Positions 1-55,913 of a stretch of 55,913 bases of DNA are shown in pieces (positions within the stretch are counted from its first letter, which is position 1; the number at the start of each line of letters is the position of its first letter). The stretch is from Candidatus Poribacteria bacterium (GTDB taxonomy: Bacteria; Poribacteria; WGA-4E; PCPOR2b), in NCBI GenBank assembly GCA_021295755.1, contig JAGWBT010000004.1, forward strand, positions 1 through 55,913. Reading direction: 5' to 3'. Below the pieces are notes generated by a model that saw nothing but the letters and a program-made list of their open reading frames with translations, was not told the DNA's origin and did no database searches. The translations under genes were made by a program, and so were the position numbers.

Positions 1-490
1 CCTGAAAAGAGGGGCTGGATCTACCGGCATCTGTAGGATCATCAAATAACACATTACCATAATGGTAATCGTCGTCATCGTCATCATCATCGTCGTCGTC
101 ATGGTCGTCATCGTCGTGGTCATCGTCGTCATCATCATCGTCGTCGCGATCTTGCGCCCTCTGGCTATACATGTTGGAACTCGGCTTTTGGGCTGTTGGG
201 TAAATCACCACCCCATTGCTAGAGCCACTTAGACTAGAGTCAGTCGTTCCATTTTCACCGAAGTTATGCTGCTTCAATCCATCCTTTTCAAGACCTTCTG
301 TATTACCGGTTTGCTTTAGATTTTCATCGCCAGAGGGATCCAAGTCAACATCGGAGGTCGAGGAGTTATGGAACTTGCCCTCCTCATTTTTATCCAAACG
401 ATTAGAGCCTTGGTGTTTGATTGCGCAACCTATCACTGTAAAAAACAGACATGTTGTAATACTTAGATATTTCTTTAATTTCGTGGACAT
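1..490 (-). CDS. Poly-Asp lipoprotein, paralog of the 738..1241 cytochrome c-domain protein (runs off the left edge, so absent from the ORF track)
   Basis: Manual translation from ATG at 490 (RBS GGAGG upstream): MSTKLKKYLSITTCLFFTVIGC (lipobox-like)...D9-H-D4-H-D11...YGNVLFDDPTDAGRSSPSFQ. The end matches DVVFDNPVDAGRPSPSFN of the neighbour, and the two genes share the 13-bp string tctaccggcatct (20-32 and 1023-1035). Confidence 0.85.
   Translation of the reverse strand, partial: MSTKLKKYLSITTCLFFTVIGCAIKHQGSNRLDKNEEGKFHNSSTSDVDLDPSGDENLKQTGNTEGLEKDGLKQHNFGENGTTDSSLSGSSNGVVIYPTAQKPSSNMYSQRAQDRDDDDDDDDDHDDDDHDDDDDDDDDDDYHYGNVLFDDPTDAGRSSPSFQ
68..145 (-). repeat. GAY trinucleotide tract encoding 24 Asp + 2 His
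   Basis: Mixed GAC/GAT codons read in frame: D9-H-D4-H-D11. Confidence 0.95.
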
Positions 491-556
491 CAGTTATTTC
501 CTCCAATTAGTTGTTTTGCACTCTATCTGTAAAAGATCTACGAAAACGAAACATAT

Positions 557-722
557 TAGGACTTACGCAGCTGAACGTTCAAAGCCTCGTAGGGACAACC
601 CTTGTGGTTGCCTTCAAACATTACCAAACCGTGAATCCACGATTTCGTAGGGACCGCAGATCTACGGTCCTTACATCCGTTCATTAAATTGCGATACTGC
701 AAGCTGAAGTGCGTAACTCCTA
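557..722. mobile_element. MITE-like element (166 bp) with 13-bp terminal inverted repeats and two internal GTAG-REP hairpins
   Basis: Ends taggacttacgca / tgcgtaactccta (12/13 inverted match); flanking direct repeat catat (552-556, 723-727); internal gtaggg hairpins at 589-612 and 647-674; related copy at 26701..26864. Confidence 0.7.
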
Positions 723-737
723 CATATTTAATCGGGT

Positions 738-1241
738 TCAGTTGTTCTTAGCACCTTCATTGATCCAGTCAATGATAAGTTGGATCTGAGCTGCTGGCAA
801 AGGTGGCCCGTCAGGTGGCATTTCACCCTCAACAATTTGATCGACTAGTTCACTCTCTCTCGCATTGCTTGCAATGACGGTATCATCATCATTTCCTCCG
901 GCAATTACGGCATCATACGTACGGAGATCTATACCGCCCGGTCCACCGGCAACATGGCACCCTGCGAAGGCGCATCGGTTCGTAAGGATAGGCAGGATAT
1001 CGGCGTTAAACGAGGGACTTGGTCTACCGGCATCTACGGGATTATCAAATACGACGTCGAGAGCATTGGCAGAACGCCTATCGTTGCCATCATCGTCGTA
1101 CTCATCATCGTCATTATCGTCGTCATATTCATTGTTATCGTGGTCATCGTCGTCGTATTCTTCACCACAGCCAACCAACCCAATCGAAATCAGCAATGTA
1201 ATTAAAAATAGGATTTTAGCAATGTGTAATGGTTTCATCAT
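738..1241 (-). CDS. Lipoprotein with acidic EYDDD repeats and Planctomycete-type cytochrome c domain
   Basis: Likely start ATG 1241 (AAGGAG upstream); lipobox LVGC; SFNADILPIL..RCAFAGCH..GG..GIDL..Y...SELV..I..GEMPP...I..WINEGA pattern typical of PSCyt1-like domains; haem motif is CX4CH. Confidence 0.8.
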   Translation of the reverse strand: MMKPLHIAKILFLITLLISIGLVGCGEEYDDDDHDNNEYDDDNDDDEYDDDGNDRRSANALDVVFDNPVDAGRPSPSFNADILPILTNRCAFAGCHVAGGPGGIDLRTYDAVIAGGNDDDTVIASNARESELVDQIVEGEMPPDGPPLPAAQIQLIIDWINEGAKNN

Positions 1242-1499
1242 TTGAAGCTCCTTTGAGAATTTGCTTAACATTTACTGTCAATTCGATTATACTAATTAGC
1301 AGCAGAAAGGGCGGCAGACAAAAAACACCCCTCTACGAGAAATCGGAGATGGGCATATCGAGTCAATTGTCACCTAGGAATTTGCTAACAATTGGCGTTG
1401 GGAGCGTTTCCTATGTGACTTTGGTTGCCTTTTCTGCTATTATACCGAACCATTTTGGATGCGGCTTTTTCAATAAAATCGAGATTTTGCTGCGTTTAA

Positions 1500-1678
1500 C
1501 GTGATGATAGCAGGATAGCGGGTCAACCGCTATTGATTGCCGCCATCGGTATCCATTACGTACACCTTCCGATTCTCCTCACCCTCCCGGTAATACCCAA
1601 ATACAATCTGTCGTCCACTGGGCACCTAATTTAACGTGAGTCGTGTCTGATTGCCCCATCCGAGTCCATTTTGTAGAT
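1500..1678 (-). pseudogene. Remnant of a TolB/PD40-repeat protein
   Basis: Manual translation: IYKMDSDG/(frameshift)/NQTRLT...PSGRQIVFGYYREGEENRKVYVMDTDGGNQ*RLTRY; in-frame stop at 1530-1532. Confidence 0.65.
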
Positions 1679-1725
1679 TTTGGTGTGAAGCGGTTTGGCG
1701 GTTAAGCAAAGAATGGCTAGGAGGG

Positions 1726-1769
1726 GGATTACTACATATTCAAGTAATAACCTGAATATGTAATAATCC
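1726..1769. repeat. 17-bp inverted repeat with 10-nt loop downstream of the TonB receptor (terminator or RNA-processing hairpin)
   Basis: ggattactacatattca / tgaatatgtaataatcc, 16/17 paired, 74 bp after the receptor stop. Confidence 0.6.
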
Positions 1770-1842
1770 TCGACCGGAATGTAATTAAGGTCAAATGGAT
1801 ATGTGCGAGATTCCTCGAATTGATCTTCTCAATCTCCGATAA

Positions 1843-4161
1843 TCAGAACTGGTTGTCAAGGCTGACAATCAGGTTGAATCCCGGCGCATTGATGCCGGAG
1901 CCGTGCTCGCGATACCGCTTATCAAGCAGATTTTCGAGGGCGAGGGTGAGTCGGTTGTATTGGGTCACCTGAAAACCGCCGCGCAGGTTAAGCGTTACCC
2001 AGCCCGGCGAACCTTCACCAATCGCTGCGCCGTTGGCATCAAACTCGACCTCACCTGTATCGCGAGTGGTTCCCGGAATCCGTGGGTCTCGAATATCACT
2101 CCGATTTAACCGTCTCTGCTCGGTAGCGGCACGGACGAAGAATTCTCCCCAGAATCGTTGGGCAGGCGGTTGCCAGCGAATACCGACCATGCCGTTGAGT
2201 GGTGGTTCACGACGAATCCGTTCCTCCCACGGCTTATCGGGATCAGGTGCTGCACCGTTGATGGTCAGTACCTTCCCACGTGTGAACATCGCGTTACCGT
2301 AGAGCGACAAACCGCTTTGAATCGGAATCGGAACCATTCCAGCAAGCTCAACGCCTTGGATCTGCACTTCATCCACATTATCAAATACATAGACATCAAC
2401 GCCCGGATTGCTTTGCTGGATTTCCTGAATCAGTTCTGGCAGCGGTTGGTCTTTGTAAGCATCTTCGACGGGTACACGGGTGACCAGATCGCTGACGCGA
2501 CCATGAAAAAGGGTCAGTGAACCGATAAGCCACGGATAGCGTGCCTTAAAGCCTCCCTCTGCTGTCCATCCTCTCTCCGATTTGAGATCGGGTGAAGGGG
2601 AGTCGATACCTTCATTGGTGACTTCAACAGCAGTTGTATCGTTCAAAGAAGGCGCGCGGAACGATGTAGCGAAATTGCCGACGACGTTCAATCCGTCGGT
2701 AACGCTTGCAACTAGCCCTGCGCTGTAGGTCAATGCGTTACCGGATTGGTTAAAATCATCAAACTGATCAGAGCGCACCGAGAGGTCCGCGTTTGTGTTG
2801 TAAAGGGTATATCGTCCACCAAGCGTCATTTCGAGGCGTTCGTGCAGTTCGATTTCGTCCTGAACGTAGAGGTTTGCGTCCCAGAACTGCGATCCGTCGA
2901 TGAACCTGCCCTTTGTGTCGTCTACATTTTCAGCACCGGTCTTGATGTCGGTTTTGATCGTTTGACTTGAAACGGTATCGAAGTAGAATTCACCGCCTGC
3001 GACGACACGCTGCTTCGGCATTGACGAATTGACCGCCTGTGCACTAAGTCCCAATGTGTTGACGGTATCGAACCGCTCGCGCCGTTCCGTTGCATCGCGT
3101 AGGAGTTCATTTCGCCCCTCTTTCTGACGATGGAATGAGGTGGTGAATTGAATCTGATCTATCGCCAAGTTTTCCGGTTTGGAGAGATAGGTGGCGTAGA
3201 GCAGGTCTCGATCTTGCGGTTGAAAGAAAAACTCATCGTATTCACGGGGTGCAATCTTGTCATAGCGCGGGGTTTGCGGTTGTCGCCAGAGTTGGTATGC
3301 AAGGTTGACTGTACTGGTATCAGTGAGTTTGTAAGAGACTTTGGCGTCGCCGTCGTAGGCGTTCCAACCGAGTGGTCCTTCGGAATCAATCAACCATTGT
3401 TCGGGAACATCTTTGGGTGGTCCATCGGAGACTTCTACACCGGTTGGTTTGTCGGTGACGATTTCAAACTTGCGGTTCTTGTAGTGTAGATCGTAGCCGC
3501 TGCCCGGATTAATATTACCGAACCATCGTGCGGACGCACCGACCGAAAATCCGAGTTGCTTTTGGCTTCCGACCACCTCAAGCCGTCCGAGCCGCTCTGC
3601 ACTTCCCGAAGCGAATCGAGTAAAGGCACGGGGCTGGATGTTCCAATTGTCTGTTGCGTTATCAAGAAGGGTGTCTTTAGTGAACATGCTGATGACACCG
3701 CCCATCGCGCCGCTGCCATATAGCATTGAACCGGCACCGCGCAGCACTTCAATCCGATCGAGGTTGTCCGGGCTAGTTGTTACCAGATATTGATTAGGGC
3801 CGGAGCGGAAGGTGGAGTTGTTGAGTCGAACACCATCAATTGCAAGAAAGGCTTGATAGCCGGTAAGCCCACGCAGCAAGGGTGAACCTTGACCAACCGT
3901 GGTTTGCTGTGCCCAGACACCCACTGTCTCGCGCAAGATTTGGGGAGTCGTTGGCGCATTCATGCGCTCAATCTGCTCCCGATCAATCACGGAGACCGCG
4001 TTCGGCGTTCGGAAAGTATCTTTTTCGACACGGGTTATGACAGTGACTTCCTCAAGTTCAACAATCGACGATTCTACCTCATCTTCTTGAGAATAAACGA
4101 GGTTGATACTAATAAGGAAAAGAGTCAAACATATCCATAGGTGGTTTTGTTTAGCTTTCAT
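1843..4161 (-). CDS. TonB-dependent outer-membrane receptor
   Basis: Signal peptide; TonB-box-like LEEVTVIT; plug motifs GQGSPLLRG and LDRIEVLRGAGSMLYGSGAMGGVI; C-terminal LENLLDKRY..HGSG...PG.N....L...F. Confidence 0.95.
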   Translation of the reverse strand: MKAKQNHLWICLTLFLISINLVYSQEDEVESSIVELEEVTVITRVEKDTFRTPNAVSVIDREQIERMNAPTTPQILRETVGVWAQQTTVGQGSPLLRGLTGYQAFLAIDGVRLNNSTFRSGPNQYLVTTSPDNLDRIEVLRGAGSMLYGSGAMGGVISMFTKDTLLDNATDNWNIQPRAFTRFASGSAERLGRLEVVGSQKQLGFSVGASARWFGNINPGSGYDLHYKNRKFEIVTDKPTGVEVSDGPPKDVPEQWLIDSEGPLGWNAYDGDAKVSYKLTDTSTVNLAYQLWRQPQTPRYDKIAPREYDEFFFQPQDRDLLYATYLSKPENLAIDQIQFTTSFHRQKEGRNELLRDATERRERFDTVNTLGLSAQAVNSSMPKQRVVAGGEFYFDTVSSQTIKTDIKTGAENVDDTKGRFIDGSQFWDANLYVQDEIELHERLEMTLGGRYTLYNTNADLSVRSDQFDDFNQSGNALTYSAGLVASVTDGLNVVGNFATSFRAPSLNDTTAVEVTNEGIDSPSPDLKSERGWTAEGGFKARYPWLIGSLTLFHGRVSDLVTRVPVEDAYKDQPLPELIQEIQQSNPGVDVYVFDNVDEVQIQGVELAGMVPIPIQSGLSLYGNAMFTRGKVLTINGAAPDPDKPWEERIRREPPLNGMVGIRWQPPAQRFWGEFFVRAATEQRRLNRSDIRDPRIPGTTRDTGEVEFDANGAAIGEGSPGWVTLNLRGGFQVTQYNRLTLALENLLDKRYREHGSGINAPGFNLIVSLDNQF

Positions 4162-4227
4162 AGGGTCGCTCCTTTCTCCGCATGATTTGTGGATAATTGA
4201 ATTTTTGAGACCATGTGTTGATGAAAA

Positions 4228-4243
4228 GGCAATTTTTGTGCCA
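4228..4243 (-). promoter_or_regulatory. Sigma54 (-24/-12) promoter of the TonB receptor
   Basis: Minus strand TGGCAC-AAAAA-TTGCC with correct GG-N10-GC spacing, about 67 bp upstream of ATG 4161. Confidence 0.75.
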
Positions 4244-4329
4244 AAGGGATTTAAGCTAGGGTGTGCGTCTATATGCGGATTCCTGATCGGTTTTTTCCGA
4301 CGATAGGCTGCCTAGTGTTCAATTTCTGA

Positions 4330-4374
4330 ACAGTTGTGTTTGCCTTTTGGACAGTTGTGTTTGCTATAGAAACA
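4330..4374. promoter_or_regulatory. Tandem candidate enhancer (UAS) sites
   Basis: Exact 14-bp direct repeat acagttgtgtttgc at 4330-4343 and 4351-4364 (21-bp period); each copy starts a TGT-N11-ACA dyad (4337-4353, 4358-4374), about 100-130 bp upstream of the -24 element. Confidence 0.55.
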
Positions 4375-4504
4375 CGGGTTGATTTGGGATGTAATAGCTA
4401 GGGCGATAAGTCGCTACTGATTTCCCCATGTTTCTGAAGAAATAATGGGTAATCCGTAATGCCTAAAAAAACGTGTCTACGATTTATTGCGATGCCAAAT
4501 TAAG

Positions 4505-4533
4505 TTGACATACTCTCCACCTAGTGGCACAAT
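4505..4533 (+). promoter_or_regulatory. Sigma70-like promoter for the propeller gene
   Basis: TTGACA-N17-CACAAT, 47 bp before ATG 4581. Confidence 0.5.
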
Positions 4534-4580
4534 AACTACAAAACCGTTCTTAGGCGAGCGAACGAAAGGTTGTAAAAATA

Positions 4581-7500
4581 ATGAAGCGAGCAGATCGGCA
4601 CAGGGTGCAAACCGCTATATGTAACTTGTTGTTGCTACCTCTTCTGATGATGGTAGGGTGCACGACATTGGTCCCCGATGACCCCAATATGCCATTGGAG
4701 AATTTCGATTCCGGTTCTCCTACCGAAAAAACTTGGCGGGTGGAACGGAAGCTCGTCAGTAACGAGGTCAACTGTATTGCGGCTGATTTACGCAATGTGT
4801 GGTTTGCAACACAAGCCGGTGTTTCGCGTTGGGATCGAGACCAAGACCAATGGTTCCATTATACGATGGAAGACGGTTTGTCGAACGATGCGGTCAACGC
4901 CGTTGCAATTGATGGGCAATGGGTTTGGTTCGCCACAGAGGAGGGGGTGAGCCGCTACGACACGGAGACGAACACCTTTGCAACGTACCGAACGATTGAT
5001 GGATTGGCAAGTGATCAGGTATCGTCCATCGCGGTAGATGGGAACTACGTTTGGTTTGGGACATCTGACGGGTTAAACCGTTATGACAAAACCATCGACA
5101 GTTGGGCGGTGCGTACCCGCAAGGATGGGCTCGTCAGCAAGGTGATTACGACGGTCGCGGTCGAGCCAGAGTATGTGTGGGTCGGTACGGATAGGGAGAT
5201 AAATCCGGATCCCCACGGCTGGGAGGATGACCCTCGGTTTAGCAAGGGTGGGGTGAGCCGCTACCATCGAGACACCGATTCTTGGAATAACTATAAAAAA
5301 TCAGATGGCTTAATAGACAATGAAATTGCTACTATTGCGGTAGACGAGAATAGTGTTTGGTTCGGAACGCAGGATGAGGGTGTGAGTCAATACAATCAGG
5401 TTGAGCAAGCCTTCATTAAGACGTTTACCAAGAGCGATCTACTCAGAAGCAATATGATCTCTTGTATCCGTGCGGATGGGTTTCAGGTATGGTTTGGTAC
5501 TGCGAATGCCGGCGTGCATCGTTTCATCAAGCCGGTCAACACTTGGGTGCATTACACCAAAGGGGACGGACTGGCAAGCAATCATGTCAGTTGGATTACG
5601 ACACAAGGCAATGATGTCTGGTTTGCGAGCAAAGAGGATGGAGTGAGCCGCTTTGATAAGGTAACCGGTGAGTGGACGCTTTACAAACGAGCCGATTTTC
5701 TCACGGATAACGATGTCCGGGATATAACGCGTGATGCGGATGGTAACCTTTGGCTAGCGACCGTATCCGGAATTTCGATTTACCAACCCAAAACGCGCAG
5801 TTGGGAAATCATCTCCAAAGAGGATGGTCTTCCGAGCCCGTATGTTACGAAGATAGATGTTGCGTCTCCACTGCGTGAATCGGAACAAAGCGAACTAATC
5901 GAAATTTCGAGCGGCGGGATGACTGGTGCACAGGTCTGGATCGGTACAGATCGGGGCCTTGGCACACGATCATTCTCCGGCGGCGAATGGACGTTCTATT
6001 CTCCTCCCCGATCCGAGACGAAGGGAGAGGCTTTTGTGACGGCGATCGTTGCTGATGGGGATGTACTCTGGATCGGTACAAGTTTAGGTCCCGCCATGTA
6101 TGACAGAACTTCTCAAGAGTGGACGCAGCTTGAGACACCGGGTGATCGCTCAAATGCGATTGTGTTATCCGTACTTGTCCGCGACGGAATGGTCTGGTTT
6201 GGTGGCGCGGCGGGTGTTTGGCGATATTCCATTGCGGATAAGAAGATGCATCATGCTGCTGAGGGACTTCCCGACACCTACGTCAATGCACTATTTTCCA
6301 CAGAGGATATTCTTTGGGCGGGGACACGGCAAGGACTTGCGCGCTATGATGTTGGCCAGGAACGTTGGATGCCGATGTCGTTCAACGCACAATTGCCTGT
6401 TTCTAATGTTACCGCACTCGATTTCCGAGATGGGATCCTTTGGATCGGCACACCACAAGGTTTGGGAAGTTATACGATTGCTTCGGAGGCTTGGAGTCTT
6501 ATCTCGGATGTACCGTATAGCATTCGAGACATCCTGTGTGATGCGGAACAAAGACTTTGGTTGGCGACGTCGGTCGGTCTTGTCGAATATCACCCCTCAG
6601 ATGGCGACATCGTGCTGCATCAATCACGTCCGGTACGTGAGCCGTTTCTTGAAACGAAGGTTTCAAATATCAAATTTGATGGCGATTACATCTGGTTCAA
6701 CAACTGGGCTTCTTCACCGAACGGTGGGATTATACGGTTTCATCGCCCCACTGGCGCGTGGCAGCGTTTTACGCGCTTAGATATTCTCCAGTCAACCCGG
6801 AAAAGATCGATGACCACAGTACGTTGGAGCTATGTGGATACAGATGCAGTTTGGTTTACCACGGACTACGGGATCCTTCGCTACGATAAAATGGCGGATA
6901 CGTGGCAACATTTTACGATAGAGGAGGGCCTTCCTACGAACGATTTAGACAAAATTGCCGTGAGCGAACACAGCGTCTGGGTGAGTCCAATGATCGGTGT
7001 CGAATTGAGCCATTATAGTAAAAAGACTGGAAAATGGACTGCAATTTCGCCTAGTAAAGAGATGCAAATTGAGCGGTTGAAATCACTGGCGGTTGATGGG
7101 CCGGAGGTCTGGTTTGGGTCGGGACGTGGACTTCACCGTTATAATGAATTTACCGGTAAATGGCGTGATTTCACGCCGAGGGACGGACTAGCCGGCAGAG
7201 GTGCCGAGTGGATTACCGCGGACGAGGATTTCATTTGGGTTGCACGTTCGGAGTGGGACAGAGACAGTAACCGCCCGCTGTCACGATACAATAAAAAAAC
7301 GGAGAGGTGGGACACGTTTTCAACGAGTGACGTGCTTGCGTCAGACACCATTAGGCGAATTATTGCCACAAAGGACGATGTTTGGATACTCTACAGACCT
7401 TGGACGAAGAAGGGGGTTACCCGATACGATAGACGCACCGGAGAGTGGACGACAATCAAGTCTGGGCGTGGAACGCTTGAGTTAGCTACCGACGACGACT

Positions 7501-8729
7501 ACCTCTGGTTAGCCGTACCCAATAATGGGCTCAGGCGGTTCCATTTCGCATCTGGCACTTGGACGGTGTTCAGAGATCTCAAAGGGTTGCTACATAACCA
7601 TGTAGACGAGTATGGGCTTGCCGTTGATGATAGGTATGTATGGGTGGGCACGTTGCGGGGGCTTTCTCGCTATGACAAACAGAGGGAATCCTGGACTTCC
7701 TTCACAGCGATGCCAACCCTTTCGGGACGCACCATCCGGACGGTGGATACAGATGAGCGTTTTGTCTGGGTCGGTACTGACAACGGTTTGTCGCGTTATG
7801 ATAAGGAATTGGGCACTTGGAAGCAGTATCAACAGGAGGGTGGTTCCGAAGAGATTGCCACCCACGGTGGTCATTGGCACCGATGGCGTCCCAAAAGGAA
7901 AGATACATTGTCCGATAATTCGGTGAGTTCGATTGTGGTTGATGACCAGTACGTCTGGGTCGGCACCCGAGATGGAGCGAATCGTTTTGATAAACTCGCC
8001 CTACGCTGGGATCAGTACAAAACCGGGCATGGGTTGCCTGCTAATAATGTGACTTCTGTTAGTAATGATGGCAATAACATTTGGGTTGGCACTAACTCCG
8101 GGATTGGTAAGTATCCCCGAACTGCAGACGACCTCAACGCTTGGATCGCTTACACGTCCGGCACGGAGATTCAACCTGCATCTGTCTCCAAAGAGTTCGC
8201 GGAGTCGTTGGTTACAGATGAGATTTGGTGTATCGCTAGCAGCAAGAAAAATGTCTGGGTCGGTACGCGACGCGGCGTAAGCAAATATGATATTGGTAAG
8301 GACACGTGGAAGACTATCACAACAGCAGATGGTTTGGCGAGCGATGAAATCAGTTGCATCGCTATTGATGACGAGCGAGTTTGGTTTGGAACCGATCGTG
8401 GTGCGACTGTCTATAATGAGGACACAGAGGCTTGGACTTCCTATACAACGGAAGATGGACTTACTAGCAACAAGGTGACTTCGATTGATGTTGATGGCAC
8501 TGAAGTTTGGATTGGGACGTATAATGCGGGTGTGAGCCGCTTTGACCCGTCGGCGAATAGCTGGCTAACGTACACCCGAGAGGAAGGTTTGGCTCATAAC
8601 GGGATCCTCTCTATCTCAGTAGGAGATACTTATGTGTGGTTCGGCACCTATCGTGGCTTGAGTCGTTTTGATAAACACACAGGTATTTGGACAACCTTTA
8701 CAGAATCTTATGGACCTGAGGATCTTTGA
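4581..8729 (+). CDS. Large multi-beta-propeller lipoprotein (two-component-regulator-propeller-like repeats), no output domain
   Basis: Lipobox MMVGC; I count 29 repeats of DGL.SN.V..IAVDG..VWFGT..G.SRYD; the protein ends right after the last repeat. Confidence 0.85.
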   Translation: MKRADRHRVQTAICNLLLLPLLMMVGCTTLVPDDPNMPLENFDSGSPTEKTWRVERKLVSNEVNCIAADLRNVWFATQAGVSRWDRDQDQWFHYTMEDGLSNDAVNAVAIDGQWVWFATEEGVSRYDTETNTFATYRTIDGLASDQVSSIAVDGNYVWFGTSDGLNRYDKTIDSWAVRTRKDGLVSKVITTVAVEPEYVWVGTDREINPDPHGWEDDPRFSKGGVSRYHRDTDSWNNYKKSDGLIDNEIATIAVDENSVWFGTQDEGVSQYNQVEQAFIKTFTKSDLLRSNMISCIRADGFQVWFGTANAGVHRFIKPVNTWVHYTKGDGLASNHVSWITTQGNDVWFASKEDGVSRFDKVTGEWTLYKRADFLTDNDVRDITRDADGNLWLATVSGISIYQPKTRSWEIISKEDGLPSPYVTKIDVASPLRESEQSELIEISSGGMTGAQVWIGTDRGLGTRSFSGGEWTFYSPPRSETKGEAFVTAIVADGDVLWIGTSLGPAMYDRTSQEWTQLETPGDRSNAIVLSVLVRDGMVWFGGAAGVWRYSIADKKMHHAAEGLPDTYVNALFSTEDILWAGTRQGLARYDVGQERWMPMSFNAQLPVSNVTALDFRDGILWIGTPQGLGSYTIASEAWSLISDVPYSIRDILCDAEQRLWLATSVGLVEYHPSDGDIVLHQSRPVREPFLETKVSNIKFDGDYIWFNNWASSPNGGIIRFHRPTGAWQRFTRLDILQSTRKRSMTTVRWSYVDTDAVWFTTDYGILRYDKMADTWQHFTIEEGLPTNDLDKIAVSEHSVWVSPMIGVELSHYSKKTGKWTAISPSKEMQIERLKSLAVDGPEVWFGSGRGLHRYNEFTGKWRDFTPRDGLAGRGAEWITADEDFIWVARSEWDRDSNRPLSRYNKKTERWDTFSTSDVLASDTIRRIIATKDDVWILYRPWTKKGVTRYDRRTGEWTTIKSGRGTLELATDDDYLWLAVPNNGLRRFHFASGTWTVFRDLKGLLHNHVDEYGLAVDDRYVWVGTLRGLSRYDKQRESWTSFTAMPTLSGRTIRTVDTDERFVWVGTDNGLSRYDKELGTWKQYQQEGGSEEIATHGGHWHRWRPKRKDTLSDNSVSSIVVDDQYVWVGTRDGANRFDKLALRWDQYKTGHGLPANNVTSVSNDGNNIWVGTNSGIGKYPRTADDLNAWIAYTSGTEIQPASVSKEFAESLVTDEIWCIASSKKNVWVGTRRGVSKYDIGKDTWKTITTADGLASDEISCIAIDDERVWFGTDRGATVYNEDTEAWTSYTTEDGLTSNKVTSIDVDGTEVWIGTYNAGVSRFDPSANSWLTYTREEGLAHNGILSISVGDTYVWFGTYRGLSRFDKHTGIWTTFTESYGPEDL

Positions 8730-8857
8730 GGCAAAGAAATTGGAAGTTTTTCCGATGGAACTTTGATTTATTTTTTACAATTTCATAGGCAGGTGATGCT
8801 TTCTCTAACCGATTCACTTTACGCAGATTTTCTCAGGCTAAAGGGGAATTCCTATTA

Positions 8858-11131
8858 ATGTTTTCAAATGCAGCACAACAATCCGGGTTAACCTCGAGCG
8901 GCGGTGTCTCGCATTCCGAAGATGGGCACGGCTTCGGCACCGCGCCTGTTTTCCTTACATCGGTCTGTACGATTCTGGGTGCAATTCTTTTCTTGCGGTT
9001 TGGTTACGCGGTTGGTCATGTAGGACTTTGGGGCAGTTTGGCGATTATTGCTCTTGGACACTCGGTGACCATTCCCACGGTTCTAGCGGTCTCTGAGATA
9101 GCAACTAACCGCCGCGTGGCAGGTGGCGGCGCATACTACATTGTTAGCCGTTCCTTTGGTCCGACTATCGGTGGTACAATCGGGATCACTCTATATCTTG
9201 CCCAAGCGATCTCAATTGCTTTTTATATGGTGGCGTTTGCAGAAGCTCTGGAGCCCCTCTATAAATGGGTAGCTGTTACATACGAATTCAAGCTGGACCA
9301 CCGCTGGGTGAGTCTTACCTGCACGCTCCTCCTTATCGCGCTGATGTTGATTAAGGGTGCCGATTTGGGTGTGTGGGGCTTATGGGCGGTCAGTGCAATC
9401 CTAGTGGTCTCAATCGGTGCGTTCCTTTTTGGAATGGGGCCCGATGAGATTCGGCCGGAAGGGCTAAACATCACGGCACGAATCGAAGGTGGTGACAGTT
9501 TCGGCACGGTTTTCGCGATCTGTTTCCCTGCTTTCACCGGCATGATTGCGGGACTTGGGCTATCCGGCGACCTGAAGAACCCTCAGCGAAGTATACCTTT
9601 GGGTACGATTGCCGCGACGATCGCAGGAATGGTGATATACGCACTCGTCGCTGTCAAGCTGGCGCAGAGTGCCACGCCTGAAGCACTTGTCGCCGATCAG
9701 TTTGTTATGGCGAAGATTGCCTTGTGGGGGCCCGCGATCTACGTTGGATTGGGTGCAGCAGCACTGTCTTCGGCTCTTGGCTCGATTTTGGTCGCGCCCA
9801 GAACGCTCCAGATGCTTGGTCGTGACAATGTTTTACCGTTTTCTCAGTTGAACCGTCTGATGGAAAAAGGGGTGGGTCAGACGCAAGAACCGGTATATGC
9901 AACTTACGTCTCAGGTGCAATCGCGATTGTATTCGTGGTGGCTGGCGGTGTGGACTTTATCGCCCGAATCCTCACCATGTTCTTCATTGTGACATACGGC
10001 GTTCTGTGTGCGGTATCGTTCCTTGAACACTTTGCAGGTAATCCGTCCTATCGTCCCACGTTTCATTCTCGCTGGTACTTGTCGCTAGTTGGTACCGTGA
10101 TGTGTGGCTTGATGATGATTCAGATAAACGTGTTGTATGCGTTCATCTCGATCTTTATGATGGTGGCAATCTACCTCGGGCTCCGCCATGGCCACAAGGG
10201 ACAGCGTGACTTGACGGCAATTTTTCAGGGGACGATGTTCCAGCTAACTCGGTGGCTGCAGATTACCTTGCAGCGGAACCGTGGTATCTCCCCTGAGGGC
10301 GGGTGGCGTCCATCAATTGTCGCAGTGACTCAATTTGGCGAGCGTCGGCTTGGGCATTTTGATCTGCTCCGTTGGATTTGCCATCGGCACGGGTTTGGTC
10401 ATTTCATCCAGTTCTTCCACGGCGATTATTCGTTTCTTGACGAGATTGAGGCTCGTATTCACGTTGACGAGTTAATCCAACGGACAGAGGTCAGCAGGGC
10501 AGGCATCTTTGTTGATACCCTGATTTGCCCGACGTTTCAGCTCGCCGTTGCACAGACGTTGCAGATGCCGGGTATTTCTGGCCTGCCAAATAACTCTATC
10601 CTGTTTGAGTTTGATCGGGAAAATATTGATGAAATCAGTGATGTCGGACAGGGTGCTCGGCTCGCCATTAGTTCGATGTTCAATGTCCTTATACTGCGAT
10701 CGACGAAGTACCGATTCGGGTATCGGTCTTCGATCCATGTATGGGTGACCGAAGAGAACTTGATGAACGCTCCAATGATGCTAATGCTCGCGTATATCAT
10801 TGTAGGTCATCCGGAATGGAGACGTGCTGAGATTCAGCTTTTTGCGTGTTTCGAGTCTGAAGATGCGGAACGTGAGGCGGATAGGCTCTCGGCGTGGATG
10901 AGGGAAGGACGGCTGCCGATTTCAGCGCAGAACGTGACTTCTGTTTCGTGCAGCAATGGGGAAGCATTGGAGCAAGAGGTGTCCCATTACTCTTCTCAGG
11001 CTGACTTAGTTATTGCAGGTGTAATGGCGGACAATCTCGAACCTGAGCTGGCGACCCAAACACTGCGGCATTACGCGGGTGCGAACGATGTGCTCTTTGT
11101 CCATTCAATTGAGCGGATTGCAATTGATTAG
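8858..11131 (+). CDS. Cation-chloride cotransporter (SLC12/CCC)-like amino acid permease
   Basis: FG...VF.T...TILGAILFLRFG, GGGAYYIVSRSFGP.IGG.IG, FAICFPAFTGMIAG..LSGDLKNP..SIP.GT and FLEH...NPSYRPTF motifs; soluble C-terminal domain with WRPSI. Confidence 0.85.
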   Translation: MFSNAAQQSGLTSSGGVSHSEDGHGFGTAPVFLTSVCTILGAILFLRFGYAVGHVGLWGSLAIIALGHSVTIPTVLAVSEIATNRRVAGGGAYYIVSRSFGPTIGGTIGITLYLAQAISIAFYMVAFAEALEPLYKWVAVTYEFKLDHRWVSLTCTLLLIALMLIKGADLGVWGLWAVSAILVVSIGAFLFGMGPDEIRPEGLNITARIEGGDSFGTVFAICFPAFTGMIAGLGLSGDLKNPQRSIPLGTIAATIAGMVIYALVAVKLAQSATPEALVADQFVMAKIALWGPAIYVGLGAAALSSALGSILVAPRTLQMLGRDNVLPFSQLNRLMEKGVGQTQEPVYATYVSGAIAIVFVVAGGVDFIARILTMFFIVTYGVLCAVSFLEHFAGNPSYRPTFHSRWYLSLVGTVMCGLMMIQINVLYAFISIFMMVAIYLGLRHGHKGQRDLTAIFQGTMFQLTRWLQITLQRNRGISPEGGWRPSIVAVTQFGERRLGHFDLLRWICHRHGFGHFIQFFHGDYSFLDEIEARIHVDELIQRTEVSRAGIFVDTLICPTFQLAVAQTLQMPGISGLPNNSILFEFDRENIDEISDVGQGARLAISSMFNVLILRSTKYRFGYRSSIHVWVTEENLMNAPMMLMLAYIIVGHPEWRRAEIQLFACFESEDAEREADRLSAWMREGRLPISAQNVTSVSCSNGEALEQEVSHYSSQADLVIAGVMADNLEPELATQTLRHYAGANDVLFVHSIERIAID

Positions 11132-11252
11132 ACGGCAGCCTAATGCGTAATGTGTAATATGTAAAAAGACACGGTAGATGCCGCTCGGTGTGGGTCGTGC
11201 CGCTAAGTTCATAATATGCTGGAACCGCAACATATGCGAAAGGATATAAGCC

Positions 11253-11789
11253 GTGCAAGAGCGTGTGATACTCGTTGACCGCATGGGCAGAGAAATCGGT
11301 ACTGAAGAGAAGTTAAAGGCACATCGCGAGGGTAAACTGCATCGCGCATTTTCGGTTTTCATCTTCAATAAGTTAGGGGAACTGCTGCTTCAGAAACGGT
11401 CAGAGACAAAATATCACTCGGGTGGGTTGTGGACGAATACTTGCTGTAGTCATCCACGTCTTGGTGAAAGTCATAATTGTGCGGCGAGACGGCGGCTCAA
11501 TGAGGAGATGGGTTTCGATTGTGAATTGACTGAGCTTTTCAGCTTTATCTATCATGCCAAACTGGAGAATAGCCTATTTGAGCACGAGTTAGACAGTGTC
11601 TTTGTTGGACGCTATGATGGTCAACCGGTGCCCAATCCTGACGAAGTTGAGGATTGGAAATGGATGGAACCCGAAAAACTGAAGCGGGATGTTGGAGAAA
11701 ACCCTGAGCATTATACCTACTGGTTCAAATTGATACTTAATTGTGTTGTTAAGCAGTACCAAACGGTTAGTTCTCTGAATGAAATTTAA
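11253..11789 (+). CDS. idi: Isopentenyl-diphosphate delta-isomerase, type 1 (Nudix fold)
   Basis: LHRAFSVFIFN, LLLQKRS..KY..GGLWTNTCCSHP, RRL.EEMG, EHELD, YT.WFK. Confidence 0.95.
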   Translation: MQERVILVDRMGREIGTEEKLKAHREGKLHRAFSVFIFNKLGELLLQKRSETKYHSGGLWTNTCCSHPRLGESHNCAARRRLNEEMGFDCELTELFSFIYHAKLENSLFEHELDSVFVGRYDGQPVPNPDEVEDWKWMEPEKLKRDVGENPEHYTYWFKLILNCVVKQYQTVSSLNEI

Positions 11790-12372
11790 TCAATTTGTTC
11801 ATGTAAATTTCATAGTGGCGCTATTACTTTTGTTGTATATTAGTACAGCTGCAGCGAATGAACCGGTAGAAGAAACACTGAAAAGGGCGCGCAAGCAATT
11901 TTATGCCGCTATTGAGGACAAAAAGCAGATTGAACCAACAATCAAGCTGTTCGAGCTAATAGCACAGGTAAAACCGAGTTACACTGGGCGTACGCAGGTC
12001 TATATTGGAGCACTTGTTGCTCTCAAAGGAAAACATGCGTTTTTTCCGCATACCAAGCTCAAGTGGACAAAGCGTGGCCTAGCAATCATGGATAACGGTT
12101 TAGAGAAAAGCCCAAATGACATTGAAGCATTATTCATCCACGGCACGACCTGCTACCACCTTCCATTCTTTTTCAAACGTTCTGATGGTGCCCAGCGAGC
12201 CTTCAAGGAGATTATCAAGCGGTTGCCACTGGAACGATATACCTATGATCAGCAGCTAATCGCACATGTCGTTGAGTTCTTGCTTGAAAAGGCAAAACTG
12301 ACGAGCGATGAGAAAACATATCTCCAAATACTCAAAGGTAAATTGGAATTCCAGCCTCCAGTTGTGGATTAA
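11779..12372 (+). CDS. Secreted helical (TPR-like) protein of unknown function inside the carotenoid operon
   Basis: Signal peptide ending AAA-NE; predicted all-helical pattern; overlaps idi by 11 bp and crtY by 1 bp. Confidence 0.7.
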   Translation: MKFNQFVHVNFIVALLLLLYISTAAANEPVEETLKRARKQFYAAIEDKKQIEPTIKLFELIAQVKPSYTGRTQVYIGALVALKGKHAFFPHTKLKWTKRGLAIMDNGLEKSPNDIEALFIHGTTCYHLPFFFKRSDGAQRAFKEIIKRLPLERYTYDQQLIAHVVEFLLEKAKLTSDEKTYLQILKGKLEFQPPVVD

Positions 12373-13052
12373 TGAAAGTCGAATATCTTTTATTTAATCT
12401 CGTCGTTATTGCCGGACCCATAGCCTCCCAATTCAATTGCCAGATTAAGCAGATTTCCCATTGGAAATTGAAATTACTGGCGAGTGTAATTGTCATGATT
12501 CCTTATATCATTTGGGATGTGCTCGCCACCGGTTCGCATTGGTGGTTCAATGCAGCATATACGCTCGACTTTCGATTATTCGGTTTGCCGATTGAAGAGT
12601 GGCTTTTTTTTATCACGGTTCCATTTGGGTGTTTGTTAGTATGGGAAACCCTGCCTCAAGCAAACAAGGCGACACAGGTGAAGTCTCTTCGGCACGTCAG
12701 ATCTATTTTATACATGCTGTTGTTGGGGGGAGCATTGGTTTTTAGCATGGGTAAGCAGTATACAGGGTTGGTGCTATTTTGTTTGGGGCTCGTTGGATTG
12801 GCAGATAGGTTGTTAAGAGTTGATCTGCTGCTGCAACCGAGGACTTATCTCTATCTTACAGTTGTAGCTGGTTTGGTTTTGGTGTTTAACGGCTATCTCA
12901 CAGCTCGTCCGGTTGTTCTATATGGTGAGTCATATCAGGTTGGCTACCGAATTTTGTCAATTCCTGTCGAGGATTTCGGATACGGATTCGGGCTGATGCT
13001 TTTTAACGCGATTCTCTATGAGAAGTTGAGGAAAATTTGGCATGGAACGTAA
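12372..13052 (+). CDS. crtY: Membrane lycopene cyclase with two fused CrtYc/CrtYd-type domains
   Basis: Two repeats: PYIIWD..A...HWWFN...LFGLPIEEWLFF and LVFNGYLT...VV.Y.......RILSIPVEDFGYG. Confidence 0.85.
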   Translation: MKVEYLLFNLVVIAGPIASQFNCQIKQISHWKLKLLASVIVMIPYIIWDVLATGSHWWFNAAYTLDFRLFGLPIEEWLFFITVPFGCLLVWETLPQANKATQVKSLRHVRSILYMLLLGGALVFSMGKQYTGLVLFCLGLVGLADRLLRVDLLLQPRTYLYLTVVAGLVLVFNGYLTARPVVLYGESYQVGYRILSIPVEDFGYGFGLMLFNAILYEKLRKIWHGT

Positions 13053-14562
13053 GAGAGTGGCGGTCATTGGTGGCGGGCTCGGTGCGTTAAGTGGGGCGAT
13101 TCGTCTCGCGCGGCTGGGATTCTCTGTACAACTATTCGAGAAGAATCCGACAATTGGTGGGAAGATCAACGAGGTGGTTTTGGAGGGCTACCGGTTTGAT
13201 ACTGGGGCATCTTTATTGACGATGCCTTTTGTTATTGACGAATTATTTGATTTTGCTGGATTCAATCGGTCAGATTATCTGGACTTTATACCAATTGACC
13301 CGATATGCCGATATTTCTTTGCCGATGGTTCAGTGATGGATGCAAGTGCTGATAAAGCAAAGATGAAAGCTGCGATCAAACAGTTATCGCCCATTGATGC
13401 GGAAGCGTATGAAAGTTTCTTGGAATATGCGGAACGGATACACACTCTGACAGCTGAAATCTTTATGTTTACACCGATTCATGAGTTCAAGAAACTGATG
13501 AAGTTCCGTTATTTGCGGACGCTGTTTAGACTTCATCAAATAGATCCGTTTCGGACGATACATCAGAGTGTGTCAGGTTTTTTTTCAGATTCGCGCCTGA
13601 TCCAACTTTTCGACCGGTACGCTACGTACAACGGCTCAGATCCGTTTCAAGCCCCTGCAACCCTGAATATAATTCCGTATGTTGAATACGGCTTGGGTGG
13701 TTACTACATCAAAGGTGGCATGTATCGCTTGGTCAATGCTTTGGAAATGATAGCCCGCGAGCGAGGGGTCGAGATTCATACATCGGTCAAGGTTGAAAAG
13801 ATTTGTCAAGATGGTAAACAGGTCAGTGGAGTGCGAGCCAACGGTCAGAAGGTTCCCGCGGATTATGTACTGTGCGGTGCAGATGCTATCATAGCGCATG
13901 ACGAATTGATTGGCGGTCCTCCAAATCAGCGTGAAAAACTGAATCGATTGGAACCATCGTTGTCGGGAATGGTATTCCTTTGGGGTGTTAGAAGTAATCA
14001 CTCACAATTAGCGCATCACAACATTATCTTCTCTAGTGACTACGAAGCGGAATTTCGGCAGATTTTCAAGCATAGGCGAGTGCCGGATGAACCGACTATC
14101 TACATCGCCATAACGAGTAAAGCGGATGCAGCACATGCCCCTGTTGGTGGGGAAAATTGGTTTGTGTTGTTGAACATGCCTTATCTCGCACCGGGACAGA
14201 TGTGGCAAAAGGAAAAAGTTCGGATGCGAAACTTTGTACTAGGTAGGTTAAGAGAAATTGGTCTCGACATCGAAGATCGAATCGAAGCGGAGCAGGTCTA
14301 CACACCGGAGGATTTTTCTGAGTTTTATGCTAGCAATCAGGGAAGCATCTACGGCATTTCGTCCAATAGCAAAACTACCGCGTTCAAACGTCTACCGAAT
14401 CGTAGCCGTGTCCTTGATAGACTCTATTTCGCAGGCGGTTCTGTGCATCCGGGGGGTGGTATTCCTCTGGTTATATTGTCTGGAAAAATGGCGGCATCAT
14501 TGATTGCTGCGGATCACGGATTGAAAATTGAAAACATCGTTGGTCCGCGGGAGCGGATATGA
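13042..14562 (+). CDS. crtD: CrtI-family desaturase, most like 1-hydroxycarotenoid 3,4-desaturase
   Basis: FAD motif IGGGLGALSGA; RFDTGASLLTMP; FDRYATYNGSDPF; GGSVHPGGGIPLV (recalled as typical of Bacteroidota-type CrtD); a second, canonical crtI follows. Confidence 0.65.
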   Translation: MERKRVAVIGGGLGALSGAIRLARLGFSVQLFEKNPTIGGKINEVVLEGYRFDTGASLLTMPFVIDELFDFAGFNRSDYLDFIPIDPICRYFFADGSVMDASADKAKMKAAIKQLSPIDAEAYESFLEYAERIHTLTAEIFMFTPIHEFKKLMKFRYLRTLFRLHQIDPFRTIHQSVSGFFSDSRLIQLFDRYATYNGSDPFQAPATLNIIPYVEYGLGGYYIKGGMYRLVNALEMIARERGVEIHTSVKVEKICQDGKQVSGVRANGQKVPADYVLCGADAIIAHDELIGGPPNQREKLNRLEPSLSGMVFLWGVRSNHSQLAHHNIIFSSDYEAEFRQIFKHRRVPDEPTIYIAITSKADAAHAPVGGENWFVLLNMPYLAPGQMWQKEKVRMRNFVLGRLREIGLDIEDRIEAEQVYTPEDFSEFYASNQGSIYGISSNSKTTAFKRLPNRSRVLDRLYFAGGSVHPGGGIPLVILSGKMAASLIAADHGLKIENIVGPRERI

Positions 14563-16040
14563 AACAGAAAATCGTCATCATTGGTTCAGGATTTGGTGGG
14601 CTTGCAGCAGCGATTCGACTCCAATCCCAAGGTCTGCAAGTTACAATTCTGGAGAAAAACGCGAAAGTTGGTGGTCACGCCTATCAATTGGTTAAGAATG
14701 GGTATACTTTCGACATGGGACCATCTATTATCACCGCACCCGACCTGATTCAGCGAGTATTTAGATGCGCCGGTGTGCGGATGGAAGATTACCTTGATTT
14801 AGTCAAACTGGATCCGTTTTATCGCATCTATTTCCATGATGGTTCATCGCTTGACTATACGGATGATACCGAGCGGATGAAACAGCAGATGGCGCAGTTC
14901 AATAGGGCAGATGCTGGAAACTACGACGATTTCATGGCGCATACCCGTCAACTCTACGATGCTGTTATCACAGACGGTTTAGGCTCAATTCCGTTTGATT
15001 TGCAAACTATGCTTGGTTTTCTGCCGCGTGCCTTGCGACTGCGAGCATTGACACCTGCTTTTAACTTCGTTAAGAGGTATTTTGATGACCCACGTCACCG
15101 CTTCACCTTTTCGTTTCATCCGTTGTTTATAGGTGGCAATCCGTTCCGGGCACCAGCTGTTTACTTAATGATTCCTTATCTTGAGAAGACAGGGGGTGTC
15201 TGGTTCTGCAAAGGTGGGATGTACAACCTTGTGCGGGCATTAGAGAGCGTGTTCAAAGAACTCGGCGGTGTTGTTGAAAACGATGCAGAAGTGGAGCAAA
15301 TTGTTGTTGAAGATCGGCAAGCAAAAGGCGTTCTAGCAAACGGACAATTTTACGAGGCAGATGGTATTATTTCCAACGCCGATTTGGTGCACACCTACGG
15401 AGAACTTATTGAGCCCGAACATCGTAGGAGATGGTCTTACAAGAAACTCAGGAAAACTCAATATTCGATGAGTGCATTTTTGCTCTACCTTGGTGTTCGT
15501 AAAAAGTATCCACAGTTGCAGCATCATACGCTAATTCTTTCTGAGAGGTACAAAGGGTTGGTAGATGACATTTTTGATAATAAGATTCTTCCAGATGATT
15601 TTTCAATGTATTTACACATTCCATCGCAAACGGATCCGTTGATGGCACCGGAAGATTGTGAGAGCATATATGTACTGATTCCAGTACCGAATTTGGAGAG
15701 TGGGATCAACTGGGAAAAGATGGAGAAAGTGTATATTAACAAGGTACTGACCTTTTTGGAGAACGACTTTGGATTGACAGATTTAAGTACTTCGATTGAG
15801 GTAATTGAAACGTTCACACCTTTGGATTTTAAACAACATCGGAATAGTCATCTTGGCAGCGCATGGGGAGTTGAGCCAAAACTAACGCAGACAGCGTATT
15901 TCCGGCCACATAACCGAAGTGAAGATATAGAGCAACTTTACTTCGTTGGAGCAAGCACCCATCCCGGTGCAGGAGTGCCTGGCGTGCTGCTAACAGCAGA
16001 AACAACGGTAAAGTTGGTTATCAAGGATTTGATAGGATAG
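14559..16040 (+). CDS. crtI: Phytoene desaturase
   Basis: IGSGFGGLAAAIRL, TFDMGPSIIT, FSFHPLFIGGNPF, FRPHNRSEDI..LYFVGASTHPGAGVPGV. Confidence 0.9.
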   Translation: MKQKIVIIGSGFGGLAAAIRLQSQGLQVTILEKNAKVGGHAYQLVKNGYTFDMGPSIITAPDLIQRVFRCAGVRMEDYLDLVKLDPFYRIYFHDGSSLDYTDDTERMKQQMAQFNRADAGNYDDFMAHTRQLYDAVITDGLGSIPFDLQTMLGFLPRALRLRALTPAFNFVKRYFDDPRHRFTFSFHPLFIGGNPFRAPAVYLMIPYLEKTGGVWFCKGGMYNLVRALESVFKELGGVVENDAEVEQIVVEDRQAKGVLANGQFYEADGIISNADLVHTYGELIEPEHRRRWSYKKLRKTQYSMSAFLLYLGVRKKYPQLQHHTLILSERYKGLVDDIFDNKILPDDFSMYLHIPSQTDPLMAPEDCESIYVLIPVPNLESGINWEKMEKVYINKVLTFLENDFGLTDLSTSIEVIETFTPLDFKQHRNSHLGSAWGVEPKLTQTAYFRPHNRSEDIEQLYFVGASTHPGAGVPGVLLTAETTVKLVIKDLIG

Positions 16041-16209
16041 ATTGGGTCTCCGTCTATTTTGATATTTTGTGTCCTGATGGCTGGTGGGACGAATTTCTAA
16101 CCCAACTCATCCGCTTGATCCAATACCTGTAGGTGTGTCTAAGATACTAGCAACTTGGATTAGGATAGTCTTCAGTGTTTAGGAATCAATTGAGGGAGGA
16201 GATTATATC

Positions 16210-17136
16210 ATGAGATCGTGGAAGCTAACAGACGAAGATCGAGCTGCGTTTGAGTACGCTCGTAGAATAACCGCATACTATTCAAAAAGCTTTTATGTCT
16301 CAGCACGAATACTTCCCGCTGATCGTCGGTGGGCAACATACGCGTTGTACGGTTTCTGCCGACACTGTGACAATCTGATCGACACACCACGTCAGCGAAC
16401 TCGATCGGAAATCTTTGGAGAGATCGAATTCTTGACAGAAGAATTGCAAATTGCCTATAACACCGGCGAGTCCGAGCACCCGGTCGTTCGTGCCTTTATT
16501 CTTGTTGCCAGGCGGTATGGGATTCCTATTGGATACCCCCTCGATCTACTCAAGGGGGTTACTATGGATATCCAACAGGCACGGTACATAACATTTGATG
16601 AACTCACTTTTTTTTGTTATCGGGTTGCCTCCGTTGTTGGACTGATGATGACACATATCCTTGGGTATAAAGACAAACGTGCTTTTGAATACGCGAAGTT
16701 ACTCGGGATTGCGATGCAACTGACCAATATTCTGCGAGACATCAAAGAGGATAAGGAGATGGGACGGATCTATCTGCCACAGGCGGATTTATCGGTATTC
16801 GGTGTGTCGAATCAAGACATCTTAAATGAGAAGATGACGCCTCAATTACGTGCACTTATGAAGTTCCAAATTAAACGGGCAGATCGTTATTATTCTGAAG
16901 CGATCCCCGGCATCTCTCTACTCAAGACGGAATCACAGTATGCGATCTATTCGGCTGCTAAAATTTACCGTGGTATCTTGAGGCAAATTGAAGCGCGAAA
17001 CTATAATCCATTCACAAGCCGAGTATTTGTGCCACCCATTCAAAAAATTGGGATTCTGTTACACGAGGTGCTTAGGATGAACGTTCTATCGGCGTGGGAG
17101 AAACTATGCCCGATGCACTCTGGAATAAATAGATGA
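16210..17136 (+). CDS. crtB: Phytoene synthase
   Basis: YSKSFY, LYGFCR..DNLID, YCYRVA-like FCYRVASVVG, LGIAMQLTNILRDIKED...GRIYLP. Confidence 0.95.
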   Translation: MRSWKLTDEDRAAFEYARRITAYYSKSFYVSARILPADRRWATYALYGFCRHCDNLIDTPRQRTRSEIFGEIEFLTEELQIAYNTGESEHPVVRAFILVARRYGIPIGYPLDLLKGVTMDIQQARYITFDELTFFCYRVASVVGLMMTHILGYKDKRAFEYAKLLGIAMQLTNILRDIKEDKEMGRIYLPQADLSVFGVSNQDILNEKMTPQLRALMKFQIKRADRYYSEAIPGISLLKTESQYAIYSAAKIYRGILRQIEARNYNPFTSRVFVPPIQKIGILLHEVLRMNVLSAWEKLCPMHSGINR

Positions 17137-17792
17137 TTCGAGCACAGCACCGCCTTTGGGCGGACCTCATCTTCCATCCCTACCTTAAGTGGCTCTTCAA
17201 GCGTCATTTTGATACGATTCAACTGTTAGGGACACCGCCGGAAATTCCCAACGATTTACCGTTGCTGTTGTTGCCAAACCACAGTACATGGTGGGACGGG
17301 TTCTTTGTGTATCTGCTCAACAAACGGATTTTTCGTCGTACCGCCTATCTGATGATGCTTGAGGAACAGCTATCTAAATACTGGTTCTTCGCGAAGATTG
17401 GTGCTTATTCAATCGAGCCGGGCCATCGGCGGGGTATCGTCGAATCGCTGGCATACACCGTTGAGTTATTGAACCAACAGATGTCGCTGGTCTCTGTTTT
17501 TCCTCAAGGCGAACTATTACCGTGGCATACGCGACCCCTCGGTTACAAGCGAGGCGTTGAATGGATTTTACAAAAGTACGGCAAGCAGGTCGCTGTACTT
17601 CCATTGGCAATTCGTACGGAATTTCTCGGTGAAAGATGTCCAAGTGCCTTTTTTCTTTGCGGGGAAGTGAATCTATTTGACACAGAAACATTTTGCGGGA
17701 TGGATTGGCTTGAAAAGACTGAAACAGTGTTGTTGGATGAATTGGCATTACGGATTCTTTGTGAAGAAGAGGGACTAAATCTGCTTTCCTGA
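17133..17792 (+). CDS. cruD: PlsC-family acyltransferase, probable carotenoid glycoside acyltransferase (CruD-like)
   Basis: HX4D motif PNHSTWWDGF, GAYSI, VFPQGE; located between crtB and the glycosyltransferase. Confidence 0.7.
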   Translation: MIRAQHRLWADLIFHPYLKWLFKRHFDTIQLLGTPPEIPNDLPLLLLPNHSTWWDGFFVYLLNKRIFRRTAYLMMLEEQLSKYWFFAKIGAYSIEPGHRRGIVESLAYTVELLNQQMSLVSVFPQGELLPWHTRPLGYKRGVEWILQKYGKQVAVLPLAIRTEFLGERCPSAFFLCGEVNLFDTETFCGMDWLEKTETVLLDELALRILCEEEGLNLLS

Positions 17793-17801
17793 AAGGTAGA
17801 T

Positions 17802-18947
17802 ATGATACTATTTACATGGCTGATTATCTCGGCTGGGCTGCTACTGATTTGCTTGATAGTGACTTTGTTCAATGCCGTAACTGCACCGATGCTCAAAAAA
17901 GCCAATAACTACCGGAACGAACCCCGTGTTTCAGTGCTGATTCCCGCTCGAAACGAGGAAGCCAACATCGGTGCTTGTATCGAAGGATTCTTGGCTCAAA
18001 AGTACGATAACTTTGAGATTCTCGTTCTTGATGATCAGTCGACAGATCACACGGAATCCATCATCAAGGAGTTGAGTCAACAATATGTTAACATTCAAGC
18101 AATTCAGGGCCAACCCCTGCCATCGGGCTGGACGGGAAAAAACTGGGCGTGCCATCAACTGAGTCAGTATGCGAGTGGAGAGATACTCATCTTCACCGAT
18201 GCGGATAACCGTCCCGCTCCAACTGCGATTGCGAATAGTATCGCTTATATGCAGAAGTTAGAGCTGGGACTATTGTCAGCGTTTCCACAGAAGGTGACAC
18301 GGACCTTGGCGGAAAAACTTGTGGTTCCGGTGGTTGATATGTTCGTTTACGCCGGACTTCCACTATGGCTTACATATTTGAGTCGTTCACCGTCGCTTGC
18401 TGCCGCGAGTGGTCTGTGGATTGTTTTCACTCGTGAAGCGTATCAACGAATTGGTGGACATGAGGCATTATCGAATCGAATTGTTGAAGACGTTGAGTTA
18501 AGTCGATTGGCAAAAAAGAGAGGTATTAAAATCTTAACATTGGCGGGCACTCAGATGGTATCTTGCAGAATGTATCATTCGTTCAGCGAAGTATGGAACG
18601 GATTTTCCAAGAATCTTTTTGGATTGGTAAGCTACCGGACGATCCCGTTTTTTGTCTTAATTCTGCTGCTGTCTACCACGTGTGTTCTGCCCTACGGTAC
18701 TGTCTGGTTCGCGCCATTTACAGCACTTTCCCTCGTTGCGATCATCATGAACGTTACGATGCGACTGATACTATCGGTCAAATATAAACACCCTTTCTTT
18801 GCAAGTGTGATTTTGCATCCGTTTGGTGTTTTGCTAACATTGCTGATTGGGATTAATTCATTCTATCAAGCTAGACGTGGTCGCTTGGAATGGAAGGGAC
18901 GACAGATCGACTTGCAGTTGGGCAAGTCGATACATGATAAATTGTGA
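17802..18947 (+). CDS. cruC: GT2 glycosyltransferase, probable hydroxy-carotenoid glucosyltransferase (CruC-like)
   Basis: VSVLIPARNEE, LDDQSTD, PSGWTGKNWAC.QL, FTDAD, IVEDV.L, WNGFSKN, WKGR. Confidence 0.75.
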   Translation: MILFTWLIISAGLLLICLIVTLFNAVTAPMLKKANNYRNEPRVSVLIPARNEEANIGACIEGFLAQKYDNFEILVLDDQSTDHTESIIKELSQQYVNIQAIQGQPLPSGWTGKNWACHQLSQYASGEILIFTDADNRPAPTAIANSIAYMQKLELGLLSAFPQKVTRTLAEKLVVPVVDMFVYAGLPLWLTYLSRSPSLAAASGLWIVFTREAYQRIGGHEALSNRIVEDVELSRLAKKRGIKILTLAGTQMVSCRMYHSFSEVWNGFSKNLFGLVSYRTIPFFVLILLLSTTCVLPYGTVWFAPFTALSLVAIIMNVTMRLILSVKYKHPFFASVILHPFGVLLTLLIGINSFYQARRGRLEWKGRQIDLQLGKSIHDKL

Positions 18948-19005
18948 AAAGCGAGCAAATGCGTATCATTATTATACGATATAGGCTTAGGCATCCGGTG
19001 TCGTA

Positions 19006-19662
19006 GTGAACAGAGTAAAAATAGGGGTGCTATATCTATTTTTAGGCGCAGGTGGACTGTGGCACATGCTCAACGTTTTCCAAGAGGTTATGCGAGCACT
19101 TGCTTCGCCAATCATGTTTGGCTTAGGTGTTTGGCTATTTTGGGAATGTTGGCAGATATATTCACAGCGTGAAAGGCTAAAGCTGGCCCTCTGGGGTGTA
19201 GGTATTATTATCGCTAGTTTTGGAATTGAATGGCTTGGTGTACGGACAGGTAAGATTTTTGGTTCGTATGTATATGGACAAACACTACGTCCGTCAATTG
19301 ATGGTGTGCCAATCTCTATTGGAGGTGCTTGGTTTGTAATGCTTATTGCTTCAATGGCTGTTGCCCAAACAATTGCACCGAAATCCGTAGCTAGGAGTCT
19401 TGTTAAGTTGACGTGTTTTGTTGCATTGTTAATGGTTTGTTTCGACCTATTGCTGGAGCCTGCGGCAGTAAAATTGAACTACTGGATATGGGTGAATGAC
19501 CACATTCCTTTGCAGAACTATCTAGCGTGGTTTGGATTGAGTTTTATCTTTACGACGATCGGTTTACGAGTTGGTTTGTTCCATCGCTCGTTACCCCGAA
19601 TCGCCTTTCATTTTTATTTTGCTCAACTCGCTTATTTCGGATTGGTATGCCTGAAAAGTTAA
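19006..19662 (+). CDS. cruF: Carotenoid 1,2-hydratase (CruF/DUF422 family)
   Basis: IEWLGV.TG.IFG.Y.YG..L......VP..IG..WF; FDLLLEP.A....YW.W....IPLQNY.AWF. Confidence 0.85.
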   Translation: MNRVKIGVLYLFLGAGGLWHMLNVFQEVMRALASPIMFGLGVWLFWECWQIYSQRERLKLALWGVGIIIASFGIEWLGVRTGKIFGSYVYGQTLRPSIDGVPISIGGAWFVMLIASMAVAQTIAPKSVARSLVKLTCFVALLMVCFDLLLEPAAVKLNYWIWVNDHIPLQNYLAWFGLSFIFTTIGLRVGLFHRSLPRIAFHFYFAQLAYFGLVCLKS

Positions 19663-19666
19663 AAGT

Positions 19667-20410
19667 ATGAAATCAACAAAAAAAGGCTTATTCATTGGGT
19701 TAACGATTATAGGACTATGGGGATTGAGTCTCTCAATTTTACTCACGTTCAATGTGGCTGATATCAACATTGCGCTAATACCTGTGTGCATAGTTTGTCA
19801 GACATTTCTTTATACCGGTCTGTTCATTACGGCGCACGATGCGATGCACGGTACAGTTTGTCCGACTCATCCATGGGTCAACAATATAATCGGCGCAATT
19901 GCTGTCAGGCTATACGCACTATTCTCATATCGCAAATTACAAGAAAAGCATTGGGAACACCATCGAACACCTGCAAGCGATACGGACCCAGATTTTCACG
20001 ATGGACAACACAGTAGCTTTTTAGTGTGGTATCTCTGTTTTATGAAAACCTACCTGAGTTGGAAACAGGTAATTGGGATGGCGATTGCATTTCAAATCAT
20101 GGAATATGGTTTGGCTATCTCTAGCTTCAACTTGGTTCTGTTTTGGGTCTCTCCTGCGCTACTTAGCACGGTACAGTTATTTTATTTCGGGACATATTTA
20201 CCACACCGAATGCCGGCAGGTGGATATAACAATCCGCACCGTGCACAGAGCAATGCGTATTCTACGTTCTGTTCGTTTATCACCTGCTATCACTTCGGAT
20301 ACCATTGGGAACATCACGAGTATCCATACATTCCATGGTGGAAGCTGCCAACAATACGAAAGATGAAATCTTTGAATCATGTATATCGCCATAGTCGTCC
20401 CATTGGATAA
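19667..20410 (+). CDS. crtW: Beta-ring carotenoid ketolase
   Basis: LYTGLFITAHDAMHG, HWEHH...S..DPDFH, QLFYFGTYLPH, CYHFGYHWEHHEYP..PWWKLP. Confidence 0.9.
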   Translation: MKSTKKGLFIGLTIIGLWGLSLSILLTFNVADINIALIPVCIVCQTFLYTGLFITAHDAMHGTVCPTHPWVNNIIGAIAVRLYALFSYRKLQEKHWEHHRTPASDTDPDFHDGQHSSFLVWYLCFMKTYLSWKQVIGMAIAFQIMEYGLAISSFNLVLFWVSPALLSTVQLFYFGTYLPHRMPAGGYNNPHRAQSNAYSTFCSFITCYHFGYHWEHHEYPYIPWWKLPTIRKMKSLNHVYRHSRPIG

Positions 20411-20443
20411 TCCTCGGTTTTTGGTACAGAGAAAACATCTCCT

Positions 20444-21145
20444 ATGAGTTTAGTAATCACTGCTGTGGTAGGAATTGTAATGATGATGTTACTGCGGCTC
20501 TTCTTTAAGCCACCATTTGGGAAGAATGTTATTCGTTTGGACACGGAGCAACGGTTAGTCGCGCTCACCTTCGATGACGGGCCTCATCCGCCCTACACCG
20601 ATCGGTTACTTGATGTGCTCGCCAAACACAAGGTCAAAGCTACATTCTTCATGATTGGAAATCGGATCGAAAAACATCCCCAAACGGTGCACCGCGTCAT
20701 CGTTGAGGGACATCAGATTGGTAATCATTCCTATAGCCATCCTGTGTTGGGTTTCCGGTTGCCTGCTCGTATTCGACGAGAAATTGAACGCACGGACAGC
20801 CTTCTTCGACAGTTAGGGGCTGCGGGTGAGATCGCGTTTCGTGCACCGATGTTAACAAGATTTCTGCCAGTCGCATGGTTTCTCGCGAAAGCTGATAGAG
20901 CACATATTAGTTGTAATGTGTGGAGTTGGGATTGGACTACCCAGAATCCGGATAGAATTGCCCAAAGGGTATTAAAAAAAACAGGGCCCGGTTCAATAAT
21001 TGTATTACATGATGGAAAAGCGGAAAATGCACATGCGGACCGTGCGGGTACACTCGAAGCAACAGACCGAATTATCACGAAACTCAAACGCAAGAAATAC
21101 CGGTTTTGTACAATTAGGGACGGTTTAAGAGCAGACATCTGTTAA
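20444..21145 (+). CDS. NodB-type polysaccharide deacetylase with N-terminal membrane anchor
   Basis: ALTFDDGP, GNHSYSHP, IIVLHDG motifs; RxPY motif reads RAPM and DxxDW reads SWDW. Confidence 0.85.
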   Translation: MSLVITAVVGIVMMMLLRLFFKPPFGKNVIRLDTEQRLVALTFDDGPHPPYTDRLLDVLAKHKVKATFFMIGNRIEKHPQTVHRVIVEGHQIGNHSYSHPVLGFRLPARIRREIERTDSLLRQLGAAGEIAFRAPMLTRFLPVAWFLAKADRAHISCNVWSWDWTTQNPDRIAQRVLKKTGPGSIIVLHDGKAENAHADRAGTLEATDRIITKLKRKKYRFCTIRDGLRADIC

Positions 21146-21267
21146 GATATAGTCTCAGGAAATTGTGGCAGAGACCTATTTCCGCAGGATTTCTTTACCA
21201 AAAAGTCCTTTAGATTTAGACATCTGATTTTCTGGAGATTTCAATTGGTGCAAAGGAGAAAGGTCGA

Positions 21268-22350
21268 ATGAGTTGGCGCGTTGTAGACCATATAACGATT
21301 TATCGTGAAGAGGGCTGGTACGGTGCCCACCCCAACCTAGTGCGTACACCCAGTGGGAATCTGTTAGTTCTGTTTCATCGTTCACCGTTCGTGGGTTATT
21401 CTCACCACAGTCACCCGTTATTTGATGTCCGTGCCTGTCGCTCAGAGGATGAAGGGCAAACTTGGAGTGATCAACACTTGGTTACCATCGATCCGTTGGG
21501 CGGTGTACTTGACTTCGGTACGCATACCCTTGCGGACGGGAGCATCTTCCTTCACGCTTCCAATGTTGCGCTAGTTCCCGAGGCTGAAGAGCGCGAAGGT
21601 GGCGAATGGGATGCTCACGCGGGTATCCCATTCTGGGTGCGTTCCCAGGATGATGGGCACACTTGGACCGAACCGGTACGCTTCCCACCATTGCCTGATG
21701 CCGTGTGGGGGCATCCTGCGTCTCATTCGGGGATTGCCCGGAGCGGGTTGATACAGATGCCCGACGGACGTTTGCTCTTACCGAGCAAGGCGACCGATCA
21801 TCCGGACGGCTCAATGCCTTTCTTTGGTATGTTGCGGGTGTCAAGGGATATGGGGAGGACGTGGGAGTACGGTGGGCGGATTGCGGAAGACCCTGTTACC
21901 CACTTCAGTGAGCCTGCCATCCATCTCACCCCTAGTGGAAAGATTATCGTTCTCTTTCGATGCCACCCTGGGCCCGGTGCAGCTAGCCGCGAGGTGTGCC
22001 TCGCGTTAGTGGAATCGACCGACGGTGGGGAAACATGGTCTCCGTGGCGACAGACGGCAATCCGCGGCTGCCCCGGTCACATGCTTGGACTGCGGGATGG
22101 GCGTATCTTCACCACTGTCGGGACACGCTGGCCCGGACAGCGGGGTTGCCTAGCACGTATCCTCGAACCGGAGGGAAGTGACTTGGACACCGCACCGGTG
22201 CTTGTTATCCGAAGCGATTCGCACGATTCCGATTGCGGTTATCCTTGGTCAGTTGAACTTGAAGACGGTCGTGTGTTGGTGGTGTATTACTATGTCTATT
22301 CGGATGGCCATCGAGGCATTGAAGGTACGATTGTCGAGGAGGTTTCGTGA
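21268..22350 (+). CDS. Sialidase-fold / BNR (Asp-box) repeat glycosidase
   Basis: Four Asp boxes: SEDEGQTWS, SQDDGHTWT, SRDMGRTWE, STDGGETWS; DCGYP..VELEDG.VLVVYY. Confidence 0.8.
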   Translation: MSWRVVDHITIYREEGWYGAHPNLVRTPSGNLLVLFHRSPFVGYSHHSHPLFDVRACRSEDEGQTWSDQHLVTIDPLGGVLDFGTHTLADGSIFLHASNVALVPEAEEREGGEWDAHAGIPFWVRSQDDGHTWTEPVRFPPLPDAVWGHPASHSGIARSGLIQMPDGRLLLPSKATDHPDGSMPFFGMLRVSRDMGRTWEYGGRIAEDPVTHFSEPAIHLTPSGKIIVLFRCHPGPGAASREVCLALVESTDGGETWSPWRQTAIRGCPGHMLGLRDGRIFTTVGTRWPGQRGCLARILEPEGSDLDTAPVLVIRSDSHDSDCGYPWSVELEDGRVLVVYYYVYSDGHRGIEGTIVEEVS

Positions 22351-22414
22351 TAAAAAGTTGTAGTCGAGAATTCAATTTAATCCGATTTGAACAACTGTAC
22401 CGATTGGAGTAAAT

Positions 22415-23203
22415 ATGAGCGAAACGCTTGATATTCAACTCGCGTGTATGAGTCTGATGTGGGGTGGCGATCTGCCTAACGAAGAGATGCCTGCTTGGAT
22501 TGACGATGTATCGACAGCGGGCTATACGGGTGTTGCCACATTTGAGAGGGTGCTGCTTCGGCTTATTAAGGAGACGGACTTTCTCGAGCGGATAACAGAT
22601 CGTGGACTCCCCGTGGTAAGTGTTGATCTGGTCATAGACCGTGACTTCGATAGGGTCAACCGTGTCTGTGAGGCTATGCAGCAGCTCGGTGCGAAGCATC
22701 TGGTCACGATAGGTGGTTTGGCACAGAAGGGGGCAGACATGAACGAAATCGCTGACCTGCTAAACCAAATTGGCGAGATTGCGCTGACGTATGACGTTCG
22801 TGCCTGCTTCCACAATCACACCCATCACACCGGCGAGACGTTGGAGGAGACTGAGGAGTTGCTACACAAAACAGATCCCACCAAGTTCTTCGGTTTCTTG
22901 GATGTCGGACACGCGACCAAGGATTTTGTGGGGCATCCGGTGGAACAGCGCGCGTCCATCTTCCTTGAGCGAAATTGGGATCGGATCGATTTTCTGGAGT
23001 TTAAGGATTGGTGCGAGGATTTCGACTTAAGGACAGAGGTTGGCGCTGGCGACTGCGACTATGAAGGCGTGTTTCGGATTCTGAGGGAGAAACGTTATTC
23101 GGGCTGGATTACGGTGGAGCAGAATGGTCCGATGGGAGATAAGACTCCATTGGAATGTGCCAAAGCCAGTCGGAATTTTATTCGGCAAGGTTTAGGCGTC
23201 TGA
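22415..23203 (+). CDS. Sugar phosphate isomerase/epimerase, TIM barrel (IolE-like)
   Basis: FHNH......ET..E, LDVGH, LEFKD, VG.GDCDY, YSGWITVEQ. Confidence 0.85.
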   Translation: MSETLDIQLACMSLMWGGDLPNEEMPAWIDDVSTAGYTGVATFERVLLRLIKETDFLERITDRGLPVVSVDLVIDRDFDRVNRVCEAMQQLGAKHLVTIGGLAQKGADMNEIADLLNQIGEIALTYDVRACFHNHTHHTGETLEETEELLHKTDPTKFFGFLDVGHATKDFVGHPVEQRASIFLERNWDRIDFLEFKDWCEDFDLRTEVGAGDCDYEGVFRILREKRYSGWITVEQNGPMGDKTPLECAKASRNFIRQGLGV

Positions 23204-24409
23204 CTTTTCGTTGACCAGTTCATAAACCGTGATATTTTCCCATTTCCGCTTTGTTCTATGGGTCGCCACCCGTTCCTTGAATCGGTGCAAGACGGTTAAA
23301 CCCACAGAGCTGATCATTGCGTCGAGGTGCGCAACGGCTTTTTTGCCGGAGGCATCTGCATACCCAATCAGCACTCGACCTCTTGGGTTGAGGTAACTGG
23401 GAAGGTCGTCGAAAAAGCGTCGAAGGGTCCGTTGTTTTTCGTCGTGGATGGCGATCTCTGCTCGGGTCCGCGGGCGCGAAACCACCCACGGTGCATTGAA
23501 AATAATCAGATCGAAACGAAGTGCTGACACCGGCTGGAAAAGGTCGCCCGCCGGCATGAGTTGGATTTGTGACGGAGCATTGCGCTTATCGGTGAAACGC
23601 AGAAGGTTGAGGCGGGTTGTCGCAACCGCTTCGGGCAGCAGATCCGACGCGTAGATTTTCACTCCCAAATCTCCCACTTCCTGCGCAGCGAGCAGTGTAA
23701 GACACCCGCACCCACAACCCATATCGAGCACCGTTGTACTGTGCGGTAGATGCGGTTTAACGCTTTGCAATCCCTGCTGGAACAGTTCAATCGTTTCCTG
23801 AGAATGGGGTGGAAGCACGTTGTCGGAGGCAACCAGCGGCACCCCGAGCGCACGAATCGGATAAGTCGCTGCAAGTGCCCTTTGAATATTCTGAATCTTG
23901 GCGATGGGTATTAGAAACGGTCGTCCTTCACTTGCGCCCTGATTTTCGCCAATCCATTCAAGGAGATAGGGTAGACTTGGCGGTGGGGTTACTTGTAAGG
24001 TGCCGGTTGGATCTGCCCAGCACATCAAGCGCGACAGTGCTTTTTCCCTTTCTTGTGTGGGATTTACACTCCCCAACCCCGAATGTGATTTGCGTTTCTC
24101 GCTTCCCATTTGGGGTTGCCATCTGTCTTTGTCCCGACCCGACCTTTTTCTGTCCCGCCCACCTTCGCGGGATGGACGAATCATCTCATCCTTTTTCCGT
24201 CCAATGTAATCCATGACCCTCGTCACTTGCTCCCAGTCGCCGGACAGGATTGCTACGCCACCGCGGCGCAGGTGGGTGAAAATTCGATCGAATTGTCCCA
24301 GTTCGCTGCGTGTGAACAGCTTCCATGAAGCGTCTTCTGCGGCAATTTCTCGAAATTGGGTCGGCACGTAAACATCACCGATGTCACCGATCCGGCGAAA
24401 TGGAGGCAT
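23192..24409 (-). CDS. Class I SAM-dependent methyltransferase (MTS/HemK-like) with N-terminal extension
   Basis: VLDMGCGCG, ASDLLPEAV, GDLF.P......DLIIFNAPW. Confidence 0.8.
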   Translation of the reverse strand: MPPFRRIGDIGDVYVPTQFREIAAEDASWKLFTRSELGQFDRIFTHLRRGGVAILSGDWEQVTRVMDYIGRKKDEMIRPSREGGRDRKRSGRDKDRWQPQMGSEKRKSHSGLGSVNPTQEREKALSRLMCWADPTGTLQVTPPPSLPYLLEWIGENQGASEGRPFLIPIAKIQNIQRALAATYPIRALGVPLVASDNVLPPHSQETIELFQQGLQSVKPHLPHSTTVLDMGCGCGCLTLLAAQEVGDLGVKIYASDLLPEAVATTRLNLLRFTDKRNAPSQIQLMPAGDLFQPVSALRFDLIIFNAPWVVSRPRTRAEIAIHDEKQRTLRRFFDDLPSYLNPRGRVLIGYADASGKKAVAHLDAMISSVGLTVLHRFKERVATHRTKRKWENITVYELVNEKSDA

Positions 24410-24448
24410 AGTAGGTAGAAATGGTTGAAGTATATTTTTCTCTGGCGA

Positions 24449-25774
24449 TCAGATGAGCCAGATGTATCGCGCCACGAAAAGCACTGCGAACAGGTAAATC
24501 AGCCAGTGCACCTGTTTCCCTTGACGGGTGACCAGTTTTAGTAGGGCGTAGGAGATGAACCCAAACGCGATTCCTTCCGTGATGCTGATCGTGAGGGGCA
24601 TCAGCAGCAGGGTCAGAAATGCTGGGATAGACTCTGTCGTGTCGTCCCAATCGATGGAGACCACATTTTTGAGCATAAGGCTTCCGACGATAATCAGTGC
24701 CGGGGCAACTATGGGATAGAGGGACGTAGTTTCACTGATGGGGTATCCGGCGCCTACCATTTTGATTAGTGGATTGAAGAATAGAGCGAGCAGCATCAGA
24801 ACCGCTGTCACGATGCTGGTTAGGCCTGTGCGCCCTCCTGCGGAGATCCCCGACGCGCTCTCAATGTAACTGGTAACCGTTGATGTGCCGAGCAGGGCGC
24901 CTGCGCTTGTGGCGACCGCATCAGAGAGCAGTGCCTGTTTGGCTTTCGGCAGCTTGCCATCGACCATAAATCCACCTTGTTCGCCGACACCGACCAACGT
25001 TCCAACGGTATCGAACAGATCCAGGAAAATGAAGATAAAAATGACCGAAATCATCTTCGGGTCTACGAGAATGTTCGGGATCTGGAGTTGGAGGAAGGTG
25101 GGAGCGATGGACGGCGGTGCGGAAACAACCCCTTGAAATTTCACCATGCCGGTGATGAGTCCAACAATGGTTGAGGCAATAATGCCGATCAGGATTGCGC
25201 CTCGCACTTTCAAAGCAAACAGGACAGCTATCACGATCACTCCGAACAGCGAGAGGAGTGCCGGGGGTGATTTCAGATCGCCGAGGGTGACATAGGTTGC
25301 TGGATGGTCGACGATAAGGCCCGCCCATTCCAAGCCTACCAACGCGATGAGCAACCCAATTCCGGCAGGGATGGCGTTCCTCAACGAAACGGGCAGAATA
25401 GTCATCACTTTTTCACGCAAACCGACAAAGAAGAGCAGGATAAACAGCACCCCTGCGATGAAAACGGCACCGAGCGCGTTTTGCCACGATACGCCGAGGG
25501 TGAGACAGACCGTGAAGGCGAAGTAGAAGTTATGTCCCATCCCCGGCGCAAGGGCGATTGGATAGTTGGCGAGCAGTGCCATCAACACCATTGCCAATGC
25601 ACTAGTGATGCAGGTTGCTGCCATCACTGCGCCGGAATCCATCCCCGCCGCCGACAGCACCGCCGGTTGGACGAAGATAATGTAGGACAATGTCATGAAC
25701 GTTGTACAGCCTGCAACAACTTCACGTTTAACAGTTGTTCCTGACTCTTGCAAACGGAACAATTTTTCGAGCAT
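24449..25774 (-). CDS. NCS2/AzgA-family purine permease
   Basis: EVVAGCTTFMT.SYIIFV.P..L, APGMG.N.YFAF, FDTVGTL.GV, GTSTVTSYIESASG...GGRTGL. Confidence 0.9.
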   Translation of the reverse strand: MLEKLFRLQESGTTVKREVVAGCTTFMTLSYIIFVQPAVLSAAGMDSGAVMAATCITSALAMVLMALLANYPIALAPGMGHNFYFAFTVCLTLGVSWQNALGAVFIAGVLFILLFFVGLREKVMTILPVSLRNAIPAGIGLLIALVGLEWAGLIVDHPATYVTLGDLKSPPALLSLFGVIVIAVLFALKVRGAILIGIIASTIVGLITGMVKFQGVVSAPPSIAPTFLQLQIPNILVDPKMISVIFIFIFLDLFDTVGTLVGVGEQGGFMVDGKLPKAKQALLSDAVATSAGALLGTSTVTSYIESASGISAGGRTGLTSIVTAVLMLLALFFNPLIKMVGAGYPISETTSLYPIVAPALIIVGSLMLKNVVSIDWDDTTESIPAFLTLLLMPLTISITEGIAFGFISYALLKLVTRQGKQVHWLIYLFAVLFVARYIWLI

Positions 25775-25791
25775 CAGTTACCTCCTGACGA

Positions 25792-26044
25792 TTATTCGAG
25801 AATCACCTTTCTAAATGTTAGCGATAGCCTACGCTGCCTCTCGTAGGTTTGACCATCCCACTGGTCTGATTTTCTAGGGGCAATACCGTGTAACCACTCA
25901 TATCTAGCTTCATCTCTCAATACAATAATACTTCTTGGTGCAAGCCAGACAGGATTTTTTTGCCTTGTCACGTTTGTTCGTGAAGTCGATAACATAACCC
26001 AAACTCAAAGAAACAATCATATTTGCAAAACAAGGTTCACAATC
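25792..26044 (-). pseudogene. 5'-truncated, frameshifted AlkB-like 2OG-Fe(II) oxygenase
   Basis: Frame 1: DCEPCFANMIVSLSLG.VIDFTNKRDKAKK; after a shift in the A7 run: PVWLAPRSIIVLRDEARYEWLHGIAPRK...RQRRLSLTFR (distal His and RxSxTFR 2OG-binding motif); the His of HxD is gone. Confidence 0.75.
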
Positions 26045-26577
26045 TCATCTATACTGGGTGAGTATTGCCCTTCTGTTGAGACATGAACTGTGGGCACGTT
26101 GAAATCTGGCGCCATATAGTTACCAGGGGGCGACATTACACCAGTTTTCCTGTAGACTTCAACGCGCTTATCGCCGTGGTAGAACTCCCGGCTTGGATCC
26201 TCCAGGCCGCGCTGGAGATGGCGCTCTGCTGCCACCATCCCGTCAACGGAGCATACAACAATGAAAGGATCGCCCAATTCAAGGATTTTGGGCATCCTTG
26301 GTTCCCAGACCTTGTGCTGAAAGGCCGCTTCTATGACGACAGAGATCTTACCGGCGAGGTACTGATTCACTATCTCGAAGAAGAAATTGGTGACCACACC
26401 ATTGGTGTCCGGTGGAAGTTGATCGTGCTTGACACCATGGGTGTTGACATAGCCCTCCTTGATTTCGTCGCGACTGATGACCGGCATCCACAGTCGTTCA
26501 GCGAGTTTCTTGGATAGACTTGTTTTCCCTGAGCCCGGACGGCCTGTGACGATAATGCATTTGGGTTTACTGCTCAT
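26017..26577 (-). CDS. P-loop kinase / AAA_33-like protein
   Basis: IIVTGRPGSGKTSL...LAE.L..P.ISRDEIKE, VVIEA.F. Confidence 0.85.
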   Translation of the reverse strand: MSSKPKCIIVTGRPGSGKTSLSKKLAERLWMPVISRDEIKEGYVNTHGVKHDQLPPDTNGVVTNFFFEIVNQYLAGKISVVIEAAFQHKVWEPRMPKILELGDPFIVVCSVDGMVAAERHLQRGLEDPSREFYHGDKRVEVYRKTGVMSPPGNYMAPDFNVPTVHVSTEGQYSPSIDEIVNLVLQI

Positions 26578-26619
26578 GTTTCTGGATACCCTTCTGAATA
26601 CCCTCCCAAGTTTGAATAC

Positions 26620-26646
26620 GAATAGGCGGTATATCTCCGTCTATTC
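26620..26646. repeat. Hairpin upstream of the kinase gene
   Basis: gaataggcgg-tatatct-ccgtctattc, 10-bp stem with one G-T. Confidence 0.45.
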
Positions 26647-26700
26647 TGAAGATATGCTGAATCAAATGACTTTTCAAACAGGTTCTAAGTCAATTTACCT

Positions 26701-26864
26701 TAGAAGTTACGCACTTCCGTAGGGAATAACGATCGTTATTCCCTACACACTCCTTGATGGTGCTCCCACTGTAGTTACCCGATTCATCGGGTGTTGGACA
26801 TTGTGTTCTGCGGCGATTCATCGCCGAACTACAGGGTTTTGAGCACTCAACTGCGTAAGGCCTA
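26701..26864. mobile_element. Second MITE copy (164 bp, opposite orientation) with different REP cargo
   Basis: 28/36 identity to the first 36 bp of the 557..722 copy and 16/17 at the other end; contains a perfect 28-bp palindrome (26719-26746) and an inverted GTAGT-REP doublet (26771-26832). Confidence 0.7.
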
Positions 26865-26883
26865 TTACTTATTGAAAAGTATA

Positions 26884-28305
26884 TCAATGTTGCCTGTTTT
26901 GTGTCAATTTCTCCAATAAATCCTCCAATCCCGCACTCAAAACAACAGGATATTCGTCCGCCTTCGTCAATCTTTTATAGAATACGGGCAGCCTCGCTAG
27001 CTCGGTTTTTGCTGTTGCCTGCATCGCAGCCAAGTCAGGGAATGAATAGACTAGCTCACCCTTGTTAATTACCGGCACGAGCAGCGGCTCACTGTTTTGG
27101 AGATCTTCCTCCCAGAGACCGATCACATCCTTAACGTAATTTCCATCATCATCGTATATGCGATGGAGCTGCTTTCTGCCGGGAAGGGTTGATTTGCCTG
27201 TTTCCTCGCTTAACTTCATGGTGACAGTAGCCTTCTCGTCCTCGATTCGCTCGACATGCTTGTAGACACCGGGCAGCGCCGATGGACCACCTTCACCGGT
27301 GAGCGGGTTGAAATTTGCTCCCGTTGCCAAACGGGTGCCAACGCCGAAACCGTCAATCGGGGCACCTGCAGCCAATAGTTTATCAATCTGAAATTCGTCA
27401 AGGTCGTTGCTAGCGAAGATCTGTACATCGTGCAGCCCCGCCTCGTCGAAGATTGCTCGCACCGCCTTGCTTAGTGTTAGCAGATCACCACTATCAAGCC
27501 GAACCCCTCTCAGTTGTGCACCTCTTGCCTGCATCTCTTTTCCAACAATACAGGCGTTTTTTGCGCCTTGAATGGTATCGTAGGTGTCGATCAGGAGGAG
27601 GGTGTTGTGTGGGAAAGATTTTGCATAGTCTCGAAACGCCGCTAGTTCAGACGAACGGTCCATGATGAACTTGTGTGCAGTTGTCCCGACGTAAGGGATG
27701 TCGAAGTATTGACCCGCAATGACGAGGGACGTACCGGCAGCACCACCAATGAATGATGCCCGTGCAGCCAGAATGCCGGCATCTCGCCCATGCGCCCTGC
27801 GCGCTCCGAAGTCGAAACAGGTGCGTCCGCGTGCTGCATGAACAATCCGCGCGGTTTTCGTGGCGATTAACGTCTGGAAATTCATCACGTTGAGGAGATA
27901 GGTCTCGAAGATCTGGATGTCGATAGATCTGCCTGTTACATTGATCAGCGGCTCGTTTGCGAAGACGGGTGTCCCTTCAGGCACCGCATAGACATCGCCA
28001 TCGAATTTGAAGTGACGCAGGTAATCAAGGAAATCATCGCTCATATCCGGCGTCGCCTTGCTTTCCTTCAGCCATTTGAGATCTGCATCGGTAAAGCGCA
28101 GGTTCAAGATGTAGTGGATCACCTGCTCCAGTCCTGCCGTAATCATATACTCGCCCTGCGGAATGAAGCGGACGAAGTAGTTCTCAGTGCAGATTGCGTT
28201 GTTCCCACTGTCAAAATCCGCCTTGCCCATGGTGAATTCATAATAGTCAGCGAACAGTGCCATATTCGATTCGGTGAGGAGACCGGATTGGAGTGCTTTG
28301 GTCAT
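26884..28305 (-). CDS. pncB: Nicotinate phosphoribosyltransferase
   Basis: DYYEFTM, DFGARRAHG, GTTAH.F, LLIDTYD, GVRLDSGDL, ASNDLDE, FGVGT.L. Confidence 0.95.
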   Translation of the reverse strand: MTKALQSGLLTESNMALFADYYEFTMGKADFDSGNNAICTENYFVRFIPQGEYMITAGLEQVIHYILNLRFTDADLKWLKESKATPDMSDDFLDYLRHFKFDGDVYAVPEGTPVFANEPLINVTGRSIDIQIFETYLLNVMNFQTLIATKTARIVHAARGRTCFDFGARRAHGRDAGILAARASFIGGAAGTSLVIAGQYFDIPYVGTTAHKFIMDRSSELAAFRDYAKSFPHNTLLLIDTYDTIQGAKNACIVGKEMQARGAQLRGVRLDSGDLLTLSKAVRAIFDEAGLHDVQIFASNDLDEFQIDKLLAAGAPIDGFGVGTRLATGANFNPLTGEGGPSALPGVYKHVERIEDEKATVTMKLSEETGKSTLPGRKQLHRIYDDDGNYVKDVIGLWEEDLQNSEPLLVPVINKGELVYSFPDLAAMQATAKTELARLPVFYKRLTKADEYPVVLSAGLEDLLEKLTQNRQH

Positions 28306-28325
28306 CGTTCAATTCCCTTGGCTTG

Positions 28326-29765
28326 TCAGTTGAATTGCTGGAGTTTTTGCTGTAGCCAGTGCGTCATCGGTCCCGGTGCCGGATCGCACACCTCAATCAT
28401 ACGCCCCGGTAGAGGTTGGCCAAGCAATCCTTCTACTTCCGTGCGGCAAGCATTGACCACAGTTGGATGATTCTCTGCTACATTATGGATTTCTGCGGGG
28501 TCATCTACCAAGTTGAAGAGTTCATCACCGTCCGAATCGTCATAACCGACGGCGGTGCAAAAGTTCCAGTGTTCATCTCTTACGCTCACGCGACCCCGTG
28601 CGTTGCCTGTTGCGAAATTTGCCCAACCAATTATGATTCGGTCGCGGATAGATGATTTTTCACCTGTCACCAGTTGCCAGAAGTCCACCCCGTCTGTCCA
28701 ATCACATGGAATGCCAAGCTGATGTAGCAAGGTCGGCATCAGATCGTGGTTCTGAACAAACGCATCAACCTCCTGGGCTTGTTGTCGTTCTGGATGGCGA
28801 ATCAACAGATTCAGTTGGGTATTGAATGGGTGCAGCTGGTCGGGACCTTTTCCGAAACGTCCTTGATCACGAAGTTGGGTGCCGTGGTCGGAGAGAACTA
28901 CCACCAGCGTGTCATCGCGTAGCTTTAACTCCTCTATTTTGGAGAGCAGGCGTCCAATACATTTGTCGACGAAGGTAACTTCGCCGAGGTAGAGCGCTTC
29001 GATCCTGCGGAGTTCATCTTCCGTTGGATCGCCCTGTTCAGATGCTGCGCCTGGCGTGATGAAGTCTTTGCCCGAATAGTCGGGGAGATATGCATCTGCA
29101 TAGCCGGGTGGTGGATCCCACGGCTCGTGTGGATCAAAGCTGTCTATCCATAGGAAGAACGGCCCTACCGTGTGATTATCGTCGAGCCATTCACAGGCGG
29201 ACCGAAATACACGAGCGCAGCTGTAATCATCTTCAGAGCGCCGATGTCGTTGATTGAGTAGGTAGTTGACCAAACCTGCGTGGCGCTGCCAGTCAATCGG
29301 TTCCCTGACGTGCTGTCTTAGTTGATCTTCAATCAGACGGGGATCGCCACTTCGCCAGTTGTCCGATTCCTGTCCTCTGATGAAGTCCAAGTGAGCAAAC
29401 CCGCGTGAGAAATTCATTGTAGGTTTGAACATGTGATAGGTATCGGCAATCAAGGCTGTCAGATAGCCTCTCTCTAGTAGGACTTCAGCGATTGTATCTT
29501 GCTCTGGAGGGATTTTATGCCAACCGGGTGCGTGGTGCCAATGTCCCCGGCGGTCGAAGTTGAATCGCCACGGAAAACTCCTCATTCCAGTGAACAGTCC
29601 ACGGCGAATCTGAAGTGTGGGTTGACCTTCCCCAAATGCCCGTGTGAACCGAATGCTTTCGGCTGCAAAGGCATCTAGGTTGGGCGTCTGTGTGTGGCTG
29701 TACTTTTTGCCGGAGCCGATGATATCGGCTCGAAATGTGTCTAAGCAAATGCAGATAATGTTCAT
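28326..29765 (-). CDS. Sulfatase-fold (alkaline phosphatase superfamily) hydrolase with Thr at the usual formylglycine position
   Basis: CLDTFRAD, TPNLD.FA, PTLQIRR.L.TG (in place of CxPxR), FDPHEPWDPP, SDHG, ELFNL.DDP.E..N. Confidence 0.85.
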   Translation of the reverse strand: MNIICICLDTFRADIIGSGKKYSHTQTPNLDAFAAESIRFTRAFGEGQPTLQIRRGLFTGMRSFPWRFNFDRRGHWHHAPGWHKIPPEQDTIAEVLLERGYLTALIADTYHMFKPTMNFSRGFAHLDFIRGQESDNWRSGDPRLIEDQLRQHVREPIDWQRHAGLVNYLLNQRHRRSEDDYSCARVFRSACEWLDDNHTVGPFFLWIDSFDPHEPWDPPPGYADAYLPDYSGKDFITPGAASEQGDPTEDELRRIEALYLGEVTFVDKCIGRLLSKIEELKLRDDTLVVVLSDHGTQLRDQGRFGKGPDQLHPFNTQLNLLIRHPERQQAQEVDAFVQNHDLMPTLLHQLGIPCDWTDGVDFWQLVTGEKSSIRDRIIIGWANFATGNARGRVSVRDEHWNFCTAVGYDDSDGDELFNLVDDPAEIHNVAENHPTVVNACRTEVEGLLGQPLPGRMIEVCDPAPGPMTHWLQQKLQQFN

Positions 29766-29771
29766 TTTATG

Positions 29772-30596
29772 CTATGAGACCTCCTCCCATGCACGGCGAA
29801 CGAAGGGGACAGCTTTTTCAAATCCGGCTTCTCCTGTACGACTTGCCTCCTCAATACTTAACCAGCCATCGTAGCCGTTTCGTTTCAGAATGGAGAAAAC
29901 CTGTTTGATAGGTGATGCTCCCGTGCCAACAAGGACGGTCTCGAATTCACCTGGGGTACGGATGTCAAACACATGAACAACTTCCACTCGGTCTATCACG
30001 GCTTCTAGCAGCGCTATTGGATCTTCTCGGAGAACAAGCGAATTTGCGGTGTCAAAGCAGACCTTGAGAGACGTATCCGCAAGGCTGTTGAGAATTTCTA
30101 GGAAAATATCGCTAGGTTGTGAGAAGTCCCAATAGTGCCAGGGAGCACCTTTTGTGTGATTTTCGTAGACTAAAGTTACCCCCAACTTATCTGCTTCATC
30201 GACGACTTGACGGAGTCCATCCACTGCCCATCGGATTCCTTCTGACCGATCCGTGCCGGGGTGATTCTGTCCGGCGGTTACGCGGGCGTATTTGGCGCCA
30301 AGTGCCGCTGTCAGTTGTATGTCTGCTTTCATCTGTTCTATTTCTAGTGCGCGTTGATCTGCGTCCGGATGTGTAAAATCAGGATAACACGCCACAGCGC
30401 AAAACTCAATACCAATCTTTTGCCCTTCCTCAGAGATTGCATTAAGGGTATCCTCATCTCGGCTCGGGAAGAATTTTATGCTGAAGTCAACTCCCTCCAG
30501 CCCTAGAGTATTGGCGAAACGGATCCAATCAATGACTGATTTTTCACCGCTAAAAATATCTTCGTAGAGCGAAACGGGTATACAGCTTAGTTTCAT
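29772..30596 (-). CDS. Sugar phosphate isomerase/epimerase, TIM barrel
   Basis: LVYENH, FDTAN, VHVFD, VGTG, YDGWLSIEE. Confidence 0.85.
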   Translation of the reverse strand: MKLSCIPVSLYEDIFSGEKSVIDWIRFANTLGLEGVDFSIKFFPSRDEDTLNAISEEGQKIGIEFCAVACYPDFTHPDADQRALEIEQMKADIQLTAALGAKYARVTAGQNHPGTDRSEGIRWAVDGLRQVVDEADKLGVTLVYENHTKGAPWHYWDFSQPSDIFLEILNSLADTSLKVCFDTANSLVLREDPIALLEAVIDRVEVVHVFDIRTPGEFETVLVGTGASPIKQVFSILKRNGYDGWLSIEEASRTGEAGFEKAVPFVRRAWEEVS

Positions 30597-30641
30597 GGTT
30601 ACACCTTCGTTTCCGTTAAATTTGATAAAAAGACAAGCGGG

Positions 30642-32618
30642 CTAGGGGAAAAATTGGTATAAAGGTGTATTGGTTAGAATACTCAAAATTCCCCAGATGT
30701 TGCTTAACAGATAATCTCCCAACGCCAACCCCAAAAAGCAGGGGATAGCGCGTCGATAGGCATTGAGACCCCCATAGCGCAGGATGACTGCCTTCAACGC
30801 CCAAGCGACGAATAGGCAACTCCATAGATTGTACATCCCCCAACTATCCGCCATTGCATAGCCGAGGGGGTGGAGCGACCACCACAAGAAACGCCCTCTC
30901 AGCAACATCAGGACTACCGCTATACCGAGTCCGCCACCCATGAAGGCAAGCGCGGGTTCATCTCGCTCTTGAGGGGAGTTCAGCCAGCTTTCAAGTCGGT
31001 GATAAATCCAGCCCCGTCCTGTGGTTGGGCCCATGTAGTATCCCGATTCGGCACCGTGTCGATAGTAGTTGTCCAACAAAAGCCAGTACGTTGCGATTGC
31101 CCCAATGAGTGTTGCGAGCACGATGGCGATGACGATATGGCGGGGATTAATATTTCGCCGTTCCGAAATCTTGAAGGCTTCCAGTTGCTGCGGCATCAGG
31201 TTGGTACGGTTTGCGAAAGTGACGTGCATGTACAACGTAAAAACGGTGAGGGCACCAGCACCGAGTCGGCGTGTCCCGAAGGCGTCGATAATCATATGAT
31301 GCGGATCGACACCATTTTGAAAATCGTGGCACAGGAATCCCATTTCCGCACGCAGCCGCGCAATCATCGTCCCCAGTAAGAAGTAAATCCCAAAGAATAG
31401 TGGTATTACCCATAGGGGCATACCTGCTTTATAGGAAAAGACTGTTAAGAAAATCGTGCCAAAGACCACACACGCAAATGCCAACCGATACCGCATCGGC
31501 TCATGGGAGTCATCCAGTTGTGACGTGGATGTGGTACTGCTGAACAGATGGCGTCCTAATCTTGTAAAATGCGCCCTTCCTGTCCACAATGCAACCGCGA
31601 ATAGCCCAATATACACGCCGAAACTCTGTTCAGCGATATAGGGGAAGCGTGGTAACCCCTGCCAACCCATGATATTACCGACCATCAACTCAATTTTGAA
31701 AACCCAGTAAAACACCCAACACGAAAGCAGGAGGTCAAGCGGCATAAGAAAGCTGATACCGATGACGAAGGGGTAGAAAGAGAGCCTTACGCTGCCCATC
31801 GCGTTCCAAGGTCGCTCCGTGAAAAACTGATGGATGTTCTGACGTTTGACGGGGATGTAGGGGAACGCGGGGTAGATTGAATTGAGCAGGTTTTCGATAC
31901 TGATTAAGGCAGCGATACCGAAGCCAAGCCACATCAGTCTGTTTTTAAAGAAGCTAGACCTAGGATTGGTCATCTCCAACGGGAGTTGAATCAGTGGATA
32001 TGTCAATCGCTCGTGTTCCGTCCACTGCTTTCGCAACAGGGTGGTGAGTCCCAACATCACAACCATCAGTGCAAATAGGAAGGCGATCCAAGCAACGCCG
32101 GGGATGAGCCATGCCTTAAAATACCCCTCTTCGTAGAGAGTTGTACCTCCTTTATAAAATGGTGTCAGGGCTTTTTCATCCCGCACGGTAAGCCATTCGG
32201 GAAGGTGCTTGAAAAGCAGTTCTCGCCAGCCGTTTTCGGGGGTTGCAAACCGAAACGGATGTCCCAAAATCGGGACTAAGATCTCCATCATGTCATACGA
32301 ACAGAGGCAGGAAACGAACCCCAACATGATGTAGATGGTGAGAAGCTCCTGCTGAGAGAGACCGAGCGTTGGAGAGATTTTAACAAGTATATGCCGAATC
32401 AGCAGGAGCCAAAAAATGACGAAAATGACATTTGAAAACGGGTGAATAATTGTCGGGAAAGTATAGCGGACGACCTCAAGTTCGATTAGCCAATACGCAG
32501 TGATTGGTATGAGTAGTAGGGTGATTAGACAGGATTTAAGCGTTAAGCCACTTTGGAAGGTGATGGACGTGTCTTTCGTTGGGCTATCGCTTCGCATTGT
32601 CAAAAAATGGGCCTTCAA
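30642..32618 (-). CDS. Large polytopic membrane protein, DUF6785/OPT-like putative transporter
   Basis: LRKQW..HERL.YPL.QLP, RLRAEMG, WW.LHPLGY, P.FLGL.LGD; many hydrophobic segments; possible start at 32597. Confidence 0.7.
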   Translation of the reverse strand: MKAHFLTMRSDSPTKDTSITFQSGLTLKSCLITLLLIPITAYWLIELEVVRYTFPTIIHPFSNVIFVIFWLLLIRHILVKISPTLGLSQQELLTIYIMLGFVSCLCSYDMMEILVPILGHPFRFATPENGWRELLFKHLPEWLTVRDEKALTPFYKGGTTLYEEGYFKAWLIPGVAWIAFLFALMVVMLGLTTLLRKQWTEHERLTYPLIQLPLEMTNPRSSFFKNRLMWLGFGIAALISIENLLNSIYPAFPYIPVKRQNIHQFFTERPWNAMGSVRLSFYPFVIGISFLMPLDLLLSCWVFYWVFKIELMVGNIMGWQGLPRFPYIAEQSFGVYIGLFAVALWTGRAHFTRLGRHLFSSTTSTSQLDDSHEPMRYRLAFACVVFGTIFLTVFSYKAGMPLWVIPLFFGIYFLLGTMIARLRAEMGFLCHDFQNGVDPHHMIIDAFGTRRLGAGALTVFTLYMHVTFANRTNLMPQQLEAFKISERRNINPRHIVIAIVLATLIGAIATYWLLLDNYYRHGAESGYYMGPTTGRGWIYHRLESWLNSPQERDEPALAFMGGGLGIAVVLMLLRGRFLWWSLHPLGYAMADSWGMYNLWSCLFVAWALKAVILRYGGLNAYRRAIPCFLGLALGDYLLSNIWGILSILTNTPLYQFFP

Positions 32619-32712
32619 TGAATCACTGCTTTTTGCCTCGAAGATGCGCTATACCGCGCCGTTATTGGTGATACGACAATTCCGTTCTGGGAAAGTGGAG
32701 TGTGCCTTACAA

Positions 32713-33114
32713 CTATGTCCCACCGCAACCGATCTCGGCGATTGCTTCGACCTCGACAAGCAGGTCGCTGTTCACCAATGTTGGCGTGGCGACCGTGGCG
32801 CTAGCCGGAATGTTGTTTGGGAATGTCTCTGTACGCGCGGCTGCGTACTCTGCGTAGCGGCTCATATCGGTAAGAAAGGCGGTGATTTTTACCACGTCCT
32901 CCATAGTTGCGCCGGCTTCAGCGAGGACCGATTGAACATTGACGAAAACTTGTCGCGCCTGTGCCCCCATGTCGTCCCCGCCAACTAAATTGCCCTGTGG
33001 ATCGAAGGCGACCTGTCCTGATACATATACGGTGTTTCCTACCTGTACTCCTTGGGCTATTCGGAATTGGCTCGCCCAAGGCCAGGGTGGATTCAGTTCA
33101 ACTCGGTCTGGCAT
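32713..33114 (-). CDS. RidA/YjgF-family enamine/imine deaminase
   Basis: Likely start 33114 (AAGGAG upstream); VYVSGQVA, QARQVF.NV..VL..AG..M.DVVK, PASA.V.T..L...LLVEVEAIA. Confidence 0.85.
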   Translation of the reverse strand: MPDRVELNPPWPWASQFRIAQGVQVGNTVYVSGQVAFDPQGNLVGGDDMGAQARQVFVNVQSVLAEAGATMEDVVKITAFLTDMSRYAEYAAARTETFPNNIPASATVATPTLVNSDLLVEVEAIAEIGCGGT

Positions 33115-33187
33115 TTTATGGCTCCTTATATTTGGGTTGGTAGTTTTGTTTGTTGAAGACTGGATACAGACGGGACGGCTCAAGGTT

Positions 33188-33283
33188 CTTTGTTGTGTGG
33201 GATGTTATCACAAATTCGAGTGTAAGGCTACGAAAAACTTTTGGTGACAAATCTGGTGAGATGTGCTTTGTTGTGTGGGATGT
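33188..33283. repeat. Exact 18-bp direct repeat upstream of the RidA gene
   Basis: ctttgttgtgtgggatgt at 33188-33205 and 33266-33283; partial third copy gtgggatg at 33291-33298. Confidence 0.8.
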
Positions 33284-33390
33284 AAATTGAGTGGGATGAA
33301 ATCTTGATCTACTGAGAGACGTGTCGGTTCACTGGGGCTTTAGGTGGCAAATTGCGTTAAAATAAACCCTTACCAAGAATCCACTATTCC

Positions 33391-33418
33391 GTAGGGAACA
33401 ACGATCGTTGTTCCCTAC
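33391..33418. repeat. Perfect 28-bp GTAG-REP palindrome
   Basis: gtagggaacaacgatcgttgttccctac; 26/28 identical to 26719-26746. Confidence 0.85.
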
Positions 33419-33447
33419 ATCAAAGATCTGGTTTCGTTACATCGCAT

Positions 33448-34722
33448 TTACCGGGGCTGATTGACCGTAATAAAAACGGCGTTGAGGACATCACGTTCAC
33501 TCTGTCCGGAGGGCCGATTGACGATTTTTCCATCGACCACGAAGGTGCTTGATGAGCCGCCGTCCAGATTAATTGCCTCTTTTGCGCCGAATTCGATAAG
33601 GAGGCTCGCGAGTCGATATAGGGATAATCCGGTGCTATAATCCGCCCTTCGCCCGTCCACGACAATCAGAATCAACTTCTGTTCATTGTAGCCGAGGGCT
33701 GTGCGTGGTTCGTAGCTCAACGCCAAGTCGCGCTGCCGTTTTCCGGGGGTGTGATTTTTCTGGGCGTGGTGATGCTTTTCTAGGATTTCGTTCACCCGTC
33801 CACTTTTCACAAGTCGGATTCGACCGCCGATTGCTTGAATTGCGCGATTCCAGATAGCTGGCTTGAGCTCAATTTCGATCTTTCCGTGTTTTCCTGCACT
33901 TAACTGTGTCTCCAACTTTTTGTCGATTCGTGAGCGGAAGGAGATGACTACACCGTTTTCGGGAATCGGGTTGTTACCACCTTTCCCAAACCGATCAATA
34001 ACAAACTCGCTCTCGTATTTAGGTGTGATTGGCAAATTGAATCCAGTTAAGGTAATTTCATAAGCGCGCTTACGATTCGTGTGTGTGGAGTCGCCCATGC
34101 GGGGAGTATAAAGGATGGATTGGCAGCCATCGAGGAATCTTTGGTTGATGCACTCCAGTGGGAAGTTATATGTCCCGATGGTCACGGCAGCTTCCATTTG
34201 GACGGGCCCAATCAAGAATTCGCCATCTGATGTTACGCCGAAACACGCCTCTCTATCCGAAGCAGGCTGCGTCAACAACTCCCCGGCTTGGATATGTAGA
34301 TTTTCCAACGCGCCTCCATATCCTCTCATATCACCGAGAACGCCAAATCCACCGTTGATGGCGACCAAGACGCGGCGGTCACCACGCTGTGAGCGTCGAT
34401 GTGCGATGGAACTGACGGTTTCCTTGCCTAGGATCTGGTCCCTGGCGATTGCTGCTTCAAAATGGAGGTCGATATGGGAGCGATCCATTTCGGCGACGTA
34501 GATGACACACCCCTCCTCGCGCCAATCGTACCGATAGATATGGACGCCCGGATGCAGATCGCTAAACAGATTTGTACGATGGATAGCTGCTTGGACGGAT
34601 TGACCGGTAATCACAAAAAGGCAGATGCTGAGAATGAAACCTGAAACGTGGAACGTGAAATCCCGGTAGGTTGGATCCGTCTGTGATGTCTGATGGAAGG
34701 AGGGGATTACGGGGTTAGCCAT
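33448..34722 (-). CDS. Phosphodiester glycosidase (NAGPA/DUF2233) family exported protein
   Basis: VAINGGF, PRTALG, VVDGR....S.G, A.NLDGGSSST; likely start 34722, overlapping the folB stop. Confidence 0.8.
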   Translation of the reverse strand: MANPVIPSFHQTSQTDPTYRDFTFHVSGFILSICLFVITGQSVQAAIHRTNLFSDLHPGVHIYRYDWREEGCVIYVAEMDRSHIDLHFEAAIARDQILGKETVSSIAHRRSQRGDRRVLVAINGGFGVLGDMRGYGGALENLHIQAGELLTQPASDREACFGVTSDGEFLIGPVQMEAAVTIGTYNFPLECINQRFLDGCQSILYTPRMGDSTHTNRKRAYEITLTGFNLPITPKYESEFVIDRFGKGGNNPIPENGVVISFRSRIDKKLETQLSAGKHGKIEIELKPAIWNRAIQAIGGRIRLVKSGRVNEILEKHHHAQKNHTPGKRQRDLALSYEPRTALGYNEQKLILIVVDGRRADYSTGLSLYRLASLLIEFGAKEAINLDGGSSSTFVVDGKIVNRPSGQSERDVLNAVFITVNQPR

Positions 34723-35083
34723 TTGGCTTTCGCTTTCTATGGATTTCGACGCCTGCATAGGTGAGGGTTGGTGCGATGGGAGGTGATAATTTTTTGACGG
34801 TTATTCGGGCTTCCTCGATTTGGAATTGAGCGAGGATTGCCTCCGCAATCGTTTCGGCGAGGGTTTCAAAGAGTTGGAATGACTGCTGGGTTCCAATTTC
34901 AATTGCCAGTTGGACAATTTGGGCGTAGTCGATTGTGCGGGTGAGGTCATCGGTTTTGCCGGCGTCGGAGAGATCGGTCATCAGCTCAAGGTCTATTTCA
35001 TACTTCTGCCCAAGCTGACGCTCTGCTTCTGCGACGCCGTGATAGCCGTGAAATTGAATGCCTTTGAGAATGATTTTGTCCAT
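34715..35083 (-). CDS. folB: Dihydroneopterin aldolase
   Basis: MDKIILKGIQFHGYHGV..AER.LGQ.Y.IDL, TIDY..I, LFETLAE, VKK..PP. Confidence 0.95.
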   Translation of the reverse strand: MDKIILKGIQFHGYHGVAEAERQLGQKYEIDLELMTDLSDAGKTDDLTRTIDYAQIVQLAIEIGTQQSFQLFETLAETIAEAILAQFQIEEARITVKKLSPPIAPTLTYAGVEIHRKRKPNG

Positions 35084-36217
35084 TACTTCAGTATCAACAT
35101 CCGCCGTGTGGCGGAAAAGCCTCCCGCCGTCAGGGTGTAAAAGTACACACCACTTGCCACCGGCTTACCCAATCCGTTTTTTCCAGCCCAGTAGATTGCC
35201 CTTGACCGACTTTCGTAGGCCGATGCGATCCGATGCCCAACATCCAGCGTGCAGACAACCTGACCGCTTAGGTCATAGATGGTCAAGGTGACGAAAGCAT
35301 CCTCAGCTAGCCGATACGGTATCCACGTCTCTGGGTTAAAGGGATTTGGAAAGTTTGCTAGTAGTTCCGTCTCCCTTGGAGTTAAGAATACCAAGAGCTG
35401 TTCAAGCACCAGAACTCCTCGTTTCATGAGGGGATACCTAACCTGAAGTGCTCTCGCGTCAGTCAGCCACCCTTGAACTTCTACCGCTGTGGGTATTTCA
35501 GGCACTTGTGATTGTGCTGATGGCGCGGCTGCCTCTTCCTCAAACATGCCCGCAGCTAATACCAGATCCAGAATACTGACAACCCCATCTCGGTTGACAT
35601 CTGCATCATTCTGCCTAGACTGCCCGAAATTGGATGCAATCAAGATGAGGTCTAGGACATTCACAACACCGTCGTTGTTGACATCTGCTATAATCGGTGG
35701 TGCTTCCGTATCGGAGATGGCGTGGAAGGTCGCTGGCACCTCAATTCCAGCGGCAGATTGGTCCTAGTGTGAGTGTGGTCTCTGCTATACTGGTGTGATC
35801 GGTTAGGGCGCGGGGCACACTAAATGTTCCACCGCCCGCGGTGACTGCAAACGTGATGGGCAGCCCGCTAAGCGGAAAACCATCGTCTAAGTTTCGCACG
35901 GCGACAGCAAAGGGAAGGGGTAACGGTGTATTGGGCACGCCTATTATGGGATGCGCTTCAGAACGCACTTTCCAATCTTCGGGTTTGGGCGCATAGATAC
36001 GACCGATAAAGTCTCTGGGACTTTTTTTTGTTGGTGGTCCCGCAGATACCTGTTGGGCAGAGATAAAAAAGTCAGTGATTGGCGGGGATATTCTGTCAAA
36101 CAGATCACCTGAAATCGCGCTGTCATCCATATCCAACTGGGCAGTGGATACCCTCATGGGCAGCAATAGAGGAGAAAGCAGTAGGAGTGTAAACGCCCAA
36201 AGTCGCAGTTTTTTCAT
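35083..36217 (-). pseudogene. Frameshifted secreted protein: signal peptide, Ig-like domain, dockerin-like repeat, T9SS-CTD/FlgD-Ig-like C-terminal domain
   Basis: Track ORFs 35741..36313 and 35083..35739 join at about 35755: ...TLTLGP|SAAGIEVPATFHA; DVNNDGVVNVLDL...DVNRDGVVSILDL; LLANFPNPFNPETWIPY...GVYFYTL.AG.FSATRRM.ILK; likely start ATG 36217. Confidence 0.75.
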
Positions 36218-36296
36218 ATTTTGCACGGTTTGTTTTAAGGACAACACAAACAAGACTTTAATTTGTTGAATACCGATTGAGACGATCGTTTTTGCG

Positions 36297-36527
36297 CTAA
36301 GCAGGGCGTACACTTGGTTCTTCTATCAGGGCAGCTTCGAGAGCCATGTCTAAAAAAGCGATGGCTTGTGCACGCTTGACTGTAGGAAAGCCATCCAGAA
36401 AACGTTCCAAGGAGTCCCCTGCTTTAAGGTAATCAATCAATATCGCGACGGGCACACACGTACCGGCAAAGACGGGCATTCCACTGACGATCTCTTCATC
36501 ACATGTAATAATCTGTTCTTTTTTTAT
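36297..36527 (-). pseudogene. Orphan DUF433-type antitoxin with ATA at the start position
   Basis: ATA-KKEQIITCDEEIVSGMPVFAGTCVPV..LIDYLKAGDSLE.FLDGFPTV; no recognisable PIN toxin downstream. Confidence 0.7.
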
Positions 36528-36546
36528 GAGATTTAACTTTTCTAAT

Positions 36547-36574
36547 CGTGGCGGGGCAAGATGCCCCGCCTACG
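36547..36574. repeat. GTAG-REP hairpin
   Basis: Reverse complement cgtaggcggggcatcttgccccgccacg. Confidence 0.65.
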
Positions 36575-36614
36575 GGGTTGAGTTTGTTTTCTTTTTCAAA
36601 CAGGTTCTAAAATC

Positions 36615-37676
36615 CTACCAATCCTCATCGTAGAAAGAGGTGCTTGGATAGCTGTAGGTGTTGCCTTCGTAGTTTTTCAACTGGATTTCATCATCGTCGA
36701 ACGACACGACTGGATCTGGGATGAGCGCGATTTTTCCACCGCCGCCGGGGGCATCAACCACATAGTGTGGTACACCGAGCCCAGAGATATGCCCGCGCAA
36801 TGCGGAGACAATTTCCAGGCCTGTTTTGATGGACGTGCGGAAGTGATCTGTTCCGTAAACGAGGTCTGCCTGATAGATATAGTAGGGTCTGACGCGGATT
36901 TTGAGGAGTTTCTTCATCAAATCAACCATGACCGCGGGATCGTCGTTGACGCCTTTGAGCAGGACTGCCTGATTGCCGACAGGGATACCGGCATCTACTA
37001 ACATGCCACACGCTTTCTCAGTTTCCGGCGTAACTTCTCGCGGGTGATTGAAGTGGGTGTTAATATAAAAAGGGTGGTACTGTTTGAGAATCGCACATAA
37101 CTCCGGCGTGATACGTTGTGGTAAAGTGACTGGAACACGCGAACCGATTCGGATAATTTCAAGGTGTTCAATGGCGCGGAGACTGCCGACGATATAATCG
37201 ATCTTCCGATCCGTCAGCATCAACGAATCCCCCCCGGAGATAATTACGTCACGGATTTCAGGGTGACTTCGGATATAGTCCAAGCCCATTTCGATATTGT
37301 TGTCGGGGATGGAATCCGGATCTCCCACTTTACGCTTTCGAGTGCAGAATCGGCAGTAGATCGGGCACATGTAATTGACGTAAAACAGCACCCGATCCGG
37401 ATAGCGATGCGTGACGTTGGGGACAAGGCTATCATCTTCTTCGCCGAGTGGATCGTCTTCTTCAAAACCGGTTCGGATCAGTTCCTTTGGGTCTGGGACA
37501 ACCTGTTTCCAGATCGGGTCTCCCGGCTCCTCGATCAGGCTTAAATAGTAAGGGTTGATACGGATAGGAAATACTTCGTGAACGCGCTTTATCTCGTCGA
37601 GATCTACATCGAAAATAGCAGCAAGTTTTTCAGGTGTATTGACGGTATCCCGAACGAGCTTTTTCCATTCTTCCAT
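36615..37676 (-). CDS. KamA-family radical SAM/PLP 2,3-aminomutase (lysine 2,3-aminomutase-like)
   Basis: HRYPDRVL, CPIYCRFCTRKR, ISGGD.L, RIGSRVPV..PQRIT, THFNHP.E, NQAVLL.GVND, DAPGGGGKI (PLP Lys). Confidence 0.9.
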   Translation of the reverse strand: MEEWKKLVRDTVNTPEKLAAIFDVDLDEIKRVHEVFPIRINPYYLSLIEEPGDPIWKQVVPDPKELIRTGFEEDDPLGEEDDSLVPNVTHRYPDRVLFYVNYMCPIYCRFCTRKRKVGDPDSIPDNNIEMGLDYIRSHPEIRDVIISGGDSLMLTDRKIDYIVGSLRAIEHLEIIRIGSRVPVTLPQRITPELCAILKQYHPFYINTHFNHPREVTPETEKACGMLVDAGIPVGNQAVLLKGVNDDPAVMVDLMKKLLKIRVRPYYIYQADLVYGTDHFRTSIKTGLEIVSALRGHISGLGVPHYVVDAPGGGGKIALIPDPVVSFDDDEIQLKNYEGNTYSYPSTSFYDEDW

Positions 37677-37702
37677 GAGATTTATTTGCCTTTCTCGTAA
37701 AG

Positions 37703-38260
37703 TTATTTCTCGCTTTCTGTTGTCGGCTCGTAGTCCTTGAGTGTAACTTTATTCATCCTATCACCTTGTCGAAGTTCATCAACGACGTCTAGCCCTTCGA
37801 TGACGCGCCCAAAGGCGGTGTATTCGCCTTCGAGGTGCTGATATCCGTTGGAGTCTGGATTCAAGCAGATATAGAATTGACTGCCCGCAGAATTCGGCTG
37901 TTGCGTTCGTGCCATTGCGACAGTCCCTTTTTCGTGCTTGGGCATTTTCGACCGAAGTTGAGGGTCTTGGAATTCGCCGTAGATCATCCACCCGGGTCCT
38001 CCGGTGCCGTCACCCGTTGGGTCGCCTCCTTGGATTACAAATTCAGGCACATACCGATGGAAGGAGAGCCCGTCGTAGAACCCCTGTTGGATGAGGGTTG
38101 CGAAATTATCAACTGTTTTCGGCGCGGCATCGGGGTAGAGTTCGATAACGATCCGTCCTTTGTTCGTCTCCAAGATTGCATTGGGTTTGGTTTTGTCACA
38201 CCCGTTGCAGGTGGTGAGGATGATGGTCCACAACCATAACACAGATTTTGTAGTTGGCAT
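37703..38260 (-). CDS. Cyclophilin-type peptidyl-prolyl isomerase, probably exported
   Basis: APKTVDNF, FYDGLSFHR.VP.FVIQGGDP.GDG.GGPG, VAMAR...P.SAGSQFYI; likely start 38260. Confidence 0.9.
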   Translation of the reverse strand: MPTTKSVLWLWTIILTTCNGCDKTKPNAILETNKGRIVIELYPDAAPKTVDNFATLIQQGFYDGLSFHRYVPEFVIQGGDPTGDGTGGPGWMIYGEFQDPQLRSKMPKHEKGTVAMARTQQPNSAGSQFYICLNPDSNGYQHLEGEYTAFGRVIEGLDVVDELRQGDRMNKVTLKDYEPTTESEK

Positions 38261-38424
38261 TAGTGTCAAGAAAGACTCTATACTTTTGAGTCTTATTTTT
38301 TCTCCTATGTGTAGAAACCGAGTTTTTGGCAAAAGCTCGGTTTCTGGTTCTGTTTAACGAGTAAATCACCTAACCTTCTGACCGATGTTGATAATACATC
38401 AAACACCCAATATGGAAGACTTTG

Positions 38425-38688
38425 TTATTGGGGTGTGACAGTCCCGGCCGACACTAGGGAAGGTGCAGACGCTTGCCTTTTCCGTGGAGGTGCTTTTGGG
38501 ATGGGGTCGTTATGTTTTCGGTAACTCTCTTTGACTCCTTGCCAAGCAACTGTGAGTTCTTTCAGTGCCCCTTCCGGTGTGTCTGCGAATGCGGATATAT
38601 TGGGCATCTCGACAAAATGGGCTAGATAATCGCCGTCTTCATCAAGAAATATGTTTACGGTGAATCCGTTGAATATGTCGTTATTCAT
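38425..38688 (-). CDS. hicB: HicB-family antitoxin (no clear C-terminal DNA-binding domain)
   Basis: DEDGDYLAHFVEMPNISAFADTPE.AL.EL...W......Y....DPIP; start overlaps the hicA stop. Confidence 0.8.
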   Translation of the reverse strand: MNNDIFNGFTVNIFLDEDGDYLAHFVEMPNISAFADTPEGALKELTVAWQGVKESYRKHNDPIPKAPPRKRQASAPSLVSAGTVTPQ

Positions 38689-38924
38689 TGTGATCTCCTT
38701 GAGCATGTTGTCTGAGAAATTCTCTTACCTGATACCCCTTTGCTTGTGACCGCTTGGGTTGGATTGGTAGCCGATAGCCTCGCGGTGAATACGAGATGCG
38801 ATGGCTACCGGTCTGATGGTCGAAAACCCAAGCCACATTGAGTAAGCAGGATTTCAAATTCACGAAAGCGTAGGCTATTGGGGTTATTTCGCGCTTTTGC
38901 TAATAGTCTCTCTCTTCGCTTCAT
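38681..38924 (-). pseudogene. hicA: HicA-family toxin with +1 frameshift
   Basis: MKRRERLLAKARNNPNSLRFREFEILLTQCG, one extra T at about 38830, then WVFDHQTGSHRI...YRLPIQP....AK.YQV. Confidence 0.8.
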
Positions 38925-39004
38925 GTCAATGCTTCCGCTTGCCTAGCACGGATGATCCTTCTACAGTAACGATGAGCACCCCTCAGTTACTTTTGTCATC
39001 TGTA

Positions 39005-40192
39005 TTAGAGAGTCTCAGCTAGCGATTTCTCGACGATCGAAACCGCTTCGTCAACGTGGGCAGCGGTGATATTGAGCGGTGGCAAGAAGCGAAGGACATA
39101 ATCATTTGTGCAAATCGTGATTAAGCCATTTTCGATACACTTCGCGGCGACTGCGTTGGCATCAACAGACAGCACCAACCCACGCAGCAAGCCTTTGCCG
39201 CGTACCTCTTTGATCGGGTATTGGTCTTTAAATGCCATCAGTTTGTTTTCCAAATAGTCACCCATTTTGACCGCATTTTCGCCTAGGTTTTCATTGAGGA
39301 TGGTTTGGACTGTTGCACATGCTGCGGCGGTCACTAGCGGATTTCCTCCAAACGTCGCCGCGTGGGTGCCGGGGACAAAACTTGCTGCGATATGCCCTTT
39401 AGCGAGCATCGCACCGATTGGCGCCCCTCCACCGAGGGACTTTGCCATTGTGATGATGTCCGGGATAATGCCGTAACTTTGATACCCAAATAGTGGACCT
39501 AGCCGTCCCATCGCCGTTTGTACTTCATCAAGGATGAGGACCAGATTATGTGTGTCACAGAGTTCGCGCAGCCCTTCCATGTAACCGCTGCCCGGTGTGT
39601 TGACTCCGCCTTCGGACTGGATCGCTTCCACAAGGATGCCGCAGGTCTTGTCACTGATTGCGGCTTCCACAGCGGAGAGGTCATCGTACGGGACGTAGGT
39701 GAACCCCGGAACCATCGGCTCAAAACCCTTGTGATATTTGGGTTGAGCGGTTGCGGTTATCGTTGCCATTGTACGCCCATGGAATGAGTTGTCCATCGTG
39801 ATGATCTCGTACGCGTCTCTGCCTTGGTCTCTGGTAAACTTCCGTGCAAGTTTAATCCCGGCTTCGTTGGCTTCGGCACCGCTGTTGCAGAAGAAGCATT
39901 GATCCATATCAGAGTTATCAATAAGCATTTTCGCGAGCCGGGCTTGTGGTTCGATGTAGTAGAGATTGGAGATGTGCAGGAGTTTCCCTGCTTGCTCACG
40001 GATGGCTGCGACCACGTTAGGATGGCAATGTCCCAATCCGTTGACGGCTAGACCACCTAGGAAATCGAGGTATTTCTTGCCCTCTGCATCCCAAAGATAA
40101 GCCCCTTCTCCACGGACAAACGCCAGCGAGCGTTCACCGTATGTGTTCATAATATACTCTGTAGCCATTGCTTTAATTTCCGCTGTTGTCAT
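39005..40192 (-). CDS. argD: Acetylornithine aminotransferase
   Basis: GKKYLDF.GG.AVN.LGH.HP, FCNSGAEANEA, SFHGRT, EAIQSEGGV, DEVQT.MGR.G, MAKSLGGG.PIGA, HAATFGGNP. Confidence 0.9.
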   Translation of the reverse strand: MTTAEIKAMATEYIMNTYGERSLAFVRGEGAYLWDAEGKKYLDFLGGLAVNGLGHCHPNVVAAIREQAGKLLHISNLYYIEPQARLAKMLIDNSDMDQCFFCNSGAEANEAGIKLARKFTRDQGRDAYEIITMDNSFHGRTMATITATAQPKYHKGFEPMVPGFTYVPYDDLSAVEAAISDKTCGILVEAIQSEGGVNTPGSGYMEGLRELCDTHNLVLILDEVQTAMGRLGPLFGYQSYGIIPDIITMAKSLGGGAPIGAMLAKGHIAASFVPGTHAATFGGNPLVTAAACATVQTILNENLGENAVKMGDYLENKLMAFKDQYPIKEVRGKGLLRGLVLSVDANAVAAKCIENGLITICTNDYVLRFLPPLNITAAHVDEAVSIVEKSLAETL

Positions 40193-40221
40193 TTCCTGTC
40201 CTCCTTTTGGGGCTAATGTAT

Positions 40222-40249
40222 GCGGGGAACAACGATGGTTGTGCCCTAC
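40222..40249. repeat. Degenerate copy of the 28-bp REP palindrome in the argD leader
   Basis: gcggggaacaacgatggttgtgccctac, 24/28 identical to 33391-33418. Confidence 0.7.
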
Positions 40250-40419
40250 TTACCTAAGAAGCCCTGATTGCCTTGCGGCGATCTGTTAAATAGTGTAAAG
40301 ATCCAATAGTGGAGCGCATACCCATCAAACCTTACATATTCTTTTTATATTTGAGCGTGAAAACTCTGTATGGAAGTAGGTTTGGTGACTGGATATATGA
40401 ACTTGACACATTATCAAAT

Positions 40420-40448
40420 ATTATAAGGGAAACGTGGTTGATATTCAA
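40420..40448 (-). promoter_or_regulatory. Sigma70-like promoter upstream of argD
   Basis: Minus strand TTGAAT-N17-TATAAT. Confidence 0.6.
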
Positions 40449-40497
40449 GATCAAAGTCGTCAAGAATAGGAAATTTCCGAGTATTCCTTCAAGCAAG

Positions 40498-40716
40498 TTA
40501 GGATGCGTGGTATTTCTGACGGGTTGTTTCCTTCTGGGGGTGGTAGCCGGGACAGGTTAGCACGGGTAGACGTGGATATCTCTGAAAGTCAGGGTTGGAG
40601 TTTGAAAGGAGGCACAGATAGAAACGACTATAATTGGCGTTTTCGATTATTTTGACGTGCTGACAGGTCTGACACAGGCCAACTTCCAGATGACTTTTGG
40701 TTTTCATGGAATTCAA
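40498..40716 (-). CDS. Small Cys4 protein of unknown function
   Basis: GLCQTCQH...Y.C......F.RYPRLPVL.C.GY; starts 8 bp after the TGT-like stop. Confidence 0.7.
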   Translation of the reverse strand: MNSMKTKSHLEVGLCQTCQHVKIIENANYSRFYLCLLSNSNPDFQRYPRLPVLTCPGYHPQKETTRQKYHAS

Positions 40717-40724
40717 CTAAAATC

Positions 40725-42560
40725 CTATTTCGATTTTTTAGCCAATACACTGGATAATATTTTTATGAGTTCGTCGAGATGGATGTGTCGGAAAAACTCG
40801 GAAAGTCTTTTCTGCTTGGGCTTAGTTGGTAGCAAGATGAAATCCGGGTGATGCTTGCCGACCAGCTCTAAGACCTTGCGGTAGGCACGGCTTGTAGCAT
40901 AACCCACGATCAGTTCATAGTGTGCTTTATGCCGATCGAGATAGGCGTTGAACCTATCTGCGCTGAGTTGAATTTGGGCAGCGTTCCGAGGCAACAACTG
41001 AAAGTCGTAGCGGACTACTGCCTCCCGCGATTCAAATTCTTCGGGGACGGGTCCATAAAGTCCCGATAGAGTGATTTTATGGATGAACTGCTGATCCCCG
41101 CCAAATGCGGTGCGGAGTGTGGTGTTTACAATGGAATGGGTGCGTGACAGGGAATACGGCTTCTGGCCAGCACAAGGGATTGTCAAAAGAATCCGTTTTT
41201 CTGGAGGAGGCTGATAATCTGGGGGTATTGAAAACGAGTCGGGAGTATAGTTCAACGAGAGCGATGGTTGCGTCCGTTGAGTCGTCAAACGTTTAGGTGT
41301 GGAGACCACGGTCTTTGACATCTTCGTTGCAAAATCATTGTCGTTTTCGATTAACCAGTTAACTGCGTCCCGAACACCGCGTGCCTTTGAGGCGTGATCG
41401 ACTACTGCTGCGAGCGAATTGTCGGCTTTAATTCCCTTCACCATGTGTTTGAGAGTTTTGACCTCCATCTCAAAATTGTGCAACGCAATTTTGGCGTAGT
41501 AGTAGCTTTTGTATTTTCCCGTTGAGGTGAGTCGATAGCTTTTTGCTTCCATGAATGCTTGTTGCATCTCTTCGAGCGAAGACTCCCGACAGACACGACA
41601 GGTGCACTCCATCGTATCCAACTCCAGGATCTTTAGTTTTTTCCCTGTCTCCGGATGTGAATAGCTTAAGCTACGCGCAGCTTGAATGTAACTCGTGCTG
41701 TCAAAACTATCGACCCCCAAGTAAGCGAGTATTGGGGTTAGATTGCCAGAAACGCCGAAGGCGTGGATCGGTGTCCGGTCCCGTGCTGATTCCGGGATGG
41801 CGTCGAGTACACCACATATCCGGGATAGCACCTCTGAATCGTTGTCGCCCCGCAATGGTACGAGCGAGCCGACTGCAAGTCCGAAGGAGGGGAGCGCTCC
41901 CACCAGCCGCTCAAAAACATGCGTGACGTAGATTTGAATATCTTCTCTGGATTGTCCGTGACAACAGATGTACAGGTAGGGCGGGTTGTCCATAGCTGCG
42001 AGTTTCTCTGCAACTCGGAACGCATTCTGAAGGCTCCGATCCATACGGATTTCGGCTTCGGCGCGGACGAGACCGGGCGGTAGTGGATAATCGAGGGAAG
42101 CGATGATATCACCACCCAGATCGAGTTGGAAGTCTAGAATATTATCCGCCTCGGTCTCCTTATGGATACCGAATTCTGAGAGGGAAAGCCCGGCGTTGTA
42201 GAGCAGTTTGAAGCCGCCCGAATCCAGAAACATGGGGGCATCATAGGGGCCGTTGGGCTCTCGGTAGCGTTCGCGCATCGGTTTTTCTCGCCAGTAGCCG
42301 ATGTGCTTGCCTCTGAGGTTAAAATCGAGGAAATGTAATACCTGCGAGAGGATTGGCACGTCGTATTTCATAACGTCTTTCAGCAGGTATTTCCATATCC
42401 CACCCCCATTTGTGCTCGTGCTCGTCATGAATGAGAGGACGGGAAATAAAATTGGTGTTGATAGCGGTGGGAGTGCGATCCCGTTGCGCTGTAAGTGGAG
42501 TTCTCCGATCCTGCCAGCTTGCCGCTGGACTGTCGTTTGATAATCTGACGTGTCACTCAT
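40725..42560 (-). CDS. Archaeal-type tRNA-guanine transglycosylase-like protein fused to a DUF5591-like domain
   Basis: AGRIG.L...TP.LFPV, FLDSGGF, LDYP, AVGSLVP, IHAFG, GVDSFDSTSY, Zn site CTCRVC...HN; C-terminal IPCAGQKPYSLSRTH...LSGLYGPVP.EFE...YDF. Confidence 0.8.
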   Translation of the reverse strand: MSDTSDYQTTVQRQAGRIGELHLQRNGIALPPLSTPILFPVLSFMTSTSTNGGGIWKYLLKDVMKYDVPILSQVLHFLDFNLRGKHIGYWREKPMRERYREPNGPYDAPMFLDSGGFKLLYNAGLSLSEFGIHKETEADNILDFQLDLGGDIIASLDYPLPPGLVRAEAEIRMDRSLQNAFRVAEKLAAMDNPPYLYICCHGQSREDIQIYVTHVFERLVGALPSFGLAVGSLVPLRGDNDSEVLSRICGVLDAIPESARDRTPIHAFGVSGNLTPILAYLGVDSFDSTSYIQAARSLSYSHPETGKKLKILELDTMECTCRVCRESSLEEMQQAFMEAKSYRLTSTGKYKSYYYAKIALHNFEMEVKTLKHMVKGIKADNSLAAVVDHASKARGVRDAVNWLIENDNDFATKMSKTVVSTPKRLTTQRTQPSLSLNYTPDSFSIPPDYQPPPEKRILLTIPCAGQKPYSLSRTHSIVNTTLRTAFGGDQQFIHKITLSGLYGPVPEEFESREAVVRYDFQLLPRNAAQIQLSADRFNAYLDRHKAHYELIVGYATSRAYRKVLELVGKHHPDFILLPTKPKQKRLSEFFRHIHLDELIKILSSVLAKKSK

Positions 42561-42920
42561 TTTAATTCGCCTCTAAGCGGGCCGCTCCCCACTCTTTTCC
42601 TTCTAGCGCGGGCAACTCGACTTCAACGGTTTTGGGTTCAATGTTTGCGTTCGATGCGTCTCTAGCTTAGGAGATGTGCGTGTAGAAAAAGGCAGCGAGC
42701 ATTATGGATATTAGTTTATGCCAATGTGCAAAGCTTTGTCAAACTTTTTACTCGCCATTAAAATTTGATTGTAATGCAGGATTTGGCGTTGAAAAATAGG
42801 TGTTGATGTGAGATAATGGACATGCCTATGTTGTAATTAGGTAGAAGGCTGGAACGGCGTTTTATGCCTTTTTCGTGTGTTGGAGGTTGGAGAATGACAA
42901 TACGAAACATGCAAAGAAAT

Positions 42921-44816
42921 ATGGTATCGATCAAGGCGGCAGAGATCTCCACGCCGCCGGCGTGGGCATTGATAGAGCATCAACTTATCCGCCTCATGGA
43001 GAAGGCGGTGGATTTGGCGGCGCAGAAGTATGGTCGTCTTGATGGAACCCCTTATAATGTGAACGATGTTGATGATACATACGAAGCGCATTCATACAAA
43101 GGACTCCTTTACGCTATCGGTGCGGATGAGAGGGTGCTGGAGATCGGTCTCCAAGAATGGAATGCGATTACCCGGCTTTATGATGACGGGATTGTGCGTC
43201 GGGAGGATGAGCCGCAACATCCAGAGTTTCGGGTGCAACTCCACAATGAGTACTACAACCTGAACGGTCCCGCCGACTGGTTTCACATGGGCGAAGGCAA
43301 TCAGTCCTTTTACTGCTTCGGTTTGGCGGATCCAACCCATCCGGAGAACATCCGACGCGCCAAACGGTTCGCAGCGATGTATATGGCTGAGGATCCTGAA
43401 GCCCCCAACTATGACCCTGAGTATAAGATTATTCGCTCTCCATTCCATGGCAGCGTCGGTCCCCGTTTTCATGCAGACCTTGCGCTGGCGAAGGTGCTGC
43501 TGGATCCGGTTTACTATCCGGGTGGCGTTGCACACGGGCACGCTCAACGGTCAAACCTCTATCCGGTGGTTGAGGATTTAGAGGAGAACTGGTTTGAGAA
43601 CCCGGGGCGGGCGGAAGAAATTCTAAAGATTTTCGATGACGTCGTTCTTAACGGCGATATTCCAGATAATTTAGCGGCTACGGCGCTGATGACGAATGCC
43701 TATCTTTACACCAGCGAAGAGAAGTATAAGCGGTGGGTCCTCGAATACACGGAAGCGTGGATGGACCGCACACGGGCTAACAACGGGATTATTCCGGACA
43801 ACGTCGGACCTACAGGAAAGGTAGGCGAGCAACGCAACGGTCAATGGTGGGGTGGATTTTACGGGTGGAACAGTCGTAATTCTGCCCGTAATGCGTTTTT
43901 AGCCGCGACCATCGCCGCTGAATGTGCCCTGTTGCTCACCGGCGATTTTGGCTATCTGGAATTCATCCGCTCGCAGATTGAATTTTTATTGAGTCTTGCT
44001 AAGACGCGGGAAGATGGTCAGTTGCTTGTGCCAACGCGAATCACGCAAAACGGTTGGGAGGGATATCAGCCGAGAGGAATTCAGTGGTTGGCACGTGTAT
44101 ATCATGCGTCGATGGGGGCAAGGGATTACGAGCTAATAGCGAGACTGCGTGCCGGTGAAAGGGAGAATGACTGGAATGAAGTCGAGGTTGCGGGTGACCG
44201 GAGCAGTGGGAATCTGGAGGCACGTTTTAACTACTACGACGGCGTAAACCCCGATTGGCCCGAAAAGCGGTTACAGGCGGAGTATCAATACGTCTTGGCG
44301 ATGTACGAGTTTATGCGTTGTGACTCCCGTGATACCGCGCAGATTATCGCCGAGAACCGGTGGCCCCCGAACCCTGTCGTTACCAAGGGAATCACACAGG
44401 TGACGATGGGCTCACCACAGCCTATCTACAATGGCGGACTGTTGCGTGCGACGGTACGTTATTTCGACATGGACCGTGCACGTCCGGGGCTTCCGAAGGA
44501 TGTGGCGGCTCTAGTTGATAAATTGGAGTCTGACAGGGTGGGCATCCAGCTTGTGAATCTCAACCGAACTGAAACTCGGAATGTGATTGTACAGGCGGGT
44601 GCTTTTGGGGAACACCAATTTACTCAAGTGAAATTTCAGACAATTGACCAAGAAAAAGCATTGGAGAATACCATTCCTGTTGATAGCAAGTATTTTGTAG
44701 TCCAACTACCTCCCTCCACAAATATTCGACTGGAGGGAGCGATGCGACGTTTTGTGAATCAACCGAGCTATGCCTTTCCGTGGCATGGCGACAGGGTGCC
44801 GATGCCGTTTCGATAG
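42921..44816 (+). CDS. Conserved hypothetical protein (about 630 aa), probably a carbohydrate-active helical-barrel enzyme
   Basis: Long clean ORF, likely start 42921; rich in W/Y/D/E/H motifs (DDTYE, DWFHMGEG, QWWGG.YGW, NPVVT.G..Q.T.G); no family recognised with certainty. Confidence 0.6.
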   Translation: MVSIKAAEISTPPAWALIEHQLIRLMEKAVDLAAQKYGRLDGTPYNVNDVDDTYEAHSYKGLLYAIGADERVLEIGLQEWNAITRLYDDGIVRREDEPQHPEFRVQLHNEYYNLNGPADWFHMGEGNQSFYCFGLADPTHPENIRRAKRFAAMYMAEDPEAPNYDPEYKIIRSPFHGSVGPRFHADLALAKVLLDPVYYPGGVAHGHAQRSNLYPVVEDLEENWFENPGRAEEILKIFDDVVLNGDIPDNLAATALMTNAYLYTSEEKYKRWVLEYTEAWMDRTRANNGIIPDNVGPTGKVGEQRNGQWWGGFYGWNSRNSARNAFLAATIAAECALLLTGDFGYLEFIRSQIEFLLSLAKTREDGQLLVPTRITQNGWEGYQPRGIQWLARVYHASMGARDYELIARLRAGERENDWNEVEVAGDRSSGNLEARFNYYDGVNPDWPEKRLQAEYQYVLAMYEFMRCDSRDTAQIIAENRWPPNPVVTKGITQVTMGSPQPIYNGGLLRATVRYFDMDRARPGLPKDVAALVDKLESDRVGIQLVNLNRTETRNVIVQAGAFGEHQFTQVKFQTIDQEKALENTIPVDSKYFVVQLPPSTNIRLEGAMRRFVNQPSYAFPWHGDRVPMPFR

Positions 44817-44860
44817 GGTGCTCAAATAGCATTGTTCAAACAACTCGAAAAGGAGATTAT

Positions 44861-45889
44861 ATGGAAAGGCAAACTGCTATAAGTATTGCTGACGATGCGT
44901 TTTACATCAATGGAAAAATAACCTATCCCGGTCGATTCTATAACGGACATAAGATTGAGGGATTACTCCTCAATTCGCGGATGGTGCAGGGAGTTTTCGA
45001 TGATCGCAATCCGGAGACTGTCGCCATGTGGGCATATCCTGACACCGGCGAGTGGGATGCGGAAAGGAACACGCGAGAGTTCTTAGAGGCAATGCCTGAA
45101 TGGAGATCCTACGGTTTATTGGCATTTACGATCAACCTTCAAGGTGGAAGCCCGGAGGGATACTCGAAGGGGCAGCCGTGGCATAATACAGGGATTGAGG
45201 CAGATGGTAGCTTAAACCCCGATTATATCGATCGGTTGACTCGTATTATCGATCGTGCCGATGCACTTGGAATGGTTGTGATTCTGGGTTATTTCTATTT
45301 TGGTCAAGATGAGCGTGTTAGCGACGAGGCGGCGGTTGTTCGTGCTGTAGATAATGTTACGCACTGGATCTTTGATCAGGGATATACGAATGTCCTCGTT
45401 GAGGTCAACAATGAATGCAATGTACAGCGATATCTCCACGACATTTTGAAACCGGACCGGGTTCATGAGTTGATTGAACGGGTTAAGGGCATAACCCGTG
45501 ATGGACGACGGCTGCTTGTCGGGACAAGCTACGGCGGCGGAAAGGTCTCAGAGGAGAACGTCGTGCGAACATCAGACTTTTTGTTGATGCACGGCAACGG
45601 TGTCCGCGATCCCAACCGGATCGCCGAGATGGTTCAGCAAGCACGGCAGGTGTCCGGCTACCGAACGATGCCGATTCTGTTCAATGAGGACGATCACTTC
45701 GATTTTGATAAGCCGCTTAATAACTTCGTTGCAGCAATCAGTGAGTATGCGTCGTGGGGATATTTCGATCCGGGCGAGAATAACTACTCCGACGGTTACC
45801 AAAGTGTACCGGTGCAGTGGGGACTCAATACAGAACGTAAGAAAGCTTTCTTTGAGAAGGTTCGAGAAATCGCTGGAGATAGCGCATAA
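44861..45889 (+). CDS. Glycoside hydrolase-like TIM barrel (clan GH-A-like)
   Basis: Start 44861 after AGGAG; candidate acid/base VNNEC and nucleophile ILFNED; SWGYFD. Confidence 0.6.
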   Translation: MERQTAISIADDAFYINGKITYPGRFYNGHKIEGLLLNSRMVQGVFDDRNPETVAMWAYPDTGEWDAERNTREFLEAMPEWRSYGLLAFTINLQGGSPEGYSKGQPWHNTGIEADGSLNPDYIDRLTRIIDRADALGMVVILGYFYFGQDERVSDEAAVVRAVDNVTHWIFDQGYTNVLVEVNNECNVQRYLHDILKPDRVHELIERVKGITRDGRRLLVGTSYGGGKVSEENVVRTSDFLLMHGNGVRDPNRIAEMVQQARQVSGYRTMPILFNEDDHFDFDKPLNNFVAAISEYASWGYFDPGENNYSDGYQSVPVQWGLNTERKKAFFEKVREIAGDSA

Positions 45890-45939
45890 ATGGTAGTTGA
45901 TCTATTCTTGAACCGACCTTAAAAGGACAGGAGAACAGT

Positions 45940-46707
45940 ATGAGATTTGGCGTTTGCGCTCCGCTCGAAAAGATTGATAGGCTCGCAGCGGTTGGCTATG
46001 ATTACATTGAATTAGGAGTGAGAAATGCGCTCATTCCAGAAGCGAGCGATGCGGAGTTTCAAAAGATTCAGGAACGCGTGGCACAGTCAACTTTGAAGCC
46101 GGAGGCGTATTCAGGTTTTATTCCAGGTGATTTGCGCGTCGTCGGGGACGTGGTTGATTTCCCACGGCTGTCGCGCTATGTCGAAACCGCGTGTCGTCGA
46201 GCGAAGGAGATTGGTGGGGAGATTATCGTTTATGGAAGCAGTGGCTCTCGCAATCTTGAGGACGGTTATTCAGAAGAGAGCGCGTTAGATCAGATTGCGG
46301 AGTTTCTGGACATGGCTGCAGATCACGCAGAAGCGAATGATATTACGATCGTAATTGAGCCAATCTGTCATAGGGAGGGAAATATCCTCCGCACTGTTGC
46401 TGATGGGTTGGAGATGGCGCAACGGGTTAATCGAGAGGGGATTCAGTTGCTAGCAGACCTATACCATGTCTGGCAAGAGGATGAGCCGATGCAAAATATC
46501 ATTGATGCGGCAGAGTGGTTGGCGCACGTCCATATCGCCGAGCCGGCGAAACGATCGTATCCGGGCAACGATGACTTCGATTTCGAGGAGTTCTTTACCG
46601 CCCTTGAGGGTGCTGGCTACGATGGGCGTGTCTCATGCGAATGCAGTTTTGATGATTTTGATGTTGATGTGGAAACTGCGCTCCGAACGATGAAAGCGTA
46701 TGTCTAG
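45940..46707 (+). CDS. Ketose 3-epimerase-like sugar isomerase/epimerase
   Basis: GYDYIEL, IVIEP, LADLYH, HVHIAE...R.YPG, GYDG.VS.E. Confidence 0.85.
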   Translation: MRFGVCAPLEKIDRLAAVGYDYIELGVRNALIPEASDAEFQKIQERVAQSTLKPEAYSGFIPGDLRVVGDVVDFPRLSRYVETACRRAKEIGGEIIVYGSSGSRNLEDGYSEESALDQIAEFLDMAADHAEANDITIVIEPICHREGNILRTVADGLEMAQRVNREGIQLLADLYHVWQEDEPMQNIIDAAEWLAHVHIAEPAKRSYPGNDDFDFEEFFTALEGAGYDGRVSCECSFDDFDVDVETALRTMKAYV

Positions 46708-46781
46708 ATTATTTTTCTTTGTTAGGTATAGATATTTTCTTGGTGATGCTATCGCGAAGTTTCAACCTGTAGTCTTCAACC

Positions 46782-47747
46782 TTGGTTATGGATACGATTC
46801 AAGGACGAGTCATTCGAGCTAGAACTAGCTTCTATGATGTTCAGGATGGTGACGCGGTGCTTCGTTGTCAGCTGCGGGGGCGTGTCAAGCGTGCCCAGAG
46901 ATCTGCAGAGGGGAGGCAGATCTACGCGGATCCCGTTGCCGTTGGGGATGAGGTCATTGTGACGCCACTCGATAATGACGAGGGGGTCATTGAGGAGATT
47001 TTATCGCGTCGGACAAAATTTTCGCGCAGACACCCCGGCAAGCGTGATGCCATCGAACAGATTGTTGTTGCGAACGCGGATCAGGTGGTTATTGTTCTCT
47101 CAACTCGTTTGCCTGACCTTAATTATCGTTTCTTGGATCGATTCCTAATTTTGGCAGAAGTGGGGGAGATGGATGCGGTTGTCTGCATCAATAAAGTTGA
47201 CCTCATCGATGTAGTAGAACAGCAAAAATTGGGTTCAATCTTGAGCGCCTACGAGCAACTCGGGCATCCAGTGATTTTTACAAGTATCAATTATCCACAG
47301 AGCATTGAACCTTTTCGGGACGCGCTACGAGATAAGTTTAGCGTCATCGTTGGTGCGTCCGGCGTGGGAAAGTCAAGCCTACTGAATACGGTTCAACCGG
47401 GACTGGGCTTGCGTGTCGGCGAAGTGGGACTGAAAACGGGGAAGGGTAGGCATACAACAACACTGGTGGAACTTTTTTGCTTGGATTTTGGCGGTGAGGT
47501 GGCGGATACGCCCGGCATTCGAGAGGTCGGCTTGTGGGGCGTCGATACGGAGAATCTCGATCTCTATTTTCCGGAGATGGAAAATTATCTTGGCAAGTGC
47601 AAATACACAGATTGTGTCCATCTGTCTGAGCCGGGTTGTGCGGTTACCGAGGCGGTCAACACGGGCGAAATTAGCGATGTTCGCTATCTGAGTTATGTTT
47701 CGCTGAGAAACGAGGAGAATATAGAGAACTCGCCCTCCATTCCATAA
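46782..47747 (+). CDS. rsgA: Ribosome small subunit-dependent GTPase A
   Basis: VAVGD.V, VANADQ, NK.DL, GASGVGKSSLLN, GRHTTT, DTPGIRE, C.Y.DC.H..EPGC. Confidence 0.95.
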   Translation: MVMDTIQGRVIRARTSFYDVQDGDAVLRCQLRGRVKRAQRSAEGRQIYADPVAVGDEVIVTPLDNDEGVIEEILSRRTKFSRRHPGKRDAIEQIVVANADQVVIVLSTRLPDLNYRFLDRFLILAEVGEMDAVVCINKVDLIDVVEQQKLGSILSAYEQLGHPVIFTSINYPQSIEPFRDALRDKFSVIVGASGVGKSSLLNTVQPGLGLRVGEVGLKTGKGRHTTTLVELFCLDFGGEVADTPGIREVGLWGVDTENLDLYFPEMENYLGKCKYTDCVHLSEPGCAVTEAVNTGEISDVRYLSYVSLRNEENIENSPSIP

Positions 47748-47780
47748 CGCCGTTCTTCTGCATGCTTAGCGGTAAAGTGA

Positions 47781-48371
47781 TCAAGGGTCATGTTTCGGAG
47801 GAGCGCATCCGTTAAAACGATTCATTGCTGTTTGGACATCCTCTATTACAAACGTCTCAATCGCGTCAGCTGCGCAGGGAATTGCCCAATTGATATCTTC
47901 TCTCTCGGCGGCGGAAAATTCGTTGAGAACATGATCCATCCAATCTCCTTCCACCTTTCCGATCCCCACACGTAAACGCGGGAAATCCTGTGTGCCGAGG
48001 TGATGGATAATTGACTTTATCCCGTTATGTCCACCGTCGCTTCCCGCCCTTCTCATCCGTAGCACACCGATGTCTAGGTTCAGATCATCATAAACTACGC
48101 ATAGCTCATGCGGGAAGATGTCAAACTTCTGAACAAGCATGTTGACAGCTTGTCCGCTGTTGTTCATATAAGTCATCGGTTTGGCAAGGATAACTTCGGA
48201 GTCGTGCCATTCTGTTCGAGCGACAAGTGACTTACACAAGGGCGCTAGCCGATCTAGCTGCAATCGTAAGAGGAGTTCGTTGACAACCCAAAATCCGAGG
48301 TTATGCTTCGTATTTTCGTATCGGGGACCGGGGTTTCCGAGTCCAACGATTAGCTTTCTTGGTGTGGACAT
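47781..48371 (-). CDS. pth: Peptidyl-tRNA hydrolase
   Basis: LIVGLGNPG..Y..T.HN.GF, KP.TYMN.SG, VYDDL.L, GSDGGHNG.KS, RLRVGIG. Confidence 0.97.
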   Translation of the reverse strand: MSTPRKLIVGLGNPGPRYENTKHNLGFWVVNELLLRLQLDRLAPLCKSLVARTEWHDSEVILAKPMTYMNNSGQAVNMLVQKFDIFPHELCVVYDDLNLDIGVLRMRRAGSDGGHNGIKSIIHHLGTQDFPRLRVGIGKVEGDWMDHVLNEFSAAEREDINWAIPCAADAIETFVIEDVQTAMNRFNGCAPPKHDP

Positions 48372-48428
48372 GATGGGTGTTTAGTTTTAGGAAGTTTCGG
48401 GAGGGGCATTCAACTGTGAGAAATAGCG

Positions 48429-49160
48429 TTAATTATCTGTTTCCTGCCCGCTAGCTTGACCTGCTTCCACTGTTTCGGCTTCCGCCGGTTCAACTGCGGT
48501 CGACTCAACTTCTGTCGATTCTGCTTCGGTTGATTCTGCATGCTTACTCACCACTTCCAAGTCCAGCGTAAGTCTCAGCGGCTTTGAAATATCGACATGC
48601 CCACCAATCGTATCCGTTTCAAGCCCCTCAATAAGAATCTGTACCTTTCTAATCGCATCCGAGAAATTCACCTTAACAGTTCGCAGAATTGCGGCTACGG
48701 TGAGGGCTTCGCTGGTTGTTCCGCCGATATGACCGTCTTTGAGATGTTGTGAAAAATCTAAATACGCCGTTGCCTGTTCATCGACGTATACCTCATAGAG
48801 GAGCGTACCTTTGGGAATGGTTTGATATAAGCCACTGATGGAATCACTGAGGAGTGCGGTGATAGTTTGTTTAAGGCGTTCAGTGACATCTTGGGATAGG
48901 TTTAGCTGTCGTTCTTCGCCGGCGAGCCTGAGTGAATTGGTATCAAAGAAGAAGAGCGTACATTTCTGAAGTTGGGTCTGTGCCGGTTCGGAGATGACAA
49001 TGGGTGAAGGAGGAGGTACTGGCGTTGGATCGGTTTGTGGAGACTCACATGTTATAAATATCACTAAGATAGCAATAGTGATTGCGAGAGTGGCAGTTGA
49101 AATCGCAACATGCCGAATCTGAGTAGGTTTCATATTCTTGTGCACCGCATTATCTACCAT
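48429..49160 (-). CDS. GerMN-domain membrane-anchored protein
   Basis: IPKGT.L..V.......AYLDFS, E.LTV.AI..T...NF..I.KVQILI.G....T.GGH.D; alternative start 49133. Confidence 0.8.
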   Translation of the reverse strand: MVDNAVHKNMKPTQIRHVAISTATLAITIAILVIFITCESPQTDPTPVPPPSPIVISEPAQTQLQKCTLFFFDTNSLRLAGEERQLNLSQDVTERLKQTITALLSDSISGLYQTIPKGTLLYEVYVDEQATAYLDFSQHLKDGHIGGTTSEALTVAAILRTVKVNFSDAIRKVQILIEGLETDTIGGHVDISKPLRLTLDLEVVSKHAESTEAESTEVESTAVEPAEAETVEAGQASGQETDN

Positions 49161-50304
49161 TGGCAGTTTCCTCCGCCTGATCTGATTCTGCGATATACGT
49201 CTGAATTGCCTGTACTATTCCTGTTGCGAGGAGGGCAAGGTTGTCGGCGTCTACGAGTCTCGCTTCATCGGCTTCGTTAGATAGATAACCGATTTCAATA
49301 AGAACTGCCGGCATGTAGACCGCTGCCAGGGTTGCGACCGGTATCTCGTTCAGGGGAATTGGAGCAGGCGAGAGCTTTTCTAATTCTGTCTGGAGAATCG
49401 TAGCGAACTTCCGGCTCTGTATCAAGAAATCTTCTTGGGAGAGCGTTTCGATAGTTATGTTACGCTGTGAAGTTTCGTTTGGATGAGTGGGTGGACGCTC
49501 TAATTGGGTAAATCCTAAGGAATTACTAATGTAGAGGTGGATACCTGCGGCCCGTTCTGAAAAAGAGGTGTTGCAGTGCAGACTGAGAAACAGTTTCCCT
49601 TGATTATTCTGTGCAATATCTATTCGCTCGCTCGGACGCCGTTCAAAATCTGCGTCGCGCGTCAATAGGACCGCCACCTGATTCCGGCTGGCAACCTCCT
49701 CGACCTGTTTGGCAAGGTCAAGGACAATATCTTTCTCCGGTCGCATTGTGCTGCCGTGATAACCTGTATCGGCACCGCCGTGTCCTGGATCGAGGATTAC
49801 CAGAAATTTTGCTGGGCCTTCCATAGCCTCAGGAGCGGAGAGATCAGGGAGTGGTGCAGTTTTTTCAGTGATGTGTATCGTCTGTATTACGGGGTTATGA
49901 GTGACCCGAAAATCGTATAACTTGGGCAGCAGATCGGTAAAAAATGTGAGGGGCAGCATCAATTGTCCCTCAATGATCAGTGGGGGATGCGTGAGTGACA
50001 ATTTCGTTTCGTCCGAATCGGCGCTAGCAGAAAGTGATCCAACTCGTAGCAGGAGCTGCTTCTCTTTGAGGTTTAAGGTAAGCCGCTTTGTCAGGGAACT
50101 GTACTGTTGTTTCATCCCCGGATCGAATGCTTCCCGCAAGGTCTTAACTGGCAGATATAATCCGCCATCCTGCTCAATAATCTGTGCTTGGGCGAGCGAC
50201 TTGCCGCTTCCATCAACAAAACGGATTAGCGAGGATTGAGCGTAGCTATAGCTGATCCAACTCGATAACAAAATGGCAATGGATAGAATGGATTGACGCA
50301 CCAT
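49150..50304 (-). CDS. N-acetylmuramoyl-L-alanine amidase (Amidase_3) with N-terminal accessory domain
   Basis: ILDPGHGG, EKDIVL, LTR..D, LSLHCN, MPAVLIEIGYLSN. Confidence 0.9.
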   Translation of the reverse strand: MVRQSILSIAILLSSWISYSYAQSSLIRFVDGSGKSLAQAQIIEQDGGLYLPVKTLREAFDPGMKQQYSSLTKRLTLNLKEKQLLLRVGSLSASADSDETKLSLTHPPLIIEGQLMLPLTFFTDLLPKLYDFRVTHNPVIQTIHITEKTAPLPDLSAPEAMEGPAKFLVILDPGHGGADTGYHGSTMRPEKDIVLDLAKQVEEVASRNQVAVLLTRDADFERRPSERIDIAQNNQGKLFLSLHCNTSFSERAAGIHLYISNSLGFTQLERPPTHPNETSQRNITIETLSQEDFLIQSRKFATILQTELEKLSPAPIPLNEIPVATLAAVYMPAVLIEIGYLSNEADEARLVDADNLALLATGIVQAIQTYIAESDQAEETANGR

Positions 50305-50493
50305 TAAGCACCTGACTACAAGATTGTAGTAACATGTTACCGATAGTCGAGCTAGATTGTGTCCAGATCTATCGGAGGGCTACTGCACTTATCGCGGCTT
50401 ATTCTGATGACCTAATGTAGTGATATAGAGGAATTACGCTGCCTATCGGACACCCTAAAATAGTGGCGAACTTGCAGGTAAAGCGCCACACAC

Positions 50494-51168
50494 TTATTCC
50501 TCATCGTCCTCGTCATCATCACTGCGGCGAGAGATGACTTCTGGTTCCGCATCCTCGTCGGTTTCTGCTTCTAGTTCCATGCCTTCCTCATCTTCCGCTT
50601 CTGGTTCTTCCTCGATCCTCGGCGGCACAACAGCGACGATCCGTGTGTTTGAGTCATCTATAATCTCAATTCCTTCAGGGAGGGAGATATCTTCCACCGA
50701 GATCCTATCGTCGATCGTTAATTCGTTGATATCGACCTCAATTTCGTCAGGTAGAAGGGTTGGGAGACAGTGTAACGTTAATTGTCGGTGCGGAAATTCA
50801 AGGATTCCTCCCTCTTGGATTCCCGGGGCAGATCCGATTAAGGTAATTGGTACTGCAGAGGTAATCGGTTCATCCATTGAGATGCGCAGGAGATCTGTGT
50901 GAAGCGGTTGATTGCTTACCGGGTCCCTCTGAATTTCTTTCACCATAACGTTTTCGATGCCGTGATCTGCGATTTCCAGATTGATAAACGTGTTTTCCCC
51001 GTAGTTTTGCAGAAAATCGCGAAAACCTCGTGCATCAATTTGGATGGGGATAACCTCGTTCTTGCGACCATACAGGACTCCAGGAAGATTCCCTGCACGT
51101 CGCATGCCACGTGCGGCGCCTTTGCCAGCAGCCTCCCGTTTTTGGGCTTCAAGTTTAACTTGTTGCAT
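50494..51168 (-). CDS. rplY: 50S ribosomal protein L25/Ctc (long form)
   Basis: GKGAAR.MRR.G.LPGVLYG, VKEIQ.DP....PLH.D, PG..EGG.L, LP..I.VD; acidic tail. Confidence 0.97.
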   Translation of the reverse strand: MQQVKLEAQKREAAGKGAARGMRRAGNLPGVLYGRKNEVIPIQIDARGFRDFLQNYGENTFINLEIADHGIENVMVKEIQRDPVSNQPLHTDLLRISMDEPITSAVPITLIGSAPGIQEGGILEFPHRQLTLHCLPTLLPDEIEVDINELTIDDRISVEDISLPEGIEIIDDSNTRIVAVVPPRIEEEPEAEDEEGMELEAETDEDAEPEVISRRSDDDEDDEE

Positions 51169-51194
51169 GTGATATTCCTCCAGGACAAAAGAAA

Positions 51195-51220
51195 GCCGTA
51201 GCTGCGACGATAGCTACGGC
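51195..51220 (-). terminator. Intrinsic terminator-like hairpin between tRNA-Gln and rplY
   Basis: gccgtagct-N8-agctacggc followed by tttctttt on the minus strand. Confidence 0.55.
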
Positions 51221-51231
51221 CTATGAAAATG

Positions 51232-51303
51232 CTGGGCGGGTAGGGATCGAACCTACGCATGCGGGTGCCAAAGACCCGTGCCTTACCGCTTGGCGACCGC
51301 CCA
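51232..51303 (-). tRNA. tRNA-Gln (anticodon TTG), CCA not encoded
   Basis: Acceptor TGGGCGG/CCGCCCA, D arm GCCAAGCGGTAAGGC, anticodon arm CGGGT-CTTTGGC-ACCCG, T arm GTAGG-TTCGATC-CCTAC. Confidence 0.95.
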
Positions 51304-52188
51304 TCAAGAGATACGCACTCCCACGCTACTCATAGGGGTTGCATTGCAAAAGGCGAAGTCGTTCTCGAAGTTCGCGGCAGCCAGCTTCGCTTGAGCTTGG
51401 TTTTGCATTAACGCAAACACCGTTGCGCCGCTCCCTGACATGAGCACCCCACGGCTGCCTGGGTATTTGTTGAGTCTGGTTTTTATCTCAGCGACAGCGG
51501 GGTATTTCGAGAGAACAGGTACTTCTAAGCCGTTATAGAGATAGCGCACGATGTTGAAAAACTCGCCATTCTGCAAACAGCGAGTCAGCATTGTAACATT
51601 TTTTTTGGGTGGAGTCAATAATAAATTGATGTGTTGATAAACCCAAGCGGTAGAGATTTCAAAGCCGGGGTTTGCCAGCAGGATCCACGGTTTGTCCATG
51701 GCAGGCAACGGTGTCAAGATTTCACCGATGCCGCGTCCAAGAGCGGCGCCACCCAGTATACAAAACGGCACATCCGCGCCAAGTTGTACGCCTAACTGCA
51801 TTAGATTTGACTGTGTCAAACCGAGGTGAAAAAGGGTATTCATTCCACACAGCACCGCAGCGGCATCTGCGCTACCTCCACCAAGGCCCGCTGCGACCGG
51901 TATCCGTTTCAGAATCGTAATTTCGACGCCGCTCAGATCGGGCGTATTGTCAAGCAGCAGCTTTGCCGCGCGATAGGCAAGGTTACGTGGGTCGCACGGC
52001 ACATGTGGGTGTTCACAGTGCACTGTGATTTGTCTATCAGTACGTTTGCGGAGGTAGATGTCGTCATGCAGGCCAATAGAATGGAAGATTGTTTCGATTT
52101 CGTGATACCCATCCGGGCGTTTTTCAATAACATCGAGGTACAGATTAATCTTTCCGTGTGCATGTACGCACAAGTCGAAATCTGCCAT
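51304..52188 (-). CDS. ispE: 4-(cytidine 5'-diphospho)-2-C-methyl-D-erythritol kinase
   Basis: KINLYL.V...RPDGYHEI.T.F, KRIPVAAGLGGGSADAA, LGADVPF, MSGSG.TVF. Confidence 0.97.
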   Translation of the reverse strand: MADFDLCVHAHGKINLYLDVIEKRPDGYHEIETIFHSIGLHDDIYLRKRTDRQITVHCEHPHVPCDPRNLAYRAAKLLLDNTPDLSGVEITILKRIPVAAGLGGGSADAAAVLCGMNTLFHLGLTQSNLMQLGVQLGADVPFCILGGAALGRGIGEILTPLPAMDKPWILLANPGFEISTAWVYQHINLLLTPPKKNVTMLTRCLQNGEFFNIVRYLYNGLEVPVLSKYPAVAEIKTRLNKYPGSRGVLMSGSGATVFALMQNQAQAKLAAANFENDFAFCNATPMSSVGVRIS

Positions 52189-52189
52189 G

Positions 52190-53125
52190 CTACTCCTTCA
52201 ACAATGGGCGCTGTGTACCTTGCTGCAAAAACCGCTCAAACTCAAACTTACTGTCGTTGATATCAAGGTTGATTTCAGGTTTTATAATTTTCAGTTCGAC
52301 TCGCGTCTTTTCGATGGGGCGTTCTATCTCAATTTTATGAGGGCGCAAGATACCGCCGACCTCCCGATAGTCTGAGAACTTTGCTCGCTGAATAGTTGTG
52401 CCGTTGGTTTCACGCACTTCCCAATCGCTGACCTGCGGTTCGGAATCGCGCACAAAGATTGTAATCTGCTCAATTTGACCTGCGGTGATACCGGGACGCC
52501 TCACCACAAACTTCGCACCGGAATGTGCTAGGGACAACTCGCCGGTTCGCCCGTCTAGGAAGGGATTTGCGAAAATAGCGCTCCGCACATCGGAAACCCG
52601 CAGATCTACCCCAAAAACTTCTTGGAGCACCTGATCTTCCAACGGTTCAAAAATGACCTCTTCCTCGTTGACGAAATAAAGCAGAAACTGGTTTCGCGCA
52701 GCAATAGCAACCACTCGTGGTTCATTCAGGGGTCCCATCGCTTGAATGTGCAGTAGATCGCCGTCCGTCTCGGATCTCTTGTACCAGAGGGATTCTCGGA
52801 CTTCTTCTTTTTTGTCCTCTTCCTCAATGGTCACGATTAGCTGCAGTATCCTTAATGTCGAAGTCAGATTGTAACTCAACTGAAGTTCTTCAAGAATTGG
52901 ATTCAACTTTTCGGCGTCAGCGGGGGATAGCTGAAAAGTTGTCGCTGCGGCTCCGCATCCGTTGAGCACAACCAGAACGCACAGTGCGACTGGTAAGAGG
53001 CAGGAAGTGAGATAGCGATAGATTGGGGTTAAGGGACCATGCGTTGCACATCGGACTCCCACTCTTGGACTTGCGGAGCGGAGGAGTGGAACGTGCGGCA
53101 AAATCGACGGGTTTCTAAGGTTCAT
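52190..53125 (-). CDS. LolA/LolB-fold (DUF4292-like) lipoprotein
   Basis: Lipobox VLNGC; beta-rich pattern ending FSDYREVGG.L.P..I.IE.....T...L......IN......F; likely start 53125. Confidence 0.6.
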   Translation of the reverse strand: MNLRNPSILPHVPLLRSASPRVGVRCATHGPLTPIYRYLTSCLLPVALCVLVVLNGCGAAATTFQLSPADAEKLNPILEELQLSYNLTSTLRILQLIVTIEEEDKKEEVRESLWYKRSETDGDLLHIQAMGPLNEPRVVAIAARNQFLLYFVNEEEVIFEPLEDQVLQEVFGVDLRVSDVRSAIFANPFLDGRTGELSLAHSGAKFVVRRPGITAGQIEQITIFVRDSEPQVSDWEVRETNGTTIQRAKFSDYREVGGILRPHKIEIERPIEKTRVELKIIKPEINLDINDSKFEFERFLQQGTQRPLLKE

Positions 53126-53126
53126 G

Positions 53127-54482
53127 TTATCGTCCTTGGGTGTTGATGCTTGAAATCTGCCACCCATTTTTGGACTTAATCAATCTAAAAGACAACCTGC
53201 CTGAAAGCATTACAGGTGAGTCTGCTGCTGAAGTTAGGACAGCCGTGTAATCTGCGTCCACCGTTGCTGTTCGGGTTTTGCCTTGAACACGCAATTTTTG
53301 CAATGAAAAATCGATCTGTGCATACCTTTGGAATACGCCCGCCATCTTCTCTCGCAGCTGCTTGTAATTTTCGCCATCTCTTGAGTAGTTGGGCGATATG
53401 GTCCCCATCAATGCGGATAGATCGCGATTGGTGTAAGCGGATGCATATCTTTGGATAACGACTTCAACGGGATCTTGTGGGCTGGCTACTGTCTCCATCG
53501 CAGCCCGCGCAAAATCTTCGGTAGTCGATGCATCGGAATCCGATGATGACACAGGCGCGTTGGATTCTACCGCGAAAATCTCATCAAGCAGCTGTTCACT
53601 AGCGTCATCTTGGCTTGATGTCATCGATGCGAGTTCGTCTTTCTTTTCAAGTCCATAAATCTCGATTTCAGTGAGGCGAATCGTTCCCCGCATAGAGCGG
53701 AGGCGGATGCGACTGAGCATTCCGTGTGTGTAGCCGACGGAACGCCTTTTTGCGTAGGTCTCGGTGTCATTTGTCAGGCGAATAAGCAGACGAATCTTTG
53801 AGGTTCGCACCGGTTTGAAACGCACGACGACTCGTCCATCTTTGTTGTTGCGGATACTGTTGTGTTGTTCTCCGATCTTTTTCCCAATCCGATCTACGTG
53901 CTTCCATCCGTTTGCGTGTGGCGTCCAATATTGGACCGCAAAATCGCTGATGCCGTACTGGCTGGCGGGATACTTCTCCGAATCGACGGTGTGGACGATG
54001 ACGCGGGTTACCAGTTCCTCCTCTGCGAATTGAATAACAGCCCAGCCTACCGCCGAAGAAGCAGTACCCTGTATCCCACCGCCGTAAAGGTCTCCGCTAT
54101 TGTAATCTATCTGATTTGTATCTTCGTTCCGACGTGTTGCGCCGCCTCCCCGACTGAAGACTGCCAGCTGCTCACGTTCGCCAGGTTCTATGTATCCACC
54201 ATATTCATATTCGCCATCAAACTTCGATTCCCAGCCCTCACCCTGATCCCAACCTTCAGAGTTTACAATTCCGTTCGTCAAGGTTGAGGCGGGATGATCG
54301 GGGTTATCTTGAGAGACATAAACTACACCTCCATTTTCGGGGCGGGCATAATTTACAAGTTGTTTGTCAATTTCGCTTTCCTCAACAAAAACCTGTTTGA
54401 ATGATTGTTGGCATCCACAGATTAGTGCTAGGTATGCGCTAATGAAAGTTGCGGTTGTAAGATGTTTCATGGACTTTTTCAT
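53127..54482 (-). CDS. Lipoprotein with discoidin/F5-8C-like domain and C-terminal NTF2/SnoaL-like domain
   Basis: Lipobox LICGC; NYARPENGG, W..I.F........V, F.PV.TSKIRLLI, I.L.EIE.YG; Y..AY...DL..LM..ISP.Y. Confidence 0.6.
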   Translation of the reverse strand: MKKSMKHLTTATFISAYLALICGCQQSFKQVFVEESEIDKQLVNYARPENGGVVYVSQDNPDHPASTLTNGIVNSEGWDQGEGWESKFDGEYEYGGYIEPGEREQLAVFSRGGGATRRNEDTNQIDYNSGDLYGGGIQGTASSAVGWAVIQFAEEELVTRVIVHTVDSEKYPASQYGISDFAVQYWTPHANGWKHVDRIGKKIGEQHNSIRNNKDGRVVVRFKPVRTSKIRLLIRLTNDTETYAKRRSVGYTHGMLSRIRLRSMRGTIRLTEIEIYGLEKKDELASMTSSQDDASEQLLDEIFAVESNAPVSSSDSDASTTEDFARAAMETVASPQDPVEVVIQRYASAYTNRDLSALMGTISPNYSRDGENYKQLREKMAGVFQRYAQIDFSLQKLRVQGKTRTATVDADYTAVLTSAADSPVMLSGRLSFRLIKSKNGWQISSINTQGR

Positions 54483-54558
54483 GGCAGAACCCTCGAATTA
54501 ATTTGTGGGTATAGAGCCGAGCCTCTTGTTGTGCGGCATTTATTGTCAATTGAAGGAA

Positions 54559-55836
54559 TCAACCTGTTTTCTTAACTATATCTACCGTCTTGGCAACGAT
54601 CAGGTCCTCAATCTCCTTTAAAAACGGGGCAGGACGTAAGAAGTAGAAGTGAGAGCCATCCACTTCGTATCCGCCGAGGTCATACGTCTCCTTACTCGGT
54701 ACGTAAGCGATCAAGCCGTTGCTGTAAGCGACCGTAATCGTTGTCGCGGGTTGGAGTGCGCTTTTGACGTGTAGACCTATCTCTGTTAGTACCTCACCGC
54801 CGATGAAGATTGCTCGTAGCGCTTCGTTGAATTGCACCACCTGAATCTCTTGCGGGCAACTGGTAGGTAGTCCACCTGCTTTGGATAGCTTGAGCATTTC
54901 TGATGCCCACTGTCTGATGAATGGATTGGCGTGGTTTTCTGCCTTATCACGGAACCTTGCATCATCGGGTAGTTCGGCATAGGGTAGGTGATGAAAATCA
55001 CTTGTGACACACAACTCTTCAGCGTCCACTGGGGTTATGGCTTGTCGGGACTGGATCGCCTCATCTGCAATTCGTCGGGAGGCGGTTTCTAGCTCTTCGA
55101 GTGACGGTGTGTTAAAGCCGTTGTTCTCGCCCTTAAACCATGGACGAATGTTTCCCGCACAGCCTGTCGCGAAGAATGCGGGTGCTTCGGTTTGTTCGCT
55201 TAATGCGCGGCATAGAAAGCCGGGGTAATCCCCGCCCAGCATGTATCCGCCTCGGCTTGTTGGGTGGCAGCCGAAGATTGTTAAGCTGCCGATCAATTCT
55301 CTACTTGTGCTACTAAACCAGAGGGTGTCTAAATCTCGGTCCATGGTACCATCCGGATTTGGTGCGAATAGAACGCCACCCTCTCCGTCCGGCAGACGGC
55401 GACTGACGCCAAATTCAGAGTGTCCTCTCGAAAACCCTACAGTTCCTTCAACTTGCCGATTTTTTGCTGCAACTGCGACTTGGACAAGCTGGTTCAGGAG
55501 AAATTCTGCATATCCCTTCTCAACCTCGCCCGGCATCGCCATCGGATAGAAGAACGGCGCACAATGCGTGTGCGTCGCTGTCAAAACGACCTGGCGCGGT
55601 AGCAAACCGGTGGATTCAGCGATCCGATTTTTTGCGGACGCTGCGTACGCAAGGTCGTATCCGATGAGGTCTGCGGTTAAGATCAGCACCTCGTCTGTAT
55701 CACCGGTGATGGAGATAGCCCCGGCGGTGAGTGGCTGGTAGACACCTTCAGATCTGTGGTCACGGTTGCCATAGCCCGTTAGCCAGACGGGGTGCTGGGG
55801 TGTTATGTCGATGCTCGCAATACCGATTTTTGTCAT
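54559..55836 (-). CDS. Neutral/alkaline ceramidase N-terminal-domain family hydrolase
   Basis: IDITP..PV.L.GYG.R, ATHTHCAP, FGCHPT, GGDYPG, GCAGN, Y.PS...Y..GGYEV. Confidence 0.75.
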   Translation of the reverse strand: MTKIGIASIDITPQHPVWLTGYGNRDHRSEGVYQPLTAGAISITGDTDEVLILTADLIGYDLAYAASAKNRIAESTGLLPRQVVLTATHTHCAPFFYPMAMPGEVEKGYAEFLLNQLVQVAVAAKNRQVEGTVGFSRGHSEFGVSRRLPDGEGGVLFAPNPDGTMDRDLDTLWFSSTSRELIGSLTIFGCHPTSRGGYMLGGDYPGFLCRALSEQTEAPAFFATGCAGNIRPWFKGENNGFNTPSLEELETASRRIADEAIQSRQAITPVDAEELCVTSDFHHLPYAELPDDARFRDKAENHANPFIRQWASEMLKLSKAGGLPTSCPQEIQVVQFNEALRAIFIGGEVLTEIGLHVKSALQPATTITVAYSNGLIAYVPSKETYDLGGYEVDGSHFYFLRPAPFLKEIEDLIVAKTVDIVKKTG

Positions 55837-55885
55837 GAATTCCCTCGTTTTGTTGGGGGCTCATACGGAGACTCGACTACTGACC

Positions 55886-55913
55886 TTGACATACTCCCCG
55901 CCCTAAAGGACGA
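55886..55913 (+). mobile_element. Probable end of an IS200/IS605-family element or its non-autonomous derivative (truncated by the window edge)
   Basis: ttgac-atactccccgccctaaaggacga resembles the subterminal CCCGCCC-TAAA-GGxCGxGG hairpin of IS200/IS605/IS1341-type ends; no transposase in the window. Confidence 0.5.

Follow-up and report, generated by a model that had tools for sequence, protein, structure and literature searches.

The ten genes at positions 11253-20410 of the 55,913-nucleotide stretch of DNA analysed here (the window) are best read, with a probability of roughly 0.7, as a chromosomal, vertically inherited Poribacteria carotenoid operon of the Ignavibacterium album type. This gene set could plausibly make a fatty-acid ester of a deoxyflexixanthin (myxobacton-type) glycoside. 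The host was Candidatus Poribacteria with a sponge-type genome, bearing out the host that had been suggested for the DNA.

Gene content and layout of the locus

The original prediction described a co-oriented run from idi to crtW with most genes overlapping or a few nucleotides apart, and the ORFs and family matches confirmed this run. Ten plus-strand ORFs were found at 11253-20410, the coordinates first proposed, and the gene assignments held when evaluated by family matches. The genes, the spacer within the run and the downstream neighbour are listed below.

11253..11789, plus strand: idi, type 1 (Nudix) isopentenyl-diphosphate isomerase; NF002995 168 bits against a cut-off of 127
11779..12372, plus strand: orf2, conserved uncharacterised protein; without a Pfam or NCBIfam family
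12372..13052, plus strand: fused CrtYc/CrtYd-type lycopene beta-cyclase, integral membrane; PF18916 97 bits in 2 stretches, TIGR03462 96 bits
13042..14562, plus strand: CrtD-like 1-hydroxycarotenoid 3,4-desaturase; NF042421 386 bits, best NCBIfam match
14559..16040, plus strand: CrtI phytoene desaturase; TIGR02734 547 bits against about 240 for the CrtD models
16041..16209, no strand: crtI-crtB spacer, 169 nt, the sole sizeable gap of the run
16210..17136, plus strand: CrtB phytoene synthase; PF00494 254 bits
17133..17792, plus strand: PlsC-type acyltransferase, CruD-like; PF01553 36 bits
17802..18947, plus strand: GT2 glycosyltransferase, CruC/CruG-like (putative carotenoid 1'-O-glycosyltransferase); PF00535 85 bits
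19006..19662, plus strand: CruF-family carotenoid 1',2'-hydratase, short, about 218 aa; PF04240 99 bits against a cut-off of 25
19667..20410, plus strand: CrtW beta-ring 4-ketolase; NF045690 355.3 bits against a cut-off of 350
20444..21145, plus strand: membrane-anchored polysaccharide deacetylase (CE4), neighbour; PF01522 110 bits

Neighbouring genes overlap by 11 nt (idi/orf2), 1 nt (orf2/crtYcd), 11 nt (crtYcd/crtD), 4 nt (crtD/crtI) and 4 nt (crtB/acyltransferase), and gaps of 9 nt, 58 nt and 4 nt separate acyltransferase/GT2, GT2/cruF and cruF/crtW. The gene originally called crtY kept its role as a cyclase but not its identity as a CrtY flavoprotein, as its two lycopene-cyclase domains are those of a fused CrtYc/CrtYd-type membrane cyclase. 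The description of the pathway as complete was too broad, since the GGPP synthase (crtE) lies outside the cluster; the candidate GGPP source is a short-chain IdsA/GGPPS-like synthase on another contig (C36).

Transcription as a single operon is likely from the layout, and only likely because of the 169-nt crtI-crtB spacer, where a 96%-identical relative carries an IS3 element. This spacer may hold an internal promoter. A promoter and terminator scan of 10900-21500 returned counts no higher than the shuffled expectation and no usable signal within the spacers. Short repeats in the spacers were trivial only, and an Rfam scan for a riboswitch or leader gave zero matches.

The gene order of the cluster recurred at about 25 Poribacteria loci (63-97% identity) and in KSB1, Calditrichota, Zhuqueibacter and Ignavibacteriota (24-69% identity), with orf2 included in KSB1, Calditrichota and Ignavibacteriota. 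Because the order recurs both in other Poribacteria loci and in other phyla, the ten-gene arrangement is, by this comparison, not a matter of chance.

Enzyme assignments and the predicted pigment

Catalytic motifs were intact in CrtW (three His boxes, HDAMH57, HWEHH95 and HWEHH213), the acyltransferase (HX4D, present as HSTWWD at residue 50), CrtB (two Asp-rich motifs) and GT2 (DxD at 133). CrtW passed the beta-carotene ketolase equivalog cut-off of NF045690. Because CrtD, CruF, CrtB and GT2 scored under the NCBIfam equivalog cut-offs, we infer their specificities. The CrtD-like desaturase scored below the cut-offs of 500 for NF042421 and 580 for NF045637 (368 bits on the latter), CruF reached 77 against 155 on TIGR03460 and 39 against 400 on NF045693, and both the CrtB and HpnD models fell under their cut-offs on the CrtB protein. 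CruF orthologues of other Poribacteria are about 220-225 aa long. The best NCBIfam matches of GT2 were the hopanoid-associated HpnB and HpnI, plus CruG, with HpnB at 159 and CruG at 130 (cut-off 600), both below cut-offs. With no curated CruC/CruD model available, the CruC/CruD-like assignments were based on a GT2 with DxD, a PlsC acyltransferase with HX4D and the carotenoid-cluster setting; the acyltransferase adjoins GT2 across phyla.

The first desaturase had been predicted to be CrtD rather than CrtP, CrtO or CrtN, and both scores and phylogeny upheld this. NF042421 was its best-scoring specific model, compared to 68 bits for the CrtO model, and the Melioribacteraceae (423) and Calditrichia (437) orthologues likewise stayed below the NF042421 cut-off. 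In a desaturase tree that took in no experimentally verified CrtD, the protein shared a clade of 19 rows (98/94) with sequences from Balneolota, Calditrichota, KSB1 and Ignavibacteriota. This clade had the Staphylococcus crtP-position desaturase as a long-branch sister, the crtN-position desaturase was an outgroup of the CrtI clade, and the cluster's CrtI was placed inside the CrtI clade. The use of CrtW instead of CrtO as the cluster's ketolase was likewise upheld, with two CrtO-like paralogues lying elsewhere in the genome. These paralogues are kept in 19 of the 20 genus genomes, including those without the cluster, and CrtO was rejected as a second ketolase on this basis.

All steps of the proposed pathway are predicted from the family assignments. 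GGPP would be supplied by the synthase encoded elsewhere in the genome, CrtB would convert it to phytoene and CrtI would convert phytoene to lycopene. The fused CrtYcd would close one lycopene end to produce gamma-carotene, CruF would hydrate the open end to give the 1'-OH, CrtD would add the 3',4' double bond yielding 1'-OH-torulene, and CrtW would place the 4-keto group on the ring yielding deoxyflexixanthin. GT2 would glycosylate the 1'-OH and the PlsC-type acyltransferase would add a fatty-acid ester to the sugar, making the predicted end product a myxobacton-ester or 2'-deoxy-salinixanthin-type red membrane pigment. An FA_hydroxylase family search of the genome, with CrtA-type oxygenases outside its scope, detected no crtZ/crtG-type hydroxylase, in keeping with a product that lacks both 3-OH and 2'-OH.

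The monocyclic product cannot be read from the cyclase, and is instead predicted from the enzymes acting on the open psi end. CrtYcd cyclases, both fused and heterodimeric, are known from some hosts to produce beta-carotene. With a CrtW that scores over the beta-carotene ketolase equivalog cut-off, the main products might instead be the bicyclic ketocarotenoids echinenone and canthaxanthin, with glycoside esters as minor products. Chloroflexus aurantiacus, which has CruF, CruC and CruD, still accumulates canthaxanthin and echinenone-related compounds aerobically (PMC13704108). We consider such an outcome unlikely here, as four of the nine enzymes (CruF, CrtD, GT2 and the acyltransferase) require an open psi end and are conserved in the cluster across five phyla, and I. 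album makes monocyclic pigments with an equal gene set. Echinenone and canthaxanthin could nevertheless be co-products of the monocyclic pathway, because fused CrtYcd cyclases can yield bicyclic beta-carotene.

The chemistry and enzymology of this pathway are already known. The Myxococcus myxobacton ester and the Roseiflexus keto-myxocoxanthin glucoside ester are both 1'-glucosyloxy-3',4'-didehydro-1',2'-dihydro-beta,psi-caroten-4-one fatty-acid ester, the same as the Poribacteria end product predicted here from genes alone. Myxococcus uses a CrtC-type hydratase, separate CrtYc and CrtYd and CarH/B12 light control, whereas the present locus has a CruF hydratase and a fused cyclase, and no CarH-like gene was found in the genome. 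The enzyme list matches that of I. album, which has crtB, crtI and crtD, a lycopene cyclase and cruF, together with crtW, a GT2 like cruC and an acyltransferase like cruD (PMC3362086), and likewise has CrtW over CrtO. The pigments measured in I. album, 1'-OH-torulene and deoxyflexixanthin (Liu et al. 2012, PMC3362086), correspond to the predicted aglycone. All eight genes of this type are adjacent in the Poribacteria locus and the set is conserved in relatives. With this precedent, the keto-monocyclic glycoside ester of the original prediction remains plausible from the gene set but not as new pigment chemistry, and the CrtW-based pathway is already on record in I. album.

The likeness extends to gene neighbourhood. 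In the Ignavibacteriota MAG loci L061 and L062 an orf2 homologue lies next to crtYcd and crtD, as in Poribacteria, and the CrtD-like protein and its Ignavibacteriota orthologue grouped in the tree and shared the same best, but sub-cut-off, CrtD model. However, protein identity between the two groups is only 24-42% and the Ignavibacteriota order (crtB-orf2-crtYcd-crtD-AT-cruF-crtI) is unlike that of the uncultured Poribacteria, in which idi leads. Salinixanthin from Salinibacter ruber and Rhodothermus marinus is likewise a monocyclic 4-keto, 3',4'-didehydro, 1'-glycosyloxy acyl ester made with CruC/CruD-type enzymes (PMC5822342, PMC7414004), but these bacteria use CrtO rather than CrtW, carry a 2'-OH on part of the pigment, and have their genes in two divergent operons with cruC elsewhere rather than in one run. 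The activities of CruF, CruC and CruD from C. aurantiacus were shown by E. coli expression, and the same three families hydrate, glycosylate and acylate the psi end in that organism (PMC13704108). Unlike the Poribacteria cluster, C. aurantiacus has CrtO, a CrtY-type cyclase, no CrtD step and dispersed genes (PMC13704108).

Distribution and repeated deletion of the cluster

Across the phylum, crtB was present in 52 of 176 genomes, 49 of them carrying close copies within one order. Within the host genus crtB was found in 4 of 20 species and the remaining 16 were without phytoene synthase. Ten cluster-less congeners have an empty site between idi and the BNR gene, with idi directly beside the downstream gene and kept at 80-87% identity next to the permease. 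Because relatives without the cluster retain it, idi, the first gene of the run, is on this evidence a resident gene.

At least three different deletion breakpoints were observed among the cluster-less congeners, and one locus (L091) retains leftovers consisting of a 45-nt orf2 fragment and a 170-nt crtD fragment. In a tree of the flanks, cluster-bearing and cluster-less genomes interleaved. As the breakpoints differ and orf2 and crtD fragments remain, the genome comparison shows that the block from orf2 to the deacetylase was deleted at least three separate times within the genus, leaving idi behind. By the same comparison the trait is shown to be dispensable. Repeated deletions with scars indicate that the cluster was not recently acquired.

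The GC content of the cluster is 0.449, compared to about 0.50 in the flanks and 0.494 genome-wide. This low GC could be read as foreign and, together with the crtE missing from the cluster, the patchy presence in the genus (4 of 20 genomes) and IS and TnpB insertions within the cluster in relatives, would suit a recently acquired horizontal island. We regard this as very unlikely: scars occur at the same site in congeners (pieces of orf2 and crtD, and the 3' end of PDA) with different breakpoints, and among the genomes with the cluster the crt genes have diverged in step with the permease and BNR genes of the flanks. Moreover, idi is kept by every congener and is equally low in GC, and the sister family has the same GC dip, though weaker. 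On the strength of the scars, breakpoints and flank tree, we set recent acquisition aside and favour a cluster that was present ancestrally and deleted repeatedly.

The deacetylase begins 33 nt past crtW on the same strand with its CE4 motifs (TFDD and HSYSH) intact, and in the host genus it is present exactly with the cluster and removed by every deletion. By analogy with hopanoid HpnI/HpnK, GT2 might add GlcNAc and the deacetylase convert it to GlcN, resulting in an unprecedented aminoglycoside carotenoid, and the HpnB, HpnI and CruG matches of GT2 are in keeping with this scheme. We find it highly improbable, as the versions of the cluster outside Poribacteria are all without the deacetylase and in several Poribacteria (L007, L011 and L036) two reverse-strand genes lie between crtW and the deacetylase. 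In addition, the deacetylase is present in 72 of 176 phylum genomes, about 20 of which (the sister family) have neither crtB nor crtW. In G171 and G111, where the cluster is deleted, an undamaged copy of it still adjoins a 3' remnant of crtW. The deacetylase as a pathway enzyme was largely rejected due to the intervening genes and its survival without the cluster. Judged by gene presence, it is lost with the cluster in the host genus and independent of it elsewhere in the phylum.

orf2, the role of the pigment and its meaning for Poribacteria

The orf2 product, a small and presumably exported protein, is predicted to start at its N-terminus with a signal or anchor helix, after which comes an all-helical TPR-like domain; its AlphaFold model (pLDDT 89.7) contains nine helices. 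Foldseek returned generic TPR matches only, at E values of 6e-3 or weaker, giving no functional lead, and none of the 393 clusters in the family is named. orf2 precedes crtYcd in Poribacteria, KSB1, Calditrichota and Ignavibacteriota, at loci that were picked via CrtD and therefore cannot reveal orf2 away from crt genes. As a candidate part of the pathway, orf2 is coupled in translation to idi and crtYcd on either side, adjoins this set of genes in no fewer than five phyla and is co-deleted with it. Our tentative suggestion, which we hold at rather long odds, is that orf2 encodes an unrecognised component of keto-carotenoid glycoside-ester pathways; it may for example pair with the membrane cyclase from the periplasmic side, or help to place the pigment in the outer leaflet or outer membrane.

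In Salinibacter, salinixanthin, which closely resembles the predicted pigment in structure, serves as a xanthorhodopsin antenna, and the original prediction raised this function for 4-keto rings of this type. Searched with PF01036, the genome (95.9% complete) showed no rhodopsin over the cut-off (0 of 14 control genomes matched, so this search had no positive control), the single sub-threshold match of 20.9 bits being a CNNM/GldE-family protein. The search for blh/BCD also gave no match in the genome, again with 0 of 14 control genomes matched and no positive control. With these negative searches, a keto-carotenoid antenna on a xanthorhodopsin-type proton pump was given only a minimal chance. 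As the genome shows no rhodopsin, the role of the pigment is likely photoprotection, antioxidant defence or membrane function rather than light harvesting. A CarH-type (MerR-B12-binding) photoreceptor was not found in the genome, where the only B12-binding_2 match belongs to a corrinoid methyltransferase system. Upstream of idi at one sister-family locus, inspection of the sequence pointed to a putative BlaI repressor and BlaR1 sensor.

Among uncultured sponge symbionts, Poribacteria rank with the most abundant. We found no description of their pigments in the searched literature, and Poribacteria carotenoids are unmentioned in the sponge BGC surveys consulted. New here are the distribution of the cluster across the phylum and genus, its repeated deletions and the survival of the deacetylase without the cluster. 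The phylum can now be assigned a specific, testable pigment class, as predicted from its genes. In Aplysina aerophoba, Poribacteriota transcripts of idi and lycopene cyclase are more abundant by day (PMC12879404), and the predicted pigment class would explain these day-time transcripts. Pigmentation in these symbionts would be a variable trait that has been repeatedly lost, and comparing species with and without it offers a natural way to study the pigment's function. Repeated loss of the block among sister species could, as a further and equally tentative suggestion, reflect a partitioning of niches within sponges according to exposure to light or oxygen.

Gene content, spacing and order of the cluster

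ORF listing together with Pfam and NCBIfam scans resolved ten genes in one orientation at 11253-20410, which bore out the cluster and the gene assignments of the original prediction.

Genes of the cluster, in order (11253-20410, + strand)
idi: type 1, score above the equivalog cut-off
orf2 (11779-12372): 197 aa, no family match
crtYcd: lycopene cyclase of the CrtYc/Yd type, two domains fused
crtD: first desaturase, CrtD-like
crtI: second desaturase, CrtI
crtB: CrtB, 5' of the acyltransferase gene
AT: PlsC-type acyltransferase
GT2: glycosyltransferase, GT2
cruF: CruF, a PF04240 protein
crtW: CrtW, scoring 355 bits (cut-off 350)

Each crt gene was single-copy in the genome of the window and the CrtW His boxes, the acyltransferase HX4D, the CrtB Asp-rich motifs and the GT2 DxD were all intact. 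Gene junctions were overlaps of 1-11 nt or gaps of 4-58 nt, the sole exception being the crtI/crtB spacer of 169 nt, and this spacing suggests that the genes may form a single operon. Promoter, terminator and RNA-family signals were not prominent in the cluster region. In a 96% identical relative (L002) an IS3-family element (orfA and a fragmented orfB, L002:13189-14303) splits the operon in the crtI/crtB spacer at a point matching ~16146-16148 of the window, where the spacer is intact. TnpB-like ORFs of the IS200/IS605 type (382-428 aa) lie between cruF and crtW in two sister-family Poribacteria (L005:8792-9940 and L006:16431-17717, minus strand). Directly 5' of idi, where the window has an SLC12-like permease, another sister-family locus (L004:6240-8202) has two same-strand genes resembling a BlaI/MecI-type repressor and a BlaR1-like M56 membrane sensor, a pair that may regulate the operon in this lineage. 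A CarH-type B12 photoreceptor was not found in the genome of the window. This genome does encode a corrinoid-dependent methyltransferase system (L093, contig C233 around 20844-21005), whose corrinoid-protein gene is apparently broken up over two overlapping frames (L093:1345-1695 and 1670-2125).

Database clusters sharing 74-96% identity with the CrtD-like protein numbered more than 120, the named ones being Candidatus Poribacteria, and the closest genome records to the window were Poribacteria MAGs. To survey synteny, the window proteins were searched by tblastn in 79 loci that had been retrieved by way of CrtD. The full order from idi to crtW was present in all Poribacteria loci whose flanks were long enough (63-97% identity), and the order from orf2 to crtW recurred in KSB1, Calditrichota, Zhuqueibacter and some mislabelled 'Cytophagia' MAGs (37-69%). 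Ignavibacteriota loci carried a rearranged cluster that still included orf2.

Desaturase identity and predicted product

For the first desaturase the CrtD model NF042421 gave 386 bits, its proteobacterial CrtD counterpart 368 and the CrtO model 68; for the second, crtI_fam gave 547 bits and the CrtD models about 240. A maximum-likelihood tree placed the first desaturase in a clade (98/94 support) with orthologues from Balneolota, Calditrichota, KSB1 and Ignavibacteriota; the Staphylococcus crtP-position desaturase was a long-branch sister, and the crtN-position desaturase with Acholeplasma was an outgroup to the CrtI clade. On CrtD the first desaturase fell below the NCBI equivalog cut-off, and so did its orthologues from Melioribacteraceae (423) and Calditrichia (437), indicating that low scores characterise the clade as a whole. 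Model scores and tree thus agree with the predicted CrtD assignment over a grouping with CrtP, CrtO or CrtN. Calditrichota clusters also contain a third CrtI-family paralogue (L041:19678, L048:12305, L040:1766), directly after crtW in two loci, which formed its own well-supported clade and was absent from Poribacteria.

The keto-carotenoid product, predicted from the genes, is reasonable and agrees with a known pathway. By HPLC, Liu et al. (PMC3362086) found 1'-OH-torulene and deoxyflexixanthin in Ignavibacterium album, and they suggested that glycosyl fatty-acyl esters are made; this gives the predicted chemistry, with CrtW rather than CrtO, a direct precedent. The CruF, CruC and CruD activities of Chloroflexus aurantiacus were recently confirmed in E. 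coli (PMC13704108). Salinixanthin, a closely related pigment, is made with CrtO in Rhodothermus and Salinibacter (PMC5822342). No FA_hydroxylase member (crtZ/crtG type) was found in the genome, which fits a product lacking 3-OH and 2'-OH groups. Two polyprenyl synthases are encoded outside the cluster, one of which, on contig C36, resembles a short-chain IdsA/GGPP synthase; the pathway described as complete therefore becomes so only when a gene located outside the cluster is counted. Two CrtO-like FAD oxidoreductases (C25:7864-9444 and C220:8805-10400; 52% mutual identity) reached 340 bits on NF045689 against a cut-off of 1000 and were rejected as pathway members, as 19 of the 20 genus genomes keep them (89-97% identity), including those without any crt gene. 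The suggestion that the pigment serves as a xanthorhodopsin antenna was unsupported: the rhodopsin search of the genome returned one sub-threshold match, a CNNM/GldE protein, and the blh search was empty, although no control genome matched in either search. Both genes are likely absent.

Distribution of the cluster and its adjacent deacetylase

A survey of 176 species-level genomes in the phylum found crtW in 52 and crtB in 52. Close homologues (>=59% identity) made up 49 of the 52 crtB copies, all in three families (f1, f3, f4) of one order, and three were distant. In the genus to which the window belongs, crtB and crtW were confined to 4 of 20 genomes. We fetched the permease neighbourhoods of ten cluster-less congeners and all ten were colinear with the window (propeller-permease-idi-BNR-TIM barrel onward) minus orf2 through the deacetylase (11779-21145). 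The deletion junctions varied: five loci (L084, L085, L088, L089, L090) keep the last codons of the deacetylase and in two (L083, L087) the break falls within the spacer between the deacetylase and BNR genes. In L091, 45 nt of the orf2 5' end remain, together with a 170-nt crtD piece that is 80.6% identical to window 13330-13499. Genomes with and without the cluster are intermixed in a flanking-gene tree; L003 (with), for instance, is sister to L092 (without) at 100% support. Together the differing junctions, remnants and interleaved tree show that the cluster is ancestral and was deleted at least three times in the genus. In one cluster-less congener the deacetylase copy (G042:C222:299-916) is interrupted by a stop codon and is probably another decaying remnant of the block.

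Block GC was 0.449 against about 0.50. Recent import was rejected as the explanation, as idi, retained everywhere, is equally low and the sister family has the same, weaker dip. At window 12001-20000 the GC3 of cruF (0.39) and crtW (0.43) lay far below the 0.56 of the permease and BNR genes on either side, a bias that persists although the cluster is apparently vertically inherited.

The deacetylase starts 33 nt after crtW and is lost along with the cluster in this genus, a proximity that would suit an amino-sugar carotenoid. This product is very improbable and we treated the deacetylase as a neighbour and not a pathway enzyme, because it is missing from all non-Poribacteria clusters, is separated from crtW by two reverse-strand genes in several Poribacteria, occurs in about 20 genomes without crtB and crtW, and is intact beside a crtW 3' remnant in two genomes (G171, G111).

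The companion protein and the Poribacteria host

The orf2 product has a signal-like N-terminus and a predicted all-helical TPR-like fold (pLDDT 89.7) whose structural matches were generic TPR proteins only. It matched no Pfam family, and its own family comprises only 393 database clusters, all unnamed. In an alignment of 24 homologues drawn from several phyla, seven residues were invariant. Among the non-enzyme members of the block this uncharacterised protein is the most conserved, and the loci in which it was seen linked to crt genes were selected through CrtD.

A 2026 metatranscriptome of Aplysina aerophoba found Poribacteriota lycopene-cyclase and idi transcripts higher by day and labelled them as beta-carotene biosynthesis (PMC12879404). 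This was the sole mention of Poribacteria carotenoid genes we found in the literature, and the sponge BGC surveys checked did not discuss the cluster. The chemistry predicted for the cluster is already known; its added interest lies in the Poribacteria host, the repeated loss within the genus and the conserved, uncharacterised companion protein.

Follow-up and report, generated by a model that had tools for sequence, protein, structure and literature searches.

A TGT–DUF5591 fusion gene in Poribacteria

We identified a domain fusion between a TGT-type transglycosylase and a DUF5591 domain in a 55.9-kb window (the whole stretch of DNA that was analysed) from a Candidatus Poribacteria bacterium. 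The open reading frame (40725..42560, minus strand) has an ATG start and encodes 611 aa, in which a TGT barrel is followed by a helical linker and a DUF5591 domain of the ArcS C1 type. Residues 1-105, when aligned to 1iq8, included an N-terminal β-hairpin (GRIG..TP..PV) typical of ArcTGT. The TIM-barrel transglycosylase core corresponds to the Pfam TGT match (PF01702, residues 106-342, 41535..42245, minus strand; 59.5 bits vs a cut-off of 26.3) and was also recognized by TIGR00449 (tgt_general, 61.7 vs a cut-off of 47.6). The first-pass annotation of this DNA had described a full barrel with catalytic Asp motifs and a zinc site, and every motif it listed was present. The helical linker (residues 346-448, 41217..41525, minus strand) is colinear with ArcS; its secondary structure was taken from an AF2 model, the sole low-confidence loop of which (residues 419-429) lies inside this linker. 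The Rossmann-like DUF5591 domain, also named in that annotation, covers residues 449-568 (40857..41216, minus strand; PF17884, 46.1 bits vs a cut-off of 26), and C-terminal helices continue to residue 611. It was the sole C-terminal domain found: Pfam searches returned no match to a PUA domain at E ≤ 1 and no C2 tRNA-binding domain.

A promoter-like sequence, TTGACA-18-TAAACT (42713..42742, minus strand), is located approximately 150 nt 5' of the start codon and is a consensus match only. On the other side, a 72-aa ORF containing four Cys residues (40498..40716, minus strand) begins 8 nt 3' of the fusion stop codon, with no terminator-like site seen between the two genes, and is kept in 10 Poribacteria loci. 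It had no match in Pfam, NCBIfam or PADLOC. This small ORF is probably co-transcribed with the fusion gene and is a candidate for a functional link. It is not a family-wide partner, as it was kept only in the core Poribacteria clade and was missing in loci L009-L013 and elsewhere.

Conserved residues in both domains

The catalytic residues known from characterized transglycosylases were found in the barrel. D113 in FLDSGGF (42222..42224, minus strand), invariant in A1 and A2, corresponds to D95 of both ArcTGT and DpdA, for which a general acid/base role has been described (PMC10164549). The invariant D157 in SLDYP (42090..42092, minus strand) is equivalent to the base-recognition Asp, D130, of ArcTGT and DpdA. 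The nucleophile is D287 (41700..41702, minus strand), which is also invariant and equivalent to ArcTGT D249 and DpdA D256; it lies in GVDSFDSTSY, a string that contains both D284 and D287 and matches the FDS motif of 1iq8. The zinc site (41478..41606, minus strand) consists of C319-x-C321-x-x-C324 in CTCRVC (residues 319-324, 41589-41606) and of H361, followed by Asn (41478-41480), and aligned to CSCPVC..HN of ArcTGT; C321, C324 and H361 are invariant and C319 is conserved in at least 90% of sequences. A VGSLVP motif is present at residues 231-235.

The base-recognition pair differs from that of tRNA-modifying enzymes. It is H201-G202 in CCHGQ (41955..41960, minus strand), conserved in at least 90% of sequences in A1 and invariant in A2, and H201 aligned to the Gln of ArcTGT (1iq8) and of bacterial TGT, the tRNA TGTs having Gln-Gly. 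In DpdA of S. Montevideo the corresponding pair is His181-Gly182 (PMC10164549). H201-G202 occurs at the spacing expected before the Gly-rich loop, the mapping to DpdA His181 being based on approximate HMM coordinates, and none of a short-segment PDB search, an hhalign comparison with phage 9g DpdA and a global pairwise alignment reliably covered His-Gly against DpdA. The pocket thus mapped appears to be of the DpdA (DNA) type. It had earlier been read as a hint of a different base; a DNA-type pocket that accepts preQ0 is the more likely explanation.

In the second domain, residues 462-475 (PCAGQKPYSLSRTH; 41136..41177, minus strand) read P462-C-AGQ-K-P-Y-SL-S-RT-H475 and exactly match PC-x3-KPY-x2-S-x2-H, the motif that defines the ArcS C1 domain (PMC10516641, PMC5699537). 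Its residues P462, C, K467, P, Y469, S472 and H475 are invariant in A2 and conserved in at least 90% of sequences in A1. A further segment, SGLYGPVPEE, occupies residues 499-508. Across 39 representatives sharing 30-62% identity, each of the listed motif positions was either invariant or conserved in at least 90%, and chance can therefore be excluded. Among family members at 30-94% identity the catalytic residues of both domains were invariant; judged by these alignments, both halves of the protein are under purifying selection. The proposed architecture of an enzyme that inserts and converts a base in one polypeptide is thus borne out to the extent that both domains are present and the catalytic residues of each are retained.

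Profile and structure comparisons

Scores of the fusion protein were far below every equivalog cut-off, i.e., those of ArcTGT, ArcS, bacterial Tgt and DpdA. The highest NCBIfam scores were for ArcS (NF040592, 84.8 bits vs 440 required) and ArcTGT/TgtA (TIGR00432, 79.5 vs 350), followed by a Thermoproteota ArcS variant (NF053620, 38.4 vs 600), bacterial queuine Tgt (TIGR00430, 21.8 vs 306.75) and DpdA (NF041059, 18.9 in NCBIfam and 18.3 in PADLOC vs 200, matching residues 227-295 only). The ArcS alignment was one continuous stretch, in which residues 275-571 matched model positions 142-405. P. horikoshii ArcTGT was the top PDB match by both sequence and fold, in agreement with the initial view of an archaeal-type rather than a queuine enzyme.

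The AF2 model (pLDDT 88.1, pTM 0.83) gave a Foldseek E value of 2e-20 with 1j2b/1iq8, ArcTGT being matched over approximately 550 columns. The same model matched the TGT of phage nt-1 (R9TGF0, E 1.7e-10) and, with its DUF5591 domain, ArcS2 of this phage (R9TEI9, E 1.1e-5). The DUF5591 domain also matched PDB 2q07 (AF0587) at E 0.004 with the single sequence and 8.5e-13 with a profile. We looked for canonical ArcS and ArcTGT among the weaker representatives for residue comparison, and none reached the cut-offs.

Distribution and phylogeny of the fusion family

We found 505 homologues of the fusion protein, with 97 representatives at 50% identity below E 1e-30. Fusions of approximately 600 aa form a clade with members in Poribacteria, cyanobacteria, Chloroflexota, haloarchaea and, rarely, Asgard archaea. 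The Poribacteria sequences form a clade with bootstrap support of 100/100, which is joined with a defence-linked sister clade at 97/100. Conservation of the fusion gene (82-88%) is comparable to that of its housekeeping neighbours. Complete MAG chromosomes of Poribacteria, OZ252032.1, OZ244950.1 and OZ220744.1 among them, also contain it. The family is essentially missing from viral contigs: two weak partial TGT matches in IMG/VR and 0 in 50,697 phage records gave no support to a phage origin. We also considered whether the Asgard copies might be housekeeping tRNA enzymes. They are confined to one cluster, and such a rare form (4 sequences) is therefore not the tRNA enzyme of that lineage.

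Databases uniformly label these proteins as 'tRNA-guanine transglycosylase', which is probably wrong for the fusion family. These fusions make up a clade of their own in the TGT superfamily, one that awaits experimental characterisation.

Genomic context in Poribacteria

The genes adjacent to the Poribacteria fusion are housekeeping genes, some of which are related to translation (RsgA, Pth, L25 and tRNA-Gln); translation genes were found beside the fusion only among close relatives. Neither the window nor the regions within 10 kb on either side of the fusion in 16 Poribacteria-type loci contained genes for Que biosynthesis, a transporter, a DpdB-like protein, a helicase or a nuclease, and dpd restriction genes were likewise missing from the window and these 16 loci. 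The combination of YprA-type helicase, PLD or PD-(D/E)xK nuclease and 7-deazaguanine cluster, as in BRIGADE- and Dpd-like systems, is missing at this locus. Hence the term 'orphan' in the first-pass annotation holds for the locus, where partner genes of the Que, helicase, nuclease or any other kind are missing, but not for the protein, which belongs to a family of 505 homologues.

Two neighbours were examined as partners and rejected. A radical-SAM gene 3 kb downstream (36615-37676) was considered as RaSEA and belongs to the KamA family (lysine 2,3-aminomutase, 477 bits); ArgD, a HicAB-like pair and a cyclophilin separate it from the fusion gene. A 650-aa protein of the window is not a conserved partner either, as the 650-aa neighbour in loci L018-L020 is an unrelated ABC transporter. 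In 131 kb searched, no preQ1 or other riboswitch was detected near the fusion gene or near the YhhQ genes of its relatives. We found no literature on tgt and queCDEF in Poribacteria genomes.

Association of relatives with defence and DNA-modification islands

Outside Poribacteria, the fusion gene nearly always occurred within Dpd-like or BRIGADE-like islands or beside a PD-T4-2-like pair. In 80 metagenome loci, recurrent neighbours included QueC/D/E, YhhQ/Vut_1, a DEAD helicase, PLD-like proteins, a GHKL ATPase, DUF6884 and a second TGT. Among the neighbours were matches to DpdK (1e-11), DpdJ/YprA-type helicases, DpdH (8e-13) and DpdC/PDC-M57A. In an Aggregatilineales (Chloroflexota) island, which is an integrase-bounded element, the fusion is the sole TGT and lies beside a helicase, YhhQ and QueC. 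Three independent cyanobacterial loci have it beside a DUF262+HEPN pair that is PD-T4-2-like, and on haloarchaeal chromosomes and megaplasmids it occurs within BRIGADE-type islands, Dpd-like systems of haloarchaea that have already been named from genomics (PMC12458937). Haloarchaeal type A islands and a Haladaptatus plasmid encode an extra stand-alone TGT beside the fusion, whereas in type B islands, with their helicase-PLD-fusion-YhhQ cassette, and in the Chloroflexota element the fusion is not accompanied by another TGT. The linkage of relatives to QueC/D/E and YhhQ suggests that the base is probably preQ0.

This survey of homologous neighbourhoods, which had been recommended as a check, thus revealed islands of Dpd-like and BRIGADE-like genes around the relatives outside Poribacteria. 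The suggestion of a defence or modification module is supported by these relatives, but no recognisable module is present at the locus itself.

Proposed function and alternative explanations

We propose, with a probability of about one half, that the fusion is a solitary, vertically inherited enzyme which inserts and converts a 7-deazaguanine, acts on DNA in the manner of DpdA2 and ArcS2, and has become uncoupled from restriction. The barrel would flip out guanine, form a covalent intermediate at Asp287 and insert preQ0; the tethered ArcS-C1 domain would then act on the 7-cyano group of this base, yielding a formamidine (G+) or a related adduct. We infer the insertion step because D113, D157, H201-G202, D287 and the zinc site are conserved, and the conversion step because the PC-x3-KPY-x2-S-x2-H motif is. 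On DNA the reaction would proceed from dG through dPreQ0 to a dG+-type base, making the protein a fused equivalent of nt-1 DpdA2 plus ArcS2. In most lineages the fusion may serve as the modification arm of Dpd-like or BRIGADE-like restriction islands, and in Poribacteria, where the restriction partners would have gone from the locus, it may persist as an 'orphan' modifier that uses the cell's own preQ0 pool.

The His-Gly pocket, apparently of the DpdA type, the absence of PUA and C2 domains and the structural match to both nt-1 proteins argue for DNA as the substrate, whereas the sequence is nearer to ArcTGT and ArcS than to DpdA. The lack of partner genes at the Poribacteria loci and the housekeeping, partly translation-related surroundings count against the proposal, and so do the partner requirements of characterized enzymes: DpdA requires the DpdB ATPase for insertion (PMC10164549) and T. 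kodakarensis ArcS requires RaSEA (PMC11298593), but no DpdB-like gene is adjacent to the fusion and no RaSEA is near it.

The strongest alternative, which we regard as perhaps half as probable, is that the same bifunctional chemistry takes place on tRNA or another RNA and yields an archaeosine-type base (G+ or preQ0-Lys) as a housekeeping function in Poribacteria. ArcTGT and ArcS are the best matches by profile and by structure, and the gene stands alone, is inherited vertically and shows housekeeping-like conservation, in a region with RsgA, Pth, L25 and tRNA-Gln, although this translation-gene neighbourhood is limited to close relatives. An Asgard copy is solitary as well, but the Asgard form is rare. 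RNA-binding domains, PUA and C2 included, are missing from the fusion; against this, the PUA domain of ArcTGT is dispensable for G15 exchange according to the account of Sabina and Soll (2006) in PMC11298593, and ArcS accepts even a preQ0 nucleotide (PMC11298593). The pocket, with His-Gly where all tRNA TGTs have Gln-Gly, is harder to accommodate, as are the non-solitary relatives, which are all tied to helicase, nuclease or DNA-defence genes and never to tRNA genes.

It is unlikely that only the ArcS-like half is catalytic, with the barrel serving as a base-flipping or binding module and a separate TGT or DpdA inserting preQ0. Canonical ArcS does have a TGT-like N-terminal domain (PMC10516641), and the stand-alone TGT of the haloarchaeal type A islands and the Haladaptatus plasmid could supply the insertion step, but D113, D157, D287 and the zinc site are invariant family-wide, no such enzyme is encoded in the type B islands or the Chloroflexota element, and the barrel is full length, the ArcS model being shorter by approximately 100 positions ahead of the FDS motif, as deduced from model coordinates. 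It is very improbable that a 7-deazaguanine is placed onto a protein or small molecule, as by Cap10, or that the base is other than preQ0: the pocket is unlike that of tRNA TGTs (His-Gly, G-S-L-V-P) and Cap10 (9ntn) was matched weakly (E 1e-3 for the single sequence, 1.8e-5 for a profile), but this match spans only about 55-200 residues, neither a CD-NTase nor the QueC-like Cap9 occurs beside the fusion here or among the relatives surveyed, so that nothing resembles the operon of type IV CBASS, and the ties of relatives to QueC/D/E and YhhQ point to preQ0.

Comparison with known 7-deazaguanine systems

DNA modifications with 7-deazaguanines include dPreQ0 and dADG, made by the Dpd systems of bacteria, and several phage bases, among them dG+. 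In both Dpd and phage systems, insertion and conversion are carried out by separate enzymes. The fusion family would unite the two activities in one polypeptide of cellular genomes, and would be the modification arm, hitherto unstudied, of several Dpd-like and BRIGADE-like islands.

Among the closest known systems is that of Vibrio phage nt-1, whose DpdA2 and ArcS2 together produce dG+ in plasmid DNA in E. coli by inserting preQ0 and then converting it (Hutinet et al. 2023, PMC10516641). Like this pair, the fusion joins a transglycosylase of the TGT type to a DUF5591/ArcS-C1 domain bearing a PC-x3-KPY-x2-S-x2-H-type motif and lacks PUA; unlike it, both predicted activities reside in a single 611-aa polypeptide encoded on a cellular chromosome, the barrel resembles ArcTGT by profile and has retained the canonical zinc site, and similarity is too low for tblastn. 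Canonical ArcS (Nt + C1 + C2 + PUA) also has a TGT-like domain N-terminal to C1, and the fusion matches its C1 motif exactly. A TGT domain joined to DUF5591 is therefore less unusual than was first thought, since canonical ArcS has such an architecture (PMC10516641); what does distinguish the fusion is a full-length barrel with all catalytic Asp residues, no C2 or PUA, no RaSEA nearby and a bacterial host. With ArcTGT (1iq8/1j2b) it has in common the GRIG..TP..PV hairpin, DSG, LD.P, G-x-V-P, FDS.SY and CxCxxC..HN, but His-Gly is found in place of Gln169-Gly and an ArcS-type C1 domain replaces the C-terminal tRNA-binding domains (C1-C2-PUA). Relatives of the fusion resemble Dpd and BRIGADE systems (PMC10164549, PMC12458937) in occurring with DpdK-like PLD proteins, DpdJ/YprA helicases, a DpdH-like ATPase, DpdC-like DUF6884 and QueC/D/E, an arrangement with the same principle of restriction coupled to 7-deazaguanine modification of DNA. 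Compared with Dpd (DpdA/DpdB/DpdC plus DpdD-K), conversion is predicted to be by ArcS-C1 (to an amidine) and not by DpdC (to an amide), and DpdB is not adjacent.

It is tempting to speculate that the chromosomal DNA of Poribacteria carries a phylum-wide archaeosine-type hypermodification (dG+ or related) made by the fusion alone, with no cognate restriction, although we consider this rather doubtful. If true, dG+-type bases would be known for the first time from cellular rather than phage DNA, and 'orphan' deazaguanine DNA modification, comparable to orphan methyltransferases, would have its first example. The Poribacteria clade also raises the question of what role such an enzyme, uncoupled from restriction, has had over the history of this sponge-symbiont phylum. 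Either substrate would be a first for a bacterium, be it dG+ in its DNA or an archaeosine-type base in its tRNA. The function is directly testable because related copies occur in cultured hosts, such as Allocoleopsis franciscana PCC 7113, Nostoc, Halorussus amylolyticus and Haladaptatus.

Domain architecture and predicted structure of the fusion

The ORF at 40725-42560 on the minus strand encodes a protein of 611 aa with an ATG start, exactly where the first-pass annotation placed it, and every motif quoted there was found in the protein. Pfam detected a TGT domain (PF01702, residues 106-342, 59.5 bits against a cut-off of 26.3) and, as had been proposed for the C-terminus, a DUF5591 domain (PF17884, residues 449-568, 46.1 bits against a cut-off of 26). 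The best NCBIfam models were archaeal, archaeosine synthase (ArcS, 84.8 bits) and arcTGT (79.5 bits), with bacterial Tgt (21.8 bits) far lower and DpdA at 18.9 bits, which agrees with the archaeal-type TGT originally claimed. The fusion exceeded the cut-off of the generic tgt model (61.7 versus 47.6 bits) and scored far below every NCBIfam equivalog cut-off. PADLOC matched only DpdA, weakly.

The combination of TGT and DUF5591 alone is not new, because canonical ArcS, composed of Nt (TGT-like), C1 (DUF5591, PC-x3-KPY-x2-S-x2-H), C2 and PUA domains (PMC10516641; PMC5699537), already has both. Fusion residues 275-571 were colinear with positions 142-405 of the NCBIfam ArcS model. However, the fusion barrel is full-length with all catalytic residues present, whereas ArcS, judging from model coordinates, would have ~100 fewer positions before the FDS motif. 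In addition, the fusion ends after the C1-type domain, and Pfam detected neither C2 nor PUA.

An AlphaFold2 model based on 42 sequences (pLDDT 88.1, pTM 0.83, with 419-429 as the sole disordered loop) had Pyrococcus horikoshii ArcTGT, the archaeal tRNA-guanine(15) transglycosylase, as its top PDB match in Foldseek (E 2e-20, ~550 aligned columns), followed by Z. mobilis TGT (TM 0.75-0.79). The C-terminal half matched AF0587 (2q07), which represents the C-terminal portion of a split ArcS. Among viral predicted structures, the model matched two proteins of Vibrio phage nt-1, the 464-aa TGT R9TGF0 (E 1.7e-10) and ArcS2, a DUF5591 protein (R9TEI9, E 1.1e-5). In E. coli, the nt-1 pair introduces dPreQ0 into plasmid DNA and then converts it to dG+ (PMC10516641). 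Compared to DpdA+ArcS2, the fusion is a fused, cellular counterpart in a distinct TGT clade.

Base-binding pocket

The fusion family has an invariant or nearly invariant His-Gly at the place of Gln-Gly in ArcTGT and bacterial/eukaryotic TGTs. In the crystal structure of the DNA transglycosylase DpdA, the base is recognized by Asp130 and His181-Gly182, alongside Asp95 and Asp256 (PMC10164549). Approximate DpdA HMM coordinates placed G231 near G206/207, D287 near D256 and H201 a few positions from His181, and in phage 9g DpdA, CFHAG precedes the LGGLVG loop by the same distance. Based on HMM coordinates rather than a residue-level alignment, H201 is likely equivalent to DpdA His181. The replacement noted in the first-pass annotation stands; if the equivalence is correct, the His would be a DNA-type signature rather than, as suggested there, a hint of a different base. 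PreQ0 is the base suggested by the QueC/D/E and YhhQ genes linked to relatives.

Occurrence and conservation of the fusion family

The label 'orphan' in the first-pass annotation does not fit the protein: 505 homologs were present among 5.8 billion clusters searched, and the best 120 of them were full-length TGT-DUF5591 proteins with 63-94% identity. An exhaustive HMMER scan over 1.84 billion representatives at 50% identity gave 584 matches at E<=1e-3 (97 at E<=1e-30), ~50 of which were full-length fusions with 33-47% identity. The fusion and the weaker matches, including a stand-alone TGT paralog of haloarchaeal islands, fell below all ArcS, arcTGT and DpdA cut-offs; within the TGT superfamily, the fusions thus form a clade of their own. 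Named bacterial hosts were Poribacteria, the cyanobacteria Nostoc, Dendronalium, Allocoleopsis franciscana and Limnoraphis, and an Aggregatilineales bacterium (Chloroflexota), and named archaeal hosts were the haloarchaea Halorussus, Haladaptatus and Natrinema. One small cluster came from Asgard archaea, in which the gene is rare and solitary. Viral contigs almost entirely lacked the family, and no member turned up in the phage records searched. One protein of the representative search (P0239, 418 aa) had a TnpB-like N-terminus (residues 12-129) and a DUF5591/ArcS-like C-terminus (210-342), reflecting either an error in gene calling or an unusual fusion.

In 39 representatives, residues invariant or conserved in at least 90% of sequences included D113, S114, G116, D157, H201-G202, G231-S-x-V-P235 and D287 of the TGT half, the zinc-site residues C319/C321/C324 and H361-N362, and C463, K467-P-Y469, S472, S499-G-x-Y-G503 and P506 of the DUF5591 half; P462 and H475 were also invariant in 42 closer sequences. 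Catalytic residues are conserved in both domains; purifying selection thus acts on the two active sites alike.

Gene neighborhoods of relatives

We fetched 80 metagenome loci, clustered every neighbor within 6 kb and identified the recurrent ones. These included Que genes, YhhQ, helicases, and DpdK/DpdH-like and PD-T4-2-like proteins, which for the relatives fits the modification or defense module proposed in the first-pass annotation. Type A (~25 hypersaline loci) combined QueC-QueE-QueD, the fusion, DUF6884 (a PDC-M57A match and weak DpdC match), a stand-alone TGT of 415 aa and a GHKL ATPase; a DEAD helicase and a PLD-like protein were often present as well. In type B (~12-19 bacterial loci), a SngC/BrxH/DruE/DpdJ-type DEAD helicase of ~1300 aa and a PLD-like protein matching DpdK (E 1e-11) lay upstream, with a YhhQ/Vut_1 transporter directly downstream. 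Type C (7 loci) contained a protein of 275 aa and a P-loop protein of ~980 aa that matched DpdH (E 8e-13); two of these loci (L031 and L032) each had two full-length fusion paralogs. Other loci carried either NurA and HerA or a YprA-type helicase that is split and has an MZB domain.

An integrase or further helicases adjoined the islands of Halorussus amylolyticus and a Haladaptatus megaplasmid. The haloarchaeal arrangement corresponds to BRIGADE Dpd-like systems, named from genomics alone in a preprint that does not discuss the fusion (PMC12458937). An island at 37876-63792 of plasmid NZ_CP119784.1 from Haladaptatus sp. YSMS36 contained three TGT paralogs (352, 654 and 673 aa), all named tRNA-guanine transglycosylase in RefSeq. 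Its other genes encode PLD and DUF6884 proteins, a DEAD helicase, an ATPase and an AAA protein of 1493 aa.

The island of the Aggregatilineales bacterium, an integrase-bounded element, had the fusion as its only TGT. Downstream of it come a DEAD helicase of 1388 aa, a nucleoside 2-deoxyribosyltransferase-like protein, and then YhhQ and QueC. The nucleoside 2-deoxyribosyltransferase-like protein (16572-16991, plus strand, of locus L105, JAVJSU010000072.1) is a possible extra player in base/nucleoside handling of this Dpd-like island. Immediately after the fusion in Allocoleopsis, in Nostoc and in one further low-GC locus came a DUF262 protein (NsnA/PD-T4-2_A match, E 1e-58/1e-36) and a RiboL-PSP HEPN protein, the composition of the validated PD-T4-2 defense pair (PMC10952713). 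The pair occupied L098:11905-13621, L100:12140-13853 and L025:2708-4446 in mutually unrelated, cyanobacterial-type loci, which suggests a functional three-gene unit rather than chance adjacency.

The Poribacteria locus

The closest named homologs were from Candidatus Poribacteria MAGs, as were 15 related loci in species-representative genomes, 5-7 Mb chromosomes among them. The window is an ordinary stretch of Poribacteria chromosome, with genes for ArgD, cyclophilin, a KamA-family radical-SAM enzyme, RsgA, Pth, L25, IspE, tRNA-Gln, a TonB receptor, permeases, a sulfatase and a BNR protein. Local tblastn with QueC/D/E, YhhQ, helicase, PLD, GHKL, DUF6884, DpdH-like, DUF262 and HEPN queries found none of these partner families, neither across the 55.9-kb window nor within +/-10 kb of the gene at 16 Poribacteria-type loci, and Pfam annotation of the large window genes likewise showed none.

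In a neighbor-joining tree with midpoint rooting and without curated outgroups, Poribacteria-type sequences formed one clade (bootstrap 100/100). Its sister comprised the cyanobacterial/PD-T4-2-linked sequences and L022-L029, homologs linked to YhhQ, helicase and QueD (97/100 for the Poribacteria clade and its sister together); types C, B and A lay further out. Fusion divergence among Poribacteria (82-88%) was similar to that of housekeeping neighbors. Synteny with ArgD and a 650-aa protein was limited to relatives with at least 82% identity, and distant Poribacteria copies (65-73%) had a different housekeeping context with Fe-ADH downstream. The simplest reading is that a modification enzyme of defense islands turned into a solitary gene with vertical inheritance in Poribacteria. 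Its persistence there across the phylum in solitary form is experimentally tractable.

A promoter-like site (consensus match only) lies ~150 nt 5' of the fusion gene. An ORF of 72 aa with four conserved Cys (40498-40716, minus strand; core GLCQTCQH..SRFY.CLLS..YP.LPVL.C.GY) begins 8 nt past the fusion stop, with no terminator-like site found between them. Ten Poribacteria loci retain it, with identities as low as 63%. It had no match in Pfam, NCBIfam or PADLOC, and may encode a small protein that binds zinc and is co-transcribed with the fusion gene. Running divergently from the fusion gene are genes for the 650-aa protein (42864-44816) and a 369-aa protein (44780-45889), both on the plus strand, syntenic and 88-97% conserved in Poribacteria, and without Pfam, NCBIfam or PADLOC matches.

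Proposed activity

Domains, residues, fold, family and gene contexts are directly established for the fusion; both reactions, the base, the substrate and the evolutionary history are inferred. From the original interpretation we retain the insert-and-convert architecture and the defense-linked relatives, though not the orphan family. Most likely, though at about even odds (~0.5), the barrel inserts preQ0 and C1 converts its nitrile, with DNA as the probable substrate and no linked restriction in Poribacteria. The barrel would swap guanine for preQ0 by double displacement, with D287 as putative nucleophile, D113 as acid/base, and D157 and H201 reading the base; the tethered C1 domain would then turn the nitrile into a formamidine-type group. 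Candidate products are G+, an adduct with an amino acid, for which T. kodakarensis ArcS is a precedent, and a hydrolyzed form, as suspected for STSV-2 (PMC10516641; PMC11298593).

The main rival is that the same bifunctional chemistry acts on tRNA. A solitary, housekeeping, ArcTGT-like enzyme would fit this, and PUA is dispensable for ArcTGT according to Sabina and Soll (2006), as cited in PMC11298593; however, the pocket appears DpdA-type, RNA-binding domains are missing and the relatives' contexts are uniformly of DNA/defense type, and we consider it less likely than the reading above. That only the C1 half is catalytic is improbable given the invariant catalytic Asp residues and the islands without any other TGT, and protein modification of the Cap10 kind is very unlikely.

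Other genes in the window

The KamA-family radical-SAM protein (36615-37676, minus strand) was 95-99% identical across Poribacteria loci, exceeding every neighbor in conservation. It scored 477 bits for lysine 2,3-aminomutase, just under the cut-off of 525, so its substrate is uncertain. Between ArgD and cyclophilin, a HicA-like toxin ORF (60 aa, weak PF07927) overlaps a 93-aa ORF (38425-38863, minus strand), which suggests a HicAB-type pair; it was found in none of the related Poribacteria loci and is thus a strain-specific insertion. Finally, 11 co-directional, tightly packed ORFs occupy ~11250-21150 on the plus strand, where GC dips to 0.44-0.46 compared to ~0.50 elsewhere.
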